A stretch of DNA of 64,000 nucleotides. Origin: Botryllus schlosseri. Its lineage: Eukaryota. Below, in pieces: positions 1 through 64,000 of this stretch. The notes below the pieces were generated by a model. The model worked only from the letters and a program-made list of their open reading frames with translations. It ran no database searches and was not told where the DNA came from. The translations under genes were made by a program, and so were the position numbers. How positions within the stretch are numbered: position 1 is the stretch's first letter; every line of letters begins with the position of its first letter. The stretch lies in the NCBI GenBank assembly GCA_051294905.1, contig CM119372.1, forward strand, positions 30,630,001-30,694,000, given 5' to 3'.

Positions 1-775
1 TGGTGTTTCGGTTACACTGTAGTCACCATCAGCAACAAGTCACTGCCAATGACACCCAATTCTGAGAATGCAATCAAGGGCACAGCGAGTTCACAGTTTT
101 ATGGAAAAACGGCCACAAGGTAGTTATTTGCAGTTCTAAGTGAGAAGTCAGTTAGAAACCAGTTTATGCAGCTTGCATGGAGAATATAATTATGGCACAA
201 AAATATAATTTAGATATCTGTGGTCGCACTCCTTTTTCACTTATGACTTGACAGCTCCTCTGCCTCCATAGGAACTCGAATCGCGATATTAAAATAATGA
301 ACCAAATTTCAACGTCTACATTTACGGTTAAATCCCTTGTACTCCTTACAATTCATACACATGACAAGCAATCATAGCAATATGGCAACGTATATCGTTG
401 GTGAAACCGCTGTCTTAGAAGTTTATATAACTATTCAACCGGCCAATCATCGAGATTTTGCCAATTCCATTGTTTGCAAATAAAGGTGTTGATAGAATGG
501 AACCTATGGTCCGTGATATAGGCTCACCGTAAGTATTTCAATGTATATAGGCTTGATAATTGAGTATTCAAGTGAAAAACAAATGAATGGATTTTAAAAA
601 CATTTTTGAATAGTTTGACTGGTCCGGCCCACGACGCTAGTTGAGCTTGACACCCCGGTTTATATAATTAGTTATTAGTTTATTGGCTACATTGTCAACA
701 TTGAAAAAATCGACTATTGGACGGTCCCCATTCCAACTGTATGCTGACTTTGTATAAATGTGATCATTTCTTCAG

Positions 776-1661
776 ATACCTCGCTACTGGGGACGATTAC
801 AATTCGCTCGCATATGATTTTCGAATAGCCTGCTCGACTATCAGTAAAATAGTCTCAGAGACGTGTCAGGCGATATGGGATCGACTCCAACCGATTGTTC
901 TGCCGAAGCCTACATCGTCAACGTTCGAGGAAGCATCCGTCCGATTTCGATCAAGGTTCAGCTTTCCTAACTGTGTCGGATCTATCGGCGGGAGGCATGT
1001 GCTGATTCGAAGCCCATCAACCACCGAAACATTCAGAACCGTACTAACGGCAATAGCAGATGCTAATTATAAATTTGTGTGGATTTCGATTGACAGTAAC
1101 GAACTCGATTCTGACGGTGGAATATTTTGCGATTCCGAACTGGGAACTCTAATTGTGGACGGGAAATTGGATGTACCCGCGGACCAGCCGTTAGCACCCG
1201 GACTGGACAATGCGCCGTATATTTTTGTGGCGGATGAAACGTTCCCGTTGTGTTGGAACTTAATGAGGCCCTTTAGCGCAAAATCGTTGACTCCTTCAAA
1301 AAGTAATTTCAACGATCACCTATCTAAAGCAAGGACAATCGATGATACTATCCGACTGATGTCTGCCAGATTCCGTGTATTTAGCAAGCCCATGTGCTTA
1401 CAGCCGCATAACATAGATAAGGTCGTGAAAGCATGCGTCTGCCTGCACAATTTTCTTAGCAAAGACCAATCGCCATCTTGCCGCGGACCTATCATACCAG
1501 AGCACCCGTCTGAAGCCTTGTGTCCAAAGGACACTGTTAAAGGGGGCGGTTCGAAGGACGCTAAAGTCATCCGTGAGGCCTTCATGGAGTACTTTGACAA
1601 AACAGATGGTGAATTATCCAATCTCAGATTGAATAATTTGACTGTTTATATTGATTTATAA
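776..1661 (+). CDS. PIF/Harbinger transposase-derived nuclease (HARBI1/ALP1-like), terminal exon; upstream exon(s) not identified
   Basis: ORF 717-1661. Homology starts after the acceptor ttcttcag at 775. Motifs: RYLATGD-Y-SL-Y-FRI-STIS-IV-ETC-AIW (HTH), FPNCVGSI, ADANYKF, SDGGIF, YIFVADETFPL, LMRPF, ACVCLHNFL. Confidence 0.85.
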
Positions 1662-2401
1662 CATGCTACGGTAGTTTTGCTTTTGAACTTGGTAGTTTTC
1701 AAACATTCGATAGTATTGAAAGTTTCGAACTTCTCAATTCACTATGGATATTTCATTCAGGTTGCCCACATGAATGTCTTACCAGAAATTATGGCTACAT
1801 CTAGTTATTCGTTCGAATTCGGGTGTATTTTAGTTTTATTTGCACAAATTCCCTAATTTATGAAGAGCGACTAGTGGCACGGTAATTTGAGTTCAGTATT
1901 GTGTTCAGAATCGCGCCTTATAAAAAGGTGCTTAGGCACCCGCAAGAGTTGCGTTATTAGATGCTTCTGTAACTGTATTTGACTGTTTCTATATAATTTG
2001 CAATCATATTCATTGTCTGAAAATTGATTCTGGTAAATTCATCCTGGCTCGCTAATCACATTTATTGTGTGCTTTGTCTTTGTCGTATTACCTATTGCAC
2101 GAAACTATATCACTACTACTTGAGTTGTGATACTTCACTGCCAATTTTTACTTGCCAAATGACCACCTGACAGAATGGTATATTAATGGGCTGCTGTTTC
2201 AAAGGTGCTTCGTCTCTGTTTAACATGTTGACAGATCTTGCCTATTGTGTCATCTTGTGCATTTACCCCATTGGCGGGAAAATGGCTCATCTTGACATGT
2301 GCTTGCATTGCTGCAATGGTTTGTTTACAAATTTTTTATGTTTTTTTAGAACTCGATTTCATAAATATTTGTTTTGTAGAATTTTAACCCACGCCGTTCA
2401 A

Positions 2402-2905
2402 ATGACTGATAACCCCCTTAAAGCGAGGACGGACTTCTGGTTGGCCTTGAAACGTGAAGAGGACCAGTCCTTTTTGCAATGGTCACTCCGTGTTCGAGAA
2501 GCTGCTAGCAAGTGCGGATATTCCGGACACTATGTGGATGAAGTTATCATGGATAAACTCATCATCTCTTGTGCTGACTCTGATGCATTGTTAGAACTTC
2601 TTACAGAAGATCCGGAAACCATAAACCTCGGCAAAGTTGAGTCGATCATAAAAAAACATGAATATGTCAAAGAATGTCTCGCATCCATCCAATCTGATAC
2701 TATTGACACAGTTACCGGATCAACTGCTCGACCAAAGAAACACAAGGGCGCGAAACCTTTGCTGATAAAATGCAACTACTGCGGTAAGAAGCACAAGTAT
2801 GGGAAGTTCTTTTGTCCTGCTGGCGATTATAAATGCTTGGCGTGTAATAAAACAGGACATTTCGAAACTGTTTTCCGTTCTCGTCAAACCACTGCTACTT
2901 ATTAA
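2402..2905 (+). mobile_element. Gypsy (Mag/K02A2.6-like) retrotransposon gag-like ORF
   Basis: ARTDFW...REEDQSFLQWSLRVREAASKCGY capsid-like motif; paired zinc knuckles CNYCGKKH...CPA...CLACNKTGHFETVF (last Cys lost); ATG 2402 follows an acceptor-like gttttgtag at 2379. Confidence 0.7.
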
Positions 2906-3239
2906 GTAAATGTACGCTATGTGAAGTCTGATGGTGATTTTCAGGATGGTGCGAAAAAGCGCTCAAGTCTCAACACAGCTGTATTCGTGAGATCTGTGAT
3001 AGCTGCTGTCGATTTGGATAGTGCTCCTGACACCTGGAGAGCTGATGCGGAACCTGCAATCTCACACCAGTGGATGACCAGTATCAACGTTTTTGAATTT
3101 TGTTGGTTTGTCAAACTCGCGGTTACACTGGAAGTGTTTACATTGAGTGTTGACGCTGGCACACAAGTATGGATCCGGTCGCTGCACAGTGCAATGGTAT
3201 ATTCTGAAAAAGTGTCTGATGACCATGGAGAGTGCAGAA

Positions 3240-5629
3240 TAGGGTGGAGTGAAAAATGGAAAATTTTGAATTTCAAAACGGACACTTGATATGTGGTGCC
3301 AAATTTAAAAAAAATAATAATAATTTTGGGCTCGTGCACCCTCTAGTGGTCGTGCAATTGCACCTAACAAGATAAAAATAGCAAATTTCTCGATATATTG
3401 CTGACCGCTTCCGCTAGAAAGCTGATTTTGGGCTCAAAAGATGCGGAAGCAACAAGTTTCTATCTCACTTCCACAGAACTTTTGTCTTAAAAATGTACAG
3501 AAAAAAAGTTACGAGCAAATTATTGATTTTTAGACCATTTTTCGGTAAAATTAGGCACTGTAGCAGTGGTACGAGGCCAAAAGCGTGTAGTGATAGATCT
3601 TATGACTGACAACTCCATATTGGAAACACATAAATTGCGAATCCATGTTGAAAACACAAAAACATCGATTCAAACTTGAAAAAAGATATATTTCGAAGAT
3701 GGTTTCACTACCAGAGTATTAGTATGCACAAATCTTAAAATCTTGTTTCGTATTAAAGGATTTCATCTGCTTTCGAGATTTCAGTTTTTGTCCGATGAGG
3801 CCATCTCTACGTTCAAATCGCCATACATGGGCAATGGCCATATGCTTCGGTCACCACTTTAACATCTCTTTCCACTGCCTGGTTGTGCCAAGGATGATTG
3901 ATCCTTAATGGCGATGACCTTAGATTTTCCAGCTCGAGATATGAAAAGTTTTTGATTGCTGGTGGATGTTCCACATCTTTTATATGCAAGTTGACAGTTT
4001 GGTGGTATGATTTGGCCTTGATGTTTAGAATTGGGATTTTGAACTGGGATTTTGAACAATCTGATTCTAGTGTCAACGTGTTTTTAGTTTTCCGTTCATT
4101 AACATATCCTCCTTCAAAGTCGCCAATTGGAATCTGGTATTCTGTTTGATCTGCTCATAGTTGTAGTCTTGCAAGTCTTCTGAGGCCTTCATCATCATCA
4201 CCGAGCATTCCCGGAAGTGCAAAACATGCCTTTCGTTGTAGCAAAGATAGTGCAAGGTTACGAATTCGTGTATCAGAAAGCTTTTGTAATATGGGTAACT
4301 ATGTTGCAGAAGTTTCTGGCACCATCAACAATGGAATTGCGCCTTTTTATTTCAAACCATGACGGAAAATAAACCTCCATGCAGAACTGAGTAAGATAGT
4401 TCAGATTGCCTGATGGATGACTCTGTCGCACATAGAACATGCCAAATTTTGAGTTTCTATGTGCGACAGAGCAATCTGAATTATCTTGCTCAATTCTGCA
4501 TGGAGTTTTAATTTCCGTCATGGTTTGAAATAAAAAGGCACAATTCCATTGTTGATGGTGCTAAAAACTTGTGCAACATAGTTTCCCATATTACAAAGCT
4601 TTCTGTTACACGAATTCGCAACCTTGCACTACCTTTGCTACAACGAAAAGCATATTTTGCACATCCGGATAATGTTTTTTGGGAATGCTCAGTGATGATG
4701 ATGAAGGCCTTGGAAGATTTGCAAGATTACAGCTATCAGCAGATCAAACAGAATACAAGATTCCAATTAGCGACTTTTAATGAGGATATGTTAATGAAAC
4801 GAAACCGGAAAACAACGTTGACACTAGAATCAGATTGTTTAAAATCCCAATTATAAACATCAAGGCCAAATCATACCACTAAATTGTCGACTTGAATCAA
4901 AAGATGTGGAACAGCCACCAGAAATCAAAAACTCGCCATATCTCGAGGTGGAAAATCTAAGGTCATCACCTCAAACATCCTTGGCACAACCAGGCAGTGG
5001 AAAGAGACGTTAAAGTGGTGACCAAGCATCTGCCCATGTGTCGGGATTTAAACGTAGAGATGGCTTAATCAGACGAAAAACTGAAGTCTCGAAAACTGAT
5101 GAAATCCTTTAATACGAAACAAGATTTCAAAGTTTGTGCAGACTAATACTCTGGTAGTGAAACAATCTTCGAAATATATCTTTTTTCAATATAGAATTGA
5201 TGTTTTGGTGTTTTCAATATCGTTTAGCAATTTATGTGTTTCCAATATGGAGTTGTCAGTCATAAGATCTATCACTACACGCTTTTGGCCTCGTACCACT
5301 GCTACAGTGCCTAATTTTACCGAAAAATGGTCTAAAAATCAATAATTTGCTCGTAACTTTTTTTCTGTGCATTTTTAAGACAAAGTTCTGTGGAAGTGAG
5401 ATAGAAACTTGTTGCTTCCGCATCTTTTGAGCCCAAAATCAGCTTTCTAGCGGAAGTGGTCATCAATATATAGCGAAATTTGCTATTTTTGGCTCGTTAG
5501 GTGCAATTGCACGACCACTAGAGGGTGCACGAGCCCAATATTATTATGGAAATTTTTTTTTTTAATTTGGCACCACATATCAAGTGTCCGTTTTGAAATT
5601 CAAAATTTTCCATTTTTCACTCCACCCTA
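3240..5629. mobile_element. Palindromic non-autonomous hAT (hATm-like) element made of two inverted transposon 3' halves
   Basis: Termini TAGGGTGGAGTG...CACTCCACCCTA; 8-bp TSD gtgcagaa (3232-3239) / gtgtagaa (5630-5637); ~1.2-kb arms mirrored about ~4445; transposase C-terminal remnants (HPWHNQAVERDVKVVTEA; QRKAYFAHPDN) run outward in both arms. Confidence 0.88.
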
Positions 5630-5637
5630 GTGTAGAA

Positions 5638-6450
5638 CATTCCACCCTTGTCTACGTGAATATGACTCTGGACTATGGCCGGATAACTTCATTGTGGAAA
5701 GAGTGCAAATTCGCTACATTCACGCTAAAACTGCTCTTAGGCATAGCTACCAGATGCATTAAATATTGAGCTACTGCATTACTGCAACATGAGCCGGGCA
5801 GAGTCAACAGCCGTGCAGTCGCCTGTGCAGTAACAACCTGGCTTGGGAAGACAGATGGCATCATGATGACTTTCCTTGAGGTCTTTAGTAGAGGAGTGGG
5901 GTAAATGAAAGGACAGTACTATATTAAGCTGAAGGTCAACGCTATACTCTTCTGCCTGAAGATACCTTGTAGAGTTGTTATTGAATAGCCTGGTAGTTTG
6001 ACCGAGCAGCCAAACAAATTGCTAAAGTCAGATATCATCGAACCTGTCACCATTCACCAAGACAACATACTGGTGTCATACTGTCCTCCGATCGTGGTGC
6101 CGAAGAAAAATACTCGCCTATGACTATATGTGCACACCAGAGGTTTACAGCATTGCCCTTGAATGTCCAGGACAGACTTCGAGATGAGAGAATAGCATTC
6201 AATAATGAGCGGTGCGTGTTTTGCTCAACTAAATGGGAATACCTTATTTTGGGCATGTTTTCGCAATGATGAAATCAGAGACATCCTACAAAGGTAGAAG
6301 CAATCAATCACCCGGTTCTCTGCTACCTCGTATGTTTTGGAACTCAAGGTTTCGGATATGATCAAGTCATGTGATTCTATATGTATGTGAGTGTGAGGGA
6401 TTGTATGTGCTTTGATTGAATAAATGACTGCTCGCGGGATTACGGTACAT
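5638..6450 (+). pseudogene. Decayed Gypsy pol (RT) remnant and possible LTR, continuation of the gag element
   Basis: Interrupted translations FLEVFSRGVG*MKGQYYIKLKVNAILFCLKIPCRV, LLKSDIIEPVT, HQDNILVS (degenerate YxDD), VQDRLRDERIAFNNERCVF..EYL..GHVF..PTKVEAI; AATAAA and ...GGTACA near 6449. Confidence 0.7.
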
Positions 6451-6857
6451 GTCTCATCGATCAGATCAGCTTTTAATGGATAAACTATTGCTAGAACTCG
6501 AATCTGGAACTTGTATCATTTAAAATTGGAAATATTGCATCCACATGTTTATCAAGAATTGAGTTACGGAGATCATAAAGTTAACATATCTGGGAGAGTG
6601 TTATTCGTCAGATTAAAATTTATTAATCATGGCAACCCAATTCGCTGGGTAAAATAGTCAGTTTATTTCTTGAGACAAAATGAAACAGGGTATTACACAA
6701 TCACTCACTGCGTCCATCGTGGTAGGTGCAGCTTTGCATGTTTTCTTCAGTGCCATAGAACACAAATACTCTCGTCACAACACGGCCCTAATTGCAATAC
6801 AACTACTCAAGTAGAGTAATAATTTCCAAAGCATTCAAAAATACTGGAATTGTAAGT

Positions 6858-6929
6858 TGCTGACGATTACCCCTGACGAGTGTCAGCCGAAAATATTCGG
6901 GTTCATTTCAATATGAATATACTATTTAA
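6858..6929 (+). ncRNA. Minimal type I hammerhead ribozyme in a short retroposed repeat (copy 1, intact, 5'-truncated)
   Basis: ACCC-CUGACGA-G[UGUCAGC]C-GAAA-AUAU-UC-GGGU at 6869-6902; GCUGAC 6859-6864 is complementary to loop II; 13-bp direct repeat tggaattgtaagt at 6845-6857 and 6930-6942. Confidence 0.8.
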
Positions 6930-7440
6930 TGGAATTGTAAGTAAAAAACGATAATTTCAACAAGCCCCGATGTAGTCTGAAATAGCAGACAAAAACAGAG
7001 CGTCACAGACTAACTTTGATATGTGCCTGCATGACCAATGACATGGACCATCAGAAGTAGCCTATGATGTGTTATTTCAGTACAAGGCTACACTCCAATA
7101 TGTTACAAATTACAAAATTTGATGTATCACTTCGTCTAGCAATGAACAAGCGCCTAGTATGCAATTGACAAATGAAATAATGTATTCAGAGTATCAGCAG
7201 GAAAAAGTTTGACATGCGCTCGAATTCTCAGTAAAAGAAAAATTATTGGTATAACACCTGACTCTGCCTGCTACTATCAAGTTCATTGTAACCATCCGAT
7301 ACCGAACAAACACACGATCCTCCATGTTTTATTAAAATATTGTATGATTGCGCCGTCAAATAACGGAATGCAAGCTCTCGATTTCAGCCACGGGCCGCAA
7401 AATCCATCATCAGATATCCCCAGAATCTCACTCTCACAAA

Positions 7441-9696
7441 TCATTTCTTCCTACCACCGCGCTCCTTAACCTGCAGGTTGATAACGGATGCGCCGGTGAT
7501 GTTATAGTAAGCCAGAGAGTTTGAATCCTTCATGAACAACCCATCAAGCTGCAGCTTCTGTTTTCCTCCCGGCATGCCTGTAGCATCATGTATCTTTGCT
7601 TTGATCACCGATATCTCATCCGTCAACGGCAGTGTGAAAGTCAAAGTCTGCCCGGTCAACGTCCAATCGGCGCGGTCCGCAGTCGGGCATATAACCTTGA
7701 ACACGACCGGACCTCGGTTTCTAGCCAGGAAATCGTTCTCAGGTATCAAAGTCGCCTCTGTACGCTGTCTCTTATTAGCCGGCCCTTCGTCCATGCCCAT
7801 GTATGGCCGTCCTGGCAGTCTAATCTGGTGCATGATCGGGTTCGGAACCATCATCGGTTGCTGCTGCATTTGGACCACTTGCGGCTGTTGCTGGACTACA
7901 GTCATAGGCTGCTGTACCACCACCACCGGTCTAGGCTGGTGGACGACGTTGATAACGGGCCGGACTACTGTGAGCACTTGTTGCTGCCGGACAGGCTGGA
8001 CTTGCACCTGGGACAGTACTTTGACCGGTTCTTTTTGTACGCGCTGTATTGGCGCTGGGACCGGGGCAGGTACACTAGACTTACTCGAAGTCGGTGCAGG
8101 GCCAATCTTCTCCAGACTGTCATCCACAATCAATCCTTGCGCTTTTTTAATGGCTTCAATCTGGTCATCGACCGTAATTCCTTGAGTCGCTTTACGCTGG
8201 GCACTTTCAGCACTGCCTGAATGTCCATCCCACATGACCTTGTCGGACAGTGACGGGTCCTCTTCCCCCACTTTTTTACCAATCGCCGTTTCTTCAACAC
8301 CGAAAATATCAGTACGCCTCTCTGCGAGACCTTTAAGAGCGTGCTCGATATCGGTACCTCCTTGGAATACTTCCTCCCCTTGCTGCTTCTCTGCGATTTG
8401 ACGCTTACGCTGCTCTTTCCAGTTGGGATCGAGCAGGCCGTATCTCATGTGCTCCTGGAATTTTTCGGCGTGAATACGCTCGCCCGTTAAGGGCGATATC
8501 ATGTACTTGCCCTCGTCGCTTGTGGCCGGGGCTGTGCCTTGACGACGTTTTGGGTCATAACGACGGATTATTACATCACCCGCCGCAGGGGGTAAAGGCG
8601 GTTTTTCTGGTTCTTCCTCATCAGAGCTTTCTTCCATGTCCATATCCACTAATTGACGTTGTTCTGGTTGCGGTGCCGGTGCCTCTCTAGACGCGTGTTC
8701 TTCCACATCGCTGTCACTATCACTGTCTTTACGTCCTGATTTTGTGTTGTCTGTTTGTGATCTGTCAGGCGGTACTTCGCCATATTTCTCATATCTTTCT
8801 TGCTGGATTAGCCGAGCGCCCAAGTCACTTATCGTGACCGGGGTTGGGAAATTACCAATTTCGTGCTGCTGAAAATCAACAGTCTCCACTACCACAAAGT
8901 CGTGCCAGTCGATTTGAGAGTACGCTAGTCTCTCTTTTTCTACAGCTTCTTTCTCACGAGCCTTTATCCTATCCTCGTGCCTGGTCCATTCGACACAATA
9001 CTGGACATCGTCGAGAATTTTTTTCGGGTTTTCGCCTTCGATCCTCAGTTTTGCCATCAAGTTTTTGGGTGGAATCAGGATTTTTGTGTACTGCTCCACG
9101 AGCTTTGTGAAATAGTTAAAAAGCGAGTGCTGCGGGCGTAGGAAATCGAATTGGTAATTTTTCGTTTCCTTCTGCATCAACTGTGTCAGGAAGTTACGTC
9201 CGTTTCTAGCTACGAATTGCGCGGTCAAGCGTACCACGTCCAAATCGTATGCTGAGATGGATGGCGGTTCTGCCATGAATTCGTAAGGCGCTGGCGGGTC
9301 TTTTGGGATAAACTGGTCTTGTACTGCTTGCACGGTCGGTTTCACAGCCCCTTTCAACGGTGCTTTTGGCGCGGCTGGCTCTTGACCTTTACCCTCCAGA
9401 AATTCTTTGACTTTGTGTCGGTAGTACGCGTGATAAGGGTCGGTCGGTCCGAGAAAGTTAAATTTTGAGTTGTTGGCTTCGTTTTGGCGAATTCTAGCCT
9501 CGAATTCGGGGCCGTTTCTTGCTACGAAGCTGGCTGTTTTGTCGACGATGTTGCGGACTTCGGGAGGAGGGTAGATAATTCCGATGATTGGTTTCGAAGC
9601 GGACGCATCTTGCTCGGTTGGCTCTGGTACGTCCCCCTGAACCCTAATTCCGGATTCGTCCGCTCCCACTGGAGAAGGCTGTATTATAGGCGGCAT
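7441..9696 (-). CDS. SF3A1: Splicing factor 3A subunit 1 (SF3a120/Prp21), uninterrupted CDS
   Basis: 751 aa: IGIIYPPPEVRNIVDKTASFVARNGPEFE (SURP1), second SURP, PRP21-like IDWHDFVVVETVDF, LAERRTDIFG, C-terminal ubiquitin-like domain ending KERGGRKK. Confidence 0.97.
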   Translation of the reverse strand: MPPIIQPSPVGADESGIRVQGDVPEPTEQDASASKPIIGIIYPPPEVRNIVDKTASFVARNGPEFEARIRQNEANNSKFNFLGPTDPYHAYYRHKVKEFLEGKGQEPAAPKAPLKGAVKPTVQAVQDQFIPKDPPAPYEFMAEPPSISAYDLDVVRLTAQFVARNGRNFLTQLMQKETKNYQFDFLRPQHSLFNYFTKLVEQYTKILIPPKNLMAKLRIEGENPKKILDDVQYCVEWTRHEDRIKAREKEAVEKERLAYSQIDWHDFVVVETVDFQQHEIGNFPTPVTISDLGARLIQQERYEKYGEVPPDRSQTDNTKSGRKDSDSDSDVEEHASREAPAPQPEQRQLVDMDMEESSDEEEPEKPPLPPAAGDVIIRRYDPKRRQGTAPATSDEGKYMISPLTGERIHAEKFQEHMRYGLLDPNWKEQRKRQIAEKQQGEEVFQGGTDIEHALKGLAERRTDIFGVEETAIGKKVGEEDPSLSDKVMWDGHSGSAESAQRKATQGITVDDQIEAIKKAQGLIVDDSLEKIGPAPTSSKSSVPAPVPAPIQRVQKEPVKVLSQVQVQPVRQQQVLTVVRPVINVVHQPRPVVVVQQPMTVVQQQPQVVQMQQQPMMVPNPIMHQIRLPGRPYMGMDEGPANKRQRTEATLIPENDFLARNRGPVVFKVICPTADRADWTLTGQTLTFTLPLTDEISVIKAKIHDATGMPGGKQKLQLDGLFMKDSNSLAYYNITGASVINLQVKERGGRKK

Positions 9697-11518
9697 GTCA
9701 AACTTTTGAATTGCGTATCAAGCGATTGACTTACACTGCTGTTAATGAGAGAGAGAGAGAGAGTTAATTTATCAACGCAAAAACTCAAACATTGAATTCA
9801 AATTTTACATGACACAAGAGGATGGATCGTGTGTAGGTCATGAAACAATTTCTGATATAAAATGAATAGTATAGTAAGTAGGGATATATGATTTGAAATA
9901 TTTTTGTATTATAGCTACAGTTACAGTACAGGATAATGCGATTGCACTTAAGGGAAGAGTTGTTGTAACGTAAACCTACAAAAGTAACAAGTCGCAAGTC
10001 AATTTCAGATTTACTATTTATAGATTTCGCTCGAGTCAAGTCACAGCCCAGACTGGAATCGGTGGTTGCTTTCGACAACAGGTTGTGCGTGACAGACGGA
10101 TTTCTCCCGTGATAGGAAATTTTCATCCACGTGACGGAAACATTTTTCGATCTGAATTGATAATGAATTACTTATTAAACGACACAATGTGCTAAAATAG
10201 ACCTGGTATACGCTGGGCTAGGGTTAAGTCGTATATTCACTGCTGCGCAAATGCCACACTTGCTTGCGTTCATTGTAAAGCGCAAGCGGCTTATTTTGGA
10301 TCTGGACTCTGGTATATAGCTTTGTGACGTCAGGATAATTCATTAATCGGCGTCATCAGATGTAAATGCTCGCGTGACGTTGCGCATGCTGTTGCGACCG
10401 TACTCACTCTGGGTCACAGCTAATATACCTAAATTTCAACGGTATTCCATTTTATTTGATTTTCAACAGGAAGTGGACAATGAGATTTGGAGCATACTGG
10501 AACTCGTCCTTGATGCAGCACCTATATATGAGTCTGACTACTCCGACCCTGATATTATATTATGGGGTTACCGGTAAGTATAGATAAGATTTAAGATAGA
10601 CTAGTACGGTACTCGACTAATCGTACTTACATGTAAACAACTCTATGAGTCTAATATTATGTCTAAGAATGGTCCAAACCCGACATTGGTTGCAACGAAC
10701 CAGACACCGTAACTGAAATCACACAACCTTTTCCTGAACCTGGAAGAGTATCAGCAAAAACAACAACCCATGCAGGCCATGCTTATAGCTTAATCGCTTC
10801 GAAAATCCTGGACGCCGACGCGCCGAACGTCATGAATTCTACAGGGTTGGTTCGATTATGTTCACAATAAGAGCAATTCTGTTCACAATAAGAGCAGTCT
10901 CATGTTCACAATAAGAGCAGTCATGTTCACAATAAGAGCAGTCTCATGTTCACAATAAGAGCAGTCGTTGTATTCACAATAACATCAGTCGCAGCACCAT
11001 CATATCCCCCTGACACGATGTCCGAGTGGCAACATAGTCCGAACACAACCCAGACATGATGTCCGAACACCCCCAGACACGATGTCCTAGTGTCAACGCA
11101 GTTCGAACACACTCCTGACATGATGCCCGAACACCCCTAGACACGATGTCCGAATGTCAACGCAGTCCGAACACATCCCAGACACGATGTCCGAACGCCC
11201 CCCCCCCAGACACACCCCAGACATGAGGTCCGAACACCCCCCAGACATCGTCAAGACACGATGTCCGAACTCGCCACGCCCCAGACATGATGTCCGAGTG
11301 TCAACGCAGTCCGAAGACACCCCAAACATGATTTTATGAACACACCCTAGACTTGATATTTGAACACAGGCCGGGACATGATGTCCGAACATGATTTCCG
11401 ATTGGCAACGCAGTGTGGACACACCTCAGTCATGATATCCAAACACCCCCAGACATGATGTCCAGAGTGTCAATGCAGTCCGAAGATACCCCAGACATGA
11501 TAATACAATAAGATCAGC

Positions 11519-12115
11519 CATGTTCACAATAAGAGCAGTCTCATGTTCACAATAAGAGCAGTCATGTTCACAATAAGAACAGTCCTATGTTCACAATAAG
11601 AGCAGTCATGTTCACAATAAGAACAGTCTCATGTTCACAATAAGAACAGTCTCATGTTCACAATAAGAGCAGTCATGTTCACAATAAGAGCAGTCTCATG
11701 TTCACAATAAGAGCAGTCATGTTCACAATAAGAACAGTCTCATGTTCACAATAAGAGCAGTCATGTTCACAATAAGAACAGTCTCATGTTCACAATAAGA
11801 GCAGTCATGTTCACAATAAGAGCAGTCTCATGTTCACAATAAGAGCAGTCATGTTCACAATAAGAACAGTCTCATGTTCACAATAAGAGCAGTCATGTTC
11901 ACAATAAGAGCAGTCTCATGTTCACAATAAGAGCAGTCATGTTCACAATAAGAACAGTCTCATGTTCACAATAAGAGCAGTCATGTTCACAATAAGAACA
12001 GTCTCATGTTCACAATAAGAGCAGTTATGTTCACAATAAGAACAGTCTCATGTTCACAATAAGAGCAGTCATGTTCACAATAAGAACAGTCTCATGTTCA
12101 CAATAAGAGCAGTCG
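11519..12115 (+). repeat. Minisatellite of mostly alternating 23/21-bp units ATGTTCACAATAAGA(G/A)CAGTC(TC)
   Basis: More than 25 near-identical tandem units read directly; the same unit forms the element's outer arms at 10858-10970 and 13355-13463 (inverted). Confidence 0.95.
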
Positions 12116-12775
12116 TTGTATTCACAATAATATCAGTCGCAGCATCACCATATCCCCCGGACACGATGTCCGAGAGGCAACATAGTCCGAACACCACCCA
12201 GACATGATATCCGAACACCCCCAGACACGATGTCCGGGTGTCAACGCAGTCTGAACACACTCCTGACACGATGCCCGAACACCCCCAAACACGATGTACG
12301 TACGTAAAGTACGTGCGTACAGGTACAGCGACCCAGTCGAGACCGATAGATTGATGACTCGAAGTTGACTCAAAAAAATTAGCTTTGAGTCACGAGTCAA
12401 TTTACATTTTGATACACAGAGTCAAGTTAAGTCGTGTCTGCGGGGGGGGGGGGTCGGACATCGTGTCTGGGGTGTGATCGGACTGCGTTGACACTCGGAC
12501 ATCATGTCTAGGGCGTGGTGAGTTCGGACATCGTGTATGGATGAGGATGTCTGGGGGGTGTTCGGACATCATGTCTGGGGTGTGTCTGGGGGGGGGGCGT
12601 TCGGACATCGTGTCTGGGGTGTGTTCGGACGGCGTTGACACTCGGACATCGTGTCTGGGGGTGTTCGGGCATCATGTCAGGAGTGTGTTCGAACTGCGTT
12701 GAGACTCGGACATCGTGTCTGGGGGTGTTCGGACATCATGTCTGGGTTGTGTTCGGACTATGTTGCCACTCGGAC

Positions 12776-13290
12776 TAGGGCTGGGCAAAATCGAGTACCT
12801 GAGTGATTCGATTCTGAATAACGTAATAGGCTTCGAGTCGAGTCGATTATTCGAGTATCAGTCATTATGACGTCATAACAGAATGTCATATGTCAAAGAT
12901 CAACTGAGCACTTTATATGCTACCACAAATAATATGATGCCTGTATTCCGTCACATTACAGATACCCCGGTATTTTTCAACCATACGGATTTCTTTGCAC
13001 TTTGTATCAATGTTGCGGGATGATCATAATTTTGGAAATGTGTTATTTTCTGTAACTTTAGTAGCTTGCACTATCTGTTTCGTATGCTGCGATACGTCCA
13101 ATCAAGGTTTCAAGGCATCCACGGAGGAAATTAGTATCGGAATTATAATTCTCATTGACAAATTACCTTTCAGTGGCGAGGAACGTATAATTTCAGTACT
13201 CGAAAAAATCGACTTTTACTACTCGACTCGATTCATTAAAATTAATGCTCGATTCAGATTCGAGTACTCGAATCATTGTGCCCAGCCCTA
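12776..13290. mobile_element. hAT-type MITE nested in the Foldback right arm
   Basis: TIR TAGGGCTGGGCA / TGCCCAGCCCTA; perfect 8-bp TSD actcggac (12768-12775, 13291-13298). Confidence 0.9.
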
Positions 13291-13783
13291 ACTCGGACAT
13301 CGTGTCCGGGGGATATGGTGGTGCTGCGACTGATGTTATTGTGAATAATACAACGACTGCTCTTATTGTGAACATGAGACTGCTCTTATTGTGAACATGA
13401 CTGCTCTTATTGTGAACATGAGACTGCTCTTATTGTGAACAGAATTGCTCTTATTGTGAACATAATCGAACCAACCCTCCTCCATGAATTCGTTTTGCAA
13501 ATGACACTTTACTGCCTCCTAACGGCAATCTAAAGAATTTGTGTGGAGATCGATAGAGGTCCAGAAACAATAAACTTGAAAATACGAAGCCATTTATCAT
13601 GGAAAACTGCATTTATTCATTTTCTGATTGCAAATTATCACGAAATTTGTTATTATGAGAAGTTCAATTCGAGATCTGAACTTTGCATCATGGTCCAAAT
13701 AAATCTCGAATTCGAATATGTTATCCATGTCCGATGAAGACTCAGATTAATTCAAAGTCAGAGAAAGAGATGAAGTTATTAGA

Positions 13784-14044
13784 GAGAGAGATTGATAGAT
13801 ATGATATTCTTTTTCGCCTGCACCATCGAGATGCTTTGACGACGGAGTTGCGATACAGCCCCATGAGGTCATCTAGTCTGCGCCCCCGTTTTTTTCTCCT
13901 CCATGCTATCCGTAATTGCTGAGCGCCTAGCAGGATAGCTGCGGATGCCAATTTTCGAGTCTTTGGTATGACCCGGCCGGGGATCGAACCCACGACCTAC
14001 CGCTCGAGAAGCCGGACGCATAACCATTACACTATCTCGCTCGG
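13784..14044 (-). mobile_element. tRNA-derived SINE (copy A)
   Basis: A box TAGTGTAATGG, B box GGTTCGATCCC, central GTCATACCAAAGACTCGAAAATTGG..GGCGCTCAGCA, (CT)n tail; 7-bp direct repeat tattaga at 13777-13783 and 14045-14051; near-identical to 50153-50404. Confidence 0.88.
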
Positions 14045-15301
14045 TATTAGACATTTGATGCACCGATCCTAATTTGGAAAATTGATGAATCAAAATACGG
14101 GCCACCAAATCTTTAAAACTATTACCATAGCCTTTGGAACGGCTATGGTATTACGTCATATGGAAATCCATAATCCTCTTTGGTGACAAGTCCTGTTTTT
14201 ATACTCTCAATAAATCCATGTATGTATCATCTCTACACCCACACCAATTCCTTATCAGTGTTTTTTTTATTTTCATGCATTTGTCGTATCAGTATGAAAC
14301 CAGGCAAATTGACATCATAGCCTTTATCAAGGCTATGATTGATATATCACGATTCATGTCGTGAGCTCCCGATAAATTTAAAGGTGTTTCAGCGTCCCAT
14401 AACTATAGCTACGCCGTAGGCGAGAGGTGTTCTTCTGTACGGCAGGGTTCGACCTCCTTATACGCGCGTGTTTAGACGGAATAATTTTTAAGTGGGTGGA
14501 TAAATGATAAATTACGATCTATAAATCTAGCACCCACCTTCGCCTTCTGGTATTGCTAGTACTTATGCCCGATGTAACAGTGTTTGATCTTGATCATTCG
14601 GATGTTTTCTCAGACTATTTCTTGCTCTTTCAATTCTCTTGTATTTTCTGTCTTCATTGGGATATATACATTGGCGACGAGTCTAAAAAAATGAGCTAAA
14701 TCACTCAAAGTAATCTGATATTGATGTTTATGATCCCTGAAGTACTGACGTAAATCACATTATATTACATTCAATTCAAACATTTCTAGAATTTTTTAGA
14801 GCATTGTTTACGTATGTCCGGCGGCAATGGACATGTGGATAGGGTTGATGCTCTTACCTTGAAAATAAACAATAAATCTTGAAAATGAGAAATTCCAATG
14901 CAAATGCTACAGGTGCTCGCGGATCAGAGCTATGTAGCTGACAGTAGGTTGTTGCCGCTTGCCGCCCCCTGGTTTACAGTATGATGATATTACAATCGAC
15001 TGCACAGTAAACTGAACTGTGGTATATCTCAGCCTCAGCGTTGGCTGATAGGATGTGTTCTCGTGTGGCTCGCTGTAAATGGGCAACGACTGAACGAGGA
15101 TAGCTGAGAAATTCCCATGTGTTGTATACATCAATGTAGCGCCAAATAAGTTTGCTACCAAACCCATATTCTATTTTGCAGTAGGCCTACTGCAGCATAA
15201 CATGTTTTGACCTAGATTTCATGGAGTGTCCTAACTTCAGCGTTTACATAACGATCATCAACGAAATCTTTTGAGCTGTACGTGCGTACATTGCGGTGAA
15301 T

Positions 15302-18300
15302 ATGGGAAACATCGTTCGCAGACTGGCTCCGCACAATACAGAAGGCATCGACCCAGGAAAAAATGTAGATAAGCAAGCTCAAGCCATTGAGGAAATTTAT
15401 CAGGTTGGTTTTCTCGCGCCCGGCTATTATAGATAGGAGAGATAACGCAGTGGTGACGATAAGCGCCTACCGCCCGGGCGGCTCAGGTTCGATTCCGCCA
15501 TGGAGGTTAGCCGCGGAATATAGACACACATTGAAGAAAGAACTGCAGCATCGGGCACTATAGGCTGACGTAGATGCCTGTTTAAGAGACCGTAACTGCA
15601 ACAGTAATTGGCATCCTTCTATCTGTTGATTACATCGCATTGGACATTGTGTGTGTCATGTTCGGATAAAAATATAATCTGACGATTAGCATCTTGATGT
15701 CAAGCGAAATATCTTTCTTCCAGTTGGTGAAGCCTCCTAACGATGCTATTGGACAAGATCGAGGTATACTTGTCAAGGCAACGGCAGAAGCATTTAATGA
15801 AGGAAAATACGAAAAGCTGCACGATATTATACGGTAAATTGGAAATTTAAAATATATTGGTATTAACGTCATAGAGATTTGCATATTTCGTTCATTACTT
15901 CACTAAATTTCAATATTTTTAAATTAGCTAGCAGAAAAGGCTGAAATATTGTAAGTGAAGTCTAATAAGGTAACAATAAGGCACAGAAAACCGGACATTT
16001 GTGGTATTGTCAAAAGTTGATGGAAAGCACGTAAATCTGTTGATTAAACAAAGATCTAATAAGCCTGTACTATCTCTTTTAATAATAATCATTAAGTGCC
16101 ATTGTCTCGATTAAATTTTTGACATTTGATAGTGCGCATCTGGCTGTAGATAGGCCTATGCTATTGCACAGTGCAGGTATCCAGAGGTGGTCAAAGTAGT
16201 CGGAATTGGTACTCAACTGGAAGTACAATCAACACCATAAATTTAGCATCAGCATTCCTATACCACGATATGGTCAAAGTTGTTATCGTTGGTACTCAAG
16301 TAGAAGTAGAAGTAATGCTGTAATTTCTACAATTAGAAGTAGCATTTTCTATAAAATCTCGAACTACTTCCAATGGAAACAGTAAACTGAACTGAAAAGT
16401 ACTGAAATAAGTAGTTTCAAAAAGTAGAGTGGATTTGTTTGAGCAATCGAAGAACCTTTTTGCAAGATGCATATTCGCTGCCAATGGCACAGCAAATAGG
16501 GCCAATTTCCGAAAAGAAATACAGCAGCTATGGTGATACAGGGACGATGTCGCATGGTTTCATGACAATCTCAGTCACAAATGTGACAGAAACATACCGT
16601 AAATCGACTTTCTACTTCAGAAAATCCAGAAAATCCGAAGTAGTTTTGCCGAGTAGCGTAGTAGTGCGACTGGTCTTAAATCATAACCATCAGACCAGCT
16701 GTGCTGGTATAACACATTTGATAATGCTGTTTCTCCATAAAGAACATTGGATCACTATGAAGCACCTTAATTTTGTACAGTTGCGTTTTCACTATTTCGG
16801 ATATCACCAACTTGATCACTTGGCGGATCCGTTCCTGATGACCCCGAATCAGCATTGTCTTCTGATAATTCAAGGTTATTCAAAAAATCGTCTACCTTCT
16901 TTTTGTCCTCGACAACATAAAACGATGCCACGAAAAAGGCCACAGCTCCTATTACGCATGCAAATAACGTTACATACATCGACATTTTCATGGACGCATA
17001 CTTAGTAGTATAAGTATCGGGCATGTCAGCCGCAATGGCATCGGCCATTAATCCGAGTAGATACGGGCTTCCGGCATCGCCGAATAAGTGCCCAATTAGA
17101 AGTTGAACTGCGTTCGCGGTGGACCTTCTGTTAGGCTGTGTCACGTACAAAGTCATGTCACTTATGAGAGTCCAAGTCACACACAGTGAGAGATCAGCAA
17201 AAAATATTAAAATCCACGCCACTGTCAAGTGTGATTTTGCGTATTCCACACCAAAAAACAGTAACGGCGATCCCACAAGTAAACCATACGCGCACACGAG
17301 AGCGTCCGCATTAAGTTTCCCATGTATTTTCCAACGCCGCGCTGTTTCAGCACCGATTCCGACACCGGCAAATCCTGCGACGCAAGTAATAACTCCAAAG
17401 ATTAAACTGATGTTAGCGTTTTGGCAAGCGTTGCCTTGGCACGCAGGCAGAGCCCCGGTGGCGATTTGTGAATTCGCGATGTAAGTGGGACCCCAAAGAG
17501 TGAGAGATCCGATCACAAACGACGAGAAGGTAAACCCAAGAGTGACCCAAATGAATGACATATTTCCGGTAAGGTAACGAAGGTCTTCAAGGTAAGAGTG
17601 TCGAACTCCCACATTCGCACCACGACTTGAAGTTTCACTCGCGCCACGCACTGGATTTGGGCACACAAATAATAACAGGAAAACACCGATCACTCCAAAC
17701 ACTGGAGTCACACGTAACGCCCATTGCCATCCTCCTAGCGCTTCTGCTACTGCGGCGCCTATGATGTACCCCAAACCACCTCCGATCGGGATAGCAAAGT
17801 AAAACACGGATAACATCTGTGTTCTTTTCGGCCCGACGAACATATCTCCAATTAGAGTCGGTGCGATTGTAGCGTATGATGCTTCTCCAATACCAACAAG
17901 AGCTCGGGTTAACAGAAATAGCAGAAAACGATCAGGACTTTGAATAAATGACGAGAGTAGGGTAAACCCTGACCACACCAGCATGCCTCCGGCCATAATC
18001 CAGATACGGTTAAACCTATCGCCCAGGTAACCGAATATTGGGGCTACCAGCATGTAGCTGATGATGAACACGGTTTGTAGTAGCCCTGCTTGAGCGTTGT
18101 CGATGTGAAAGTTCTGTGTGATGTCCATTAACACTCCAGCGATTGTGTATCTGTCGATGTAGTTGAGTAGGTTGATGTACGTGAGAATCGCAACTCCAGC
18201 GTACCGTTTCCACTTTGGCAAGTCGTGTATTGTGTCGGGATCTTGGGGTTCAGTGTGAGTGGGTTGCTTTTCGACTGGGAGGAGACTAGACTGACTGTCT

Positions 18301-21300
18301 GTTACGTTGTAAGATGAACCCACGATGGAATCATCTCGCTTCACCCACGTGTCTCTGTTTGGTTGAGTTGTTGAATCTGTCATTTTTTATAGCTTCCACT
18401 GCAAAATAATGGAGGTTTTTCTATTGAGATACGTTGGATTCACTGAATTTCATGCGGAATCATTACACCTGTCGTGTGACATGTACGCTTATGGCACCTC
18501 CAGCTACTAAGTTGTCTCGAAGTGCTCTCTTGAAACCACATGCTGTACGGTCAATTACATTTCAAGTGAACAAACAAAAAACAGAGTTGGTTACAGAACA
18601 GTAGTCAGTTTTACTTGCTACTTGAGTGGAGGTAGAAGTAACGCTGTAGTAATTATCAAGGGATATCAAAACTACTTCAAATGAAGTAAAAAGTGAAGGG
18701 TCTGAACACTAATCAAGTAACTAGTTTCAATAAGTAGATTTGGTCGCGTAGTATCATACTTACAACAGTTAACAGGGGTTGGCTGCTTTAAAATTAACGG
18801 GGTGCGTCTTCACAAAATGGCTGATGACACTTCAAATAGGTAGAATCTTCGAAAAGATGTGTGTTAACTAGGATACAGGGGCATTTCACGCGGTACTTAT
18901 GGCAATTCCAATCGTAAAAGTAATGCATTGTATTGATCGCTCAGCTGGTTAATTAGTAGTCTAAAAGCATTACCATTTGAGTTAGTTGTGTAATGTGAAT
19001 GTCGGCAAAACCTACTTGAGTACTCCAAGAAAGTGGAAATACTTCCTTTCTGATCACCTCTGATAGGAACACAATAAAATCTACAATTACTCATGCTCTC
19101 GAGCTACGAGTGTTATTGAGCTAATGCAAATAAAAACGTTGACTCGTCTAGCCATGATCACGCGACTGCAAATATATACAATTGAGTGACATTGAACAAT
19201 ATGTAATCGAACGTACAACCTTCAGTTATGGAATTTGTCCTTGGCGTATTTGTGTGACCAAAGTGTGATCCATTGATGTCATTTCTTTTCAGGACATATC
19301 CTGTCATGGCATTATAGGCCTACCCTATTATGTCATACAATAGATACATTAATATCCTGAGCTGTTTACTAACGAATTTTTTTTTTGAGGTATTCAAATG
19401 GTTTAGTCTATTAGTACTGCTTACTCAAGGGCCAACTCCACATCATATCTTCAAAAATGGAACCTAATTCCATCGCCATTTGTCATTCTGCGTTAGCCTT
19501 GAAGATTTTTCCGGCGATTTCCAATGCCTCGTCCCGATCTACTTCTTCAAACTGCTAACTTCTCATAAAATCCAGTTTCGACTCCTACTTGAAGTAACTT
19601 TGACATGCCACCGTTAGTTGTAATTGCAACATAGCAGACATTTACGGCATTACGACTACTCGCAATTAAAATTCACATAGGCAAGAAGTCCCGATGTTGC
19701 TGACGACGTAACGTAGCGTGTCGACAAGCGGAAATCATCGATGATATTACCAACAATCAAAGCACTTTGTAAACTCATGTATTTGGTCCGCGACCCTATC
19801 GCTATCTACACTATATACTATTCATATATATACTCGAATTCATCATATTTTCGCAGCTGTTGCGAAGTCCGACTGTTACACCAATTCTGGATGCCCGACC
19901 AAGTTTAACATGTCAATTTCAAACCTAGTTCCGGATTTTACTGTAAATTCTCGTACATGCCAGGTGATAACTAAACTTCATTGAAAGGCTACATGAAAAC
20001 GTATTCTTGTGGAAATCCGCAATAGCGTCGACTTCTACAAGGCCGACGAAATTACGAGAGCCTATATACTTTTATCTTGGAAGATCTGCCATCGGCTAGC
20101 TGCTCCTGCTACAGGAAAACACTTTCAGAGCAGCGTGCACCGTACATTCATTTCCCGTTATAGTTATGAACTGTCACGAGACGCAGAGCGCACGCATCGC
20201 GTTACAATCCAGTCAATCGTGTCTGCAAGAAATAACTATCTAAATATCGCGTGATCACCAACTTACTAGTCACGACGTTGCCGTTGTCTGCGGCAATCCT
20301 ATGCTCAGTTCCTCATAAACTTGACGAACCTATTTGACGATAGTAATTGAAAACGAAAGCGGCTATGCATACTGTTCCCTATCGCTAAAAAAGTACTCAC
20401 TAGGTACCGGACTGTGCGCTATTCAGGGTTTTGAATTCTTACACAATTTTTGGTTTTCTAGTTTTGCTCGCGACATTACTACGACAATTGCGCAGATAGT
20501 CAGGCAATGGCGAATTGCGTTTTTGCCGGTTGCGCAAACCGAGATTCCAACGCTTGCCATAGTGATCTCGCGAATAAGCATTTAACTATTCCACCAAGTA
20601 TACTACTTCACTAATTGTGCAGGCGTGAGCAAAGCACTCAAACTCGTCCGGAAACCGATGTCACGATCTGATCTCGTTGTGTTTGTTACAAATTGCTGGC
20701 GCAAACTTGGCGCGGTAATATTTCGTACAGCCACCGGGGCCTACGATAAGTTATCGTACGCCCTGCAGCCACTCATCTCAGGCTGTAATCTGCGATTCCA
20801 GAAAATATTCGGTTTGGGCAAATAATTTTCATATATTGAATGACATCGCCAGCACACCGACGTAGTGAAGGAATGTGGCGTCAAATTCACATAACGTTTG
20901 CGCTGCTCATGTCAAAATAAGTCCATTTTATCGTTCCTCATTAATATTGTAACTCTCAGGCTGGGAGTACTTGCCTCAACTTTCTGTTAAATACATCTGC
21001 ACACCAGGGTTCTTTCTCGGCTTCAATTACGTCTTGGAACATTATCAATTGGGTAGGTAGCGTACGCCGCTGTGTAAATTTCTAAGCCGACTCAATATTA
21101 GCACCCCGGGCACGCATACGCTCCTATATTGAAGTTCCAACGAATATGGACCTATATTTGCAAATCAATAATATCTGAACCAGCGAAAGATGTTTGCAGT
21201 CTACTCGCTATGCGAACGCTGAACTCCGATATAGGTCGCGTGGAACGTACAATAATAACATTCGTACAGTACAACGTAGAGGTACAAAGTTCATAACGTA

Positions 21301-24300
21301 CTTGGCGGAAATCGGTAATTTTTCCCGTCGATTGGAAGGACATTCATTATCGAGGTATTCTAAATTACCACCGGAATCCTGTTACACCGATTACGAAGCA
21401 ATAGCCTAATGGTCGCAGTTTTGTGGTGTTATGAAATGATGAAAATATTTGTAAACTGATACTGACACTGGCCCAACCGACAGTCTTTCTATCCAAATAA
21501 AGGTTGTGTAGTAGCTGGAAAAGTGTAATTATGCGTGAATTTGTATTTGTTTTTGGAATATTCCTCGATCTATCTTGAGGTATGGTCTCCTGAGAGTCTT
21601 AGAGGATTTGTATTTGAAGTGAATTTTCATTCCACTAGTCACTGGATTTGAGTAACTGCGCTCCTGTTCGCAAGTATAATTTGTATCAAAATGTTGTACT
21701 CGATTTATACCGCGGTGTATAAGTTCTGAGGTAGGATCTGGTTTCCTATGCCATGGGTGTATATTCACACCATATAATCAGGGGTGGTCCCTGGGTGCTA
21801 AGAATGTAGACAATGTTGCCCCGACGATTGACAGACATAAGTCTGTAGCTCCTCGTCACAATCTACTTATTCAATCGCGTGCTTGAGTACTATTGCGACT
21901 TATCTTTTCCATTTCCACTCCAATTAGGTATGGGTCGGATAATAAATTAGGATATAGATTAGAAAACTGCGATGGGTATAGCTGGCAGAAGTGACCTGCG
22001 TATTACCACAAATTATATCTAGCTAACTGTATTTACGCACAGCACAGATAAATTTGTCACAAAGTTATCGAAAGCAGTCCACAATCATTAACCAGAGGCG
22101 GTCAAAGTAGGCTACCCATCGTTTCCTGTTCCCTTGGTGCTCAAGCTGAATGGTGGCAATGTCGTGATTTTATACTCAAGTACAAATTGCTTTTCCCAAG
22201 ACACGTCAAAATTACTGCAGCTGGTAGTAGAACATGCAGATTTGAAAAGTTCTCACGTAAGTAGTTTCAAAACGTAGGTTTGGTCATGCGTTACAAACTA
22301 TATTAGTATCTACTTTTGAAATTACAAGATGTTTCTATCACGACCTATGCGTGGTGCGTTCAACTTCTCCAGTCGGCGGGCCGGATATGAGAAAATGAAG
22401 TACTTGGCCGGCCAGATTCCTGAATCGATACATTAAACGCGTATTTATCCATCCGTACAAGGATTAACCGTATTTAATGTAAACTTCAAGTTTGAAGCGT
22501 AGGCACCAATACAGTATTAAATGAATTTAATCACGTAATGTACTTCAATAGCTGTTGAAGTCAATCAGACGTCTGTGGTCGATCAGATTTGTGAACAGGT
22601 TCTTTGAACTCTGGCTGCATGTAGGACACAAGGAAAAGAAGTAGCTAAAGAGGATCTAACAATCAATATTTATTTGTGTCCAGAAAAACCAAGAATAATC
22701 TACAGTCACAATAATTTGACGTATAGTAAGTAAGTAGTGGAGAATTGGCGCAGATTGTGACCTCGGGCCATATTATCACGTAAGACTGAAAACTGTCTGC
22801 GGTCCGCTCAAAATCACGTCGCGGGCCGTATGTTGCCCGTCCCTGACCTACACAATAGAAATATTGCCACTGGAAATGGGTGCGATTTTCGGAAATATAT
22901 TCAGTATACGTGGTACCCGAATATTTCGTTATGGCAATTTCACTTGTATACGTAACGGAAACATAACATATCCCAGAATTGCTTTCTAATTTACAAAATC
23001 CAAGACTAAAGAGTAAGTAGATTTTTTTTCAAAAATAGTGGAACTAGCTAAAACATAATTGAGTAAGTAGTGCCAGTAGGTGATACGTGCTTTAATATCC
23101 CATAAAATAAAACGACTAAACTACTGGTAACCTCTGCAAATCACTTCATACTTTTCAGATTGCTCACAACCTGATTTCCTCACTACTCTCTACCTGTGTG
23201 CCTTACTCGCATAGTTTCGACTGCTTTTATTTGAACGGTGTTTGACGTATCCTTCATGAAGTTTACAGCTCGTCGGAAATGATTGACGCTATTATTTTGT
23301 ATTGCTCGCATGTGGTATTGTAATGAGAAATCGGAACAGGGATGTCATTTCCTGTTGGTTAAGCGGTTTGTGGATGCATGTCGGATGATATACTTAGCAT
23401 CTTAATCATTCGGAGGATTACGGCGTTCGACGCATTCTACCAGCCTCTGAAAATCTGTGATTGTTCAGTTTTGGGCTCATTGCGGTTCATTGCCAGACAA
23501 CGCGTAAACAAACATTGTAATGTAGCGGATCCATCGTTATCGCAAAACGTTTGTAGCAAAGTAGAATGAAGGCAGTTCTGTAACGCTCAATTAACATCAG
23601 TGTCCACTGTCCATAGGCGTACCCTGGAGGAAGAATTGATAGGGACAGGTTGAAATGGGGGGGGGGGGGAGGGGGTTGTACGATGGTATTTGACACATTA
23701 GCGCCGAACCAGAGGACACTAGATATGCTTGTAATTATTGTGGATATGCGGCGTACCCACGATTTCGTCATCCTCACAACCTTCATGACCATACGGTTCA
23801 AAAGCATAATTATCAATTAATAACTTATTTACTTTGCAAAATGTACTGATGCTTATCAGAGCAAACCAACAACCCTTTAGGTGAACCCGTAATTTTCCAA
23901 GTATAGTACGCCCCCATGTATAATACGCACCCCTAAAATAGCATGCAAATTCTGGGAAAAACCCTGTACCCATGTATAGTACACACCCTGCATTTCAGTA
24001 CATGAATAGTTCCGATTTAGTACACGATGTCATTCTGCTTTGCGATGTCACTGTTGAACAATCATGAAATAACGATCGCAAATCATTATACAATTAACAC
24101 TTTGACTGCCAACGATCCTAAATTTAGGATTTTACTCAATCCCAGAAAGTGCCAGCTATCCTATATTTAGGATATTTTTCAAATGCGTACAGCAAAGTCT
24201 GGAATTGGTTCTATCCCCGGATTTCGGGCGTATTCGACGATACTCAATAGGCTTGTTTTCAGAAACAACCATTTTCGTTACCGGAAGTATTTTTAAAAAA

Positions 24301-27300
24301 TCGCAGCTGTATACAATAGGTCAACATTTTTGGTTTGACCACTAGGTGGCTTTTCATAAAATGAGCAGCCAAAAAATTGCAATATTTTTATAATTCCTTG
24401 ATATTGAAAAAAAATTCATATTTTCATAAGATGCACAAGGTTTACACTTGTCAGCACGCCCGATTCCAGCTAAATATCCAACTAGTAGAAAATTCATTGT
24501 TTGCTGGCGTTTACTGGCAATTTCCATAATAGGCCTTGGCAGCTAAAGTGTTAACGGGATTGTCTTTAAACGATAGTAGATAGCAGCCAAAGCCTGCGAG
24601 GCCGGCGGCGCGATAGTTCAGGCCAACGACGCGACATCTTGAGCACTAGACCTATTGCAGATGCGATTGCTAATCATTATACAATTAACGGCATTGTCTC
24701 TAAACGATAGTAGAGAGCAGTCAAAGCATGCGAGGCCGGCGGCGAGATGGTTTAGGCCAGGGGTCGGCAACCTTTTGCTAGTCACGGGCCAAATTCCGAG
24801 TGCACAACTTTTTGGCGGGCCGGAATTTTTCTTAATACTATATATTTAACGCTAACGTCGGTATAGTACCCTACATTGCTGCAATCTCAATCATACATAT
24901 TTACATTTCAACAACGCAGGATAAATGTCACACTTGGCGCAGCTCGATTTGTAAAACGTTTTCAACTTCTGGTAACAAGTCAGAGAAAGCAAGAATCAGA
25001 CCATATTTTAAATGGGCGTTGGAATACGTGATCTTAGCTAGCTCTTCGTGAATTTCATTGTTGAAAACTATTGTTCACATGCGTAGGCCTACACGCTACC
25101 AAAAGTCGATGCCATTTCTTTTGCATTGTTGGTCGAGCTGGGAAACAGACCCATTTTAATACCGTAGGCTACTCTTTGTCAAAGTCGTGCAGCGATATGT
25201 TCTTTGTATGAAATTTGTCATTCAAGTCAACTGTATCGCTTTTCAAAAGGACCCATTTGAAATTTTCTGGTAATGGTATTGACGTTCACATTAAACGGAG
25301 TACTGAGTAGTCAGAATTTATTTTGTACAGAACGAATGTCGGAAAGGTGGGTGGCAATTCCGTAAGTAAATTTCCTATCACAGTTACAAATGTGTATTGC
25401 TGGTGCTAGGTTTACTCTCCTCTAGTATAAGAAAGTGAGCATAATTTTATTTTTATTTTTGTCATTCCCAGAGTCGCAGTTTTGTTTCCAATACGCTTCA
25501 ACATCTCATGTACTCAGTTATTTCACCATGAAGTTGCAAATTCAATTTGTCTAGATGTGACGTTAAATGTACTACGAAAGCAAGAGTTTAGTTCATACAC
25601 TCGTGCAAGCATAGCTGCTCGACTTGATGCGCGAACATGGCAGATATATACAGGACATCGCCATATTGATTCTCTGCTTCTAGTAATATATGGGGTAGGC
25701 TATCTGTTCGTGATTAAGTTTGTGAGACCAAAATCAGCTTTCGCCACTGTGTCCAAAACACTATTCAGGTTTGTTGTCGTGGCGTACAATGTCCTCTGGT
25801 GAATTAAACTGCAGATGACTAACCTATACGGAGGCTAGTTATCTATAATGAAACGGAAAGTTTGAGATTTTGTCATTGCGTTTTTGAAGCAGAGGAACGG
25901 CACCCTTATTGTCGCACCCTATCATAGTGGCATATCCTTAAAAAGTATTGTATACCTTTGTTTGCGCGGTACACCCGCCTAATAAGCACTGGTCTAGTCT
26001 ACTCTACAGATATTCTCTATGTCCTACTTTTAGTACGAGATAGGCTACTAGTCAACCGCCTTCGCACCCGCGGCAATGCCGCATTCTTTCCAAGCAGTGC
26101 TGCACTGCAGGTTGGAACTCATTACAAAACGGCGGGCCGTATTCTTGTGGTAACTAATTACTTGGTCGCGGGCCGGGTGATTTCGCTTGGCGGGCCGGAT
26201 CCGGCCCGCGGGCCGTAGGTTGCCGACCCTTGGTTTAGGCCAGTGGTTCCCAACCTTTTCCCACCCACGTACCATTTTGAGGTTTTATGCAGTGCTCGCG
26301 TACCACCTATATAAGTTACGTGCGTTTCCACCATTTATGACGTCATACTCACGTATTTGACCTATGCGAGGTGTATTAACAAATTCTAGTAAACTAGGAC
26401 AGGGATGTCAAACATACGGCCCGCCAGACGATTTTATCCGACCCGCATAGCAATTCTGAGTAGGCTACATTGAAAAAAGATTGTAGCCTATTATCCATCA
26501 CATCCACAGTAATAAACCAAATTACAAAGTCCGCGTTGACAGTTTAATATCTTGTATTTATCACAACGCATACGCAGGGATAACGCCAGATTATGACTAA
26601 AGCAATGGTGGCCAACCTTTTTGCCATTCACATTTCGACTACTCGTGTAACCTACGGCCGTATTCCAGGGCATAGTCGTAATGAACGAGCTGGACGCCAA
26701 ATACCCAGGTTAAAGTGTCTATATGTCCATTTCTGGTAAACTCCGGACTAATCTATTTAATGGTAGGCTTACTATGCGCACTAAAATCGCGAGTGGTCAC
26801 TGGTAACGTCAAGGAAGCAAGTGCTCATAGTCGCGCGAAGCGCGAAAAAAATTCAGATTCACCAATGAATTTCGTCATTGATATTAGTAGTTTTACATAT
26901 TACCATCAAACTTTTATCCTTTCTCATCCGGTGTGATCAGATTCACGTAAGAACAGAATCTACTCGCGTACCACCTGGAAGACCTTCGCGTATCACAGGT
27001 TGGAAACCATTGGTCTAGGCCAGGGGTGGGCAAACTTTTGAGCTCGCGGGCCGCATTAAGCATCTAAATCCATTCGCGGGCCGCACTATAGGCTATAAAA
27101 TTGGGAATATAAACCGAAACGCAATATCGGTATTTGATAATGTAGTGAGGACATGGAGTTGATATATGTGCTTATTTAAAACAAACCAAACATTGCTTTG
27201 ATGATATCGTACTCGCCTCAGAAACATAGTGGCGAGATTTCATCGGCTGGTCGGCCTCAATAACCAATTTGTCAAGACTATAGAGATGAAAGTCGGATGT

Positions 27301-30300
27301 CCCGATTCTTAGAACCGGATAGAAATTTAAATCTGTGAGCAGCGATCTGTTCATAGATTTGCTAATTCTACTTTTGGTTCAGTTCCAGGACACACAATGC
27401 TGACAGCATCATAACCATGTTAGCTTCAAATACACTTCTACTATCTGTAGATAAAATATAAATACCCCAATTCTACGCATACCGAGAAAGAATCTACCTG
27501 AGACACGCGCGAATCGTTTTTTTATAAGCACATCACTGAGATTATTAAACTGGAGTGGCCAATCTGAAATCCCACTCGTGGTCCGAATTATGTCAATCTC
27601 GTTTAGGATATCTGTGATGTTTATCAGTTGAAACCTTTCAAACTGCGTGGGTCTTGAGATCGGGCTGTCGCGGCAGAAATTAAACATAAATATTAATATA
27701 GGAAGTATTTACCTTGGAACAGGGGTATTTACCTTGGAACAGGGGTTCTCAAACTTTTTAAGACACGCCCCCCTTTATGATGGTGAAACATTTCGCGGCC
27801 CCTTATCGTCATATCACAAAACGCAACCAGGATGCTAGCCAACCTAACGGATAGTTTGATGGCATGGAAGGTTACGACTGTGGATGGGAGATTTTCAACT
27901 ATTAAAATCATACCGAATACCGAGCAATAATAATGAAGTGGATTACAATCGCGCGGAGCGCGAAAAATTTTTTCAGTTGAGCTCAGCTTCGCACCCCCTT
28001 CAGATGCCTTCACACCCGCAAGGGGGGCGTGCACCCCAGTTTGAGTACCATTGTCTTAAAATTATCATGGTGAGATATACTAAGAAAAAGCTTAATCAAG
28101 TCCCTACCTTAATTCGATATTGAGTATTTGAGTATTTTATCAATATTTAAAAAAAGTTTCTTTAGACTCTCGCGGGCCGCACAGAACGGGCCGTAGTTTG
28201 CCCACCCCTGGTCTAGGCCAACGAACCGACATCTTGCGCAAGACGATATTACAGATGCGAGTGCTCGGGCTAACGGTTATGTCGTGCGCACCAGGTCTGT
28301 TGGACAGGGTATGGTAAGGTATGGTATGGTATGGAAGTATGGTATGGTATGGATCGATATTTTGGTATGGAATATGGAACAATGCAAGTATGGTATGGAA
28401 TGGAAGATTTTAATCTATGGTATGGAACGACTTTTCCATACTTCCATACATTGGTGCTTTATACATTTTATCGTGATCTGTGTGTCTGTCATGTGATGCA
28501 ATAATTGGTAATGTAGGCTACTACCTCATTCCTTAAGTGACGACAGCTTACAAGCAATCATGATGCAACGAACTAAATGCTCAAGGTGATTGATGATTAG
28601 ATTTATTCCGGAACATTGTCCGCACATCTATACTATTTACATACCAAATATATCTTATTGGTCATATTTCAAACGATCTCGCATTAGGATTATAGATCAG
28701 GGAGTGGGGTAGATGTAAGTTTGGAATTCTCGCCACGCTAACCCCGACCAAATACTGTACTAACAATCATGCAGATTGCCTGCAGCTGGGATATTTTATG
28801 GGTGCGCCTATACTATAAATTATTTTGCGAGTATTTACTTCAAACTTGCATGTGCCTCATGCCAATGTACCGGAAATGAGATGATAGGGGGAGATGTGGT
28901 ACCGATGGATCACTGGGACCGAAAATACTTTGAAAATTCTCTATGATAATTCCATGATTACACTCCGCATGCTGGCAAGATCTTTCCTCACATACAAAAA
29001 AATTCGACGTGCGCGAGCAATGGGGTCTCTCACAGATGATTTTTGTTTTAGCGGGTGTAAACTAAATTTAGATCGACATATACGTTTTTCTTTGTAACCT
29101 TCAACACGAACAAACCAGCAATCATTTTTATTGTGAAGTGTAGGGCTTGTATCAGGCTATATAATGGCACCGATTATTTTTTTCAGTACTTTCCTTGAGT
29201 GGGCTTTTCTTCGATTCATGTATAAAATTCGTGGGGTGGGGACCGATGATACAATAGCCAAATCAAGCAAAATAATCAAGCATACTAATCATGAAACAAA
29301 TAAAACATGTCTACGTACAGAAAATCTTTATGTAATAATTGCATATGATGTTTTGTCGCTATAACGAGGTATTTGGAAGTCACACTGTCGATTTTCGGAA
29401 AATATGTATGTACCCTCAAATTTATAAGCCCGAGCCTAAATCGCAACGTGATTTTATGACAACATTTGAGTTAATAATTATTCTATTTTTTGACAGTTGC
29501 GACCAAACATTCTTCTCGGGCTTGCTGTAGCTCACATTATAATACTGAGCAATAAAAGTAGTCACATTTGAGTTTTTTAGGGTATATGTGTCATAGGTCC
29601 CCGGGTCGTGTGCCATTGGACCCACCGGGTGGGGACCGATGACACGTTCGAGCAACAAATTTTGAACGCCCATAAATATTTTTTGAAAAGACGGATATTC
29701 ATGTATATGTGCGCGATAGGTAGAGCTTGTATCAAAGTGCTAAGCCAGCAAAAGATCTGCTGTTTTCGGCTGAACATTTCAGGGCCAGCGATCATTTTCC
29801 GATTTGTGATCCATCGGTACCACATCTCCCCCTATGCATGGAGCAGGGGCGGGCAACTTCTCCAGTCGGCGGGCCGGAAATATGGAAATTAGGTACTTGG
29901 CGGGCCGGAATGCTGAATGGATAAATTATTCGCCCATGTATACAAGGAATAAATCGTATTTAATGAATGTATTTTATCGACAGCAATGTCACTTCAAAGC
30001 CATTTCTCGCCGATAATGGCCACAAGGTTGATTTGAGAATCATAGCATTGTCATACAGGCACCGCCGACCGCCGTGTCTGCTTCTTTCTGATCAAATACC
30101 TCACGGTGCAATCCTTAATTAAGATTTCAAAGCGTTTGATAAGCCCGGTACCCAAAATTTACCAAGAATAAATTAATTAGGGTTCAGCACATCGTAAATG
30201 CCGATAATGCAAGTCTTCTCGCTTAGACGAACTTACGCGTAACCTGCACTATCGCACGCTGCACAGTGCGCACACCTATATAATAACATACAGTCACTAA

Positions 30301-33300
30301 AATTTGACGTTTAGGCAAGTGATTATGTAAGACGGGAAACTGTCCGCGGGCCGGAAAAAATCTTGTTTCGGGCCGCATCCGGCCGGCCGTAGGTTGCCGG
30401 CCCCTTTTATGGACAGTACTAGATAACAATCTGCTCACTATCTCATTTTGCTCGCGGAAGCAGTAGAGTAGACGTACACGGCACCTCACCACCGTGAACT
30501 AAACCTCACCAAAACAGACTCTATAAAACTATTACCAGTACTTAGATTCGCATTAGATTCGCTAGTTTAACCAATAATGACATCCGAAATATCAATAATA
30601 TAGGTGCTATAAAAGGTACTATACTTATGATATTGAAGTATTTGAAAGTATGGAATGTATGGAAAGTATGGTATGGAAAATTGCAAGTATGGTATGGAGA
30701 GAGTAAGGCAAGTATGGAGTATGGAAAATTCTCGTTCCATACCATACCATACCATGCCCTGCTGTTGGAGATGCGACTGATTACGCAAGCGATTATATCT
30801 TGCGCACATGGCCTCTTGTATATGTATATGCGATTGTTTGGGCCTGTCGTTGACGCGATGAATTAGCGAGAATTGCCGCGCGTTAGTGCCTATTAGTGAC
30901 CTAATTTCGGTCGCGTACAAACGGCAAACCAACTCAGCGGGAGATCCCGTGCTTGTGCAACACGCTTTCCGCTAATTGGCAACGCGTTACACTCTATAAT
31001 ACGAATTACTGTGCGCGATGGCTGAAAGTGATGCGCGATTGGAAACAATTAAGTTTTTTTATCGAGGCAGATTTTTTTCAAGGCTTGTTGTACCCATGTA
31101 TAATACGCACCCCCCTATTTTAGGGCAAAAAATCGTGAAAATTTAGCGGATTATACATGGAAAATTACGGTACTTTATTTTGGAATCTAAAAGTTATTAC
31201 GCACTATGATGTCATAATATGCATATGTTCAAATGTAAAAATTTTTGGTGTAGCTCTTTTTGCGTTACTTTCGCTTTAACACCTAAATAAAGAGCCGAGC
31301 TCCGAAATTCCGTGTCACTACCAAAGTTATATACTTACAAGTGGCCACTAAATAGGGTATGGAAGCTGCTAAGGTCTTACGTTTGTTACGTTTGTTACTA
31401 ATTATGTAATCAGACGGAGCGACGGTAGAGGATAAAACGAACATCTTTAGAGATGTCGATTTGGACGCACGCGCGATCAGAGACATTTTATCGTTGCTCG
31501 ATTAGACTGGCAAATACACTTTTTCCTGCTCTAAATAATTTTATCACCCATACGCACCGCAAGCTGCATTCCCGGCTCCCAATAATTCGCGAGCCAGATT
31601 TTCGTGATAGTCTTTTTGGTCGGAGCGCGAAATTGGACAATGTATATGTCTGGGAATTGGAATTCTTTCCAGCACATAATCTTTACTTCAATAAGGCTCT
31701 GCGAACGTTAATCTGGAAATGTAGCAATTAGCCAACAATTGCCGCGCTGCGAGCTATTGAGAGCCACATTGTGTTCAACGTAAAAGACAGCGCTTCTCGT
31801 TTGTAATCATCTGGTACCAATATTAATTATTGTCTGCAATGTACCTTGATAGTTGATACACTCGTACTCCCGTATAGCCGCGCAATGTCTAGTTCAGTTC
31901 GCTACTCGCACTACTCATTGTGCGTAGAATGATACAGCATCGTAGGCCCTGACACATCACCAGATTCTTGGTGACACAAATTCTGGTTATGTTATAATCG
32001 TTTCAACTGGAACCTTCTATATACCTATAAAACGATCACCGATGGACCGACGAGTAATTAGCGCACCTAAATCGGAGTTCAAATAATTGTGTTTTCGGAA
32101 GAAATTAGATTTCTATCGATAAGGCCGTGACGCGCGTTCATGTTGCTGTTGCTGCAGTTGCATTTAAATATTCGCACCATTTCAATATTACACTCGATTG
32201 CATGGTTTGATTATAATCAGTGCAGTGCCGGTATTAAAACTTCACATTGGTGTTTAACTCTGTTCATCTTCACATCAATGGGCCGCAGTAACTTCCGTTC
32301 TCGTGCGATTGTGACGTCATATATGCCAAGTGATTGTGACGTCATTGGACTCCGCATACCCACACAGAATCATTGTGAATTTATGATGTATTGAGCAACA
32401 ATGATCTCACAATGCCTTGGTCAAAAATTTAGGGCACGAGCGCATCTTTCTGCCAGCCTTAATTATACCACTTTCAGTGATCACTACCTACTAGAAGTAT
32501 TCGTTGATGTTGATTACAAGGATAAGAAGAGGCAGCAATATCTATGACATCCTGAACTTAATGGGAATACCATGGATTTGAAAGCACGATGCTTGTACAT
32601 TGGGACTTTATTCTGTCAATGGACATGGACGATTTTCAAATTCGCAGTCTGTGACCAATTGAACAAATTTTGAAACTATATTCTGGTGCCGTGCTACTGA
32701 GTTGCATATCACCCAATTTTTAAGTTGATTTCACTAAAAAAATTATGAATCTATCATTAAACTGATATCGTCTTGTCAACAATAAAAGGTTTAATAGTTG
32801 GTACTAGGAATTCAAAGCAGTACAGGTAAAATTGGAAAAGTATAAAACCAACATCAATTGAAAAAGTAATGTAAGTAGACTAAACCTACTTGAGTACTTC
32901 AAAATAGTCAGGTACTTGATGATCATAATCATGAACTGTCAGCATTTCTCACTGTGAATACTTCAAGTGAATACCGCAGATAATCAGATTTAATATATTT
33001 TCAAATCCAACTCCGATATTGCTCAAATTCATTTAAAAGTCGCATTAAATTGAAAAATATAAAGAATATGACATTATCTATTTTTGTCTTGATGTTTTTT
33101 GCAGCATATACACCGACTCAAGAAATACATACACACCGCTGGGCATATCAGTTACAGATATAGCCTTGTACGGCTTTCTAAGTCTTGCACCACCCCTCCA
33201 TGCTATCCCGAAAATGCTGAGCGCCAAGTGGAGAAGCCACAGAGATACCAGTTTTACTGATCAAGTTGTTAGTCTAGTCTGGGATTGAACCCATGATCAA

Positions 33301-36300
33301 GAAGCCGGACTCTCCACCATCACACTTTCTGTCGGTTGTCTAAATCTGTGGCAAATAGCATTCCCAACCACAGAAATCCAGGTACCATGCTACCTCGTAA
33401 TTCGTATTCTGTTCCTTGTCGCATTTAGAAAAGAATTGGACGGATATCTGTACCATGATGGCGGTGTAAAAGAGATTCCAGTTGGCCAACTTGTGATGGC
33501 GAGACATGCGGAACGTGAAAAGATAATTGAACGAAAAAAGCTGCAAGATGGCTCTTCTGGCGTCGATGATCATACTGACAAGGATTTCAAATTTCAAGGT
33601 ATTTCGTCAGTAAACAAATATACTCACGGCATGGCTCTGGGCTTTGCAGTGTTTAGCATGGGTTTGGATTCCGATTCCAACACTCTGACCGGTTACAACG
33701 TTTGCCGAACTCGAGCTGAATTCATACAGTGAATTTCAAGTCATTTTTAATATTTATGGAACTCGTGAATGTGAATGGACTTAAAATATTGGAGTCATCT
33801 GTTCTAGGGCATAGTCAGTGGTGCTTTACATGAGCAAAATCCAAGCATCACTGAACTACTTAATTTTACTTCAACACACGTTGAAGTAGTTCCTACTACA
33901 GCAGGGCAAAGATACGTTTAATTGAAGTAAAAATTGTCTGATATAGAGTTGACTTTACTAGCTTTTAAAATTCGTTTGTGATGGCTGGTGTCCTTTCGAA
34001 ATAATACTGCTGCTGCGTTAATGTACGATTTCTAAACTGTTTTTCGCAAGTAGGCAAAATCTACTTCTGTACTCTGAAAAGTGTGAAGTACATCGTTACT
34101 AAAGACTACAGGCATGTTCGGACATTCGCTTCTGATTAGAGCCTGTTACAACGGAATATATCCAGAACCTGATGACCTTTGACGCAGTAATATCTCAATA
34201 TGAAATATTGAGAGAATGTATACCCAGCATTGATAATGGTGAATTATGACAATATCCGATGATACCTCGTGCTTGTCATGAGAAGTCTAGATAAGAAGAA
34301 TGGGTAACGAACTCATATTGGTGTATATTTATATGCCTTGTTCTAGCTAAAATGATTTACACATTCAAATTTTCAATTGGTTCAATTAACCAAATACTTC
34401 ATAGAGACGGTAAGCAACAAAATCTTTGTGAACTGTTTTTTTCTATGAGACATGCCATTTTGGTAGCCTGGTCAATCCAAGTAGAATATTCATATGCGTA
34501 TACAAGCTATCTTCCGTGGTCAGATTATATTACACTTTCACTTTGCGTTATACCAGTCTTGAAAGCTCCGAGCAAACATATTCTGCCAGCGTGATGATGT
34601 TTTTTGATGCAAAGCGCTTTCATGCTGGCCTGCTCCTGTCACGTGTATTATGACAATCTTTCTTTTAGGCAATCAGACGCGGAAGTGTTGTTGGCTATTT
34701 GACAGGAGAGGGGCAGTAGGAGAAACTATATTGCATCTTTGTTTTCTTAACGACACAAAAGTCCATTGCTTGCTAGCACAGCACCTGATACTCATGTATC
34801 CAAATTTAGGTAAGTGTCATTTCATTACGGTTTTCCCAAGCTGTTTTACGCAATCCCCCTGGGCAAACGAGCAAGGTACAAAATGCCAGCTAAACCCAAC
34901 ACACGCAAACTACTTTAGTCCATTTTAGAAGATCCAATTCATAGGAAGCGCAATACACATTACTTTAGAGTCACAACTCAGTAGAAATGCTAGGACAGAC
35001 ACAAATGAGGAATAAAATTGTGAGAGAAGATTACTTTTCCAAAGTTGTTGCAATTCGTTGTGATATAGTAAGCACTTGAAACTTCATCATCATCACAGTA
35101 CAGACGTTCAGGCCGTCAATAGACATTACTGTCTACAATTCTCTTTGTTGATTGATTAGTTTGTTGGTTGGTTAGAAACTCATTGTTGCTAATGTTGCAT
35201 AACAAATTTCACTGAACAGCTACGGAGAGTTTTGATGACAATTTCTGATTGGATACGCCATGTATTACTACATGTACATATATATGTTTATAGTACATGA
35301 ATAGATCTATCAATTTATGGAATTTTTAAACAGATTTCCATAATGGCTAACATCCCCTTACTCGCAGCATGCCCACTTGCCCAGTCTGTAGCTAACACCC
35401 CCTGGCAGGCTGCTCAAGACCAGCGCCCACTTTGGAAACCACTGATTTCTTCAGATACTAATTGACGTTGGTGAGTATGGAGCCCGGCCTATAATTGAGT
35501 ATTTGTGGACTTTACCTGGTGCACACACCAATCGAGTGATATGATTATGACAACACGCTTCGAATTGTTTTGATTACCTGCACATTAACTTTCACTAATC
35601 GTATTTTTTCAGTGCATGACATATATCACAGCGAGGAGTACTATGGAGAATCGGTGCTGCATATGGCTCTAGCCAACGAAGACATGGAACTACTCAGGCT
35701 GATTATAGATAAAGGCAAAGAGGTGATGGATGTGTGATCTTAAATTGGTGCTTCTATCGATAACTAGCACCCAACTTCCGCATTGCTTATTCAAAAATAC
35801 TTTGGGAATCATATCGAATTCGCAAACGTCAGTGAAATAGTTGAGTCTTGCAATTCAACATCCAAAAGTTACTATTATTATTTAATAATGAAATGATATA
35901 AAATCATTCTCTTTTACTGTTATATTTCTCTGGTGACTAACTAACCGTCGGTCCAAAAAGTGCCGAAGCAGTGCAATTCATACACAATATGAGTATCTTG
36001 TTTTTAGCAAAGATTAAGGTTTCGTGTCCAATTTTCAGTAGACTTAATGTTTCTTCAAGATTAATCCAATTCTAATAAGTGATCTTGATGCCATCTAAAG
36101 TCCATTACTTATTCATAAGTAGATCAAGAGTGCCGCAATTGTGGTTTCTGGACGGTCATAAGCAGCAGCCCAGAAGACCTACCTTCAATGCATTCTGAAT
36201 AGTATCGGTGAAATTTCACTATGTCAAGATATGAGCCCATGTGCCTAACCAGGATGAAAATTTTGGAGGGCAACATTTTAGACTGTGAAATGACGTCAAG

Positions 36301-39300
36301 GGTGTACTGTGACTTAATGAAACATATGACATTACAATGTCGAAGTCAGAAATCGGTATTTCGTCTCTGGCTACCCTGAAGTATGGCCCGCTTGGCTTAT
36401 AATGCTAACTAGACCCGATTGATATCAGATTTTTGAGCTGACCCTTGGCCCAGAACACTCACTTTTTCCAAACTACTTGGAAATCGCTTCTTCTTCTTCT
36501 ACTGGGTTAGAAATTGACGACATTACTTTTACTTTTACTCGAGCACCAACGATGATTGATGTGTAGGGTTGCCATATTTTGAAGTCCGAAAAAGAGGTCA
36601 CTTGAAAAATTTTAAAAGGCATGATACTGTCGGAGAAAACTGTTGATTTCAAGTAATAGTATTGGGTTGCCTGAAAAAAAAAAGGTCATCAGTTCATTTT
36701 CCTGGTCTCGCTCCCGAAATACCCGTCGGGCTGTAATTTTTGTTCAATTTCTTGCCGACCTTGGCATTCGCTGCGTCAGAATGCAATTTTTTCTCACATT
36801 TTAAAACCTTTTCTAGAAAAAAGGACTTTTGGGCGTCCTTCAAGGACACTTTTAATTTCTTTAAATAAGAGGACACATGGTTATGGTAACCCTACTTCTG
36901 TGACCATTGACCAGCTCTGCCGGTAAGCTATATGAAATATATCAATATTACCAGTGCAGCTTTTGCAGATTATAATTCTCTGACACCCTCCTACCATAAA
37001 TCTTCGAAGCGTGATTTTGATTCGATATAATCAGTGAACCGATGAGTCGGACGGATCTAATGCCAACACATTGCTTTTCAAGGTCGGCCTTGATTTGAAT
37101 GAGCGTTGCTATGGAAACTTTTTTTGCTTGGACGATCAGAAACTAACGAGACGTGATGACCCTATGGATGAAGTTGTGGCCGTGGACACTGAGACCAATT
37201 ATAAAGGGTGAGTTTTAAAGCAAGAGTATTTATTGAAGATGGAGCGTGTGGGATATTGATACAGGGATCTGTAATGAATACGACCTACCTCCACAAGCTG
37301 TCAAAATGGTTAGGGTCACTGGTGCTACTGAAGTAGCTGATGTAGAGAAGTCAACGTCGCCACTTGAGTAGATGTTGAAGTAGTGCCGAAATTTCGACGA
37401 GGTTCCACTGCAAATAGCAGTAGCTATATTCGAGGCATGGCAAAACTACTTCAATTTGAATTAGAAAACCGAAGGTTTGAAAAGTATTCAAGTGAGTCAT
37501 TCCAAAAAGGTAGATTTGCTCAAGGGGTCATGTAGTTTTTGGCAGATGATCCCAGACGACTGCATTCAAAATTGCCATACGGTATGCATCTTTGTGACTA
37601 ACAAAAAAAAAATAATGACACTACAAATTGGGGCAATCTTTGAAATGATGTTCAGCTACTGGGATACAGGGGCTATTTCACGCGGTTCCCTAAACAATTT
37701 TCATAAAAGCCGTTTTAACACGGTATCACAAAAGTAATTTCCACCTTTTAAAATTTGGGGTGTAAGAAGTAAGTAATTTTACCTAACAAGTGTCAAGTAG
37801 CTGTGGTAATAGTCCAAAAATATAGTCACTTTAGTAAGTAACGGTAGCATATGTATTCAAATCCTACTTGAGTACATGAAAAAAGTCAAAGCTATTCATT
37901 AATGACGACCTCTATCAAAAAGTAATTGCCTTGGGGCCAGTATTGCGGGTTACGGAGCAATGTACTTGCAGGTGCTGTCGGTATTAAAGCTCATTTCGCT
38001 TACTTATTTCAAGACCAAAACCAAAGTCTGCTATACCTGTACCAAGTACTGAATGTGTCATGTTTTAGAATTTCTACTTCTACTTTTGCAGTTATGAAAG
38101 CGAAATTAGTTTAACTAGGTGATTTTGAGATAATTTCGCATCAATTGCAAGCGGCAAACAAACGGTAGCCGTCTCGGTAGCATGTAGATTTAGAATGGCG
38201 TGATCTGTACCACCAGCTGCTGTTCTGCATTAGTTGCAGTGGTGTATCTTGAAAACTTGAATCTTTTGAAGAATCTTCCTAGGCTGGCTACGAATGACTT
38301 TTTATAGCTACTAGTTTGGGTACATTTCAAATTTCTCCATTTCCAGTTTTTCTGCATGCCTAGGGGACCTCGACTTTGACTAGGTAGCGGCAGTTTTGAC
38401 CCCTTCACACGATGACAATTATTAAGGAATACATTTCGCTTGCCATGTAATTCAAGAGTTTACAATACTGTAGTACTAAATTAGTATGAATATCCCGCAG
38501 GCTTATGTATTGGGGAGAAACGCCGTTATCGTTTGCCGCATGCTTGAGCTTGGGAGAGGCAATGGGATGGCTTTTAGATGCTGGTGCCGATCTCTATGCT
38601 ACCGATTCCAATGGTAACAACGTTCTGCATATGATGGTCATCCATAAAAACAAGGTAAATATTTTAGCTCTCTTGAAATACGAACCAGGAGACGTTATAC
38701 AGGCATTTGACACACACGTAATTCTCTGGAAGTTTCTTAAGTCAATACAGATTTTCACTTGAGACAAGTCAAGTCACACTTATTATCCAAGTGGCTTGGA
38801 TCAAGATGACTGTAGTGTTGTGAAGTACAGTTTGAAATTTAGCCTAGTAGCAGTTAAATCTGTGGTTCATATTTAAAATCTTACATAGCCTGTCAGATTT
38901 CAGCCGTGATAATGAATACACAACGATATCATAAATTACAGGATATGTTCAACATTGCATATCGCGCAGCCAAAAAAGACCCGGAGAAATGCAACCAGCT
39001 ATTGGAACATAGAAACAGGTCAGTGGGTGTTGCGGTGTTCCTCTTCGTCACAGAGCAATGTGTGTCAGGGTATTGGCAGCCATGAGGAAATAATTTTCGA
39101 TGGTCATTACGTTTTAGGCTATGGCTCAATCACAACATCATCACCAGGGCAAGTTTTTGCAAATTTTGCAATTTTTTTACAGCTTCCGAGAGCTTCCTAA
39201 ATACTCAGAAGCTATGAAGTATGATGTTTTAAGCTGTTTGAAGGAATCTCTCTTTGATTTGCTCACAAAAGAGCAATATGATCGACTGACTAGCTGCATC

Positions 39301-42300
39301 TCAATGACATCTATGGTGCATGGCATGATGGCATGCAAGGTAAAAGTCCAACAACCGCAGCCATGCACGACAGTGCCTGAACTATATGTAGGCTGTATAG
39401 ATTGCTCGATTGATTCACTGTCGTTCAAATTTGAGGTCCTTCCCCGTTTGACGGACGCCCAGGCGAGACAATATCACTGGGTCACCCTTTCAAGCTATTC
39501 ATTTTGTTCAAGTCACCTGCACCGAGTTTTGTTGCAATGCCATGGGTCAAGTTTGCAGACCTAGTGGGTTTGGGGTGTGGTGTTTGACTTGTTGTATGGG
39601 TTATCGCTTTGCTGTTTGGGATCAACTTTTAACCGCATTTCAATCATCTTATTTACATTTTTCCATCAGGCAAGAATACACGCCTTTGACGTTGGCGGCG
39701 AAATTGGCCAACAAGGAGATGTTTGATCACATCCTGGAATTGAAGGCCGTTGAAATCTGGTCTTACGGCAGTGTCGTTTGCAAGGAGTATCCTCTCGTAG
39801 ATTTGGATTCGGTGAGTTCTTGCGGTTTCGTGCCGGTTTCTAGCTTGTGGCTCTCGATTTCAATGAATGCCAGGCAATCAGGATGTTTGTTGTTTCGGGC
39901 AAGACATTTCATTCATCCACTGCTACTATGTAATGAGGTTACGGAGGTATCGTTTAGTCTCTAATCTCGAGTTGCAGTTAGGTATCACTGATATATCAAA
40001 CCCTAGTCTAACCTTGCTTTGACCTGACCGCTTTCCTAATCCGTGAGTACAGTAGGTCAGTAACCAAATACTCAAGAACGTTTTCCCTACCACTTGCTCA
40101 AGTCTCTTTATTTTTTGACTACTCTCACCTAGGACCGTAACAACACTTTGTCAGGCCCCCCGAAAACGCTGCTCTTTGTCCCCTCAGGGTGATAAACTAA
40201 ACTTCTTGGGGGTGTACGTTGTCACAATGATACTCTCCTTGTTCTAGGTGCTTAAGGAGCTGCTGTTATCTCATCGCGCGCAGCGCTAAATAAGTCCAAT
40301 TCATTGATAAATTTGGTGAATGAAATGAGAATTGCATTTATTACAATCAAATTTTTAATTGGCGTCTTTGAACATTTAAAGCACACTTAGTACTTATACA
40401 TCTGCTGGCGGGCCTGGATATTGGCCAATGCCGCAATGCCTACCGCTAGAAATTATGCGTTTTTTCTTGGGGGAGGGATACGCATACTAACAGCCTTATA
40501 TCGTCTTCAGAGCCACTGTTTTAGTGCTTTATAACTGTATTCAACCGGCCAACCATCGTATTATTGCCAATTCCATTGTTTGCGAATTAAAATGTAGCTA
40601 AAATTGAACCCTTATTATCTGTAATATAAAGTAATTTACTATTATATATATATATAGGCTTGATAATGTAAGAATTCAAATGAAAAACAAGGGCATGCAT
40701 TTTGAGGTAATATTTTGGAATGATTTGACTGCTACGACCCACACACGATCTGAATGTTTGAATACGGCTTGCGACGAAAATTCAGGTTGAAACCCCTGTA
40801 CTAGATAGACCTTAAATGATGTGAAGTAGGAAGTTGTTTTGGTATATGTTTCCATCACTTTTGGAGCGGAGTTTTTATATCGACTGTGAAAAGCAGCCCT
40901 GAATGATGGTTACTGAATATGTTTTTGAAAATCGCTGGAATTCTTGATCCCTTTAGTCATTTTGCATCAGTCGATATTGAAATACTGTCCACAGTCGACT
41001 ACTACTAAAAGTATGCAAAGTCTCGATCAAGCCTACCTTTTAAAAGTACTTACTTGAGTTCTTTTCATGTCTTCATTTTCTACTTCAGTGGTTCTCAAAC
41101 TGGGGGGGGGGGGGGGGGGGGGGGAGATGCGTGAAGCTGCGGTCAACTATAAATTTACTTCCAATTCATCGTTATTGCTCTGTGTATAGTCCGAATTTCA
41201 GAATTGAGAATCAAATCATCAACAGTCATAACATTCCATGCTGGTTGCATATTGCGATATGACGACAATGGGGACGCAAAATGTTTCACTATCATAAAGG
41301 GGGGCGTGTCTAAAAAAGCTTGAGAACCACTGTTCTACTTTCAAGTGAAGTAGTTTTGGTATGCCCCTGATCTAACTCCAACAAAATTTTATCCCGAAAT
41401 AAAGCTAACCTAACCGTAGCCCCCAACCCAAGCTAAGATAACCTCACGCTAGGCTAGGCTAGGCTCCTAAAATATCCTGGTATATTTTTACTAGCTCATC
41501 TGTATTGCCGTCAGAATAGAACCGTGATTCAACTCTACCATACAGATCAATGCGAGAGACGGTTCGATAAATCGTGACTCGGCGTTGCACATTGTACTCT
41601 CCGAGGAAAGTGTGGACCATTTGGACATGTTGGACGGGCTGCTGTACCAACTACTACACGACAAGTGGAAATCGTATGCAAAGATCCGATTCTACAAACG
41701 GTCTTTGGCATTTTTTCTCTACATGATACTGTTTGTTACTGCGGTATATCTGCACCCGGGAAATGTAAGCACCTACACTACTGAACATTTATTTTGATTG
41801 TTATTGAAGACATTGTACTTTGTAAAATTGGTCCAATCGAAAACGTATTTGCATCAGATGAGTGAAATTGTGATGACAATAATACAATGTAGCCCTATGT
41901 ATGATGGTAGTACAATATGCGACTACAAAGAAAATCTCGCTACTAGTACCCTGCATTGACTTTGTGAGAATCTGGGTAGCATTTTACTACATGTTTTGGA
42001 TGCTGTGATAAGACCAATCCCGTGTTTCAAGGCTTCCACAGTGGGAAAAAGTTTTGAAACTATAATTTTTGTTGAAAATACATCTCTTGGAAAGGGGCGG
42101 ATAATTTCAGTATCAAAAAAATCTTCTCACAAATAATTACAACAAACAAATCAAACAATAAAATAAACTGAATTGTACTGAATGCAATATGGAATATTCC
42201 AGATTCGAGTACTCGAATCCTAGTACACGCCCTAGTTCCGAGGACGCAGCCAGCGGCAATTGAACTCGGGCTCTGGTTATCGACTGGTTTCTGCGAGACC

Positions 42301-45300
42301 AGAGCAGTAGCCACTGATCCACATCAGCTGTCTCTCATTACTCGATTTGGCTTCGAGTACACAAGTTATTGCTTCCAGCCGTAGAAATAAGCGATTTTAA
42401 AAGCAGTTACTTAGTGATTCATGTACTAATTCTTACCCTCACATCTACAGCCGGTGACCATCACGAGCCCAGCATTAAATCTCTATAGTAGGGGCTGTTA
42501 TCTGCCAACGTTTACATCCGCTGCGGACTATGCTAGGACCGTTATCGAAAGCATCGTTTTTCTGTGGGCCGGCGTATTCTTGTATTTCTCTGTGACTGAA
42601 ATTCGTTTCCAGGCAAGATCTTTATATTTTTAATGGGTTTGACGTTGAAAATATTGTTTTTTATACAATTTTGACAGGGTTTAAGGCTCTTTCTAGCCAC
42701 TTTGTACGATGCGCCCACCAAAGCCGGATTTCTCTTCTCTTGTTTGTTGGTTATCATCGTTTTACCTCTTCGAATGACGTGCGCGATCGGAGGCGAAGAC
42801 ATCTTGATATCTCTCAGCATCTGCTGCTGTATACCGTATTGCCTCTTCTTTTGCAGGTAAATATTCAAATTCTGGCAGAAGTGGTGGGACCTGTCTTTTT
42901 CTCCTGGCAAACCAATGTTTCCTGTAAGGATATCAGCAAATGGGAAAGATCGCTATGATTGATTGGCTGGTATCGAATCTTACAATAGCCTCATGTGTCA
43001 AAGGGCCGAAACTACCTTTGGTAGAAGTACAAAATGATTAGTACGTAATTTGTTCAAGTATGAAGGAATAAAAATAACTTGAGTTTTGGACTTGTTCTTG
43101 TCCTTGGCCTTCTACAACTGTCCACCTTGCTAATAAAAATGAAGAATGGGAAGCAGTGTTAGGAATATGTGCAATTTCAATTATATATACGCTCTCTTAT
43201 TTGATCTCATTTCATGCTGGTGGCGTCATATTTCGAGATACGATTGTTGATATACAATATTCTTTCCAATTCTCTACTAGTTGCTAACGATTACCCCTGA
43301 CCGAAAATATTCGAGTTCATTTCAATATGAATATACTATTCAATTGAAAATTGAAGTTCTGTACCTCCAAGAAGCTATTTAAATACGGTATATATCTGTG
43401 GTCTAGAATTTGTCATTTTGAAAGTTTCACTTTCAATTGTATCCTAAAACTTCAATCTACTTGGCAAGAGCTGAGAAGGAAAGTAGTTATTCTCCTCATG
43501 AAGACTTGCTATATTTTGTACTTTTCCGCAATCATCCCGAATCCAACTATCACATCGGTATAGCTTGACTTCTGTTGACGTATTTTTGTTCTTATTTGGT
43601 TACAGAGGCTTCAAATTGGTCGGTCCTTTCATTGTGATGATCTACAATATGATAGCCGGTGATCTGTTACGATTTCTCATTATCTACCTCATCTTTCTCC
43701 TTGGATTTTCACAAGGTAACTATGCTGGTTTGAATTCATATACATGCCGAGAAAAATAATTACAGTAACACTTAATTAATTAATGAAATAGTGTATTTTA
43801 CAGCTCATTTGAATCCATTAATCCGTTATTCCTTAATCCGTTAAATCCGTTTTGCGGAGTTGCATTTTGATTTTGGAATCCCTCTCATCACTGCTAAAGT
43901 TACACAAAAATGATAAATTGAGATATAGCTCAAATTCCGGCGTTATATCAAGTTCGGGATGTCATTTTTACTAGGGATGGTCAGTAATAAAGTGCTTCTA
44001 CTTTTTTGGCATACTCTAGTACAGGGGCGGGCAACTTCTTCAATCGGCGGGCCAGATATGGGAAAATGAAGTGCTTGGCGGGCCGGATTCCTGAATGGAT
44101 ACATTAAACGCGTGTTTATCCACCTATACAAGGATTAATCGTATTTAATGTGAGCTTTGAGTTTGAAGCATAGATACCCAAAAGCAGTATTCAATGAATT
44201 TATTAAAGTAACATTTGTCAATAACTGTTGAAGTCAATGAGACATCTGTGGTCGATCAAAGTTGTGTACAGGTTCTTTGAACTCTGGCTGCATGTCAGAT
44301 ACAAAGAAGGCAGAGAAGTATTATTCGTGTCCGAATTTAATGGAAGAATAAACTACAGTCACTATAATTTGACGTAGTATGCAAGTAGTGGAGAATTGCG
44401 GAAGACTGTGACCGACGGCCATATTATCGTTTAAAACAAAAACTGTCTGCAGCCCGCTCAAAATCACGTCGCGGGCCGGATGTTGCCCGTCCCTGCTTTA
44501 GTAGGACACTACTTACTCAGTGAATATGTTTTCAGACTACTTCCTATCCTGCTGAATGGTTTTCAAAAGTAAAATCACTTACTTTTTGACAGCTTGGATT
44601 ATGTAAAGTATTTTAACTGGAGGACTTTTCAGACCTTCCGTTTTCTACCCCTAATTTTGGCATATCTAGAAAATTGCTACTGTTTGTTGTAATTGTGAAG
44701 AGAGAGGTAGGCAGATTCTCCAATATAGAAAATGAAGTACTTGTCGTGCCAGATTCCTGAATCGATAAATCAATCCACCTATGCTAGGAAGCAATTGTAT
44801 TTAATGTAAACTTAAGTTTAAAGCAGAGAGACCAAAAACAGTATTCAATGAATTTAATAACGTAATGTACTTAAATAGCTGTTGAAGTCAATGAGGCATC
44901 TGTGGTCGATCAAAGTTGTGAACAAGTTCTTTGAACTCTGGCTGCATGTCAGACGTTGAATAGAAACACTTAGTACTGATTGCACATGAACATCAGTTAG
45001 AATTGGAACGTAGCTTTGTCAAGTTAATGTTCATGATCGAAAATGTTTGCTGGCAAATGTCCGCAGCCCTGTACAGAACAAGTAGTTTCAACTTTCAACA
45101 ATCACTATTATTTGTGTCCGTTCAGCATTTAATTATTACACTAATCAGCCTAAATTTCTCTTTGAATCATTGATATATTTTTCCAGCTTGAGGCAAGGCA
45201 TGAGATTGAATAGATAGCTAAGCCTCCAACACTTAGGGATTTATTTTGGATGCAAACTCCAACCCGCGGCCCATTAGTGTTGCACCTGAGGGAATGTACC

Positions 45301-48300
45301 ACTACACTGCTGTCTATGTTTGGTACTTATTTCACGCAGTACCTTACAACTTCTCTCGCATCAGATCTGAGCTGTAAGCCATCTCTTGATGTACAGCTAT
45401 ATAAATACCGAAGTCATGATGAGTATAATTCTCTTTTTCAGCGATGTTTGTTGTTTTCCGAGGCACTGAAAACGAATTCTTTAGCGACCAGATCCAATCG
45501 ACCATGGGCATGTTCATTATGACAATGGGCGAATTCCAAGACATCTACAACACGTTTGACACTTCGAGAAATCCGACTATTCCAAAGGTAACAGTAATAG
45601 TCTTGTCGGTTCATGATAGGTTTGTTAATGAACTTACTGGTACTGCTGCGCATACTCAGTAGATACTCTGTACTTGGCCTACTAATTTTGATGTTTAGTT
45701 TGTGAGCCACCGCTTCAAACCACTATAGCAGTCCCAAGTCAGAGTCCTTTCTACTTTTCTGCTTATAATCTCGACGAAATTTGGAGTAAAATATTCACTA
45801 AAACTATTATCCTTGTCCGGGTTGCAATCTATTCACAAGGTCCCGAGTCACAAGTCAATATTTCCATATTTTACAAGAGTCGGACTCGAGTCATTGCGAC
45901 CCTAATCCGTGCCATGCATCGTGCTGTGACAAATGAAAATGATTGACATGATTTTGAATAGCCAAGATTAAGGGAGTTATGGAAAGTGTGACATTTCCAC
46001 GCCATTCACCGAATTCCACACAAGACTGATTTACAATTCCGATTCGGAGCCTGAATTTGAAAATTAAGTTGACCCTGTCGCCAGAGATGATCAATGACCA
46101 AGTACTTCTACGTTTTCTACTTTTATCTCTACTTAACCGTTTTTAGGAAAACTGCTTAATTTTTACAATTAGGGTTTTGCAGTTTAGACAGTAGTTTTGG
46201 GGTATGTTTCCATCATGTCCATGAATCAAAATGTCATAACTGGGGCAAGTTTTTGTTGCAGTCAAATCCATGGAAAGTTGCATTTATTTTTCCTAAAAGT
46301 TGCACTAAAAAGGTACATTTATGGACAAGTTTCTTGAAATTATTAAGGAATGAGAAACTCAAATCGATCCGTGTCGAAGGCACTGTAGCAAAACTCAGTG
46401 TTGGTGACTTCGACAAAATCAATAGCCTGACAAAATTGACCCAGTGAAAATATCATTTTCGGCGGTCTACCCTGAATGTACGTCAAATCAGAAAGGGCCT
46501 CAGATTTAAACGACAGTGAAATAATCAAGCAATCTATTTACATATGGTACCAAATATTTCCAGTGAAAAGTTAGTTGCACGAAAAATCGAAAATACTTGC
46601 CAGAAAGTTGCATGAAAAATCGAAAAAAACTTGCAAAAAGTTGCATGAAAAATCGAAAAAGCTGCAACAAGTTGCTTGAAAAGATGGAGAAAAGTTGCGA
46701 TATAAGATTCCTCCAAACAGCTTAAAACACCACACTACTTAACTTCCGAGTATTTAGGGAGCTGCCAGAAGCTGTAAAAAAAGTTGTAAAAGTTGCAAAA
46801 TTTGAGTTCAAATTTACAATGTTCTGTCTAATTCTACTTCTGTGCCAGCAATGAATATTGAACCACCTCTACCGGTAACTATCATGAGTCCAAACGGTGT
46901 CTTTTCGACCGCTTTCTAACAATAAGAAATAATTTTCAGATTCTCTTCTTCTTCTACATCGTTTTCGGGTCCGTGCTGCTCTTGAACATGTTAATCGCCA
47001 TGATGGGGAACACTTTCAACCGAATCGCCCAAACCAAAAAGGAATGGCAGAGACAGTGGGCAAAGATTGTTCTTGTAAGTCCGATTTATTTTGTCGACTT
47101 GATTCAGAAACTGAAACGCAAAGTGGAAAGTAAAATTTGCCATCAAACGCTGTCTTTAATACAGCCAGAACTGACATCGTTAAAAGCACATAGTTTGCCA
47201 ATAAACCAACATTTTCTGCTGATATTAAAATGTGGCATGTTTCAACCGGAACTTCTAATTAGTGGCAGTAATTTGAAATAGCTAACCCGTGTAAATTTCG
47301 GATAGTTACGAACAGACTCTAGTTGGGAAAAAAACTGGTGCATTCAGTCCACGTCCATGTAATTGTAGTTCATGAATCACGACTTTTCAGCATATTTACC
47401 AAGAAATGAACTTTAATGGTCCTTGTAAATCAATCGAATAGTACTGCTTTGTTGAATACCTTTCCGTAATACTATCGTGCAGCACATATAAATGTAATCC
47501 GTGGTCTTTCTCGAACAACTCAATTTAGTTGGGCGACAAAGTTCATAACTGCTAAGCCAGCTTTGTTTGTCGCCCCAGAATCGTGCTACGAATATTTTGA
47601 TACGGTACGCTTAATGTTGAAACCTGACTCAGGGGAAGAGATAGACTAGATGACCGTCTGGTTGTATCGTCCCTTTTCTGTCCATACCGATTATTTGAAA
47701 TTTTCAAGTTTTCCCGGTGAGACGAATCTAATAAATGATCTATCTGTCTATCTGACTGGATCTCTCTCTCTTTCTCTCGTTCACTCATTGCTCGAGAATG
47801 TATGGAATCTTTGTCCGGCTTCAATTTCCGTTGACACTTGACTCAATGAAGTCCGAAGTAATGCAATTTCGATCTACAGGTCATCGAGCAGACGGTATCG
47901 CCGCCTAAAAGAAAGAAAAAACAACGAGGCTATTCTCAACCATACGGTGCCGATGGCAAGGATAGATCGCTAGTTATCAGAGCCAGGAAAAAGGTAGGAT
48001 CTATGTACATAGCTTTTCCAAAGCACTGCCTCTCTTAGAGTCAAGGATGGCTCATACCCAGAGTGTGTTTTTTCCCTACTTGCAGTACTTACTCAAGTGG
48101 GTATGCTTATAGATTATTTCCACTTCTACTTGAACAGTCGTTTTGTCAACTCACATTCTTACTTGGAGTAGAAAGTAGTTTTGGAATGAGTTTGCATCAC
48201 TTTTGTGCGTGAAAAAGCTCCTGTATCACCGTGACTGAATATGTTTTCAAACATTGTGCCTATTTGTAGTGTCGCCGGTACTTTTGCATTCGTTGCATCT

Positions 48301-49268
48301 TGCACTTTCAAAACTAGCCACCTCCGATTATCTGCTAAAAGCATACGACCCCTTGAACAAAGCTTTTCGAAACTACTTACTTGAGTACTTTTCGGACCTG
48401 TCATATTTTAATTCCGCACAAATTAGTTTTGACATGTCTTGCGAACCGCTACTTGTGATCAAGTAGAAATTGATGGCGTTACTTCTACTTCTACTCGAGT
48501 AACAACTCTGACTAGCTTGACCGCCTCTGTTTACACATCCCGATTTGCTCCAAGCTCGAGTTGGTAACTCCGCGGTGTCCCGCAATATTTCATAGCTTCC
48601 AAACCAGTTACTATTATTACTTTGCATGCCGAGGCCGTTTCACACGACTATCAGTTTATATCAGGAGCGGGCAAAATGACAAAATCAAGCATACAAGGAA
48701 TATATCGTACTTCATGTAAACTTCAAGTTTAAAACATAGAGACCAAAAACAGTAGTAACATCATGTACTTTAATAACTGTTGGAGTCAATGAGACATCTG
48801 TGGTCGATCAATTTTGTCCACAAATTCTTTGAGCTCTGGCTGCATGTCGGACGAAGAAACCCTTAGTAAAGACTGCAGGTGAACATCAGTTAGATTGGAG
48901 CGCTGCTTTCTCTTGTTCATGTTCATGGTCGCAACTGTTTCCTCGCGAATGCATGTGAACCCTGGCCACGGGCCTTATTATCAACTAAGACCGGATACAT
49001 GTAATGTCTCCGGGCCGTATGTTGCTCATCCCTGATTTATATGTTCTCCAACAGTCTTCGCCTTAGGTGCAGTACAAAAATTTTGCGATGTCACAAATGA
49101 ATTGCGCCTTCACTTGCGAAATGACGTCTTATCGCCCAAAATCAAAAAGACTTTGCCAGTTCCTAACTAGCTCTGCTACCATTTCAGATCGCCAGTGACG
49201 AAGATCTGGCAACGCTGAGCTCCTACGTTAAAAAGATGCATCGCGGAGTCAATAATACTGACGTATGA
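15302..49268 (+). CDS. nan: TRPV cation channel, Nanchung/OCR-like, 17 coding exons, ~758 aa
   Basis: Exons 15302-15403, 15724-15833, 33429-33598, 34669-34809, 35613-35722, 37083-37207, 38501-38654, 38942-39018, 39670-39811, 41546-41764, 42451-42612, 42678-42856, 43606-43715, 45442-45587, 46940-47074, 47880-47993, 49188-49268 (2277 nt, phases compatible). Motifs: MGN...[72 protein letters not shown], pore [36 protein letters not shown]. Confidence 0.9.
15440..15625 (+). mobile_element. Possible second tRNA-derived SINE-like sequence in TRPV intron 1
   Basis: A-box-like TAACGCAGTGG and B box GGTTCGATTCC at tRNA-like spacing; no second copy in the window. Confidence 0.4.
16767..18383 (-). CDS. 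spns1: Spinster homolog (SPNS family MFS lysolipid/sphingolipid transporter), uninterrupted CDS, nested in TRPV intron 2
   Basis: 538 aa with ~12 hydrophobic segments: [90 protein letters not shown]. Confidence 0.93.
   Translation of the reverse strand: MTDSTTQPNRDTWVKRDDSIVGSSYNVTDSQSSLLPVEKQPTHTEPQDPDTIHDLPKWKRYAGVAILTYINLLNYIDRYTIAGVLMDITQNFHIDNAQAGLLQTVFIISYMLVAPIFGYLGDRFNRIWIMAGGMLVWSGFTLLSSFIQSPDRFLLFLLTRALVGIGEASYATIAPTLIGDMFVGPKRTQMLSVFYFAIPIGGGLGYIIGAAVAEALGGWQWALRVTPVFGVIGVFLLLFVCPNPVRGASETSSRGANVGVRHSYLEDLRYLTGNMSFIWVTLGFTFSSFVIGSLTLWGPTYIANSQIATGALPACQGNACQNANISLIFGVITCVAGFAGVGIGAETARRWKIHGKLNADALVCAYGLLVGSPLLFFGVEYAKSHLTVAWILIFFADLSLCVTWTLISDMTLYVTQPNRRSTANAVQLLIGHLFGDAGSPYLLGLMADAIAADMPDTYTTKYASMKMSMYVTLFACVIGAVAFFVASFYVVEDKKKVDDFLNNLELSEDNADSGSSGTDPPSDQVGDIRNSENATVQN
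22352..22845 (+). mobile_element. hAT MITE, CAGGGGCGGGCAAC family (degenerate left end)
   Basis: Colinear with 44022-44495; right end GTTGCCCGTCCCTG. Confidence 0.75.
24098..24550. mobile_element. piggyBac-like MITE with TTAA TSD
   Basis: TTAA-CACTTTGACTGCC...GGCAGCTAAAGTG-TTAA; the empty site aatcattatacaattaacggcattgtc is seen in the next tandem unit at ~24672-24698. Confidence 0.8.
24758..26232 (-). mobile_element. hAT (Charlie/SPIN-like) deletion derivative with transposase remnant
   Basis: TIR CAGGGGTCGGCAACC; TSD gtttaggc on both sides; minus-strand remnant [32 protein letters not shown] (hAT C-terminal dimerisation domain). Confidence 0.85.
26241..27012. mobile_element. hAT MITE (CAGTGGTTCCCAACC family)
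   Basis: TIR CAGTGGTTCCCAACC / GGTTGGAAACCATTG; flanked by gtttaggc and gtctaggc; contains a fragment of another hAT MITE at ~26400-26460. Confidence 0.85.
27021..28210. mobile_element. hAT MITE (CAGGGGTGGGCAAAC family) containing a nested hAT MITE at 27740-28052
   Basis: Perfect TIR CAGGGGTGGGCAAAC / GTTTGCCCACCCCTG; TSD gtctaggc on both sides. Confidence 0.88.
28887..29832. mobile_element. TIR MITE flanked by TA
   Basis: TA-GGGGGAGATGTGGTACCGATGGATCAC...GTGATCCATCGGTACCACATCTCCCCC-TA. Confidence 0.85.
29843..30406 (+). mobile_element. hAT MITE related to the CAGGGGCGGGCAAC family
   Basis: Left end matches 44022; right end GGTTGCCGGCCCCT. Confidence 0.75.
33075..33327 (-). mobile_element. 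Old, diverged copy of the tRNA-derived SINE
   Basis: ctccatgctatcc, tgctgagcgcc, ggattgaacccatg and agaagccggac align with the SINE at 13784-14044. Confidence 0.7.
36564..36894. mobile_element. hAT-type MITE (TAGGGTTGCCAT termini)
   Basis: TAGGGTTGCCATA / TATGGTAACCCTA with AAGAGGACAC-type subterminal motifs; TSD degenerate. Confidence 0.7.
43205..43340 (+). mobile_element. Hammerhead-repeat family copy 2, catalytic core deleted, in TRPV intron 12
   Basis: Colinear with 57865-58017 but reads CCCCTGA-CCGAAAATATTCGAGT: 10-nt deletion (cgagtgtcag) plus substitutions in helix I and the pseudoknot strand. Confidence 0.85.
44022..44495 (+). mobile_element. hAT MITE, CAGGGGCGGGCAAC family
   Basis: TIR CAGGGGCGGGCAAC / GTTGCCCGTCCCTG; TSD ctctagta / ctttagta; further partial copies at ~44710-44955 and 48662-49034. 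Confidence 0.88.
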
Positions 49269-49378
49269 AGACTGGAGAACCAAAGCATCATCCTTATATA
49301 CAACTGATTGCAAATACTGTAGCACCGTCTCCGTGATCTTTCTAGATATTTATTTACCATCACATATGCACTTATTTT

Positions 49379-49934
49379 CAAAGGTGGTCACTAACACGGT
49401 TCTTCTACTTTTTCGTAGTAGTCAAGTCGTTTTTTTGTCGACTTTTCGTTAGCTACTCGAGTGATTATGCATTTAGAGCACTCCCACTTCTATTATACAG
49501 TTTTTTAGGCAAACTACTTACCATACTTTTTAATATTCGGATTTTGTCAACTATAAAGTAGTTTCAAGATATGTTTGTAGCATTTTTGTGAGTGATATTA
49601 TCATAACTTGGCGAAACAGCCCCTTTATCACGGTAACTGAATATATTTCCGACGATTGCACCCATGTATAGTGTCATTGTTCATTTTGCATTTGTCCTGA
49701 AGATGGTTCTTGCAATTTCTAACGAAGCCACCTCCGATTATTATGTGGTAAAAGAATATTATCCCTCAACCAAATCAAATACTTAATTGAGTATTTTCCT
49801 TACATTAATTCGTTGGTTCCACTGGAATTAGTTTTGACATGTCTTGGATATCATGACTTCTACTTGTAATTGAGTAGAACTATATGGCGTTACTTCTACT
49901 TGAGTACCCATTCAGACTACTATGACCGTCTCTG
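49379..49934. repeat. Old dispersed MITE family rich in ACTACTT/AGTA motifs (CAGAGGTGGTCA-like termini)
   Basis: CAAAGGTGGTCA...TGACCGTCTCTG; related diverged copies at ~16180-16450, 18590-19100, 22093-22320, 37290-37915, 48058-48528 and 63100-63240. Confidence 0.65.
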
Positions 49935-50152
49935 TATATTTCCTAGGAAAAAATTGCCCTCAATTTTCATTTCCTGCGATGGTATCATGTCAGTGTGTCA
50001 ACGAGGAGAAGACCACAATCTTGAACTTTTTTATGCACAAGTTTTCTTTATGTCGTATCGCAGCATACGAAACATGTAGTACAAAGCCACACACATTCGT
50101 GGAAGAGATATTTCTGTGAACTCGCGATCAACCCACAGCATCGTCACAGCGC

Positions 50153-50404
50153 AAAGCGAGATAGTGTAATGGTTATGCGTCCGGCTTCTCGATTGGTAGG
50201 TCGTGGGTTCGATCCCCGGCCGGGTCATACCAAAGACTCGAAAATTGGTATCCGCAGCTATCCTGCTAGGCGCTCAGCAATCACGGATAGCATGGAGGAG
50301 AAAAAAACGGGTGCTGACTAGATGACCTCACGGCCGTATCGCGTATAACTCCGTCGTCAAAGCATCTCGATGGTGCAGGCGAAAAAGAATATATCTCTCT
50401 CTCT
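50153..50404 (+). mobile_element. tRNA-derived SINE (copy B)
   Basis: A box 50162-50172, CTC at the anticodon-equivalent position, B box 50206-50215, body near-identical to 13784-14044, (CT)n tail. Confidence 0.88.
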
Positions 50405-50419
50405 GAGGCATGTCTGTCG

Positions 50420-51297
50420 CAGCACAAACATATCCCAGACACGATGTCCGAGTGACAACATAGTCCTAACACCCCAGACATGATGTCCGAACACACCTTG
50501 GGCACGATGTCCGAGTTGCAAAACTGTCCGAACGCACCCAAGACATCATGTCCGAACACACCCCAGCCACGATGTCCGAGGGGCAAAACAGTCCGAACTC
50601 ACCCCAGATACGATGTCCGAATGGCAACACAGTCCGCACATTAGGGCTGTTCAAAAATAACTTTTTTTTTCGGATTCCAGCCATTCAGTGATTAAATTGT
50701 CAGGTTACCTTAAAAAATGCTGCACACCAAATTTGGTTCAATTCTAACAAGTATAGGGCTCCGCGGATCAAATTAAAATTTTAAATTTATACAGGAAAAT
50801 TGAAATAAAAAAAATTTACAAATTTTTCTGTCAACCCCATGAAATTGTTGAGCTGTCTTCAGAGACGACGCAAAAAAAATTTGACTCAATTCGGACTAGT
50901 AGAAGTGGAGTTATTGGAGTTTTTCGTTGATAATTCTCCAATTATCCTTGATTGGTGGATAATCCGAGAATTATCAACGAAAAACTCCAATAACTCCACT
51001 TCTACTAGTCCGAATTGAGTCAAATTTTTTTTGCATCGTCTCTGAAGACCGCTCAACAATTTCATGGGGTTGAGAGAAAAATTTGAATTTTTTTTTTTAA
51101 ATTTTACGTAGTAAATTAAAAATTTTAATTGGCTCTGCGGACGCTTAGACATGTTCGAATTGAACCAAATTTGGTGTGCAGCCTTTGTTGTGGCAACCTG
51201 ACAATTTAATCAGTGAATGGCTGGAATCAGGAAAAAAAAGTTATTTTTGAACAGCCCTACCGCACATACCCCAGACTCGATGTCCGAACACCCCCTA
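50420..51297 (+). repeat. Fragment of the Foldback GACACGATGTCCGA tandem-repeat arm, split by a MITE
   Basis: Same ~22-25-bp units as 11000-11500 and 12140-12770. Confidence 0.8.
50642..51259. mobile_element. Fully palindromic hAT-type MITE (618 bp)
   Basis: TAGGGCTGTTCAAAAATAAC...GTTATTTTTGAACAGCCCTA; arms complementary up to a centre near 50950; perfect TSD ccgcacat (50634-50641, 51260-51267). Confidence 0.92.
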
Positions 51298-52314
51298 CTA
51301 GTACTGCATTTCCATGTACAAATGAAGTGTGCTCTTGAACTGCAATTTCATCACTTTACAGCAGAGGTGTCAAACTCAACTTGCGTCGCGGGCCGGATTC
51401 AAACCTCCAGAGCACTCGCGGGCCGGATCAGTCAAATGCTACCAGAATGTTACCTCGAAATTAATTCCCTTGTTTTTCACTTGAATACTAATACATAATA
51501 ATAAATATGGTATATCACGAACCGCAGGGTTCTATTCTATCAACACTTTTACTTGCGAACAATGGATTTGGCAAAATTACGATGATTGGCCGATTGAATG
51601 GTTAGATAAACAAGTGGCGGCTCGTGAGAATATCGGGTGGTGGGGCTGGGGCTGCAAGCGACTTTTTATTAAGATGACGTCACAATGGCGTTTTCCAACG
51701 TAAACAAGTAACTTGATGATGGTACGGTAACATGAATTTCCCGACAATAGTGATTTTAACGTATGTGGCGCGAGAGGTTTGCCGGTGAGCTGTGACTTGA
51801 AGTGTGGTAACTGCGTAAACGGCGTTCGGAACGAAGATTCAACTCGGTGCATGTTCGCACTTGACCTGACTAATTATCTGTAGAAATGGAAATGACTAGA
51901 ACTCGAGAGATTGCGTAAACCCAACTGGAAAGGTCAACGAGTTCGGACACATACGCAATTGTTATCTCATAGACTGGGCCTGTCATATTGAATCCAAAAC
52001 ATCATTCTGAAGAACTATGGATAGCAGCCTCGGAAATTCGGTCTCGGAAATTCGGTCTGCGAAATCGCCTTTGGAAAATATATTACCGAATAAATACGTG
52101 GAAGAAAGCCGTAAACTTAGTACACTGTTACATGACATCATCGAGAAGTAGCCTCATGACCCTTTTCGGTATGGTACACTGTCAAAATTAATACGAACAG
52201 ACCAACACCGAATTTTGCGTAGAATTTACTGAGGTATATAGGCTGATCAAATGATCAGCTGTTAGCCGCCATCGAAAACGAAATAGCTATCGCGCTTGAC
52301 ATGAGGTTGTAAGC

Positions 52315-53542
52315 CAGGGGTTCTCAAAGGGTGGGCCATGGCCCACTGGTGGGCCACAGGAGCATTTGAGGTGGGCCACAAAGGTATTTAGAAAATTTTA
52401 GAATTAATGTAAGTTTAGTTTTATCTGTTATGCTAATCGCTAAAAATATATTCATATAATCGAATTATACGTAGGCTACATAAAGCTTTTCATCCGACTC
52501 TGATGAGACGTAGTGGCACGTATAGAGTCACAATGTACGCGTCCAAAACGGCGGCTTTTTCCACTGGCTATGACAACCTACGGCTAACAGCAACTAAAAT
52601 AATTTCGAGTATACAATAACTGGAAGGTAATGCTGAAGTAACCAAGCAATCCGGCAGGGGCTCATGTCGTATGCCGTTGAAAGGTGTGTGCAATAAACTC
52701 GGAATGAAGTGTAATTGATGTATAAATTTACTGTACTTATAGGCAAGTCGTATTATTGTAGGATAAAAATAGCCATAATTGCAAATTATTAGCAACTTCT
52801 GGTGGAGGTATACTGCACCACCGAAACGAATCGTAATGGATTGAGGATTTAGCGGAGCGCATTAATCTTTGGAGTCGGTTTAAAATGTCCGTCCTGACAT
52901 TATTGTACGTAATGCAAGAGTCACATGAATTGATTGTATCACTGGATTGAATATTCTAACATCGTAACTTCAATTGGTTTGGTACAAGATGTGGTATTGA
53001 ATGCATATTAAAATATCTTTCTCCACTTCTCTGTATAGTACCCCATTCACCAATGAATTGTTTGAAGCTGACCCAGAATGATTATATTATTCCCCACAAT
53101 AGTGGAACTAAAATCCCAATTACACAGTGGATGCGTGGATTTGATTATTATCTTTCGCTACGCGAATGGAGCAGCGGACGAGCTCATAATATACACGGGA
53201 GTTTTAGCCTATATGATCTACCAAGGCCGTAACTGCTGCACCCAAACTCCCAATTGCGGGACCTCAAAGGGGCCCAAGATTATTTTGTTGGTCGTTTTTT
53301 GGAGGATATTTATTCGACTTAAAAATTTTCGTCGCGCTTCGCGCGATTTCATGGGCCGAAAGGTCTACATTTAATGATCATCAGTAAATTAAGAGAAAAA
53401 TGCGCACATTTTACAGAAATAGGCATATCGGCGCCGTCGATTACCAAGCATTGAACAGGATTATGACTCCAAGATAAGTGGGCCACAGCACATTTTCAAA
53501 CCGGAAAATGGGCCACGGTCAAGAAAGGGCTGAGAACCCCTG
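52315..53542 (+). mobile_element. 1.2-kb hAT non-autonomous element (copy 1)
   Basis: CAGGGGTTCTCA / TGAGAACCCCTG; approximate TSD ttgtaagc / atgtaagc; inverted copy at 59068-60236. Confidence 0.85.
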
Positions 53543-54106
53543 TATGTAAGCAAATGGCTTGAATGCCACAATTTCACGGTGAAATTGACATTGGAGAATA
53601 TAAAATAAAAGTAAATATTTGAATGCAAACCGAGAATGTTAGTAAACTGTTTCATGATATCATCATCTCATCACCTATCTCAGTATGGAACACAGTTAAC
53701 GTTAGCACAGATACACCGGCTTTTGCGTGAAATCCGCAATGCGTTAGGTAGGCCAAAGTGTCAGATCAGCGCACCGCACATCTCTACCATACTCGACCTT
53801 GATAATGAAATTACTGCCCTAATCATTGAGTGTCAACCTTGAGACTTGGCACAGCGTTCGATACTAAAATCAAGACATACCGTGCAAAAGCTCATGGCGG
53901 ATCTAGGTAATAAGGAGCATCGTTAAAATCGATAGAGACCAATACCGGCTTTGCGTAAAATCTGTTAGCGATAAATGACGAGTCAGCTCTCACTCGACTT
54001 AGGAAACGAAATTACCACTAACACAGTTCAGTGACAAACTTAAAACTTGGTACAGCGTTCGATACTAACATTAAGACTTACCGTTCCAAACTGGGCTTTG
54101 GAGCAG

Positions 54107-56135
54107 CAATATGGAATCGTAGTATGGGGAAATGCATGTACAACATTTTTGTGCAGAATTCGAACCCTGCAAAACCGTGCGATATAGGGTTGGATTATCC
54201 GGATAACGGTTAACCGGTTAACCGGTTAACCGCAGGTATTTTCACTATCTGATATCCGGATATTTTTCTGCCGGTTAACCGGATAAAAAAGAATCGTTGC
54301 TAATGCATTTTACACGTTTTAGTAAGCTTCAATAAGTCGTATTCAGTGTTGGCACGGCCGATTAACGAGAAGCGTGTTGCCAATTAGCGAGATGCGTCTG
54401 TACACATTGCACAATGTAATGTGACGCGATCTCCTGCTGAGAAGATCGTTAAATTAGGTCATTGATTGCCACGCGCTCGGCTATCGTCTCTGGCCTGATT
54501 TATCGCGTCTTCAACAAGCCGATAGTTCCACTGGATTGAAGAATCGCATCTGCAATAGCCATGTGCAGTGTACACACTATTCCATCGCTGGCCTGCACAA
54601 TCGCATCTTCATTGGCTTGGTGCTCACGATATTATCGTTGACCTGCACAATCGCATCTGCAATAGGCCTACAAACGATATAATCGCTGGCCTAACCATCT
54701 CGGACCCAGCACGCATTGGCTCCTATCTCTCGATGGCTTGTTGACGATATGCCGTTAAGTGTATTCTAATTAGTGATTCTGAGAGTGACACCGCGAAACT
54801 GAATGACATCGAATGTTCGCGAAAATGTGCGTGCGTGCAAGCGTAATTGATTTCCGCTGATGATTAATTCGAAAAAAAAATCGAAACCCCCTGATTTTAT
54901 TTCAGTCCCCCTACATTTTCGGCTGGCTGCGTGCCTGATCACGTGAATTAGAGCGAGGTATGATGTCGGCATCAATTCCAGTATCAGCTAGTCGTCCTTC
55001 TAGTACTCTAAACCTAAACATAAGGATGGTCAAAAGGATGCAAAGCCGTTGAAGTTTCCGGCGTACGACCTGCCAACTTTTTGACTCTCTACGAAGCGCT
55101 GCTTTCTATTCAGCCCACTTATGTGGAAGCTGAAAAAGCATTCAATGAACGTGGACTCTTTGTTACAAAATTCCGGTCCCGGCTACAGGATCCCACAATT
55201 GATGCATCTGTGCTTTATAAAGAGGGCATTGCAGAAGCAGTGAACATTAAATTTGCGTGGTTTTTCTCGTATTCACTCATACTGCGCGCGTAGGTAGGTA
55301 CTTAACAATAACACTGTGTAATGATTTTGCGATCCGTTTTACATGCAGACCTAATGAAATCGATTGTCTCACTTAGCAGTTATTATCCGGTTAACCGGTT
55401 AGATAAATTCCAAAATATCCGGATATATCCGTTATCCGGATAGTGAAAATTATTGATATCCGAACTAACCCTAGACTGCGATACGGCTGATCTCATATGT
55501 ACCTTTACGTACCAATTTATCGCCTTACTACCGTAAGCATCGAATTTTGCGAGTTGATGAACTGTATCGCTTCGAAGTATCAAAAGTTGTTCACAAATAT
55601 TTTTCCAATAGTCTCCCTCCTGTGTTTGATGACTTTTTCATACCTGCTAAACATGTCCATTCCCATTACACGAGATCTTCGTCTAAAGGAAACGTCTACT
55701 TACCCCAACCCAATAGCAACCTAACTAAGAGATCTATCGACTACTCGGGACCTATCATCTGGAATGCATTACCATCACATATCCGTGAATTGCCTTATAA
55801 TAGATTCAAAAAAGCCCTACTTGATCACCTCTTGTCGTTACACTAACACTGTTGCCCTACCTCGCCCAGACATTGCTTCATTGATCATTTGCTACCATTG
55901 TTTATTTTTTTTTTCTATTTTCCTTTCGTAACGAAACATTTTTTTACAGCCAGACTGTTCTGAGTCAAGTGTACCTGTTTGATGCTGGTGTGATCAGACT
56001 AGATGACCTTCACGGTCTTATCGATCATTCCTATCTAATACCGAATACTGTGCACGCATATTTTCTGTACCACCATCACTGCCGTTTGTTATGTATTTTG
56101 GTTCGATGAAAATAAAGACTCTCTCTCTCTCTCTC
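54107..56135 (+). mobile_element. 5'-truncated CR1/L2-group LINE (ORF2 C-terminus and 3' UTR), split by a hAT insertion
   Basis: QYGIVVWGNACTTFLCRIRTLQNRAI (54107-54184) joins RLISYVPLRTNLSPYYRKHRILRVDELY..HSHYTRS..SIDYSGPIIWNALP..RFKKALLDHLL* (55484-55846); AATAAA and a (CT)n tail at ~56111-56135. Confidence 0.88.
54185..55473 (+). mobile_element. hAT deletion derivative with transposase C-terminal remnant
   Basis: TAGGGTTGGATTATCCGG...CCGAACTAACCCTA; GGTTAACC/ATCCGG subterminal repeats; approximate TSD gtgcgata / ctgcgata; LLSIQPTYVEAEKAFNERGLFVTKFRSRL resembles hAT P-TS--AER-FS--G----K-RSRL. Confidence 0.85.
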
Positions 56136-57464
56136 CCGTAAATTTGCATTGCTCCAGCTCCGGCTCCGGAGCTTTTATCTCTCATAAATTAGCTCCGGCT
56201 CCAGCTCCGGAGCCGCATTATTACCACTGCTCCGGCTCCAGCTCCGGCTCCGGCTCTGAAAACTATCGAAGGTGTCTGTCTATATCAGGGGTAGGCAACC
56301 CGCGGCCTGCGGGCCATATGTGGCCCGCGAGAAGGTTTTGAGTAGCCCGCGAGCTGATTTCCCATTATATTATCGAAATTCTGTTATATTTTCGAAATTG
56401 AATTGCTCAGATTGTGATTTTGCATGGCCAACCAAAAATATAATTCGTATATCCGCGACACTTTGGGTGTTGATGACTAAACTGTCAGTTACGACGCATT
56501 GGCAGATCCAGGGTCCAGCAGTCACATTTTTAGTAAATCGTAGTACATTACAATAAACTAAAAATGTAGTAAAATGTTTCTTCACGCTTCGCGTGTTTAA
56601 ATGTCACGCGATTTCTTTCTCTGTATAGCCTACCCCCACCTGAAAATGAATAAACGCCTGATTTAGCCGATTGAGTCTAACTATATTAGCAATTATAGGA
56701 GAGAAAGTATATTCGCGTTTGCGCTCGCAGAAAGATCGTCGACGATGAATGTAGGCACAAAATGATTGTCGTATATTAGCAGCCCGATTAAAGAACAATC
56801 ACGAAAGAACGAGTATTTGCTCATCCGATTCATAGCAACGATGAGATGGAATTTTTCGGCTCGTGCTCGTCATGTCGACATGTGCAATGAAATCACGTTT
56901 TTATCCTCTCTCCCATTTCGCGTAATACATAGTGATCATTATTTTCGAACCGTATACAATTGGCCAACAAGGCTGTGCTGATGATGAAATTGCGGGTATG
57001 CCGAATACCCACAATATTCGCAGGCATATTTCGCATACCGAGGTTCGGCACAAATGTATCAAAATTGAAAATTGAACATACGACTGCTCTGCTGTTAAAT
57101 CTCCAGGAACATGGTTTTGGTTAGTCGGAAAAGGTAGCGCCAAAGAGGAAAATATTCTTAATTTCGCGAAGGCCTGCTGTTGAATTATGTGAACTCAGCA
57201 GATATGGTTGTTGCATATATAATGGCATCTTATGAAACAAGTCGGAGCCGGAGCTACCGCTCAAATAACTGGCTCCAGCTCCGGCTCCGGCTCCGGCTGA
57301 ATTTTATGTAGAGCTCCGGCTCCAGCTCCAGCTCCGGTAAAAATGTACGGCTCCGGGGCTCCGGCTCCGGGCTCCGGCTCCGGCTCCAAAGCCCTGGTTC
57401 CAAATGTCATGACCGATCTCGGTATGGAACATCATCAAAATCAATGGATACCAATACCGGCTTT

Positions 57465-57693
57465 AGAGGTGTCGGAGGTTTATTTGGGCTCCTCGTCGCC
57501 GATCCCGCTGTAAATACAGCGCCTTGATAAAGCCCAGAAAAAGAGAGAGCCGAACTCTGGAAAGATGGCAGCTAAAGACCAGAAAAACGAAGCAAGACCG
57601 CGAAAGACATTGTGTTAATGCAATTAATATGCTGGGCGCAAATGACCATATAGGCGATAAGCGCCAATGTTGTGAATAAAACAAACAAACAAA
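57465..57693 (+). mobile_element. 5'-truncated retroposon (SINE/LINE 3' end) with an (AAAC)n tail
   Basis: AATAAAACAAACAAACAAA tail; 9-bp TSD accggcttt (57456-57464, 57694-57702); related diverged piece at ~57775-57842. Confidence 0.7.
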
Positions 57694-57842
57694 ACCGGCT
57701 TTGGAGTAAAATCTGTTTGCGATACATGATGGATCAGCACACACTTAACTTCGGAAACGGAATTACTACCCTAAGTGTTGGAGGTTTACCTAGGCTCCTC
57801 CTCGCCACCTCATCCGCGTCAGCGGTGTCTTACAAAAGCCTA

Positions 57843-58017
57843 AAAATAGTACATTGAACGTTCTCTCATTCGAAATTTCATGCTGGTGACGTCATATTTT
57901 GTGATGCGATTGTTGATATACAATGTTCTTTCCAATTCTCTACTAGTTGCTGACGATTACCCCTGACGAGTGTCAGCCGAAAATATTCGGGTTCATTTCA
58001 ATATGAATATACTATTT
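57843..58017 (+). ncRNA. Hammerhead-repeat family copy 3, intact minimal type I hammerhead (57949-57994)
   Basis: Identical to copy 1 over the ribozyme: CTGACGA 57963-57969, GAAA 57979-57982, predicted cleavage after C57988; 9-bp direct repeat aaaagccta (57834-57842, 58018-58026). Confidence 0.8.
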
Positions 58018-59067
58018 AAAAGCCTAGAGGTGGGCCGTGCTATAAGTCGGCAGTTACGGAAAATAAGAAGAATAGCGGCCTGGTGTAAATGACCATAGTA
58101 GTCGACAAACACCATGAATACCCCAAAACAAACAAAATAAACCTAATCTTTAAGTATATAGAAACCCTGAAACGTGGGGCAGTGTTAAATACCATAATCA
58201 CGACATAACATAGCCTACCAAGTTTCAAGAATTATCATGGTGTGAAACACCATCAAAATCGACCTATACCAGCAAATGTTGACTAAACGCATATGACGGT
58301 AACCGAGTTCAGATATAGATACGATTGTTACATCACGCCTTAGGGGCGACAGGGCTATGTTGCCCCACTTGCTCGGTAATTTTATGAATAGGAGAGAGTA
58401 AATCACCGTTTCTTTATTGTGCGCGGCTTTGACAGAATAGACAGTAATAGCTTGTTATGAGCGCTACCGGGGCATGCCCCGGCTAGGCATTCGCAAAGCG
58501 AAAACACAGAAGAAAATTCTATTTTCGCAGAGACTTCGCTATATATGGGCATTTACAAGCGAAAGGACAAGAAGAATGCGATTTTCGCTGTGATTTCGGT
58601 ATATATAGATTGCTGTGCGTCTATAAATGGTAAACAAATGGTATTGAACAGAATTTTAGGTGGGGCAATGCCCCAGTTGCCCTATAGGACGAGCCGCCAC
58701 TGAGATAAACTGCTAAAACAGTGACTTTACTGACGCAGTAAGGTCGGCATAATGCTATGATTGATTGTTTGAGTGAGTGGTAATCTGATATCTTTGCCTA
58801 TGCATTGTGACGAAAACAAGCGACTAAAGGATACTCGAGACGTCGAAATTTGTTTCAATATTATTGTATCGCGATTTGGGTTTCTCTGAAGGCCGATTTT
58901 TGTGTCATAAATATATTCTCCATATAACCAGTATATACCGGTTTCTTACTGACGTTTTCAATTCTGCAAATAACTATTTTTGGTCCATAACACTGTGAAC
59001 TCACTGTGCACTTTTTGCCTTCCCGGAATTTGGTGTGGCAGCGACTTGTTACTAATGGTGACTAGAG

Positions 59068-60236
59068 CAGGGGTTCTCAGGCCTTTCTTGTCCGTGGCAC
59101 ATTTTCCGGTTTGAAAATGTGCTGTGGCCCACCTCTTATCTTAGAGTCATAATCCCGTTCAATGCGTGTTAATCGACGGCGCCGATATGCCTATTTCTCT
59201 AAAATATGCGCATTTTACTCTTAATTTACTGATGACGTTTAAATCTAGACTTCACGACGAAAATTGCCAGGTTAAATAAATATCCTCCAACAAACGACCA
59301 ACGAAATAATCTTGGGCCTCTTCGAGCTCCACCAATTTGGGGTTTGGGTGCGGCAGTTCCGACCCTGGTAGATCATTGACTAAATCTCCTGTGTATATTA
59401 TGATCGTCCGCTTCTCCATTCGCGTCGCGAAACACATTGATCAAATTCCCGCATCCACTATGTGTGATTGGGGTTTTAGTTCCACTATTGTGGGGAATAA
59501 TATAATCATTCTGTATCAGCTTAAAACAATTCATTAATGAGAAGTGGAGAAATAGGTTTTTAACATGTATGCTGTACAATGTACCGTACCGTATGTCTTG
59601 TACCAAACCAACTGAAGTTGCAAAGTCAGAATTTTCAATCCAATGATACAATCAATTCATGTGACTCTTACGTATGATTTCCAGGTCGGACATTTTAAAC
59701 CGACTCCAAAGATTAATGCGCTCCGTTATAAATCCTCAATCCAGTACGATTCGTTGCGGTGGTGCAGTATACCTTCACCAGAAGTTGCTTATAATTTGCA
59801 ATTATGGCTATTTTTATCTTACAATAATACGACCTGCCGAAGTACTGTAAATCCATACATCAATTACACCTCATTCCAAGTTTATTGCTCACCCCTTTCA
59901 ACGGCATATGACCGTGCCCGAGTAGGCTACTTGGTTACTTCAGCATTACCTTCCAGTTATATATACGCGAAATTGTTTTAGTTGCTGTTAGTCATAGGTT
60001 GACATAACCAGTGGATAAAGCCGCCGTTTGACCCTCCCGTTTTCTACTTGTACATGCTGACTCCATGTGCCACTACGTCTCAACAGAGTCGGATGAAAAG
60101 GTTTATGAATATATTTTTAGCGTTTAACATAACAAAAAACTTACATCAATTCAAAAATTCTATAAATAGCTTTGTGCCCCCCCTCAAATGCCTCTGTGGC
60201 CCACCAGTGGGCCATGGCCCACCCTTTGAGAACCTG
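59068..60236 (-). mobile_element. 1.2-kb hAT non-autonomous element (copy 2, inverted)
   Basis: Reverse-complement alignment to 52315-53542 along its length, with many substitutions. Confidence 0.85.
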
Positions 60237-61080
60237 AGACGTGCGGACCCGAAACGAGCAGAAAATTGTTAATTTTCAAAGTGACGTAACTTTTGACCCC
60301 GAAGTCCAATTTTCATAAAATAAAGTTCATCCTGTTTGGAATTAACTCATCTCTGCGTGTACCAAATTTCTGGAGATTTGAAGAGGTAGTAATGTGAACA
60401 ACATCGGTTGTCTGTGTATGGAATGGCCCCTCTCGTATCACGCTTCGATTATTTCCGAACAATGAATATGCAAATTGTGTGATTTCGGTAGAAAAATGTT
60501 CATAGTCTTGTCATTCATGAATATCGATATGAAATACCAATAGTAATGGAAGATTTCACAATTTTTGTTCACTCATCCTGACGACAGGTGAGGTAGGCCT
60601 ACTGCCTACCTTGCCTCCCGTGACCCGACATCACTGATGTATCACAGCTTAGAGTGGGTAAGCATATTTACTGCTGTAGTGACCATGTCTGGCTAAACGT
60701 ATGCATGTGATCATGGATTCTCACATTTAAAAGGAGCATCACGACGAACCTACGTTCTCGGAACTCAAGTTTCGCGTGCTTAAATAAAGCAACCAGCATG
60801 GTTAGTATGAGTTTTGACAGAAAAAATGTGGCGCTCGCGACGATGCTCGTGTAGTGAGTTCTTATATTAGTGCCATGATGACGTCGCGAATCTCAATTCA
60901 GTCAATTGTAACGTAACAGCTTTGATTGACATATATGGCTGTTTGGGAGTTAAAATGAAAAAAAAATAGGGCCAATAGGGCTGTTCGGACCAAAAAGTTC
61001 CCGACCCCTGCTCTAGCACCTCGCTTCAGAAAATGTCGGCATGGCGCTCTTCCCCGTATTATAAGGCTCGTAATTTAGAC

Positions 61081-62986
61081 CAGTGGTTCTCAATCGCCGG
61101 TGCCGGTCCGCGGCGACTTTTCTGCTGGTCCGCCAGTTATATTAAAATTATACCTTAATTTCAAGATGCAAGATGCTAGAGGCTTTGCCCTTGATAAAAT
61201 AAATAAAACTTCAAATTTTGAACTGATTCAGAACTTCATGAGGTAACATTAGGCCTCGAAGCATGTTCGATTTGAATTGAAGTTCAAGCCGTCGCTGGTG
61301 ACGAGATATACAAGCGGACTCGCTAAACCGCGCAGTTTACACCATCATCGTTTTCGATTCATTCATTTTGTGGATGACCAGGTATCGCTGTTGCTAGCTG
61401 TTTGCTCCTTTGAAAAGCTTATAAAAGCGCGGATTTCACAATATCGAAGGAGTCCGGTAGCCAGGGATCAGTATCGTCCACTTCAGCAACAGACATACGC
61501 ACATCGATCGGCGTAACGCTAGCTAGAAATGTACATCGCGCGTAGTGTGATGTAATTTTGAAATTTTCGAACAGTCTATTTAAATTAATGAAGTATAAAG
61601 CGGGCGCGTTTCGATCAAAAGTTGCATCTTTAAACGAACTAATAGCGAGTCCAGCTTCCTCAAAACGCATGTCACGATATTCCTTCGTTAAAACATATGA
61701 ACGAATTTGACGGTTCTCGCGTGGGCGAGAAACGTATTGACGCGGTTCAACAACTGAATTCGTACGAGCCGGGTCAAAGGTAGGCGGTGCATTCCGGGGA
61801 ATCTCGGCACTCGCGCCCCTTGCTGTCTCATCATTATCCTCGTCGTCTGTCTGAGCAACGACCCGATCTATTTCTACAATTGGGTTATCAACATTTTCAT
61901 TCCCATGATGTAGGCCTATATCGATTTGTTCATTATCACCGGATAGGCCGAATCCAGTAGGAGGTTCATCCCTGTGGTATCTGAGATCATAATTTTGAGC
62001 AATTTTTTTAGCCTCACTCGCATCTGAATCGCTATTGGTTGCCATAATAACAAAAACCGCAATAAATGTACGAGTATAGTTGAAATGGTGAATGGGCGAC
62101 ATTATATAACACGGAAAATTACACTCAAAGGTATGTGCGACTGCCAGCCGACAAACAAATCCAGAAATCGTGTAGAAGGAGTAAATACCGGATGTGTCTT
62201 GCTGTCCTGGTGTTTTCAGTGAATTCCCGTATCATCGCAAGTGAATGCTAAATCCGACGATGGAGCGGCATGGAGTCTTCCGTTTGAACTAAGTCCCTCA
62301 CTCGGGGCACCTTGCGGTGAGAGGAGCTGTCTGTCTGATAGTCTGGCAGTAACTGATACGAGCGCTCCTGAGTGAGATCTTGACTGGTAGACGACAATAT
62401 TGCCTTCTCCAGATATATTGTACGGATGGTTAGTAATTCAAGCAGTAGATTGTACAGGGTACATGAGTCTCGTATCTTATCTGAGTCAATAATACGATAT
62501 GCACAATGTGATATACCAGCGATATGTCACGTGATATAGCATTATACCATAACAGATAGGAGAGAAGGGAGCCAGGGCTCCCAAACGTCTATAGTGGTGG
62601 ACAAGGTGCTTGACCCTAATCCGAAACGCTTCTTCTCTCGATTTGTCGAAGAGAAAGGTATTATTAGAAATGGTGTGGCCGGTAAATCCTGGCCTTCCGC
62701 GCGACCGATAGTAATCGTCTCTCGGCGGTAGCAGGCTTATCTGGGCGAGGCAATTTTACCTGATTCAGCTGAAAAACTACCGTAAAATCACTCAGGCCTA
62801 CATACCACCATGAACATATTTAATTACAAACAAAGCTCTCGAAATGCCACTCTAGTACCATACTTGCAAATAAACGGTTGCATACTTTACATTTTGGGTT
62901 TATTTCAATTTTTGAAGGTCCACCGGCCGCTAAATAATTTTTGAGATGCCACCGATCCGTGAGGTGTAAAAGGTTGCAAACCACTG
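61081..62986. mobile_element. hAT element enclosing a Gypsy gag fragment
   Basis: CAGTGGTTCTCAA / TTGCAAACCACTG; perfect TSD atttagac (61073-61080, 62987-62994). Confidence 0.85.
61419..62102 (-). pseudogene. Gypsy gag-like ORF (N-terminal capsid-like domain), truncated
   Basis: TFDRNAPALYFINLNRLFENFKITSHYARCTFL...DSFDIVKSALL*AF resembles the Gypsy Gag motif PPFW--DP-LWF--E-QF---IT...Y--LK-AL---F; no pol follows. Confidence 0.6.
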
Positions 62987-63579
62987 ATTTAGACGACGAG
63001 CACTATTGAGAAGTTGGATCTGATACGGTGTCAACGCTTTGCGCGATTGGTACGCTATATGTTATTAATAACAAATATGGCAGATCGTAAAAATTCCAGT
63101 TCTATATATCAACTTGCTGGTATTTGAGAACTCTTGGTATGCTACTTACACTTAAAGTGCGGCAGTTTTGACGTGTTTTTGAATCTCTACTTCGACTTTT
63201 AATTGCATGAGTAGAAATTTATGGCGTTACCACTACTCGCCCGGCATATTTGATAGAGCTATTTCTTGTCGACTATATGGTAGTTGACCGACGTGGACGC
63301 GCGTGTGTTGGAGGCTACTGTACTATTATGCACTTTTGATACCGACGTAAAGTAGTCATTGACGTTTTCGGGGCAGTGACTGAAGTGGAACTGATACATG
63401 AACTTGGGAATTTCTAGTTTCCGGATATCTTTCATGTTTAGAGGACACCGAATCTTTTGAGCAGAGATTGGTGGTCACACATCCTGGCCCATTTGGGACA
63501 CTGGCTATGATACGGAGGAGATGATGTTACAGTTTTGTAGTCCAAGCTTTAGTGCGCCATAACACTGGCAGCCCCTGAC

Positions 63580-64000
63580 ACAGTGGTTCACAACCTTTTT
63601 CGTCTTGTGGCCCCTTGGCCGATATTTGAGCTGAAATCCCCCCCCCCCCTATGAAAAATTTGCCTGTGACTGAAGAAGGTGCTTTTAACGCACAACCATT
63701 TGTTGACTGAGCAATTACTGGACAATCGTATTCAGATATGTCGAATGCAGACCGCACTACACTGTGGTAAAGTACAGCTAAATTTGACCTGTCTTTTACC
63801 GGTCGGGTAGCCGCTGACGAAAAATAAGTTCGCTTGCTATGGCCTCGAGTCGAATCGATGAATTTGATATGCTTTTCACATTAGCTCATATGTTGACTTA
63901 AAAATGTAAACAATTTCACCAGCGGCCTTGTGCTGAATTCGGCTGGACTTTTTCCTGCTTAGTAGCAATTTAGTCGGGAGGCTGTCGCGGGCCCAACGAA
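63580..64000. mobile_element. hAT-type MITE running to the window end
   Basis: Starts CAGTGGTTCACAACC with GTGGCCCC; subterminal CGCGGGCC near 63987. Confidence 0.55.

Follow-up and report, generated by a model that had tools for sequence, protein, structure and literature searches.

Hammerhead ribozymes have been known since 2014 to reside in the pseudo-LTRs of Penelope-like elements (PLEs) (PMC4209133). The minimal hammerheads described by Cervera and de la Pena (2014, PMC4209133) are of type I, with a helix I of 4–5 bp, a conserved G10.1-C11.1 pair, and a helix III that consists of A15.1-U16.1 and a palindromic insert, an arrangement expected to act as a dimer. A U3-A8 core variant occurs, and most copies lie in truncated elements, some of them as close pairs on opposite strands. 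Stem II of these hammerheads is an ordinary hairpin with one unpaired base at its 5′ end, the cnidarian rows of supplementary figure S3 likewise have a hairpin stem II, and the word "pseudoknot" is absent from the main text and from the searched part of the supplement (PMC4209133).

Hammerheads can tolerate replacement of the stem II hairpin, as indicated by the portions of two other reports considered here (PMC3088659, PMC11300833). The first concerns a tested type II hammerhead (2011) of metagenomic origin, in which stem II has a single pair and a 6-bp pseudoknot links loop I with the 3′ tail; it has a normal helix III and is active as a monomer, and the length and spacing of the pseudoknot are critical for its activity (PMC3088659). 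The second describes the crystal structure of a hammerhead with a pistol-like fold (Zhan et al. 2024, PMC11300833; PDB 8YDC type), in which a 6-bp pseudoknot serves as helix II and the partner strand, located 5′ of helix I, belongs to an additional 5-bp hairpin (helix IV), whose loop it forms, and an A-minor triplex linker is present; that report attributes the pseudoknot hammerhead motif to Breaker and co-workers. Type I hammerheads related to those of PLE pseudo-LTRs are also found in animal non-LTR retrozymes, which, according to the sections consulted of the two reports, consist of tandem short non-coding units with circular RNAs and have been proposed to be non-autonomous PLE derivatives (PMC7229834; bioRxiv 10.64898/2026.07.22.740005).

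We analysed a window of 64,000 nt from the genome of Botryllus schlosseri, in which an initial annotation had placed a type I minimal hammerhead of the PLE kind with a palindromic helix III. The motif is borne out at 6859–6902, where all coordinates of the module were reproduced from the sequence and by a generic parse from the coordinates (Table 1). The core C3-U4-G5-A6-N7-G8-A9 lies directly 3′ of the helix I strand (6873–6879), as in a type I hammerhead, and G12-A13-A14, A15.1-U16.1 and a non-G at position 17 follow (6889–6898), with U-C preceding the predicted cut between 6898 and 6899. The hexamer 6892–6897 could form a 6-bp intermolecular helix between two copies. Dimer-type hammerhead variants with a small stem III are reportedly the subject of an abstract by Lunse, Weinberg and Breaker (2017). 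In place of a stem II hairpin closed by G10.1-C11.1, this pair (G6880-C6888) stands alone in cis and closes a loop of 7 nt, the final six bases of which (6882–6887) are the exact complement of 6859–6864 and form with it a covarying 6-bp pseudoknot.

The module shares with the published PLE hammerheads the type, the length of helix I, the conserved G10.1-C11.1 pair, the make-up of helix III, the U3-A8 variant, the location in a pseudo-LTR and the prevalence of truncated copies, some in close opposite-strand pairs. Unlike in those hammerheads (PMC4209133), the strand that would form the 5′ side of stem II is found upstream of helix I here, which turns stem II into a pseudoknot. The combination of a one-pair stem II with a 6-bp pseudoknot is that of the type II hammerhead, as far as the cited part of PMC3088659 goes, whereas here the hammerhead is of type I, loop II pairs with the 5′ flank of helix I, and helix III belongs to the dimer type. 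The position of the partner strand and the order of the segments equal those in the part of PMC11300833 used for comparison, but here a helix IV hairpin finds no support, G10.1-C11.1 is kept and helix III is minimal. Judged from its sequence, the module is a minimal type I hammerhead motif with stem II in the form of a pseudoknot, and it is predicted to cleave. We found no description of a pseudoknotted stem II in PLE hammerheads in the PLE literature that we searched, which took in the supplements in part.

Table 1 Features of the hammerhead module and of the three copies of the repeat in the window.
Feature	Position	Strand	Remarks
Copy 1 target-site duplication, left	6845–6857	.	13 bp; identical to 6930–6942
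Copy 1	6858–6929	+	72-bp PLE insertion, extreme 5′ truncation; hammerhead module, 14-nt leader, first 17 nt of ORF
Pseudoknot 5′ strand	6859–6864	+	Pairs with 6882–6887; replaces 5′ strand of stem II
Linker, pseudoknot strand to helix I	6865–6868	+	3–4 nt, first base G in every family parsed
Helix I 5′ strand	6869–6872	+	Partner 6899–6902
Catalytic core box, positions 3–9	6873–6879	+	CUGANGA type
Stem II region	6880–6888	+	G10.1-C11.1 = 6880/6888; linker nt 6881; pseudoknot 3′ strand 6882–6887
GAAA box	6889–6892	+	G12, A13, A14, A15.1
Helix III	6892–6897	+	Only the A15.1-U16.1 pair, enclosing a 4-nt insert; hexamer self-complementary
Predicted cleavage site	6898–6899	+	After C17 (6898); position inferred from hammerhead numbering
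Helix I 3′ strand	6899–6902	+	Partner 6869–6872
Start codon and first 17 nt of PLE ORF	6913–6929	+	Start codon 6913–6915; insertion stops here ("end 1")
Copy 1 target-site duplication, right	6930–6942	.	Identical to 6845–6857
Copy 2	43189–43383	+	Older, ~94% identical over shared part; 10-nt deletion at 43300/43301; 40-nt "tail" 43344–43383
Copy 3	57843–58019	+	Last four ORF codons and stop (57843–57857), 3′ UTR, module, ORF start (58003–58019)

The 72-bp insert between identical 13-bp direct repeats, as first annotated, was reproduced from the sequence, and it corresponds to positions 6562–6633 (offset 296) of a genomic locus, L031. The last 3 nt of the left duplication also match the element, which indicates microhomology at the 5′ junction of copy 1. 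Copy 3 contains a module (57946–57992) identical to that of copy 1 and has a flanking duplication of 7–9 bp (57834–57842 and 58018–58026). Target-site duplications of such variable length uphold the earlier view of retroposed copies that differ in their 5′ truncation. Three copies of the hammerhead had been claimed, and this holds for copies 1 and 3 but not for copy 2: its hammerhead is destroyed because the 10-nt deletion, equivalent to approximately 6877–6886, takes out G10.1 together with part of the core and the larger part of the pseudoknot 3′ strand. Copy 2 scores just 15.3 bits with a covariance model of the module. The common 3′ end point attributed to all three copies had to be abandoned, as copy 2 runs 40 nt further, through a tail common to other genomic copies. 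There are two alternative 3′ ends 40 nt apart (L031 6633 and 6673), and loose ends occur at both in contigs of four out of four runs. An optional tail of 30–40 bp matches what is described for PLEs in parts of PMC8557442 and PMC11167929, and the 5′-truncated insertions, partial tandems (pseudo-LTRs) and adjacent inverted truncated copies that we observe likewise agree with the relevant part of PMC8557442. Head-to-head inverted pairs of copies are present among the genomic loci, and a sister family contains tandem arrays with a period of 2778.

Searching the 495-Mb genome with a 177-nt query gave 712 first-look candidates; among 41 genomic matches that were scored, 40 are 99–100% identical and one is 98% identical. 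The 176 nt of the repeat start within the last codons of an ORF at loci L031 and L032, 13 nt ahead of its stop codon, and the open frames ending in the repeat at these loci are 800, 661, 559 and 470 aa long. The 800-aa frame contains an RVT_1 domain (E 7e-9); of 8000 database candidates that were scored, 2226 are relatives of it, the best with 63% identity. RVT_1 is matched by 18 of 19 aligned relatives and PF01541 (GIY-YIG) by 8 of the 19 (best 1.4e-4), the protein of the element itself (family A) giving no match to the latter at E ≤ 1; the Y...Y-x-G...R...E positions are invariant in the C-terminal GIY-YIG-like region of the alignment (A1). The initial annotation had recommended looking for linkage to a Penelope RT/GIY-YIG ORF, and an RVT_1 ORF, with a C terminus that is GIY-YIG-like, does adjoin the repeat. 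The element has a single ORF with a reverse transcriptase domain, as PLEs do.

Because the repeat directly follows an RT open frame of at least 800 aa, it constitutes the 3′ UTR/pseudo-LTR of an autonomous PLE. The module sits between the stop codon and the next start codon, which is to say in the pseudo-LTR, where PLE hammerheads are located. An ATG follows the predicted cut by 3–24 nt in 13 out of 13 sequences examined, and it opens a conserved N-terminal peptide that continues into a long ORF in the tandem copies L036 and L037. Beyond L031 and L032, the comparison covered 3′ pieces of ~700 nt from eleven further elements. Taken together, these findings make it likely that the copies in the window are 5′-truncated pieces of a young, very abundant autonomous PLE, the pseudo-LTR of which bears a predicted pseudoknotted hammerhead.

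The module occurs in three families (A, B and C) that share 58–59% protein identity and in 7 of 80 metagenome loci; its covariance model was searched against 99 sequence sources. In 11 distinct sequences, 96.9% of the cells of the pseudoknot are paired and all six of its six pairs have changed on both sides, the G10.1-C11.1 pair is invariant (11/11), and the 3-8 core pair is UA in 6, CG in 3 and UG in 2, with U-G throughout the metagenome family. The whole structure is 85.4% paired in these 11 sequences, versus 68.8% in shuffles (0 of 500 reach the observed value) and 30–45% when the structure is slid, values to be read with the relatedness of the compared sequences, which inflates the shuffle statistics, and with the choice of rows after the motif was seen. 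In a MAFFT alignment (A3), 6 of 12 rows are out of register for helix I, and re-alignment with the model left helix III ungapped. Helix I was judged on 8 rows that share the length of helix III (A5) and on a separate parse of 16 sequences. The in-register rows of A5 are 95.3% paired, compared to 82.7% in shuffles (0/500), and 4 of 5 helix I pairs have changed on both sides in them; helix I has at least 4 bp in 15 of the 16 parsed sequences. At the centre of the helix III palindrome we find GC in 6 and UA in 2 of the A5 rows, A15.1-U16.1 occurs in all 8 of them, and H17 is either C or U. The hexamer is fully self-complementary in 9 of the 16 and has one or two central mismatches in 5 more. Compensatory changes affect helix I and the palindromic helix III, the C3-G8 core pair, which is U-A in several families, and each of the six pairs of the pseudoknot. 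The pairing GCUGAC/GUCAGC between the upstream segment and loop II had been proposed from the sequence, together with a search for covariation in it and in helix I; the pairing is real, covarying across families, and covariation was found in both places. Judged by these comparisons of sequence, the predicted pseudoknotted hammerhead structure is real and has been kept across divergent PLE families.

Two further candidate pairings were considered and rejected. For a hairpin formed by the core and loop II, pairing is 70.4%, a value reached by 468 of 500 shuffles, with no change on both sides, and the candidate pairs of a helix IV hairpin around the upstream pseudoknot strand are 54.8% paired, equal to shuffles.

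It had been anticipated that standard annotation would miss the family. Indeed, the Rfam hammerhead models gave no match at gathering thresholds in the whole window and no match at E ≤ 10 on 6780–6990 (211 nt). With stem II as a pseudoknot, covariance models and stem-loop descriptors miss these copies, and the silence of Rfam is a limit of the models, not evidence against the motif. As a control for chance, we used a descriptor that comprises the core box, the G...C closing pair, GAAA, U-H, a helix I of at least 4 bp and a pseudoknot of at least 5 bp. This descriptor, composed after the motif was seen, matches the window twice, both times within copies of the repeat; 200 shuffles of the window that preserve dinucleotides gave 0 matches on either strand. 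For the family A monomer, the nested fold of minimum energy has two hairpins (−10.5 kcal/mol) in which both the core and the cut site are buried, and the predicted energies are +0.1 kcal/mol for the nested hammerhead pairs alone, −7.4 kcal/mol for the pseudoknot alone and −0.2 kcal/mol for the helix III self-duplex.

The stable competing fold predicted for family A would suit a structured RNA of hammerhead ancestry that is no longer mainly a ribozyme, serving instead as an RT recognition or positioning element or as a translation or 5′-end element. The constant location of the module, with the start codon shortly after it and the two insertion end points 31 and 71 nt downstream, would suit it too, as would the U-G 3-8 pair kept by the metagenome family. 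Metazoan PLE minimal hammerheads, moreover, cleave poorly in vitro (PMC4209133), and the cited portion of a study of one vertebrate PLE reports that hammerhead mutants leave insertion in vitro unchanged and that zero RNA-seq reads end at the hammerhead cut site (PMC11167929). However, it is precisely the catalytic bases that do not vary (core boxes, G10.1-C11.1, A15.1-U16.1 and H17), and the switch between C-G and U-A at 3-8, as in published active variants, is not predicted by mere protein binding. Ribozyme and recognition roles are also mutually compatible, and we consider it unlikely that the module has ceased to be mainly a ribozyme.

The initial annotation had inferred a hidden non-coding Penelope/retrozyme-like family, which would spread in trans and stand apart from any coding element. 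This we regard as very improbable, even though copy 1 is a mere 72 bp, non-autonomous derivatives of PLE pseudo-LTRs are described in animals in part of a recent report (bioRxiv 10.64898/2026.07.22.740005), and very short copies far outnumber ORF sequence, with a word depth in four out of four runs that is ~100-fold higher over the module than over the ORF (the depths being contig sums, not copy numbers). A steep excess of the 3′ end is what 5′ truncation is expected to produce, every longer copy that we examined continues into the RT ORF, the repeat is contiguous with the RVT_1 ORF in L031 and L032, and copy 3 itself includes the last four codons and the stop. The 41 genomic matches that were scored include no head-to-tail arrays of short non-coding units, the tandem copies that the earlier annotation had advised looking for and that would mark a retrozyme. 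Whereas retrozymes, in the sections of the literature cited above, form tandem short units, the copies here are dispersed, single and contiguous with an ORF.

A chance likeness to a hammerhead in an ordinary 3′ UTR repeat, the true structure being two simple hairpins, would account for the minimum-energy fold of family A and for the lack of an Rfam match, but is extremely improbable given the strong covariation of the hammerhead and pseudoknot pairs, the empty shuffles of the descriptor control, and a core/loop II hairpin that is no better paired than shuffles and shows no double-sided change. Terminal inverted repeats of a DNA transposon, which frequent minus/plus pairs with their shared ends outward might suggest, are hardly credible, as both arms of a pair are 3′ ends of RT ORFs that read outward, duplications of different lengths (13 and 7–9 bp) flank arms that stand singly, and an inverted 5′-truncated partner copy is a PLE feature in the part of PMC8557442 considered.

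From the observed anatomy, ORF link, insertion signatures and covariation of the autonomous PLE with its pseudoknotted hammerhead, we infer the following mechanism. Target-primed reverse transcription of the family A element would give rise to the 5′-truncated insertions seen in the window. In its RNA, a 4-bp helix I and the canonical catalytic boxes would be combined with a stem II cut down to G10.1-C11.1, and loop II would pair with the segment 3–4 nt upstream of helix I to form the 6-bp pseudoknot, one nucleotide bridging the helix. Stacked coaxially on G10.1-C11.1, the pseudoknot may provide a quasi-continuous stem II of 7 bp, a length comparable to the 6–8 bp of ordinary PLE hammerheads (PMC4209133). 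Because helix III has only A15.1-U16.1 around a self-complementary insert, the active fold would need two copies joined by a 6-bp intermolecular helix III. The RNA would then be cut after C17, 14 nt upstream of the AUG of the ORF in family A, and tandem or partial-tandem transcripts would yield RNA of unit length in which a short leader precedes the start codon. Isolated pieces like 6858–6929 are most likely inert relics.

Ribozymes that lie shortly before ORFs are described in non-LTR retrotransposons (HDV-like) and in RNA viruses (hammerheads), with a distance from cut to start of 7 nt in one viral case as against 3–24 nt here; in the passages concerned, either the class of ribozyme or the host differs from ours (PMC13725137, PMC6765202). 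By analogy, the nearness of the predicted cut to the AUG suggests that 5′-end formation may be coupled to translation.

Since PLE hammerheads are already established, the bare finding of another would be ordinary. What may be new is that one PLE lineage, represented by this genome and seven metagenome contigs, has rebuilt the minimal hammerhead into a working, self-cleaving variant with a stem II of one pair plus a 6-bp pseudoknot, unpublished for PLEs, a reading that we advance tentatively. If it is true, the variant evades the Rfam models and the stem-loop descriptors used in PLE surveys, and PLE groups said to have "only the catalytic core" or "no canonical hammerhead" may hold cryptic pseudoknotted ribozymes. 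In the part of PMC8557442 considered, supplementary file S1 lists "HHR_core" elements. Surveys in which some PLE clades were classed as hammerhead-free or "core only" should, we suggest, be redone using a descriptor that allows for pseudoknots. On the same condition, the cut 3–24 nt before the AUG would be the element's device for forming its 5′ end and setting its translation start, and the fixed position of the cut, shortly ahead of the start codon and of the two RT end points, would tie the predicted ribozyme to 5′-end formation within the unusual more-than-unit-length replication of PLEs.

With their compensatory differences in each of the four paired elements and at C3-G8, the families offer a natural mutational series for probing how a minimal hammerhead of the dimer type is stabilised. 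Counting against the predicted ribozyme, several single copies have changes at positions expected to matter: U4 to C (L069), G5 to A (L077), G10.1 to A (L102) and C3 to G (L033:601-647).

Inspection of the window sequence bore out the module elements, the 72-bp insert and the flanking 13-bp repeats that the initial annotation had described for the first of the three copies of the repeat in the window (copy 1; see table). An identical module is present in copy 3 (57843–58019), whereas copy 2 (43189–43383) is not a hammerhead, because 10 nt of the module are missing at 43300/43301, and extends 40 nt past the end point of copies 1 and 3. The earlier proposals that all three copies carry the hammerhead and share one 3′ end thus hold for copies 1 and 3 and fail for copy 2. 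A descriptor requiring all elements jointly, which was devised after the motif was seen, matched the window in copies 1 and 3 only and had 0 matches in 200 dinucleotide-preserving shuffles. The Rfam hammerhead search gave no match in the window at gathering scores and none in a 211-nt stretch with the limit relaxed to E ≤ 10, as expected from the claim that standard annotation would miss the motif; comparative evidence therefore had to settle whether the hammerhead is real.

Elements of the candidate hammerhead module in copy 1 and the insertion that carries it
Feature	Position	Strand	Basis or remark
Upstream hexamer (pseudoknot 5′ strand)	6859–6864	+	window sequence
Helix I 5′ strand, 4 nt	6869–6872	+	window sequence
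CUGANGA-type box	6873–6879	+	window sequence
Pair closing the 7-nt loop	G6880 and C6888		last six loop bases are the exact complement of 6859–6864
GAAA box	6889–6892	+	window sequence
Self-complementary hexamer	6892–6897	+	window sequence
U-C step ahead of predicted cut	cut 6898/6899	+	window sequence
Helix I partner strand	6899–6902	+	window sequence
Copy 1 insert, 72 bp	6858–6929		identical 13-bp repeats on both sides, 6845–6857 and 6930–6942

A search of the 495-Mb genome with the 177-nt copy 3 returned 712 first-look candidates; among the 41 matches scored, 40 were 99–100% identical to copy 3 and one 98%. Close pairs in opposite orientation were common among these matches, and in five fetched regions both arms of such pairs are 3′ ends of open frames that are read outward. 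The frames ending in the repeat, which starts 13 nt ahead of the stop codon, encode 800 and 661 aa in one region (L031) and 559 and 470 aa in another (L032). The 800-aa frame contains an RVT_1 domain (E 7e-9); of 8000 candidates scored, 2226 are relatives at E ≤ 0.001, the sole named one being an octocoral 'reverse transcriptase'. A reverse transcriptase frame thus directly precedes the repeat in L031 and L032, providing the link to a Penelope-like element (PLE) for which the initial annotation had suggested looking; the GIY-YIG link that it had also raised is seen in part, as the Pfam model matches 8 of 19 aligned relatives of the protein of this family (family A) but not the family A protein itself. 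Target duplications vary (13 bp and 7–9 bp), copies are heavily 5′-truncated, inverted partner copies are present, a sister family (family B) forms tandem arrays of period 2778, and copies end 3′ at either of two points separated by 40 nt; published PLE descriptions (PMC8557442, PMC11167929) agree on duplications, 5′ truncation, inverted partners, tandems and alternative 3′ ends. Given the reverse transcriptase frame in longer genomic copies and the PLE-type insertion features, the window copies are truncated insertions of an autonomous PLE, and not the separate non-coding family that had been proposed.

Another region (L033; C11:27748000–27757999) holds six family A tail fragments clustered within 10 kb, together with an 857-aa open frame that is unrelated and differs in its C-terminus. 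The family B arrays (C11:890702–905421, C10:6486196–6502461 and C13:6123874–6139597) contain at most four or five units of full length with intact 853–854-aa frames, arranged as two opposite-orientation blocks with their 5′ ends facing; the evidence points to very recent activity of this family.

A distantly related PLE protein, used to search the genome, yielded 5973 candidates, and 59 of the 60 scored had no internal stop (the other has a TGA). 3′ regions were taken from the distinct PLE families found in this way. Families A, B and C, whose proteins are only 58–59% identical, and three further variants share a module of the same build: a 6-nt strand, a 3–4-nt linker, a 4–5-nt helix I strand and the core box; then a G, a single nucleotide, the 6-nt complement of the first strand, a C and the GAAA box; and, at the 3′ end, a self-complementary insert, U-H and the helix I partner. 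Among 80 loci obtained by scanning metagenome contigs with the PLE protein alignment, the module was found in seven (L077, L078, L102, L106, L116, L135 and L138) with a covariance model of it and a parse of the sequences. Eleven other matches, in ten of the 80 loci, have the ordinary published form with a 4–7-bp hairpin stem II. Eight of these ten loci encode PLE relatives only 30–35% identical to family A; the others encode a 40% relative (L113) and a 68% relative (L106), the latter locus also having a partial pseudoknot-type match. Because both are on contig L106, the pseudoknot and hairpin forms coexist in one host. On that contig (607–3022), two ordinary PLE hammerheads lie on opposite strands, with the partial module at 2462–2491.

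In an alignment of 11 distinct module sequences (A3), pairing in the pseudoknot reaches 96.9%, with changes on both sides at every one of the six pairs; the first pair is GC in 3, UA in 3, CG in 2 and AU in 1. The 3-8 core pair is UA in 6, CG in 3 and UG in 2, and G10.1-C11.1 is invariant. The length of helix III varies between families, which left half of the MAFFT rows misaligned at helix I, and helix I was assessed in 8 rows sharing one helix III length (A5); here 4 of its 5 pairs change on both sides, and the palindrome centre is GC in 6 and UA in 2. Both helix I and the pairing of the upstream strand with loop II therefore show the covariation that the initial annotation had called for. 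The whole structure is 85.4% paired in A3 versus 68.8% in shuffles (0 of 500 reach 85.4%) and 95.3% versus 82.7% in A5 (0 of 500), figures that overstate significance because the sequences are related and were chosen after the motif was seen; the count of independent pair types and the controls with 3′ partners slid (30–45% paired in A3) are unaffected by kinship or choice of sequences. Of 16 sequences parsed, 15 have a helix I of at least 4 bp; the helix III segment is self-complementary throughout in 9, and 5 have one or two central mismatches in it. A rival hairpin between core and loop II, part of the family A minimum-energy fold, did no better than shuffles and showed no compensatory change; a hairpin enclosing the upstream strand was likewise without support.

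The conserved bases of the module are those of the hammerhead active site, and the change from C-G to U-A that positions 3 and 8 show is already known from PLE hammerheads (PMC4209133). The module is a putative self-cleaving ribozyme. Helix III is a single pair in cis, and two copies would be needed, pairing through the palindrome, a requirement also suggested for satellite hammerheads and those of other PLEs. The six pseudoknot pairs adjoin G10.1-C11.1 on a continuous 3′ strand, and G10.1 is joined to the far end of the pseudoknot helix by just one nucleotide. In standard pseudoknot geometry one nucleotide is enough to span the deep groove of 6–7 bp, so that the pseudoknot, stacked on G10.1-C11.1, could make a stem II of 7 bp, a predicted length equal to that reported for ordinary PLE hammerheads. 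Each part of this idea has a precedent: in a hammerhead that was tested, stem II has one pair and a 6-bp pseudoknot is essential (PMC3088659), and a crystal structure shows a 6-bp pseudoknot in place of helix II (PMC11300833). The nested minimum-energy fold of the family A monomer has two hairpins (-10.5 kcal/mol) that hide the core and cut site, and metazoan PLE hammerheads in print are weak in vitro.

The first ATG lies 3–24 nt 3′ of the predicted cut in 13 of 13 sequences examined. The peptide encoded from this ATG is conserved, agrees with the N-terminal consensus of the aligned proteins and, in tandem copies, is continuous with the long ORF; the stop codon of one unit is therefore followed by the module and then by the next unit's start codon. 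The insertions end 17 and 57 nt into the ORF, fitting both the internal reverse-transcription starts and the 'tail' described for a vertebrate PLE (PMC11167929). Cleavage would leave an RNA with a 3–24-nt leader before the AUG (14 nt in family A). In non-LTR elements and RNA viruses, ribozymes directly upstream of ORFs have been tied to translation and to the formation of 5′ ends (PMC6765202, PMC13725137), and by analogy we hypothesize such a role in the family A PLE. An AATAAA hexamer lies in the short leader in families B, C, E and F (L036 at about 1227–1245; L074, L069 and L073 directly 3′ of the module) and is absent in A and D. Every PLE family looked at has an ACGTCA-centred CRE-like motif in the 3′ UTR, about 70–110 nt upstream of the hammerhead (window 57887–57894; L036, L067, L069, L070, L073 and L074), which may be part of the promoter reported for PLE pseudo-LTRs.

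Already in print are PLE hammerheads, their helix III of the dimer type and the U-A variant of the core, as well as hammerhead pseudoknots, even with a one-pair stem II. Literature searches found no PLE minimal hammerhead in which a pseudoknot with the helix I 5′ flank makes up stem II; pseudoknotted stem II is absent from the main text and searched supplement of the 2014 paper on PLE hammerheads (PMC4209133), in which all cnidarian examples have a hairpin stem II. The pseudoknot module matters chiefly as an example of how such ribozymes evade current search models.

Other repeats in the window include large tandem-repeat blocks (families D1–D3 and D5–D7) at 10745–12788 and 50419–51295, with periods of about 21–23/44 and about 64 nt, which occur on both strands, are inverted around 12200–12450 and recur 38 kb away. 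A dispersed repeat of several hundred bases, unrelated to the PLE tail (D4, D8, D9, D13, D16 and D18; 22351–22845, 29844–30392, 44022–44953 and 48706–48851), is present in 3–4 copies at 63–95% identity.

Follow-up and report, generated by a model that had tools for sequence, protein, structure and literature searches.

Three hAT elements stacked at a single 8-bp target site in Botryllus schlosseri, and a terminal base that may record their order of insertion

Introduction

Insertion twice into one site is already known for the P element, for hobo (a hAT) and for casposons (PMC5932611, PMC4779613). In the tandem dimers of transposable elements (TEs) described by McGurk and Barbash (2018, PMC5932611, bioRxiv 10.1101/158386), the 8-nt target site duplication (TSD) is retained within the junction after two same-site insertions, and the junction motifs of the P element, and also of hobo, are sharper than the single-site motifs. 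The words 'heterologous' and 'different TE' do not occur in the text of that paper.

The hAT elements of the Charlie/MER1/Buster group are described as having an 8-bp TSD (NTCTAGAN), YARNG termini and terminal inverted repeats (TIRs) of 14-16 bp, for example CAGTGGTTCCCAACCT; hotspots lie within other repeats, and TcBuster has a central TA at 26871 of 27985 sites (PMC2836564, PMC3014272, PMC3499496). In human hATs, positions -11/-10 carry an AT-rich motif (Levy et al., 2009, PMC2836564). TIR position 3 is R in one reported family (Novick et al., 2010, PMC3014272), and therefore a CAA end can be characteristic of a family.

Results

Layout of the stack and its host repeat

In the window, a stretch of 64,000 nt from contig CM119372.1, three unrelated elements designated as E1 to E3 share four 8-bp target copies, with GTTTAGGC at 24750 and 26233 and GTCTAGGC at 27013 and 28211 (exact window coordinates). 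The features are as follows, with the strand given where one was assigned.

24555 to 24663 (+): neighbouring host unit with empty site GTTCAGGC, outgroup for the T/C variant
24664 to 24749 (+): left half of the host 134-bp unit, by alignment to the neighbouring unit
24750 to 24757: target copy 1, GTTTAGGC, context ATG-TSD-CAG, never targeted again
24758 to 26232: E1, non-coding hAT (Charlie/Buster-type), left TIR CAGGGGTCGGCAACCT, TIRs 15/16, high read depth
26233 to 26240: target copy 2, GTTTAGGC, context TTG-TSD-CAG
26241 to 27012: E2, non-coding hAT, left TIR CAGTGGTTCCCAACCT, TIRs 14/16
26400 to 26446 (+): lone hAT 5' end in E2, after the TA-centred 8-mer AACTAGGA
26603 to 26621 (+): second lone hAT 5' end in E2, CAA type, after GACTAAAG
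27013 to 27020: target copy 3, GTCTAGGC, T to C at 27015, context TTG-TSD-CAG
27021 to 28210: E3, non-coding hAT, 16-bp TIRs CAGGGGTGGGCAAACT, perfect 16/16
27740 to 28053: N3, hAT nested in E3, related to a single element at 41086-41332
28211 to 28218: target copy 4, GTCTAGGC, context CTG-TSD-CAA
28219 to 28265 (+): right half of the host 134-bp unit, by alignment to the neighbouring unit

The cassettes measure 1475, 772 and 1190 bp, with 0 extra bases between them and the 8-bp copies. The sequence-only reading had described a repeat-cassette-repeat array at one 8-bp site, with TIRs of its own in each cassette, no spacer bases and a host repeat of ~130 bp resuming afterwards. All coordinates of this anatomy proved exact, the TIRs matched at 15/16, 14/16 and 16/16 positions with no extra bases, and the 134-bp unit continues at 28219 after the block. 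The junction-side CAA ends, the hAT nested in E3 and the lone ends in E2 were absent from that reading.

With the block and three of the target copies taken out, alignment of the site with the adjacent 134-bp unit was gap-free across the target. That unit has one GTTCAGGC only, and its start (24073-24097) is separated from the rest by a TTAA-flanked insert. The host repeat is tandem, with units of 131-135 bp among which the 8-mer varies; it is high-copy and tandem elsewhere (joint from 24708 back to 24578, run X12). In the flank, the second haplotype is highly diverged. Written as ATG-GTTTAGGC-CAA, the empty site matches the published extended target WWNNTYTARANNWW at 13/14 positions. Since the paralogous host unit has T at position 3 of the 8-mer, the T form is probably ancestral; E2 would then come after the T form, and E1 would be unconstrained.

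The chance of one more 8-mer within one mismatch was 3.4e-4 from base composition, and 0.02-0.04 per further copy with at most one mismatch under the hAT spacer profile; three such further copies adjoin TIRs at the locus. The GTCTAGGC form at copy 3 scored about 3x higher than GTTTAGGC under both profiles.

Three non-autonomous hAT cassettes

By their TSDs and TIRs, E1, E2 and E3 are classed as non-autonomous Charlie/Buster-type hATs whose cassettes carry no transposase. The TSDs are 8 bp long, TA-centred and NTCTAGAN-like (GTTTAGGC, GTCTAGGC), the family flanks end in GTCTAGAG, CTCTAGAG or CTCTAAAG, the TIRs start with CAGGG, CAAGG, CAGTG and CAATG, which conform to YARNG, and 14-16 of 16 bases are paired. 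None of the 11 frames of at least 60 aa in the cassettes passed the Pfam cut-off, and neither a transposase nor an integrase was detected among them; one sub-threshold Csa5 match (17 bits, cut-off 30) and the single match of the Rfam search (E 0.78) were taken as chance.

Similarity between cassettes was limited to terminal or short matches, with none between E1 and E2, 24 + 34 bp at the ends between E1 and E3, and 19 bp between E2 and E3. The elements are dispersed and multi-copy with varied flanks, as seen from loose ends and depth for E2 and E3, which are independent families, and from depth alone for E1. Among the minority of contig rows listed, 31 contigs of run X14 exit the window before 26241 (E2 left end) into mixed flanks, while 122 contigs (X1) and 51 (X14) exit before 27021 (E3 left end) into mixed flanks ending in GTCTAGAG or CTCTAGAG; the plurality of E2 and E3 family flanks read NTCTA(G/A)AG. 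Runs X5-X11, with small word shares, were left out as habitat evidence.

A partner was searched for and not found for either lone end in E2 (26400 to 26446 and 26603 to 26621). The 8-mers flanking N3 differ at 3/8 positions, and a 20-bp tandem duplication (27705-27746) overlaps its left end. E2 exceeds E1 in TIR mismatches and contains the two lone ends, and E3 has a nested element with diverged TSDs; these features look old and count against the reading preferred below.

At position 3, the right TIRs of E1 (base 26230) and E2 (base 27010) both read CAA rather than CAG. At both inner junctions the CAA thus belongs to the left element, and the two outer ends of the stack are CAG.

Junctions in a second genome

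A metagenome pattern scan for hAT end-to-end junctions provided a second, MITE-rich genome, in which 42 of 52 distinct junctions had an 8-bp spacer. Among these 42 there were 39 different spacers, and 40 had a central TA. A central TA, which the sequence-only reading had named as a preference of Charlie/Buster-type elements, is also usual at the published TcBuster sites (26871/27985). All complete dimers (10/10) were heterologous, pairing unrelated elements. The central TA was sharper at junctions than at single sites (40/42 vs. 37/63, p 2.7e-5, second genome only), where the single-site set also takes in false ends and the outer ends of dimers.

The 8-bp excess had the size expected from plain motif preference. 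On these grounds homing to related elements was dropped as an explanation, and also because TcBuster is reported to have no affinity for hAT fossils (Woodard et al., 2012, PMC3499496).

None of the 30 long-flank junctions of the second genome had a third element beyond the junction; at one dimer (L013) CAATGG came next, but a recognisable TIR beyond it was absent. Viral contigs yielded 0 matches to the junction pattern. Depending on the assumptions made, between 0.004 and about 400 trimers are expected per 100 Mb, too wide a span to weigh a trimer against chance.

One CAA end per junction

Exactly one CAA end was present in 35 of the 42 8-bp junctions, two CAA ends in none (p 1.8e-6 with 35 CAA placed at random), and no CAA at all in 7. 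Junctions at other spacings had no CAA ends (0/10), all carrying two CAG ends (Fisher p 1.2e-6), and CAA occurred at 0/45 unstacked TA-centred ends, or 1/34 with a stricter pattern. In several groups, one family end was CAG when alone and CAA at a junction; relatives of the E2 right end in the second genome were CAG in 3/4 cases. One locus was polymorphic, with TTG in L070 and CTG in L012 and L097, and the base can therefore change after stacking. Two outer ends (L068, L085) are CAA with no third element. Like the 7 junctions lacking CAA and the polymorphic locus, they count against the mechanism proposed below. No published account of such a CAA/CAG junction rule was found in the literature.

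An intact end places C three bases outside the target copy, while a CAA end places T there. At -11, C was found in 2/45 cases in the second genome and 0/23 in this window (2/68 in total), against a background of about 20% (pooled p 4e-5). Since C at that position is rare at hAT sites, an intact end probably shields its target copy until the position-3 base mutates. The measured T-over-C preference at -11 was about 8-fold, whereas roughly 50-fold or more would be required to raise CAA ends from <10% to 83% of junctions; the 8-fold preference thus falls short unless later mutation hides a near-total ban.

Discussion

Order of insertion

The sequence-only reading had E2, the middle element, inserted first. 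With a single point mutation, four histories are equally short whichever base is ancestral, and the data rule out solely E2 as the last insertion. What stands of the earlier proposal is that three independent hAT families inserted serially and in place into copies of one TA-centred target, and that the array holds a record of insertion order; the middle-first order is not supported. The term self-regenerating hotspot needs qualifying, since the 8-mer is copied at each insertion but the copy is normally left beside an intact end, apparently a poor target until the end mutates.

Since the left element carries the CAA end at both junctions, and near-fixed differences from the family contigs are in excess in E1, we infer the order E1, E2, E3 from left to right, with the CAA-bearing element as the older resident. 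The layout, the independence of E2 and E3, the target motif, the single CAA per junction and the C depletion are observed, whereas the greater age of the CAA element, and with it the order, is an interpretation. E1 holds 26 of the 29 near-fixed differences listed in the stack and E2 holds 0, counts that rest on 40 of 942 differences listed, by a ranking that is not defined.

Neither age test in the second genome made the CAA-side elements clearly older: their outer-TSD mismatches averaged 0.85 (n = 13) vs. 1.0 (n = 20), which is not older, and their TIR mismatches 0.92 vs. 0.70. Among the 15 joints listed (869 more exist), none spanned 24757-28219 or a single cassette, and among the 32 pieces listed no contig spanned a junction, so that no allele with fewer cassettes was seen.

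Proposed mechanism and alternatives

The reading we prefer, with a probability of roughly 0.7, combines serial in-place insertion, shielding by intact ends, reopening by mutation at position 3, and the order E1-E2-E3. The non-autonomous elements would be mobilised by transposases encoded elsewhere, whose shared extended target the site fits, and every insertion would duplicate the 8-mer. An intact end (CTG beside the 8-mer) would present C three bases out, which the transposases would avoid, so that the element's own copy is shielded. A change of G to A at TIR position 3, after which the end reads TTG, would restore the A/T flank and open the copy again, whereupon the intact end of the newcomer would shut the inner junction and leave further growth solely to an outer copy. 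E1 would have inserted first and, its right end reading CAA, E2 would have entered the right copy; next, with the right end of E2 reading CAA and its right copy changed from T to C, E3 would have landed in that copy. Target copy 4 is predicted to be a poor target as long as the E3 end is intact. That the conserved third TIR base acts as a guard against landing beside kin, which one transition removes so that stacks grow outward and junctions show the order, seems to us slightly better than an even bet.

An E2-first history, in which one target copy mutated and E1 and E3 then entered the two copies independently, is equally short with one mutation, and TIR divergence is greatest in E2 (14/16), which also contains the two lone hAT ends. 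It would, however, place E1 beside the intact CAG left end of E2, a disfavoured context, while the junction CAA is on E1, and the listed near-fixed differences are mostly in E1 (26 vs. 0 in E2); we regard it as unlikely. The single CAA might instead reflect survival or later mutation, two-intact-end 8-bp junctions being re-cut or lost, so that CAA says nothing on order. The flat age test and the polymorphic locus agree with such loss, the junction pattern is blind outside TIR positions 3, 4, 8-10 and 14, and McGurk and Barbash (PMC5932611) describe older dimers as often lacking intact TIRs and propose that intact ones are lost faster. Close intact ends do survive, however, because 10/10 junctions at non-8-bp spacings retain two CAG ends, and the C depletion at -11 is present at unstacked ends, where junction survival is irrelevant. 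This, too, is an improbable account.

Two ways of assembling the stack from parts were also weighed against serial insertion. The T and C forms could derive from two host units or alleles, an E1-E2 dimer and E3 having been joined by deletion or crossover between near-identical 8-mers, as the tandem 131-135-bp host repeat with its variant 8-mers and the very diverged second flank haplotype would allow. One additional event is required, the empty site aligns as a single unit, and the E2/E3 junction has the CAA pattern of ordinary dimers, unexpected from a deletion, which makes such a joining very improbable. Arrival of all or part of the block as one composite, macrotransposon-like unit has in its favour that the TIRs at its two extremities (left end of E1, right end of E3) are compatible and that the 8-mers outside them are one base apart. 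A new outer TSD unrelated to the inner spacers would be expected, but inner spacers and outer TSDs match here (0.02-0.04 per copy within one mismatch), and the E2 and E3 left ends, among the contig rows listed, lie mostly in other flanks; such an origin is highly implausible.

Significance

The stack as such is probably neutral repeat DNA; the rule that it suggests is of more consequence. A one-letter change at the tip of an element seems to decide whether a neighbour can land, so that stacks would extend one way only and keep a record of the sequence of insertions. If true, the rule would explain why same-site hAT stacks are not commoner and would predict where they form. The relative ages of hAT families could be read solely from their junctions, much as is done with nested insertions, and across animals such families would have a relative clock that is genome-wide and needs no alignment. 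For the TcBuster gene-transfer vector, it predicts that sites adjoining an intact end are avoided and that a single base change reverses the avoidance.

Comparison with known systems

As in the McGurk-Barbash tandems, the TSD is kept inside the junctions, both in the stack and in the second genome. Those dimers, as described, join copies of the same element and may expand into satellites, whereas three unrelated families meet here, a composition that does not provide for unequal exchange; each stack junction is also marked by a change at TIR position 3, unlike the dimers in that description. The Charlie/Buster papers, in what they report of flank preference, do not tie it to the terminal bases of the element itself, nor to elements stacked end to end.

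CRISPR repeat-spacer arrays have a comparable array layout. With tandem casposons and Tn7 islands (Krupovic et al., 2016, PMC4779613), the stack shares repeated same-site insertion. Unlike casposon and CRISPR arrays, the hAT stack implies no site-specific integrase, leader or function. Its target is a loose genome-wide motif (39 spacers in 42 junctions) rather than one fixed site, and its growth, unlike theirs, is apparently gated by chance mutation.

Structure and setting of the stack

The four 8-mers and three cassettes with their terminal inverted repeats (TIRs), which the sequence-only reading had described, were all found as claimed and at exact coordinates; the stacked feature is real.

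24750 and 26233, target site duplication (TSD) copies, T form
24758-26232, hAT cassette E1, TIR match 15/16
26241-27012, hAT cassette E2, TIR match 14/16
27013 and 28211, TSD copies, C form
27021-28210, hAT cassette E3, TIR match 16/16

Similarity among the cassettes was confined to their ends, the elements being otherwise unrelated, and they are called non-coding because 0 of 11 cassette frames reached the cut-off in a Pfam search. With the stack removed, the empty site aligned to the neighboring 134-bp host unit, which has a single GTTCAGGC. Since the inner spacers equal the outer TSD, unlike those of a block moved whole, the three-cassette block was, as read from its junctions, assembled in place.

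The independence of the cassettes was assessed by placing contigs from four sequencing runs (three sharing one species label, one labeled differently) on 23000-29500 at 85% likeness. Summed depth in run X1 was 7-19 over the unique flank versus 7,600-230,000 over the cassettes, and the host repeat was high-copy too by contig depth. At the left end of E3, 122 contigs of X1 and 51 of run X14 diverged into mixed flanks, a plurality ending in GTCTAGAG or CTCTAGAG, and 31 X14 contigs diverged into mixed flanks at the left end of E2 as well, ending in CTCTAAAG. For E1, no contigs running off into mixed flanks appeared among the rows listed, a minority of all rows. The flank motifs at the left ends of E2 and E3 fit NTCTAGAN, reported as the target of Charlie-type hATs in the available portions of Levy et al. 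(PMC2836564) and Novick et al. (PMC3014272).

By its genes, the window content is animal DNA. Small DNA transposons are abundant in it, and approximately 23 unstacked hAT-like ends with TA-centered flanks were picked from the listed ends.

705, DDE_Tnp_4 gene
7441-9717, Surp/PRP21/ubiquitin gene (SF3A1-like), 758 aa, single open frame without introns
10858-13465, tandem arrays of 23, 44, and 64 bp in a large inverted, foldback-like layout; related piece at 50155-50640
16767-18386, MFS transporter gene, presumably spinster-like, 539 aa, likewise intronless in one open frame
23887-24010 and 31090-31172, an end, CCGTAATTTTCC...TATAATACGCACCC, which we take to be Tc2/pogo-like, present as an inverted pair 7.3 kb apart
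24094-24554, 453-bp element, presumably piggyBac-like, with 19-bp inverted ends in a TTAA duplication within the neighboring host unit; empty form, a 457-bp joint, in 4/4 runs
46862, exon of an ion-channel gene (about 33-47 kb) divided into exons
50642-51259, hAT-like element bounded by TAGGG ends; its 8-bp TSD, CCGCACAT, lacks a central TA
52315-53542 and 59068-60234, inverted pair of one 1.2-kb hAT element, 80% alike

The intronless SF3A1-like and MFS genes contrast with the exon-split ion-channel gene. The inverted CCGTAATTTTCC...TATAATACGCACCC ends may enclose the entire nest, including the hAT stack, and the element at 50642-51259 is of another hAT group than the stacked cassettes. Haplotypes differed strongly in the unique flank 23000-23787: one X1 contig had 0 substitutions and another 32 substitutions and 16 gaps in ~370 bp, while run X12 had 62 substitutions and 59 gaps in ~770 bp.

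Stacking in a second genome

Metagenomes were scanned for pairs of hAT ends, a right end followed by a left end, separated by 3-14 bases and with CAG or CAA permitted at both, a pattern blind to damage at most TIR positions. At least 120 loci were found, with an 8-base spacer in 80/120 among the matches listed. The 120 listed loci comprised 95 from five assemblies with shared loci, treated as a single eukaryotic, MITE-rich genome that resembles E1 and E2 at their ends only (80-88%), and 25 others, which among the matches listed formed 22 clusters with flat spacing, 3 at 8 bp.

Among the matches listed, the 95 loci gave 52 distinct junctions, 42 of them at 8 bp, with a central TA in 40 and 39 different spacers. 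Among the 30 long-flank 8-bp junctions listed, both outer TSDs lay within two mismatches at 10, all 10 complete dimers joined unrelated elements, and no third element was present at any of the 30; heterologous dimers are therefore common and trimers rare in this genome. A rough expected trimer count covered five orders of magnitude. The junctions L015, L120, L047, L110, and L111 had 12-14 bp spacers with CAG at both ends, and look like two overlapping TA-centered targets or the excision footprint of a lost middle element.

The junction rule at TIR position 3

Among the matches listed in the second genome, exactly one end read CAA rather than CAG in 35/42 8-bp junctions, none did in 7, and two in 0, where 7.2 two-CAA junctions were expected with 35 randomly placed (p 1.8e-6); at other spacings, CAA occurred in 0/10 junctions (p 1.2e-6). 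Unstacked TA-centered ends read CAG in 45/45 cases (33/34 under a stricter pattern), and several family ends were CAG when unstacked and CAA at a junction. The rule is based on this one other genome, from at least 120 loci listed.

The cause is probably target preference. TIR position 3 of a resident is the -11 base (three bases outside the TSD) as seen by a newcomer, so that an intact end presents C-T-G beside the TSD and a CAA end T-T-G. At unstacked ends, C at -11 was found in 2/45 in the second genome and 0/23 in the window, versus ~20% background, and T at -10 was enriched (32/68 in both together). The human hAT target is worded as WWNNTYTARANNWW in the accessible text of Levy et al. (PMC2836564). 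An intact end's C at -11 would spoil the adjacent TSD copy, a CAA end would give T and make the adjoining TSD usable again, and the newcomer's intact end would shut the junction anew, which would explain a single CAA per junction, never two, in the 8-bp register only. Several observations sit less easily with this preference. CAA-side elements were not measurably older in the second genome, and the T-over-C preference at -11, measured as ~8-fold with a wide interval, is too low for 83% CAA junctions unless later mutation masks a near-total ban. One scan locus showed both position-3 states, and two outer ends were CAA without a third element.

Order of insertion

In the stack, the left element carries the CAA at each inner junction, and the two outermost ends are CAG; this placement suggests the order E1, E2, E3. 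The proposal that the middle element came first, drawn from the T/C variant, is probably wrong; a single mutation fits four histories per ancestral base and forbids only E2 last. The paralogous unit has T, which places E2 before the T-to-C change and E3 after it. That change raised the site score ~threefold and would have preceded the arrival of E3. When the window was compared with family contigs, 29 of the best 40 of 942 differences, ranked on an undefined basis, lay in the stack (26 in E1, 0 in E2, 3 in E3), an excess in E1 that lends weak support as a third line for the order E1, E2, E3. Counter to the order, the TIRs of E2 are more diverged than those of E1, and an element nested in E3 has a TSD mismatch of 3/8, which, with E3 last, requires that the insert was carried along with the E3 master.

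Comparison with known systems

Within the running text of openly available papers, no report was found in which unrelated hAT families are stacked at one site, nor any mention of the position-3 rule. Tandem hAT repeats are described at cod inversion breakpoints (PMC12368964), with no TSD match in the accessible text. The hAT target is described in the available portions of Levy et al. (PMC2836564), Novick et al. (PMC3014272), and Woodard et al. (PMC3499496). According to the accessible parts of the respective papers, P elements and hobo are established cases of same-site double insertion in which the junction retains the TSD (McGurk and Barbash, PMC5932611 / bioRxiv 10.1101/158386), as are casposons (Krupovic et al., PMC4779613). 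Same-site stacking is thus already known as a kind of feature, and what this locus adds is a testable rule on the gating and polarity of such stacks.

Follow-up and report, generated by a model that had tools for sequence, protein, structure and literature searches.

The 175-bp insert at positions 57843-58017 (+ strand) of the window (the whole stretch of Botryllus schlosseri DNA analysed here, 64,000 nucleotides of ~41% GC) is the pLTR-like 3' end of a repeat family, in its short or tail-less form, and a Penelope-type retro-mechanism is the likely means by which this family has moved. An earlier, sequence-only reading had favored the same mechanism in view of an inverted match at the start of the insert; we come to it by other features, namely 5' truncation, TSDs of varied length, a common 3' motif, an optional tail of 39 nt, a start codon (ATG) that follows the ribozyme, and the architecture of helix III. 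Membership of the family in the Penelope-like elements (PLEs) is probable.

Copy 2 and the repeat that it interrupts

The insert, hereafter copy 2, is bounded on its left by the 9-bp TSD AAAAGCCTA at 57834-57842 (7 bp when the terminal AA of the element is left out of the duplication) and on its right by the same letters at 58018-58026 (both +); this is the sole exact direct repeat of at least six letters at both insert ends. The last two A's of copy 2 overlap the right TSD, as would be expected from primer-template pairing. Positions 57945-58019 are identical in 75/75 letters to 6855-6929 of copy 1, which lies 51,090 bp away. Both the duplication and the identity at ~51 kb had been claimed earlier and both hold, but the recent activity proposed along with them is only partly sustained: it is plausible and the clean TSDs suggest young copies, but the 75/75 identity does no more than bound the divergence at <=3.9% (below ~4%), and copy 2 deviates from the family majority at 57861 and 57906 (among the 40 variant rows listed out of 232).

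The surrounding host is an older, high-copy retroposon-like repeat with an A/CAA-rich 3' end that is split by the insert; its approximate edges, 57775-58150 (+), are set by loose ends behind 58127 and a joint from 57774 to 58159. When the two flanks of copy 2 are aligned separately, each maps to the same paralogue (57443-57696), where one AAAGCC[C/T]A is common to both alignments. We have also aligned three public contig sets and one raw RNA run (four runs in all) to positions 57500-58400, a target of 901 bases that includes host repeats and that attracted 129,486, 41,805 and 7,256 contigs and 10,582 reads. The uninterrupted host is found in all four runs as a skip of 184 with nine letters fitting on either side, supported by 13, 8 and 1 contigs and 64 reads (among the 15 joints listed out of 685). 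Since the host repeat is high-copy (88% likeness), these are paralogous rather than orthologous empty sites; they prove the insertion and fix the TSD, but not polymorphism. Insertion into an older retroposon fragment, as originally read, is thereby confirmed, and empty sites had been named beforehand as a check.

The nesting here has three levels (57690-58340), the host retroposon itself interrupting another repeat: joints from 57774 to 58159/58160 occur in contigs of three runs and in 2 reads (again among the 15 of 685 joints listed), and there is a paralogue near 53940-54018. Elsewhere the window has long imperfect palindromes of fold-back or MITE-like form at 3240-5629 (87.5% over 2.4 kb) and 50642-51259 (89% over 0.6 kb). 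Minisatellite arrays with a 44-bp period lie inside an inverted-repeat frame at 10843-13478, with a related piece at 50410-50621. A 1.2-kb repeat is present as two inverted copies, 80% identical (52319-53542 and 59068-60234), whose frames have no Pfam match.

Copies, ends and the inverted 12-mer

The window contains three copies of the family and no fourth below E 1 by nhmmer. Copy 1 is a 5'-truncated insert of 72 bp (6858-6929, +) which, together with its 13-bp TSD (6845-6857 and 6930-6942), spans 6845-6942, and its 5' joint has 3 nt of microhomology. It is situated 512 bp past the stop of an SF3A1/Prp21-like gene on the opposite strand, possibly in the 3' UTR; this gene (7441-9717, -) is a long single frame, apparently intronless, with Surp, PRP21 and ubiquitin domains. 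The call of copy 2 as the second copy was right in that copies 1 and 2 are real, but it overlooked a third at 43189-43382 (+), 85% identical, with a 10-nt deletion through the ribozyme core and a 39-nt tail (43344-43382). Copy 3 probably lies within an intron of what we take for a TRPV-like channel (38490-47278, +), recognizable by ankyrin and ion-transport exon pieces. Its possible 5-bp TSD, ATACG (43187-91 and 43383-87), is weak; we have set aside the alternative duplications, 7-bp TATATAT and 8-bp TTTCAATT, as the 5-bp one abuts the shared end motif, and none of them is secure. An inverted match at the left flank of copy 3 is likely to be due to chance in AT-rich DNA. With insert lengths of 72, 175 and ~194 bp and TSDs of 13, 9 and possibly 5 bp, the three copies display 5' truncation with variable TSDs.

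All three copies share the 3' end motif CTATTTAA (58012-58019, +, in copy 2, its last 2 nt within the right TSD). Copy 3 also carries an earlier CTATTCAA 39 nt before its end, so that two CTATTYAA ends bracket the 39-nt tail, which is absent from copies 1 and 2; the distal end is seen in copy 3 only. Loose ends behind 58016 are found in 4/4 runs (590, 732, 258 and 310 records, with an agreement of 0.53-0.56, among the 24 of 2340 loose ends listed), and their consensus, printed for two runs, matches the copy 3 tail in 28 of 30 letters. Because these loose ends match the continuation in copy 3, the family has a short end plus an optional tail. Its 39 nt fall inside the 30-40 nt given for PLE tails in the accessible parts of PMC8557442 and PMC11167929. 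In the tailed form the proximal CTATTYAA motif is within a predicted long stem-loop.

An ATG at 58003-58005 (+), 14 nt past the predicted cut, would start the ORF of the element, and in copy 3 its frame runs through the tail (20 codons, with one stop). Rotifer pLTRs carry 12-22 codons of ORF (PMC3846280, in the portion available). The 40-aa read-through of copy 3 has no homologue in a peptide search, a test of little power. None of the 149 window frames of >=75 aa has an RT or GIY-YIG domain by Pfam, which is what one would expect if the copies are truncated; no reverse transcriptase is linked to the family here. One 318-aa frame (705-1661, +) has a DDE_Tnp_4 domain and is presumably Harbinger/HARBI1-like, whereas a 270-aa frame at 61419-62231 (-) has no Pfam match. 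The window also holds an apparently intronless spinster-like MFS gene (16767-18386, -), whose best named match is Styela clava (64%), followed by Ciona, Clavelina and Phallusia.

Three copies in 64 kb lead us to infer an abundant ascidian repeat family, alignment depth being no measure of copy number. That depth is highest over 57965-57995 and falls 5'-ward in 4/4 runs, to 5-13% of that level at 57861; part of the fall may come from the indel of copy 2 near 57872 rather than from truncation. Exact-pattern scans gave no match in viral contigs and none in metagenome contigs with the 3' end; five loci with the 20-nt core pattern are all GC-rich with unrelated flanks, and we judge them to be chance. 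No published description of the family was found in a literature search whose reach stopped short of Lunse et al. on small PLE hammerhead variants.

The insert starts with one extra A (57843) followed by a 12-mer (57844-57855, +) that, as had been reported from the letters, is complementary in 11 of 12 positions to its own end (58006-58017). The match was chosen post hoc, yet it is beyond chance: an equal inverted match arose in only 3, 8 and 11 of 4000 trials on shuffling the first 14, 20 and 30 nt, and is reached by 22 of 63,980 window 14-mers. The 12-mer could have arisen during the insertion of copy 2, as a small part of the 3' end copied in inverted orientation through fold-back or twin priming, which would suit its position one base inside the left TSD, the 8-bp palindrome GAACGTTC that follows at 57856-57863 and the fact that inverted 5' copies are typical of PLEs (PMC8557442, in the text accessible). 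This is nevertheless unlikely. The 12-mer segment is apparently common to many family copies: arithmetic back from the 31-bp bin 57841-57871, which is no direct view of copies, implies a depth over 57843-57857 of 99, 82, 89 and 133% of that at 57861 for the four runs under a flat model and of 64, 65, 41 and 89% under a linear rise. Moreover, in two contigs from other copies, which diverge from copy 2 by ~10%, the alignment begins at 57840 and is preceded by unrelated sequence (among the 24 of 2340 pieces listed). A fresh inversion should be 12/12, but there is one mismatch although the ribozyme part is 75/75, and GAACGTTC needs T57861, where C makes up 81-94% of the contig depth. Since the segment appears to recur in other copies, the 12-mer probably belongs, as a fixed feature, to the master sequence of one subfamily or more, and was inherited rather than made as an inversion at the copy 2 site; copy 3 is without it, its homology beginning at the equivalent of 57858. 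The appeal to the inverted terminal copies of Penelope thus stands insofar as inverted 5' copies are typical of PLEs, but the published cases, in the available text of PMC3846280 and PMC8557442, are whole inverted pLTRs (of ~180-210 bp in the former), not 12-mers.

Among the 15 of 685 joints listed none changes strand, but one runs head to tail from 58016 to 57907 (3 contigs, 1/4 runs) and fits a partial tandem. This go-back joint, taken with the type I hammerhead, a similar size, a low GC content and TSDs of >4 bp (accessible part of PMC7229834), might recommend a non-LTR retrozyme, a small unit without coding capacity that multiplies by way of circular RNA cut by its hammerhead and that occurs as tandem repeats. 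It is a very improbable identity for copies that, in the window, are all single (0/3 tandem) and all stop at the same motif, 30 nt beyond the ribozyme, with a helix II that is not the canonical 4 bp; moreover the joint is confined to those 3 contigs of one run. The inverted termini could also belong to a MITE-type DNA transposon, with 12-bp TIRs, a 9-bp duplication and an incidental hammerhead, a pattern that we would label Mutator-like. The 12-bp inverted termini do seem to be a family feature and the 9-bp TSD is clean, but this origin is hardly credible: the sequence-only reading had named a fixed TSD length with true TIRs as the mark of a DNA transposon, and what we find instead is a copy 1 that lacks the left end yet has its own TSD, of 13 versus 9 bp, many copies that continue past the right 'TIR' into the tail, and a copy 3 whose last TIR position is C, not T.

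For the Penelope-type mechanism that we prefer, the copies, their ends, the duplications, the tail and the motif are observed, and the enzyme, the priming chemistry and the ribozyme activity are inferred. The insert would be the 5'-truncated, retrotransposed 3' end (part of a pseudo-LTR) of a Penelope-like family, or of a non-autonomous derivative, in this stolidobranch ascidian. An endonuclease would nick AT-rich DNA, and the nick would prime reverse transcription at either of two internal starts, spaced by 39 nt and each marked by CTATT(C/T)AA, the choice of site giving either tail-less copies (1 and 2) or the tailed copy 3. Synthesis would end prematurely and the joint would form at a short microhomology, which would leave staggered duplications that differ in length. 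The hammerhead would be carried along because of its place just upstream of the start sites, and the 12-bp inverted match would have been carried by the master, perhaps as an old fixed inversion or as a chance internal feature, instead of being made at the copy 2 site. The anole element that has been reconstituted contains two internal sites at which reverse transcription starts, and the stretch between them is the genomic tail (PMC11167929, in the portion available); the two CTATTYAA motifs 39 nt apart fit this two-start model.

The hammerhead motif and a candidate pseudoknot

Positions 57959-57992 (+) match the descriptor of a type I hammerhead with predicted activity. On the same strand it comprises a 4-bp helix I, ACCC/GGGU (57959-62/57989-92); the core CUGACGA (57963-57969); a helix II of the single pair G57970-C57978 (G10.1-C11.1) with a 7-nt loop II (57971-77); GAAA (57979-82); the palindrome AAUAUU of helix III (57982-87); and a predicted cut after C17, which is C57988. 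Within the window the strict descriptor picks out copies 1 and 2 and nothing else, and it has no match in 60 shuffles of 64 kb. Just before the ribozyme is a pyrimidine-rich, splice-acceptor-like stretch ending in TAG (57929-57946, +), at whose AG copy 1 begins; it may have the role suggested by analogy with D. virilis (in the accessible text of PMC4209133).

Earlier this hammerhead had been called intact, and with regard to the descriptor, the core and helix III, it is: the conserved core, G10.1-C11.1 and the palindromic helix III/loop 3 of the minimal PLE hammerhead are all present. However, where that type has a helix II of several pairs with a preceding bulged base, copy 2 has 1 bp and no bulge, and Rfam finds no hammerhead, with no match at gathering score in the window and, on 57700-58200, a single chance snoRNA match (E 7.2). 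In the fold of lowest energy, loop II pairs with the core, which is thereby hidden in a hairpin (-10.5 kcal/mol, whereas the bare hammerhead skeleton has +5.2). Although such folds into hairpins without a hammerhead, along with 5' truncation and variable TSDs that suit any target-primed retroposon, might speak for a SINE- or LINE-type 3' end with fortuitous hammerhead-like letters and a real structure of three short hairpins, this is the least credible origin of all, given the absence of full-descriptor matches in the shuffles and of a poly(A) or simple-repeat tail, the optional 39-nt tail being instead a PLE signature.

A candidate pseudoknot of 7 bp would pair loop II with GCUGACG (57949-57955, +), its 5' strand, which lies 3 nt before helix I (duplex -10.6 kcal/mol). 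Loop II is fully complementary to this strand, and such a partner occurs in 751 of 100,000 shuffles and in 60 of 2133 window 30-mers. At -7.8, the predicted pseudoknot helix outweighs the hairpin that buries the core (-5.4), and the copy 2 hammerhead may fold through it. A small duplication could also have produced the pairing as a by-product, the upstream strand repeating the CUGACG of the core. In one RNA run the starts and ends of reads do not pile up at the predicted cut, and both orientations are equal; the test has little power, and with the anole ribozyme, which is active, there was no cut-site pile-up either (PMC11167929, accessible part). Our literature search, which did not extend to Lunse et al. 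on small PLE hammerhead variants, turned up no pseudoknotted PLE hammerhead. A more ambitious model has two parts, which we propose jointly and tentatively, doubting that both are true. Ascidian PLEs would use a distinct hammerhead class with a 1-bp helix II and a built-in switch, loop II hiding the catalytic core in the off state and pairing, in the on state, with a strand that starts 2 nt past the splice acceptor; and the copy-2 family would be a defined non-autonomous unit of ~175 bp with short inverted ends, spread by Penelope enzymes to very high copy number.

Relation to known elements and ribozymes

Thousands of dispersed, truncated PLE ends bearing hammerheads have already been recognized in animal genomes, and the copy 2 insertion itself is therefore ordinary; it is the candidate pseudoknot that is the unusual trait. 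A family with a possible pseudoknot switch, many natural variants for covariation, and two start sites with one 8-nt motif should be a convenient system for both ribozyme function and the origin of the tail.

The family is much like the pLTRs of EN+ PLEs (Penelope/Poseidon and Neptune), as described in the accessible portions of PMC3846280, PMC8557442 and PMC11167929, in its 5' truncation, its variable TSD near 9 bp, its optional 3' tail of 30-40 nt, the presence, near the 3' end, of a hammerhead with an ATG close by, a possible partial tandem and its insertion into other repeats. The pLTRs of PMC3846280 (same limits) are ~190-220 bp long, with 8-10-bp TSDs and the first ORF codons. Unlike the EN+ PLEs, the copy-2 family has no linked RT/GIY-YIG ORF and no long inverted pLTR, only the 12-bp inverted match that is seemingly family-fixed.

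Minimal and near-minimal hammerheads of PLEs (Cervera and De la Pena 2014, PMC4209133, as far as its available text goes) resemble copy 2 in being type I with CUGANGA and GAAA boxes, G10.1-C11.1 and a short helix I, and mostly occur as single dispersed motifs, as do the window copies. The D. virilis variant, in the same source, shares a helix III of two pairs closed by a palindromic loop of 2 nt, as well as an acceptor-like AG, the D. virilis intron ending just before helix I. Copy 2 differs from them in its helix II (1 bp versus >=3 bp in 56/56 PLE-type rows of Fig. S3 in that paper), in having no bulged base before it and in a loop II that is fully complementary to the 5' extension. PLE hammerheads cleave poorly in vitro and are dispensable for insertion in the one reconstituted system (accessible part of PMC11167929).

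With the non-LTR retrozymes of PMC7229834 (available portion) copy 2 has in common a short, low-GC unit, a type I hammerhead and TSDs, but those are tandem repeats with canonical ribozymes and circular RNA, and neither tandems nor a canonical helix II are seen in the three window copies. A very short helix II combined with a pseudoknot between the helix I and helix II arms is found in bacterial and metagenomic hammerheads (Perreault et al. 2011, PMC3088659); in the accessible text, pseudoknots are reported for all three types, and a one-pair helix II with a pseudoknot was tested in one metagenomic hammerhead. These are mostly prokaryotic and have a stable helix III, whereas copy 2 is an animal repeat with a palindromic helix III and a pseudoknot that is a candidate only.
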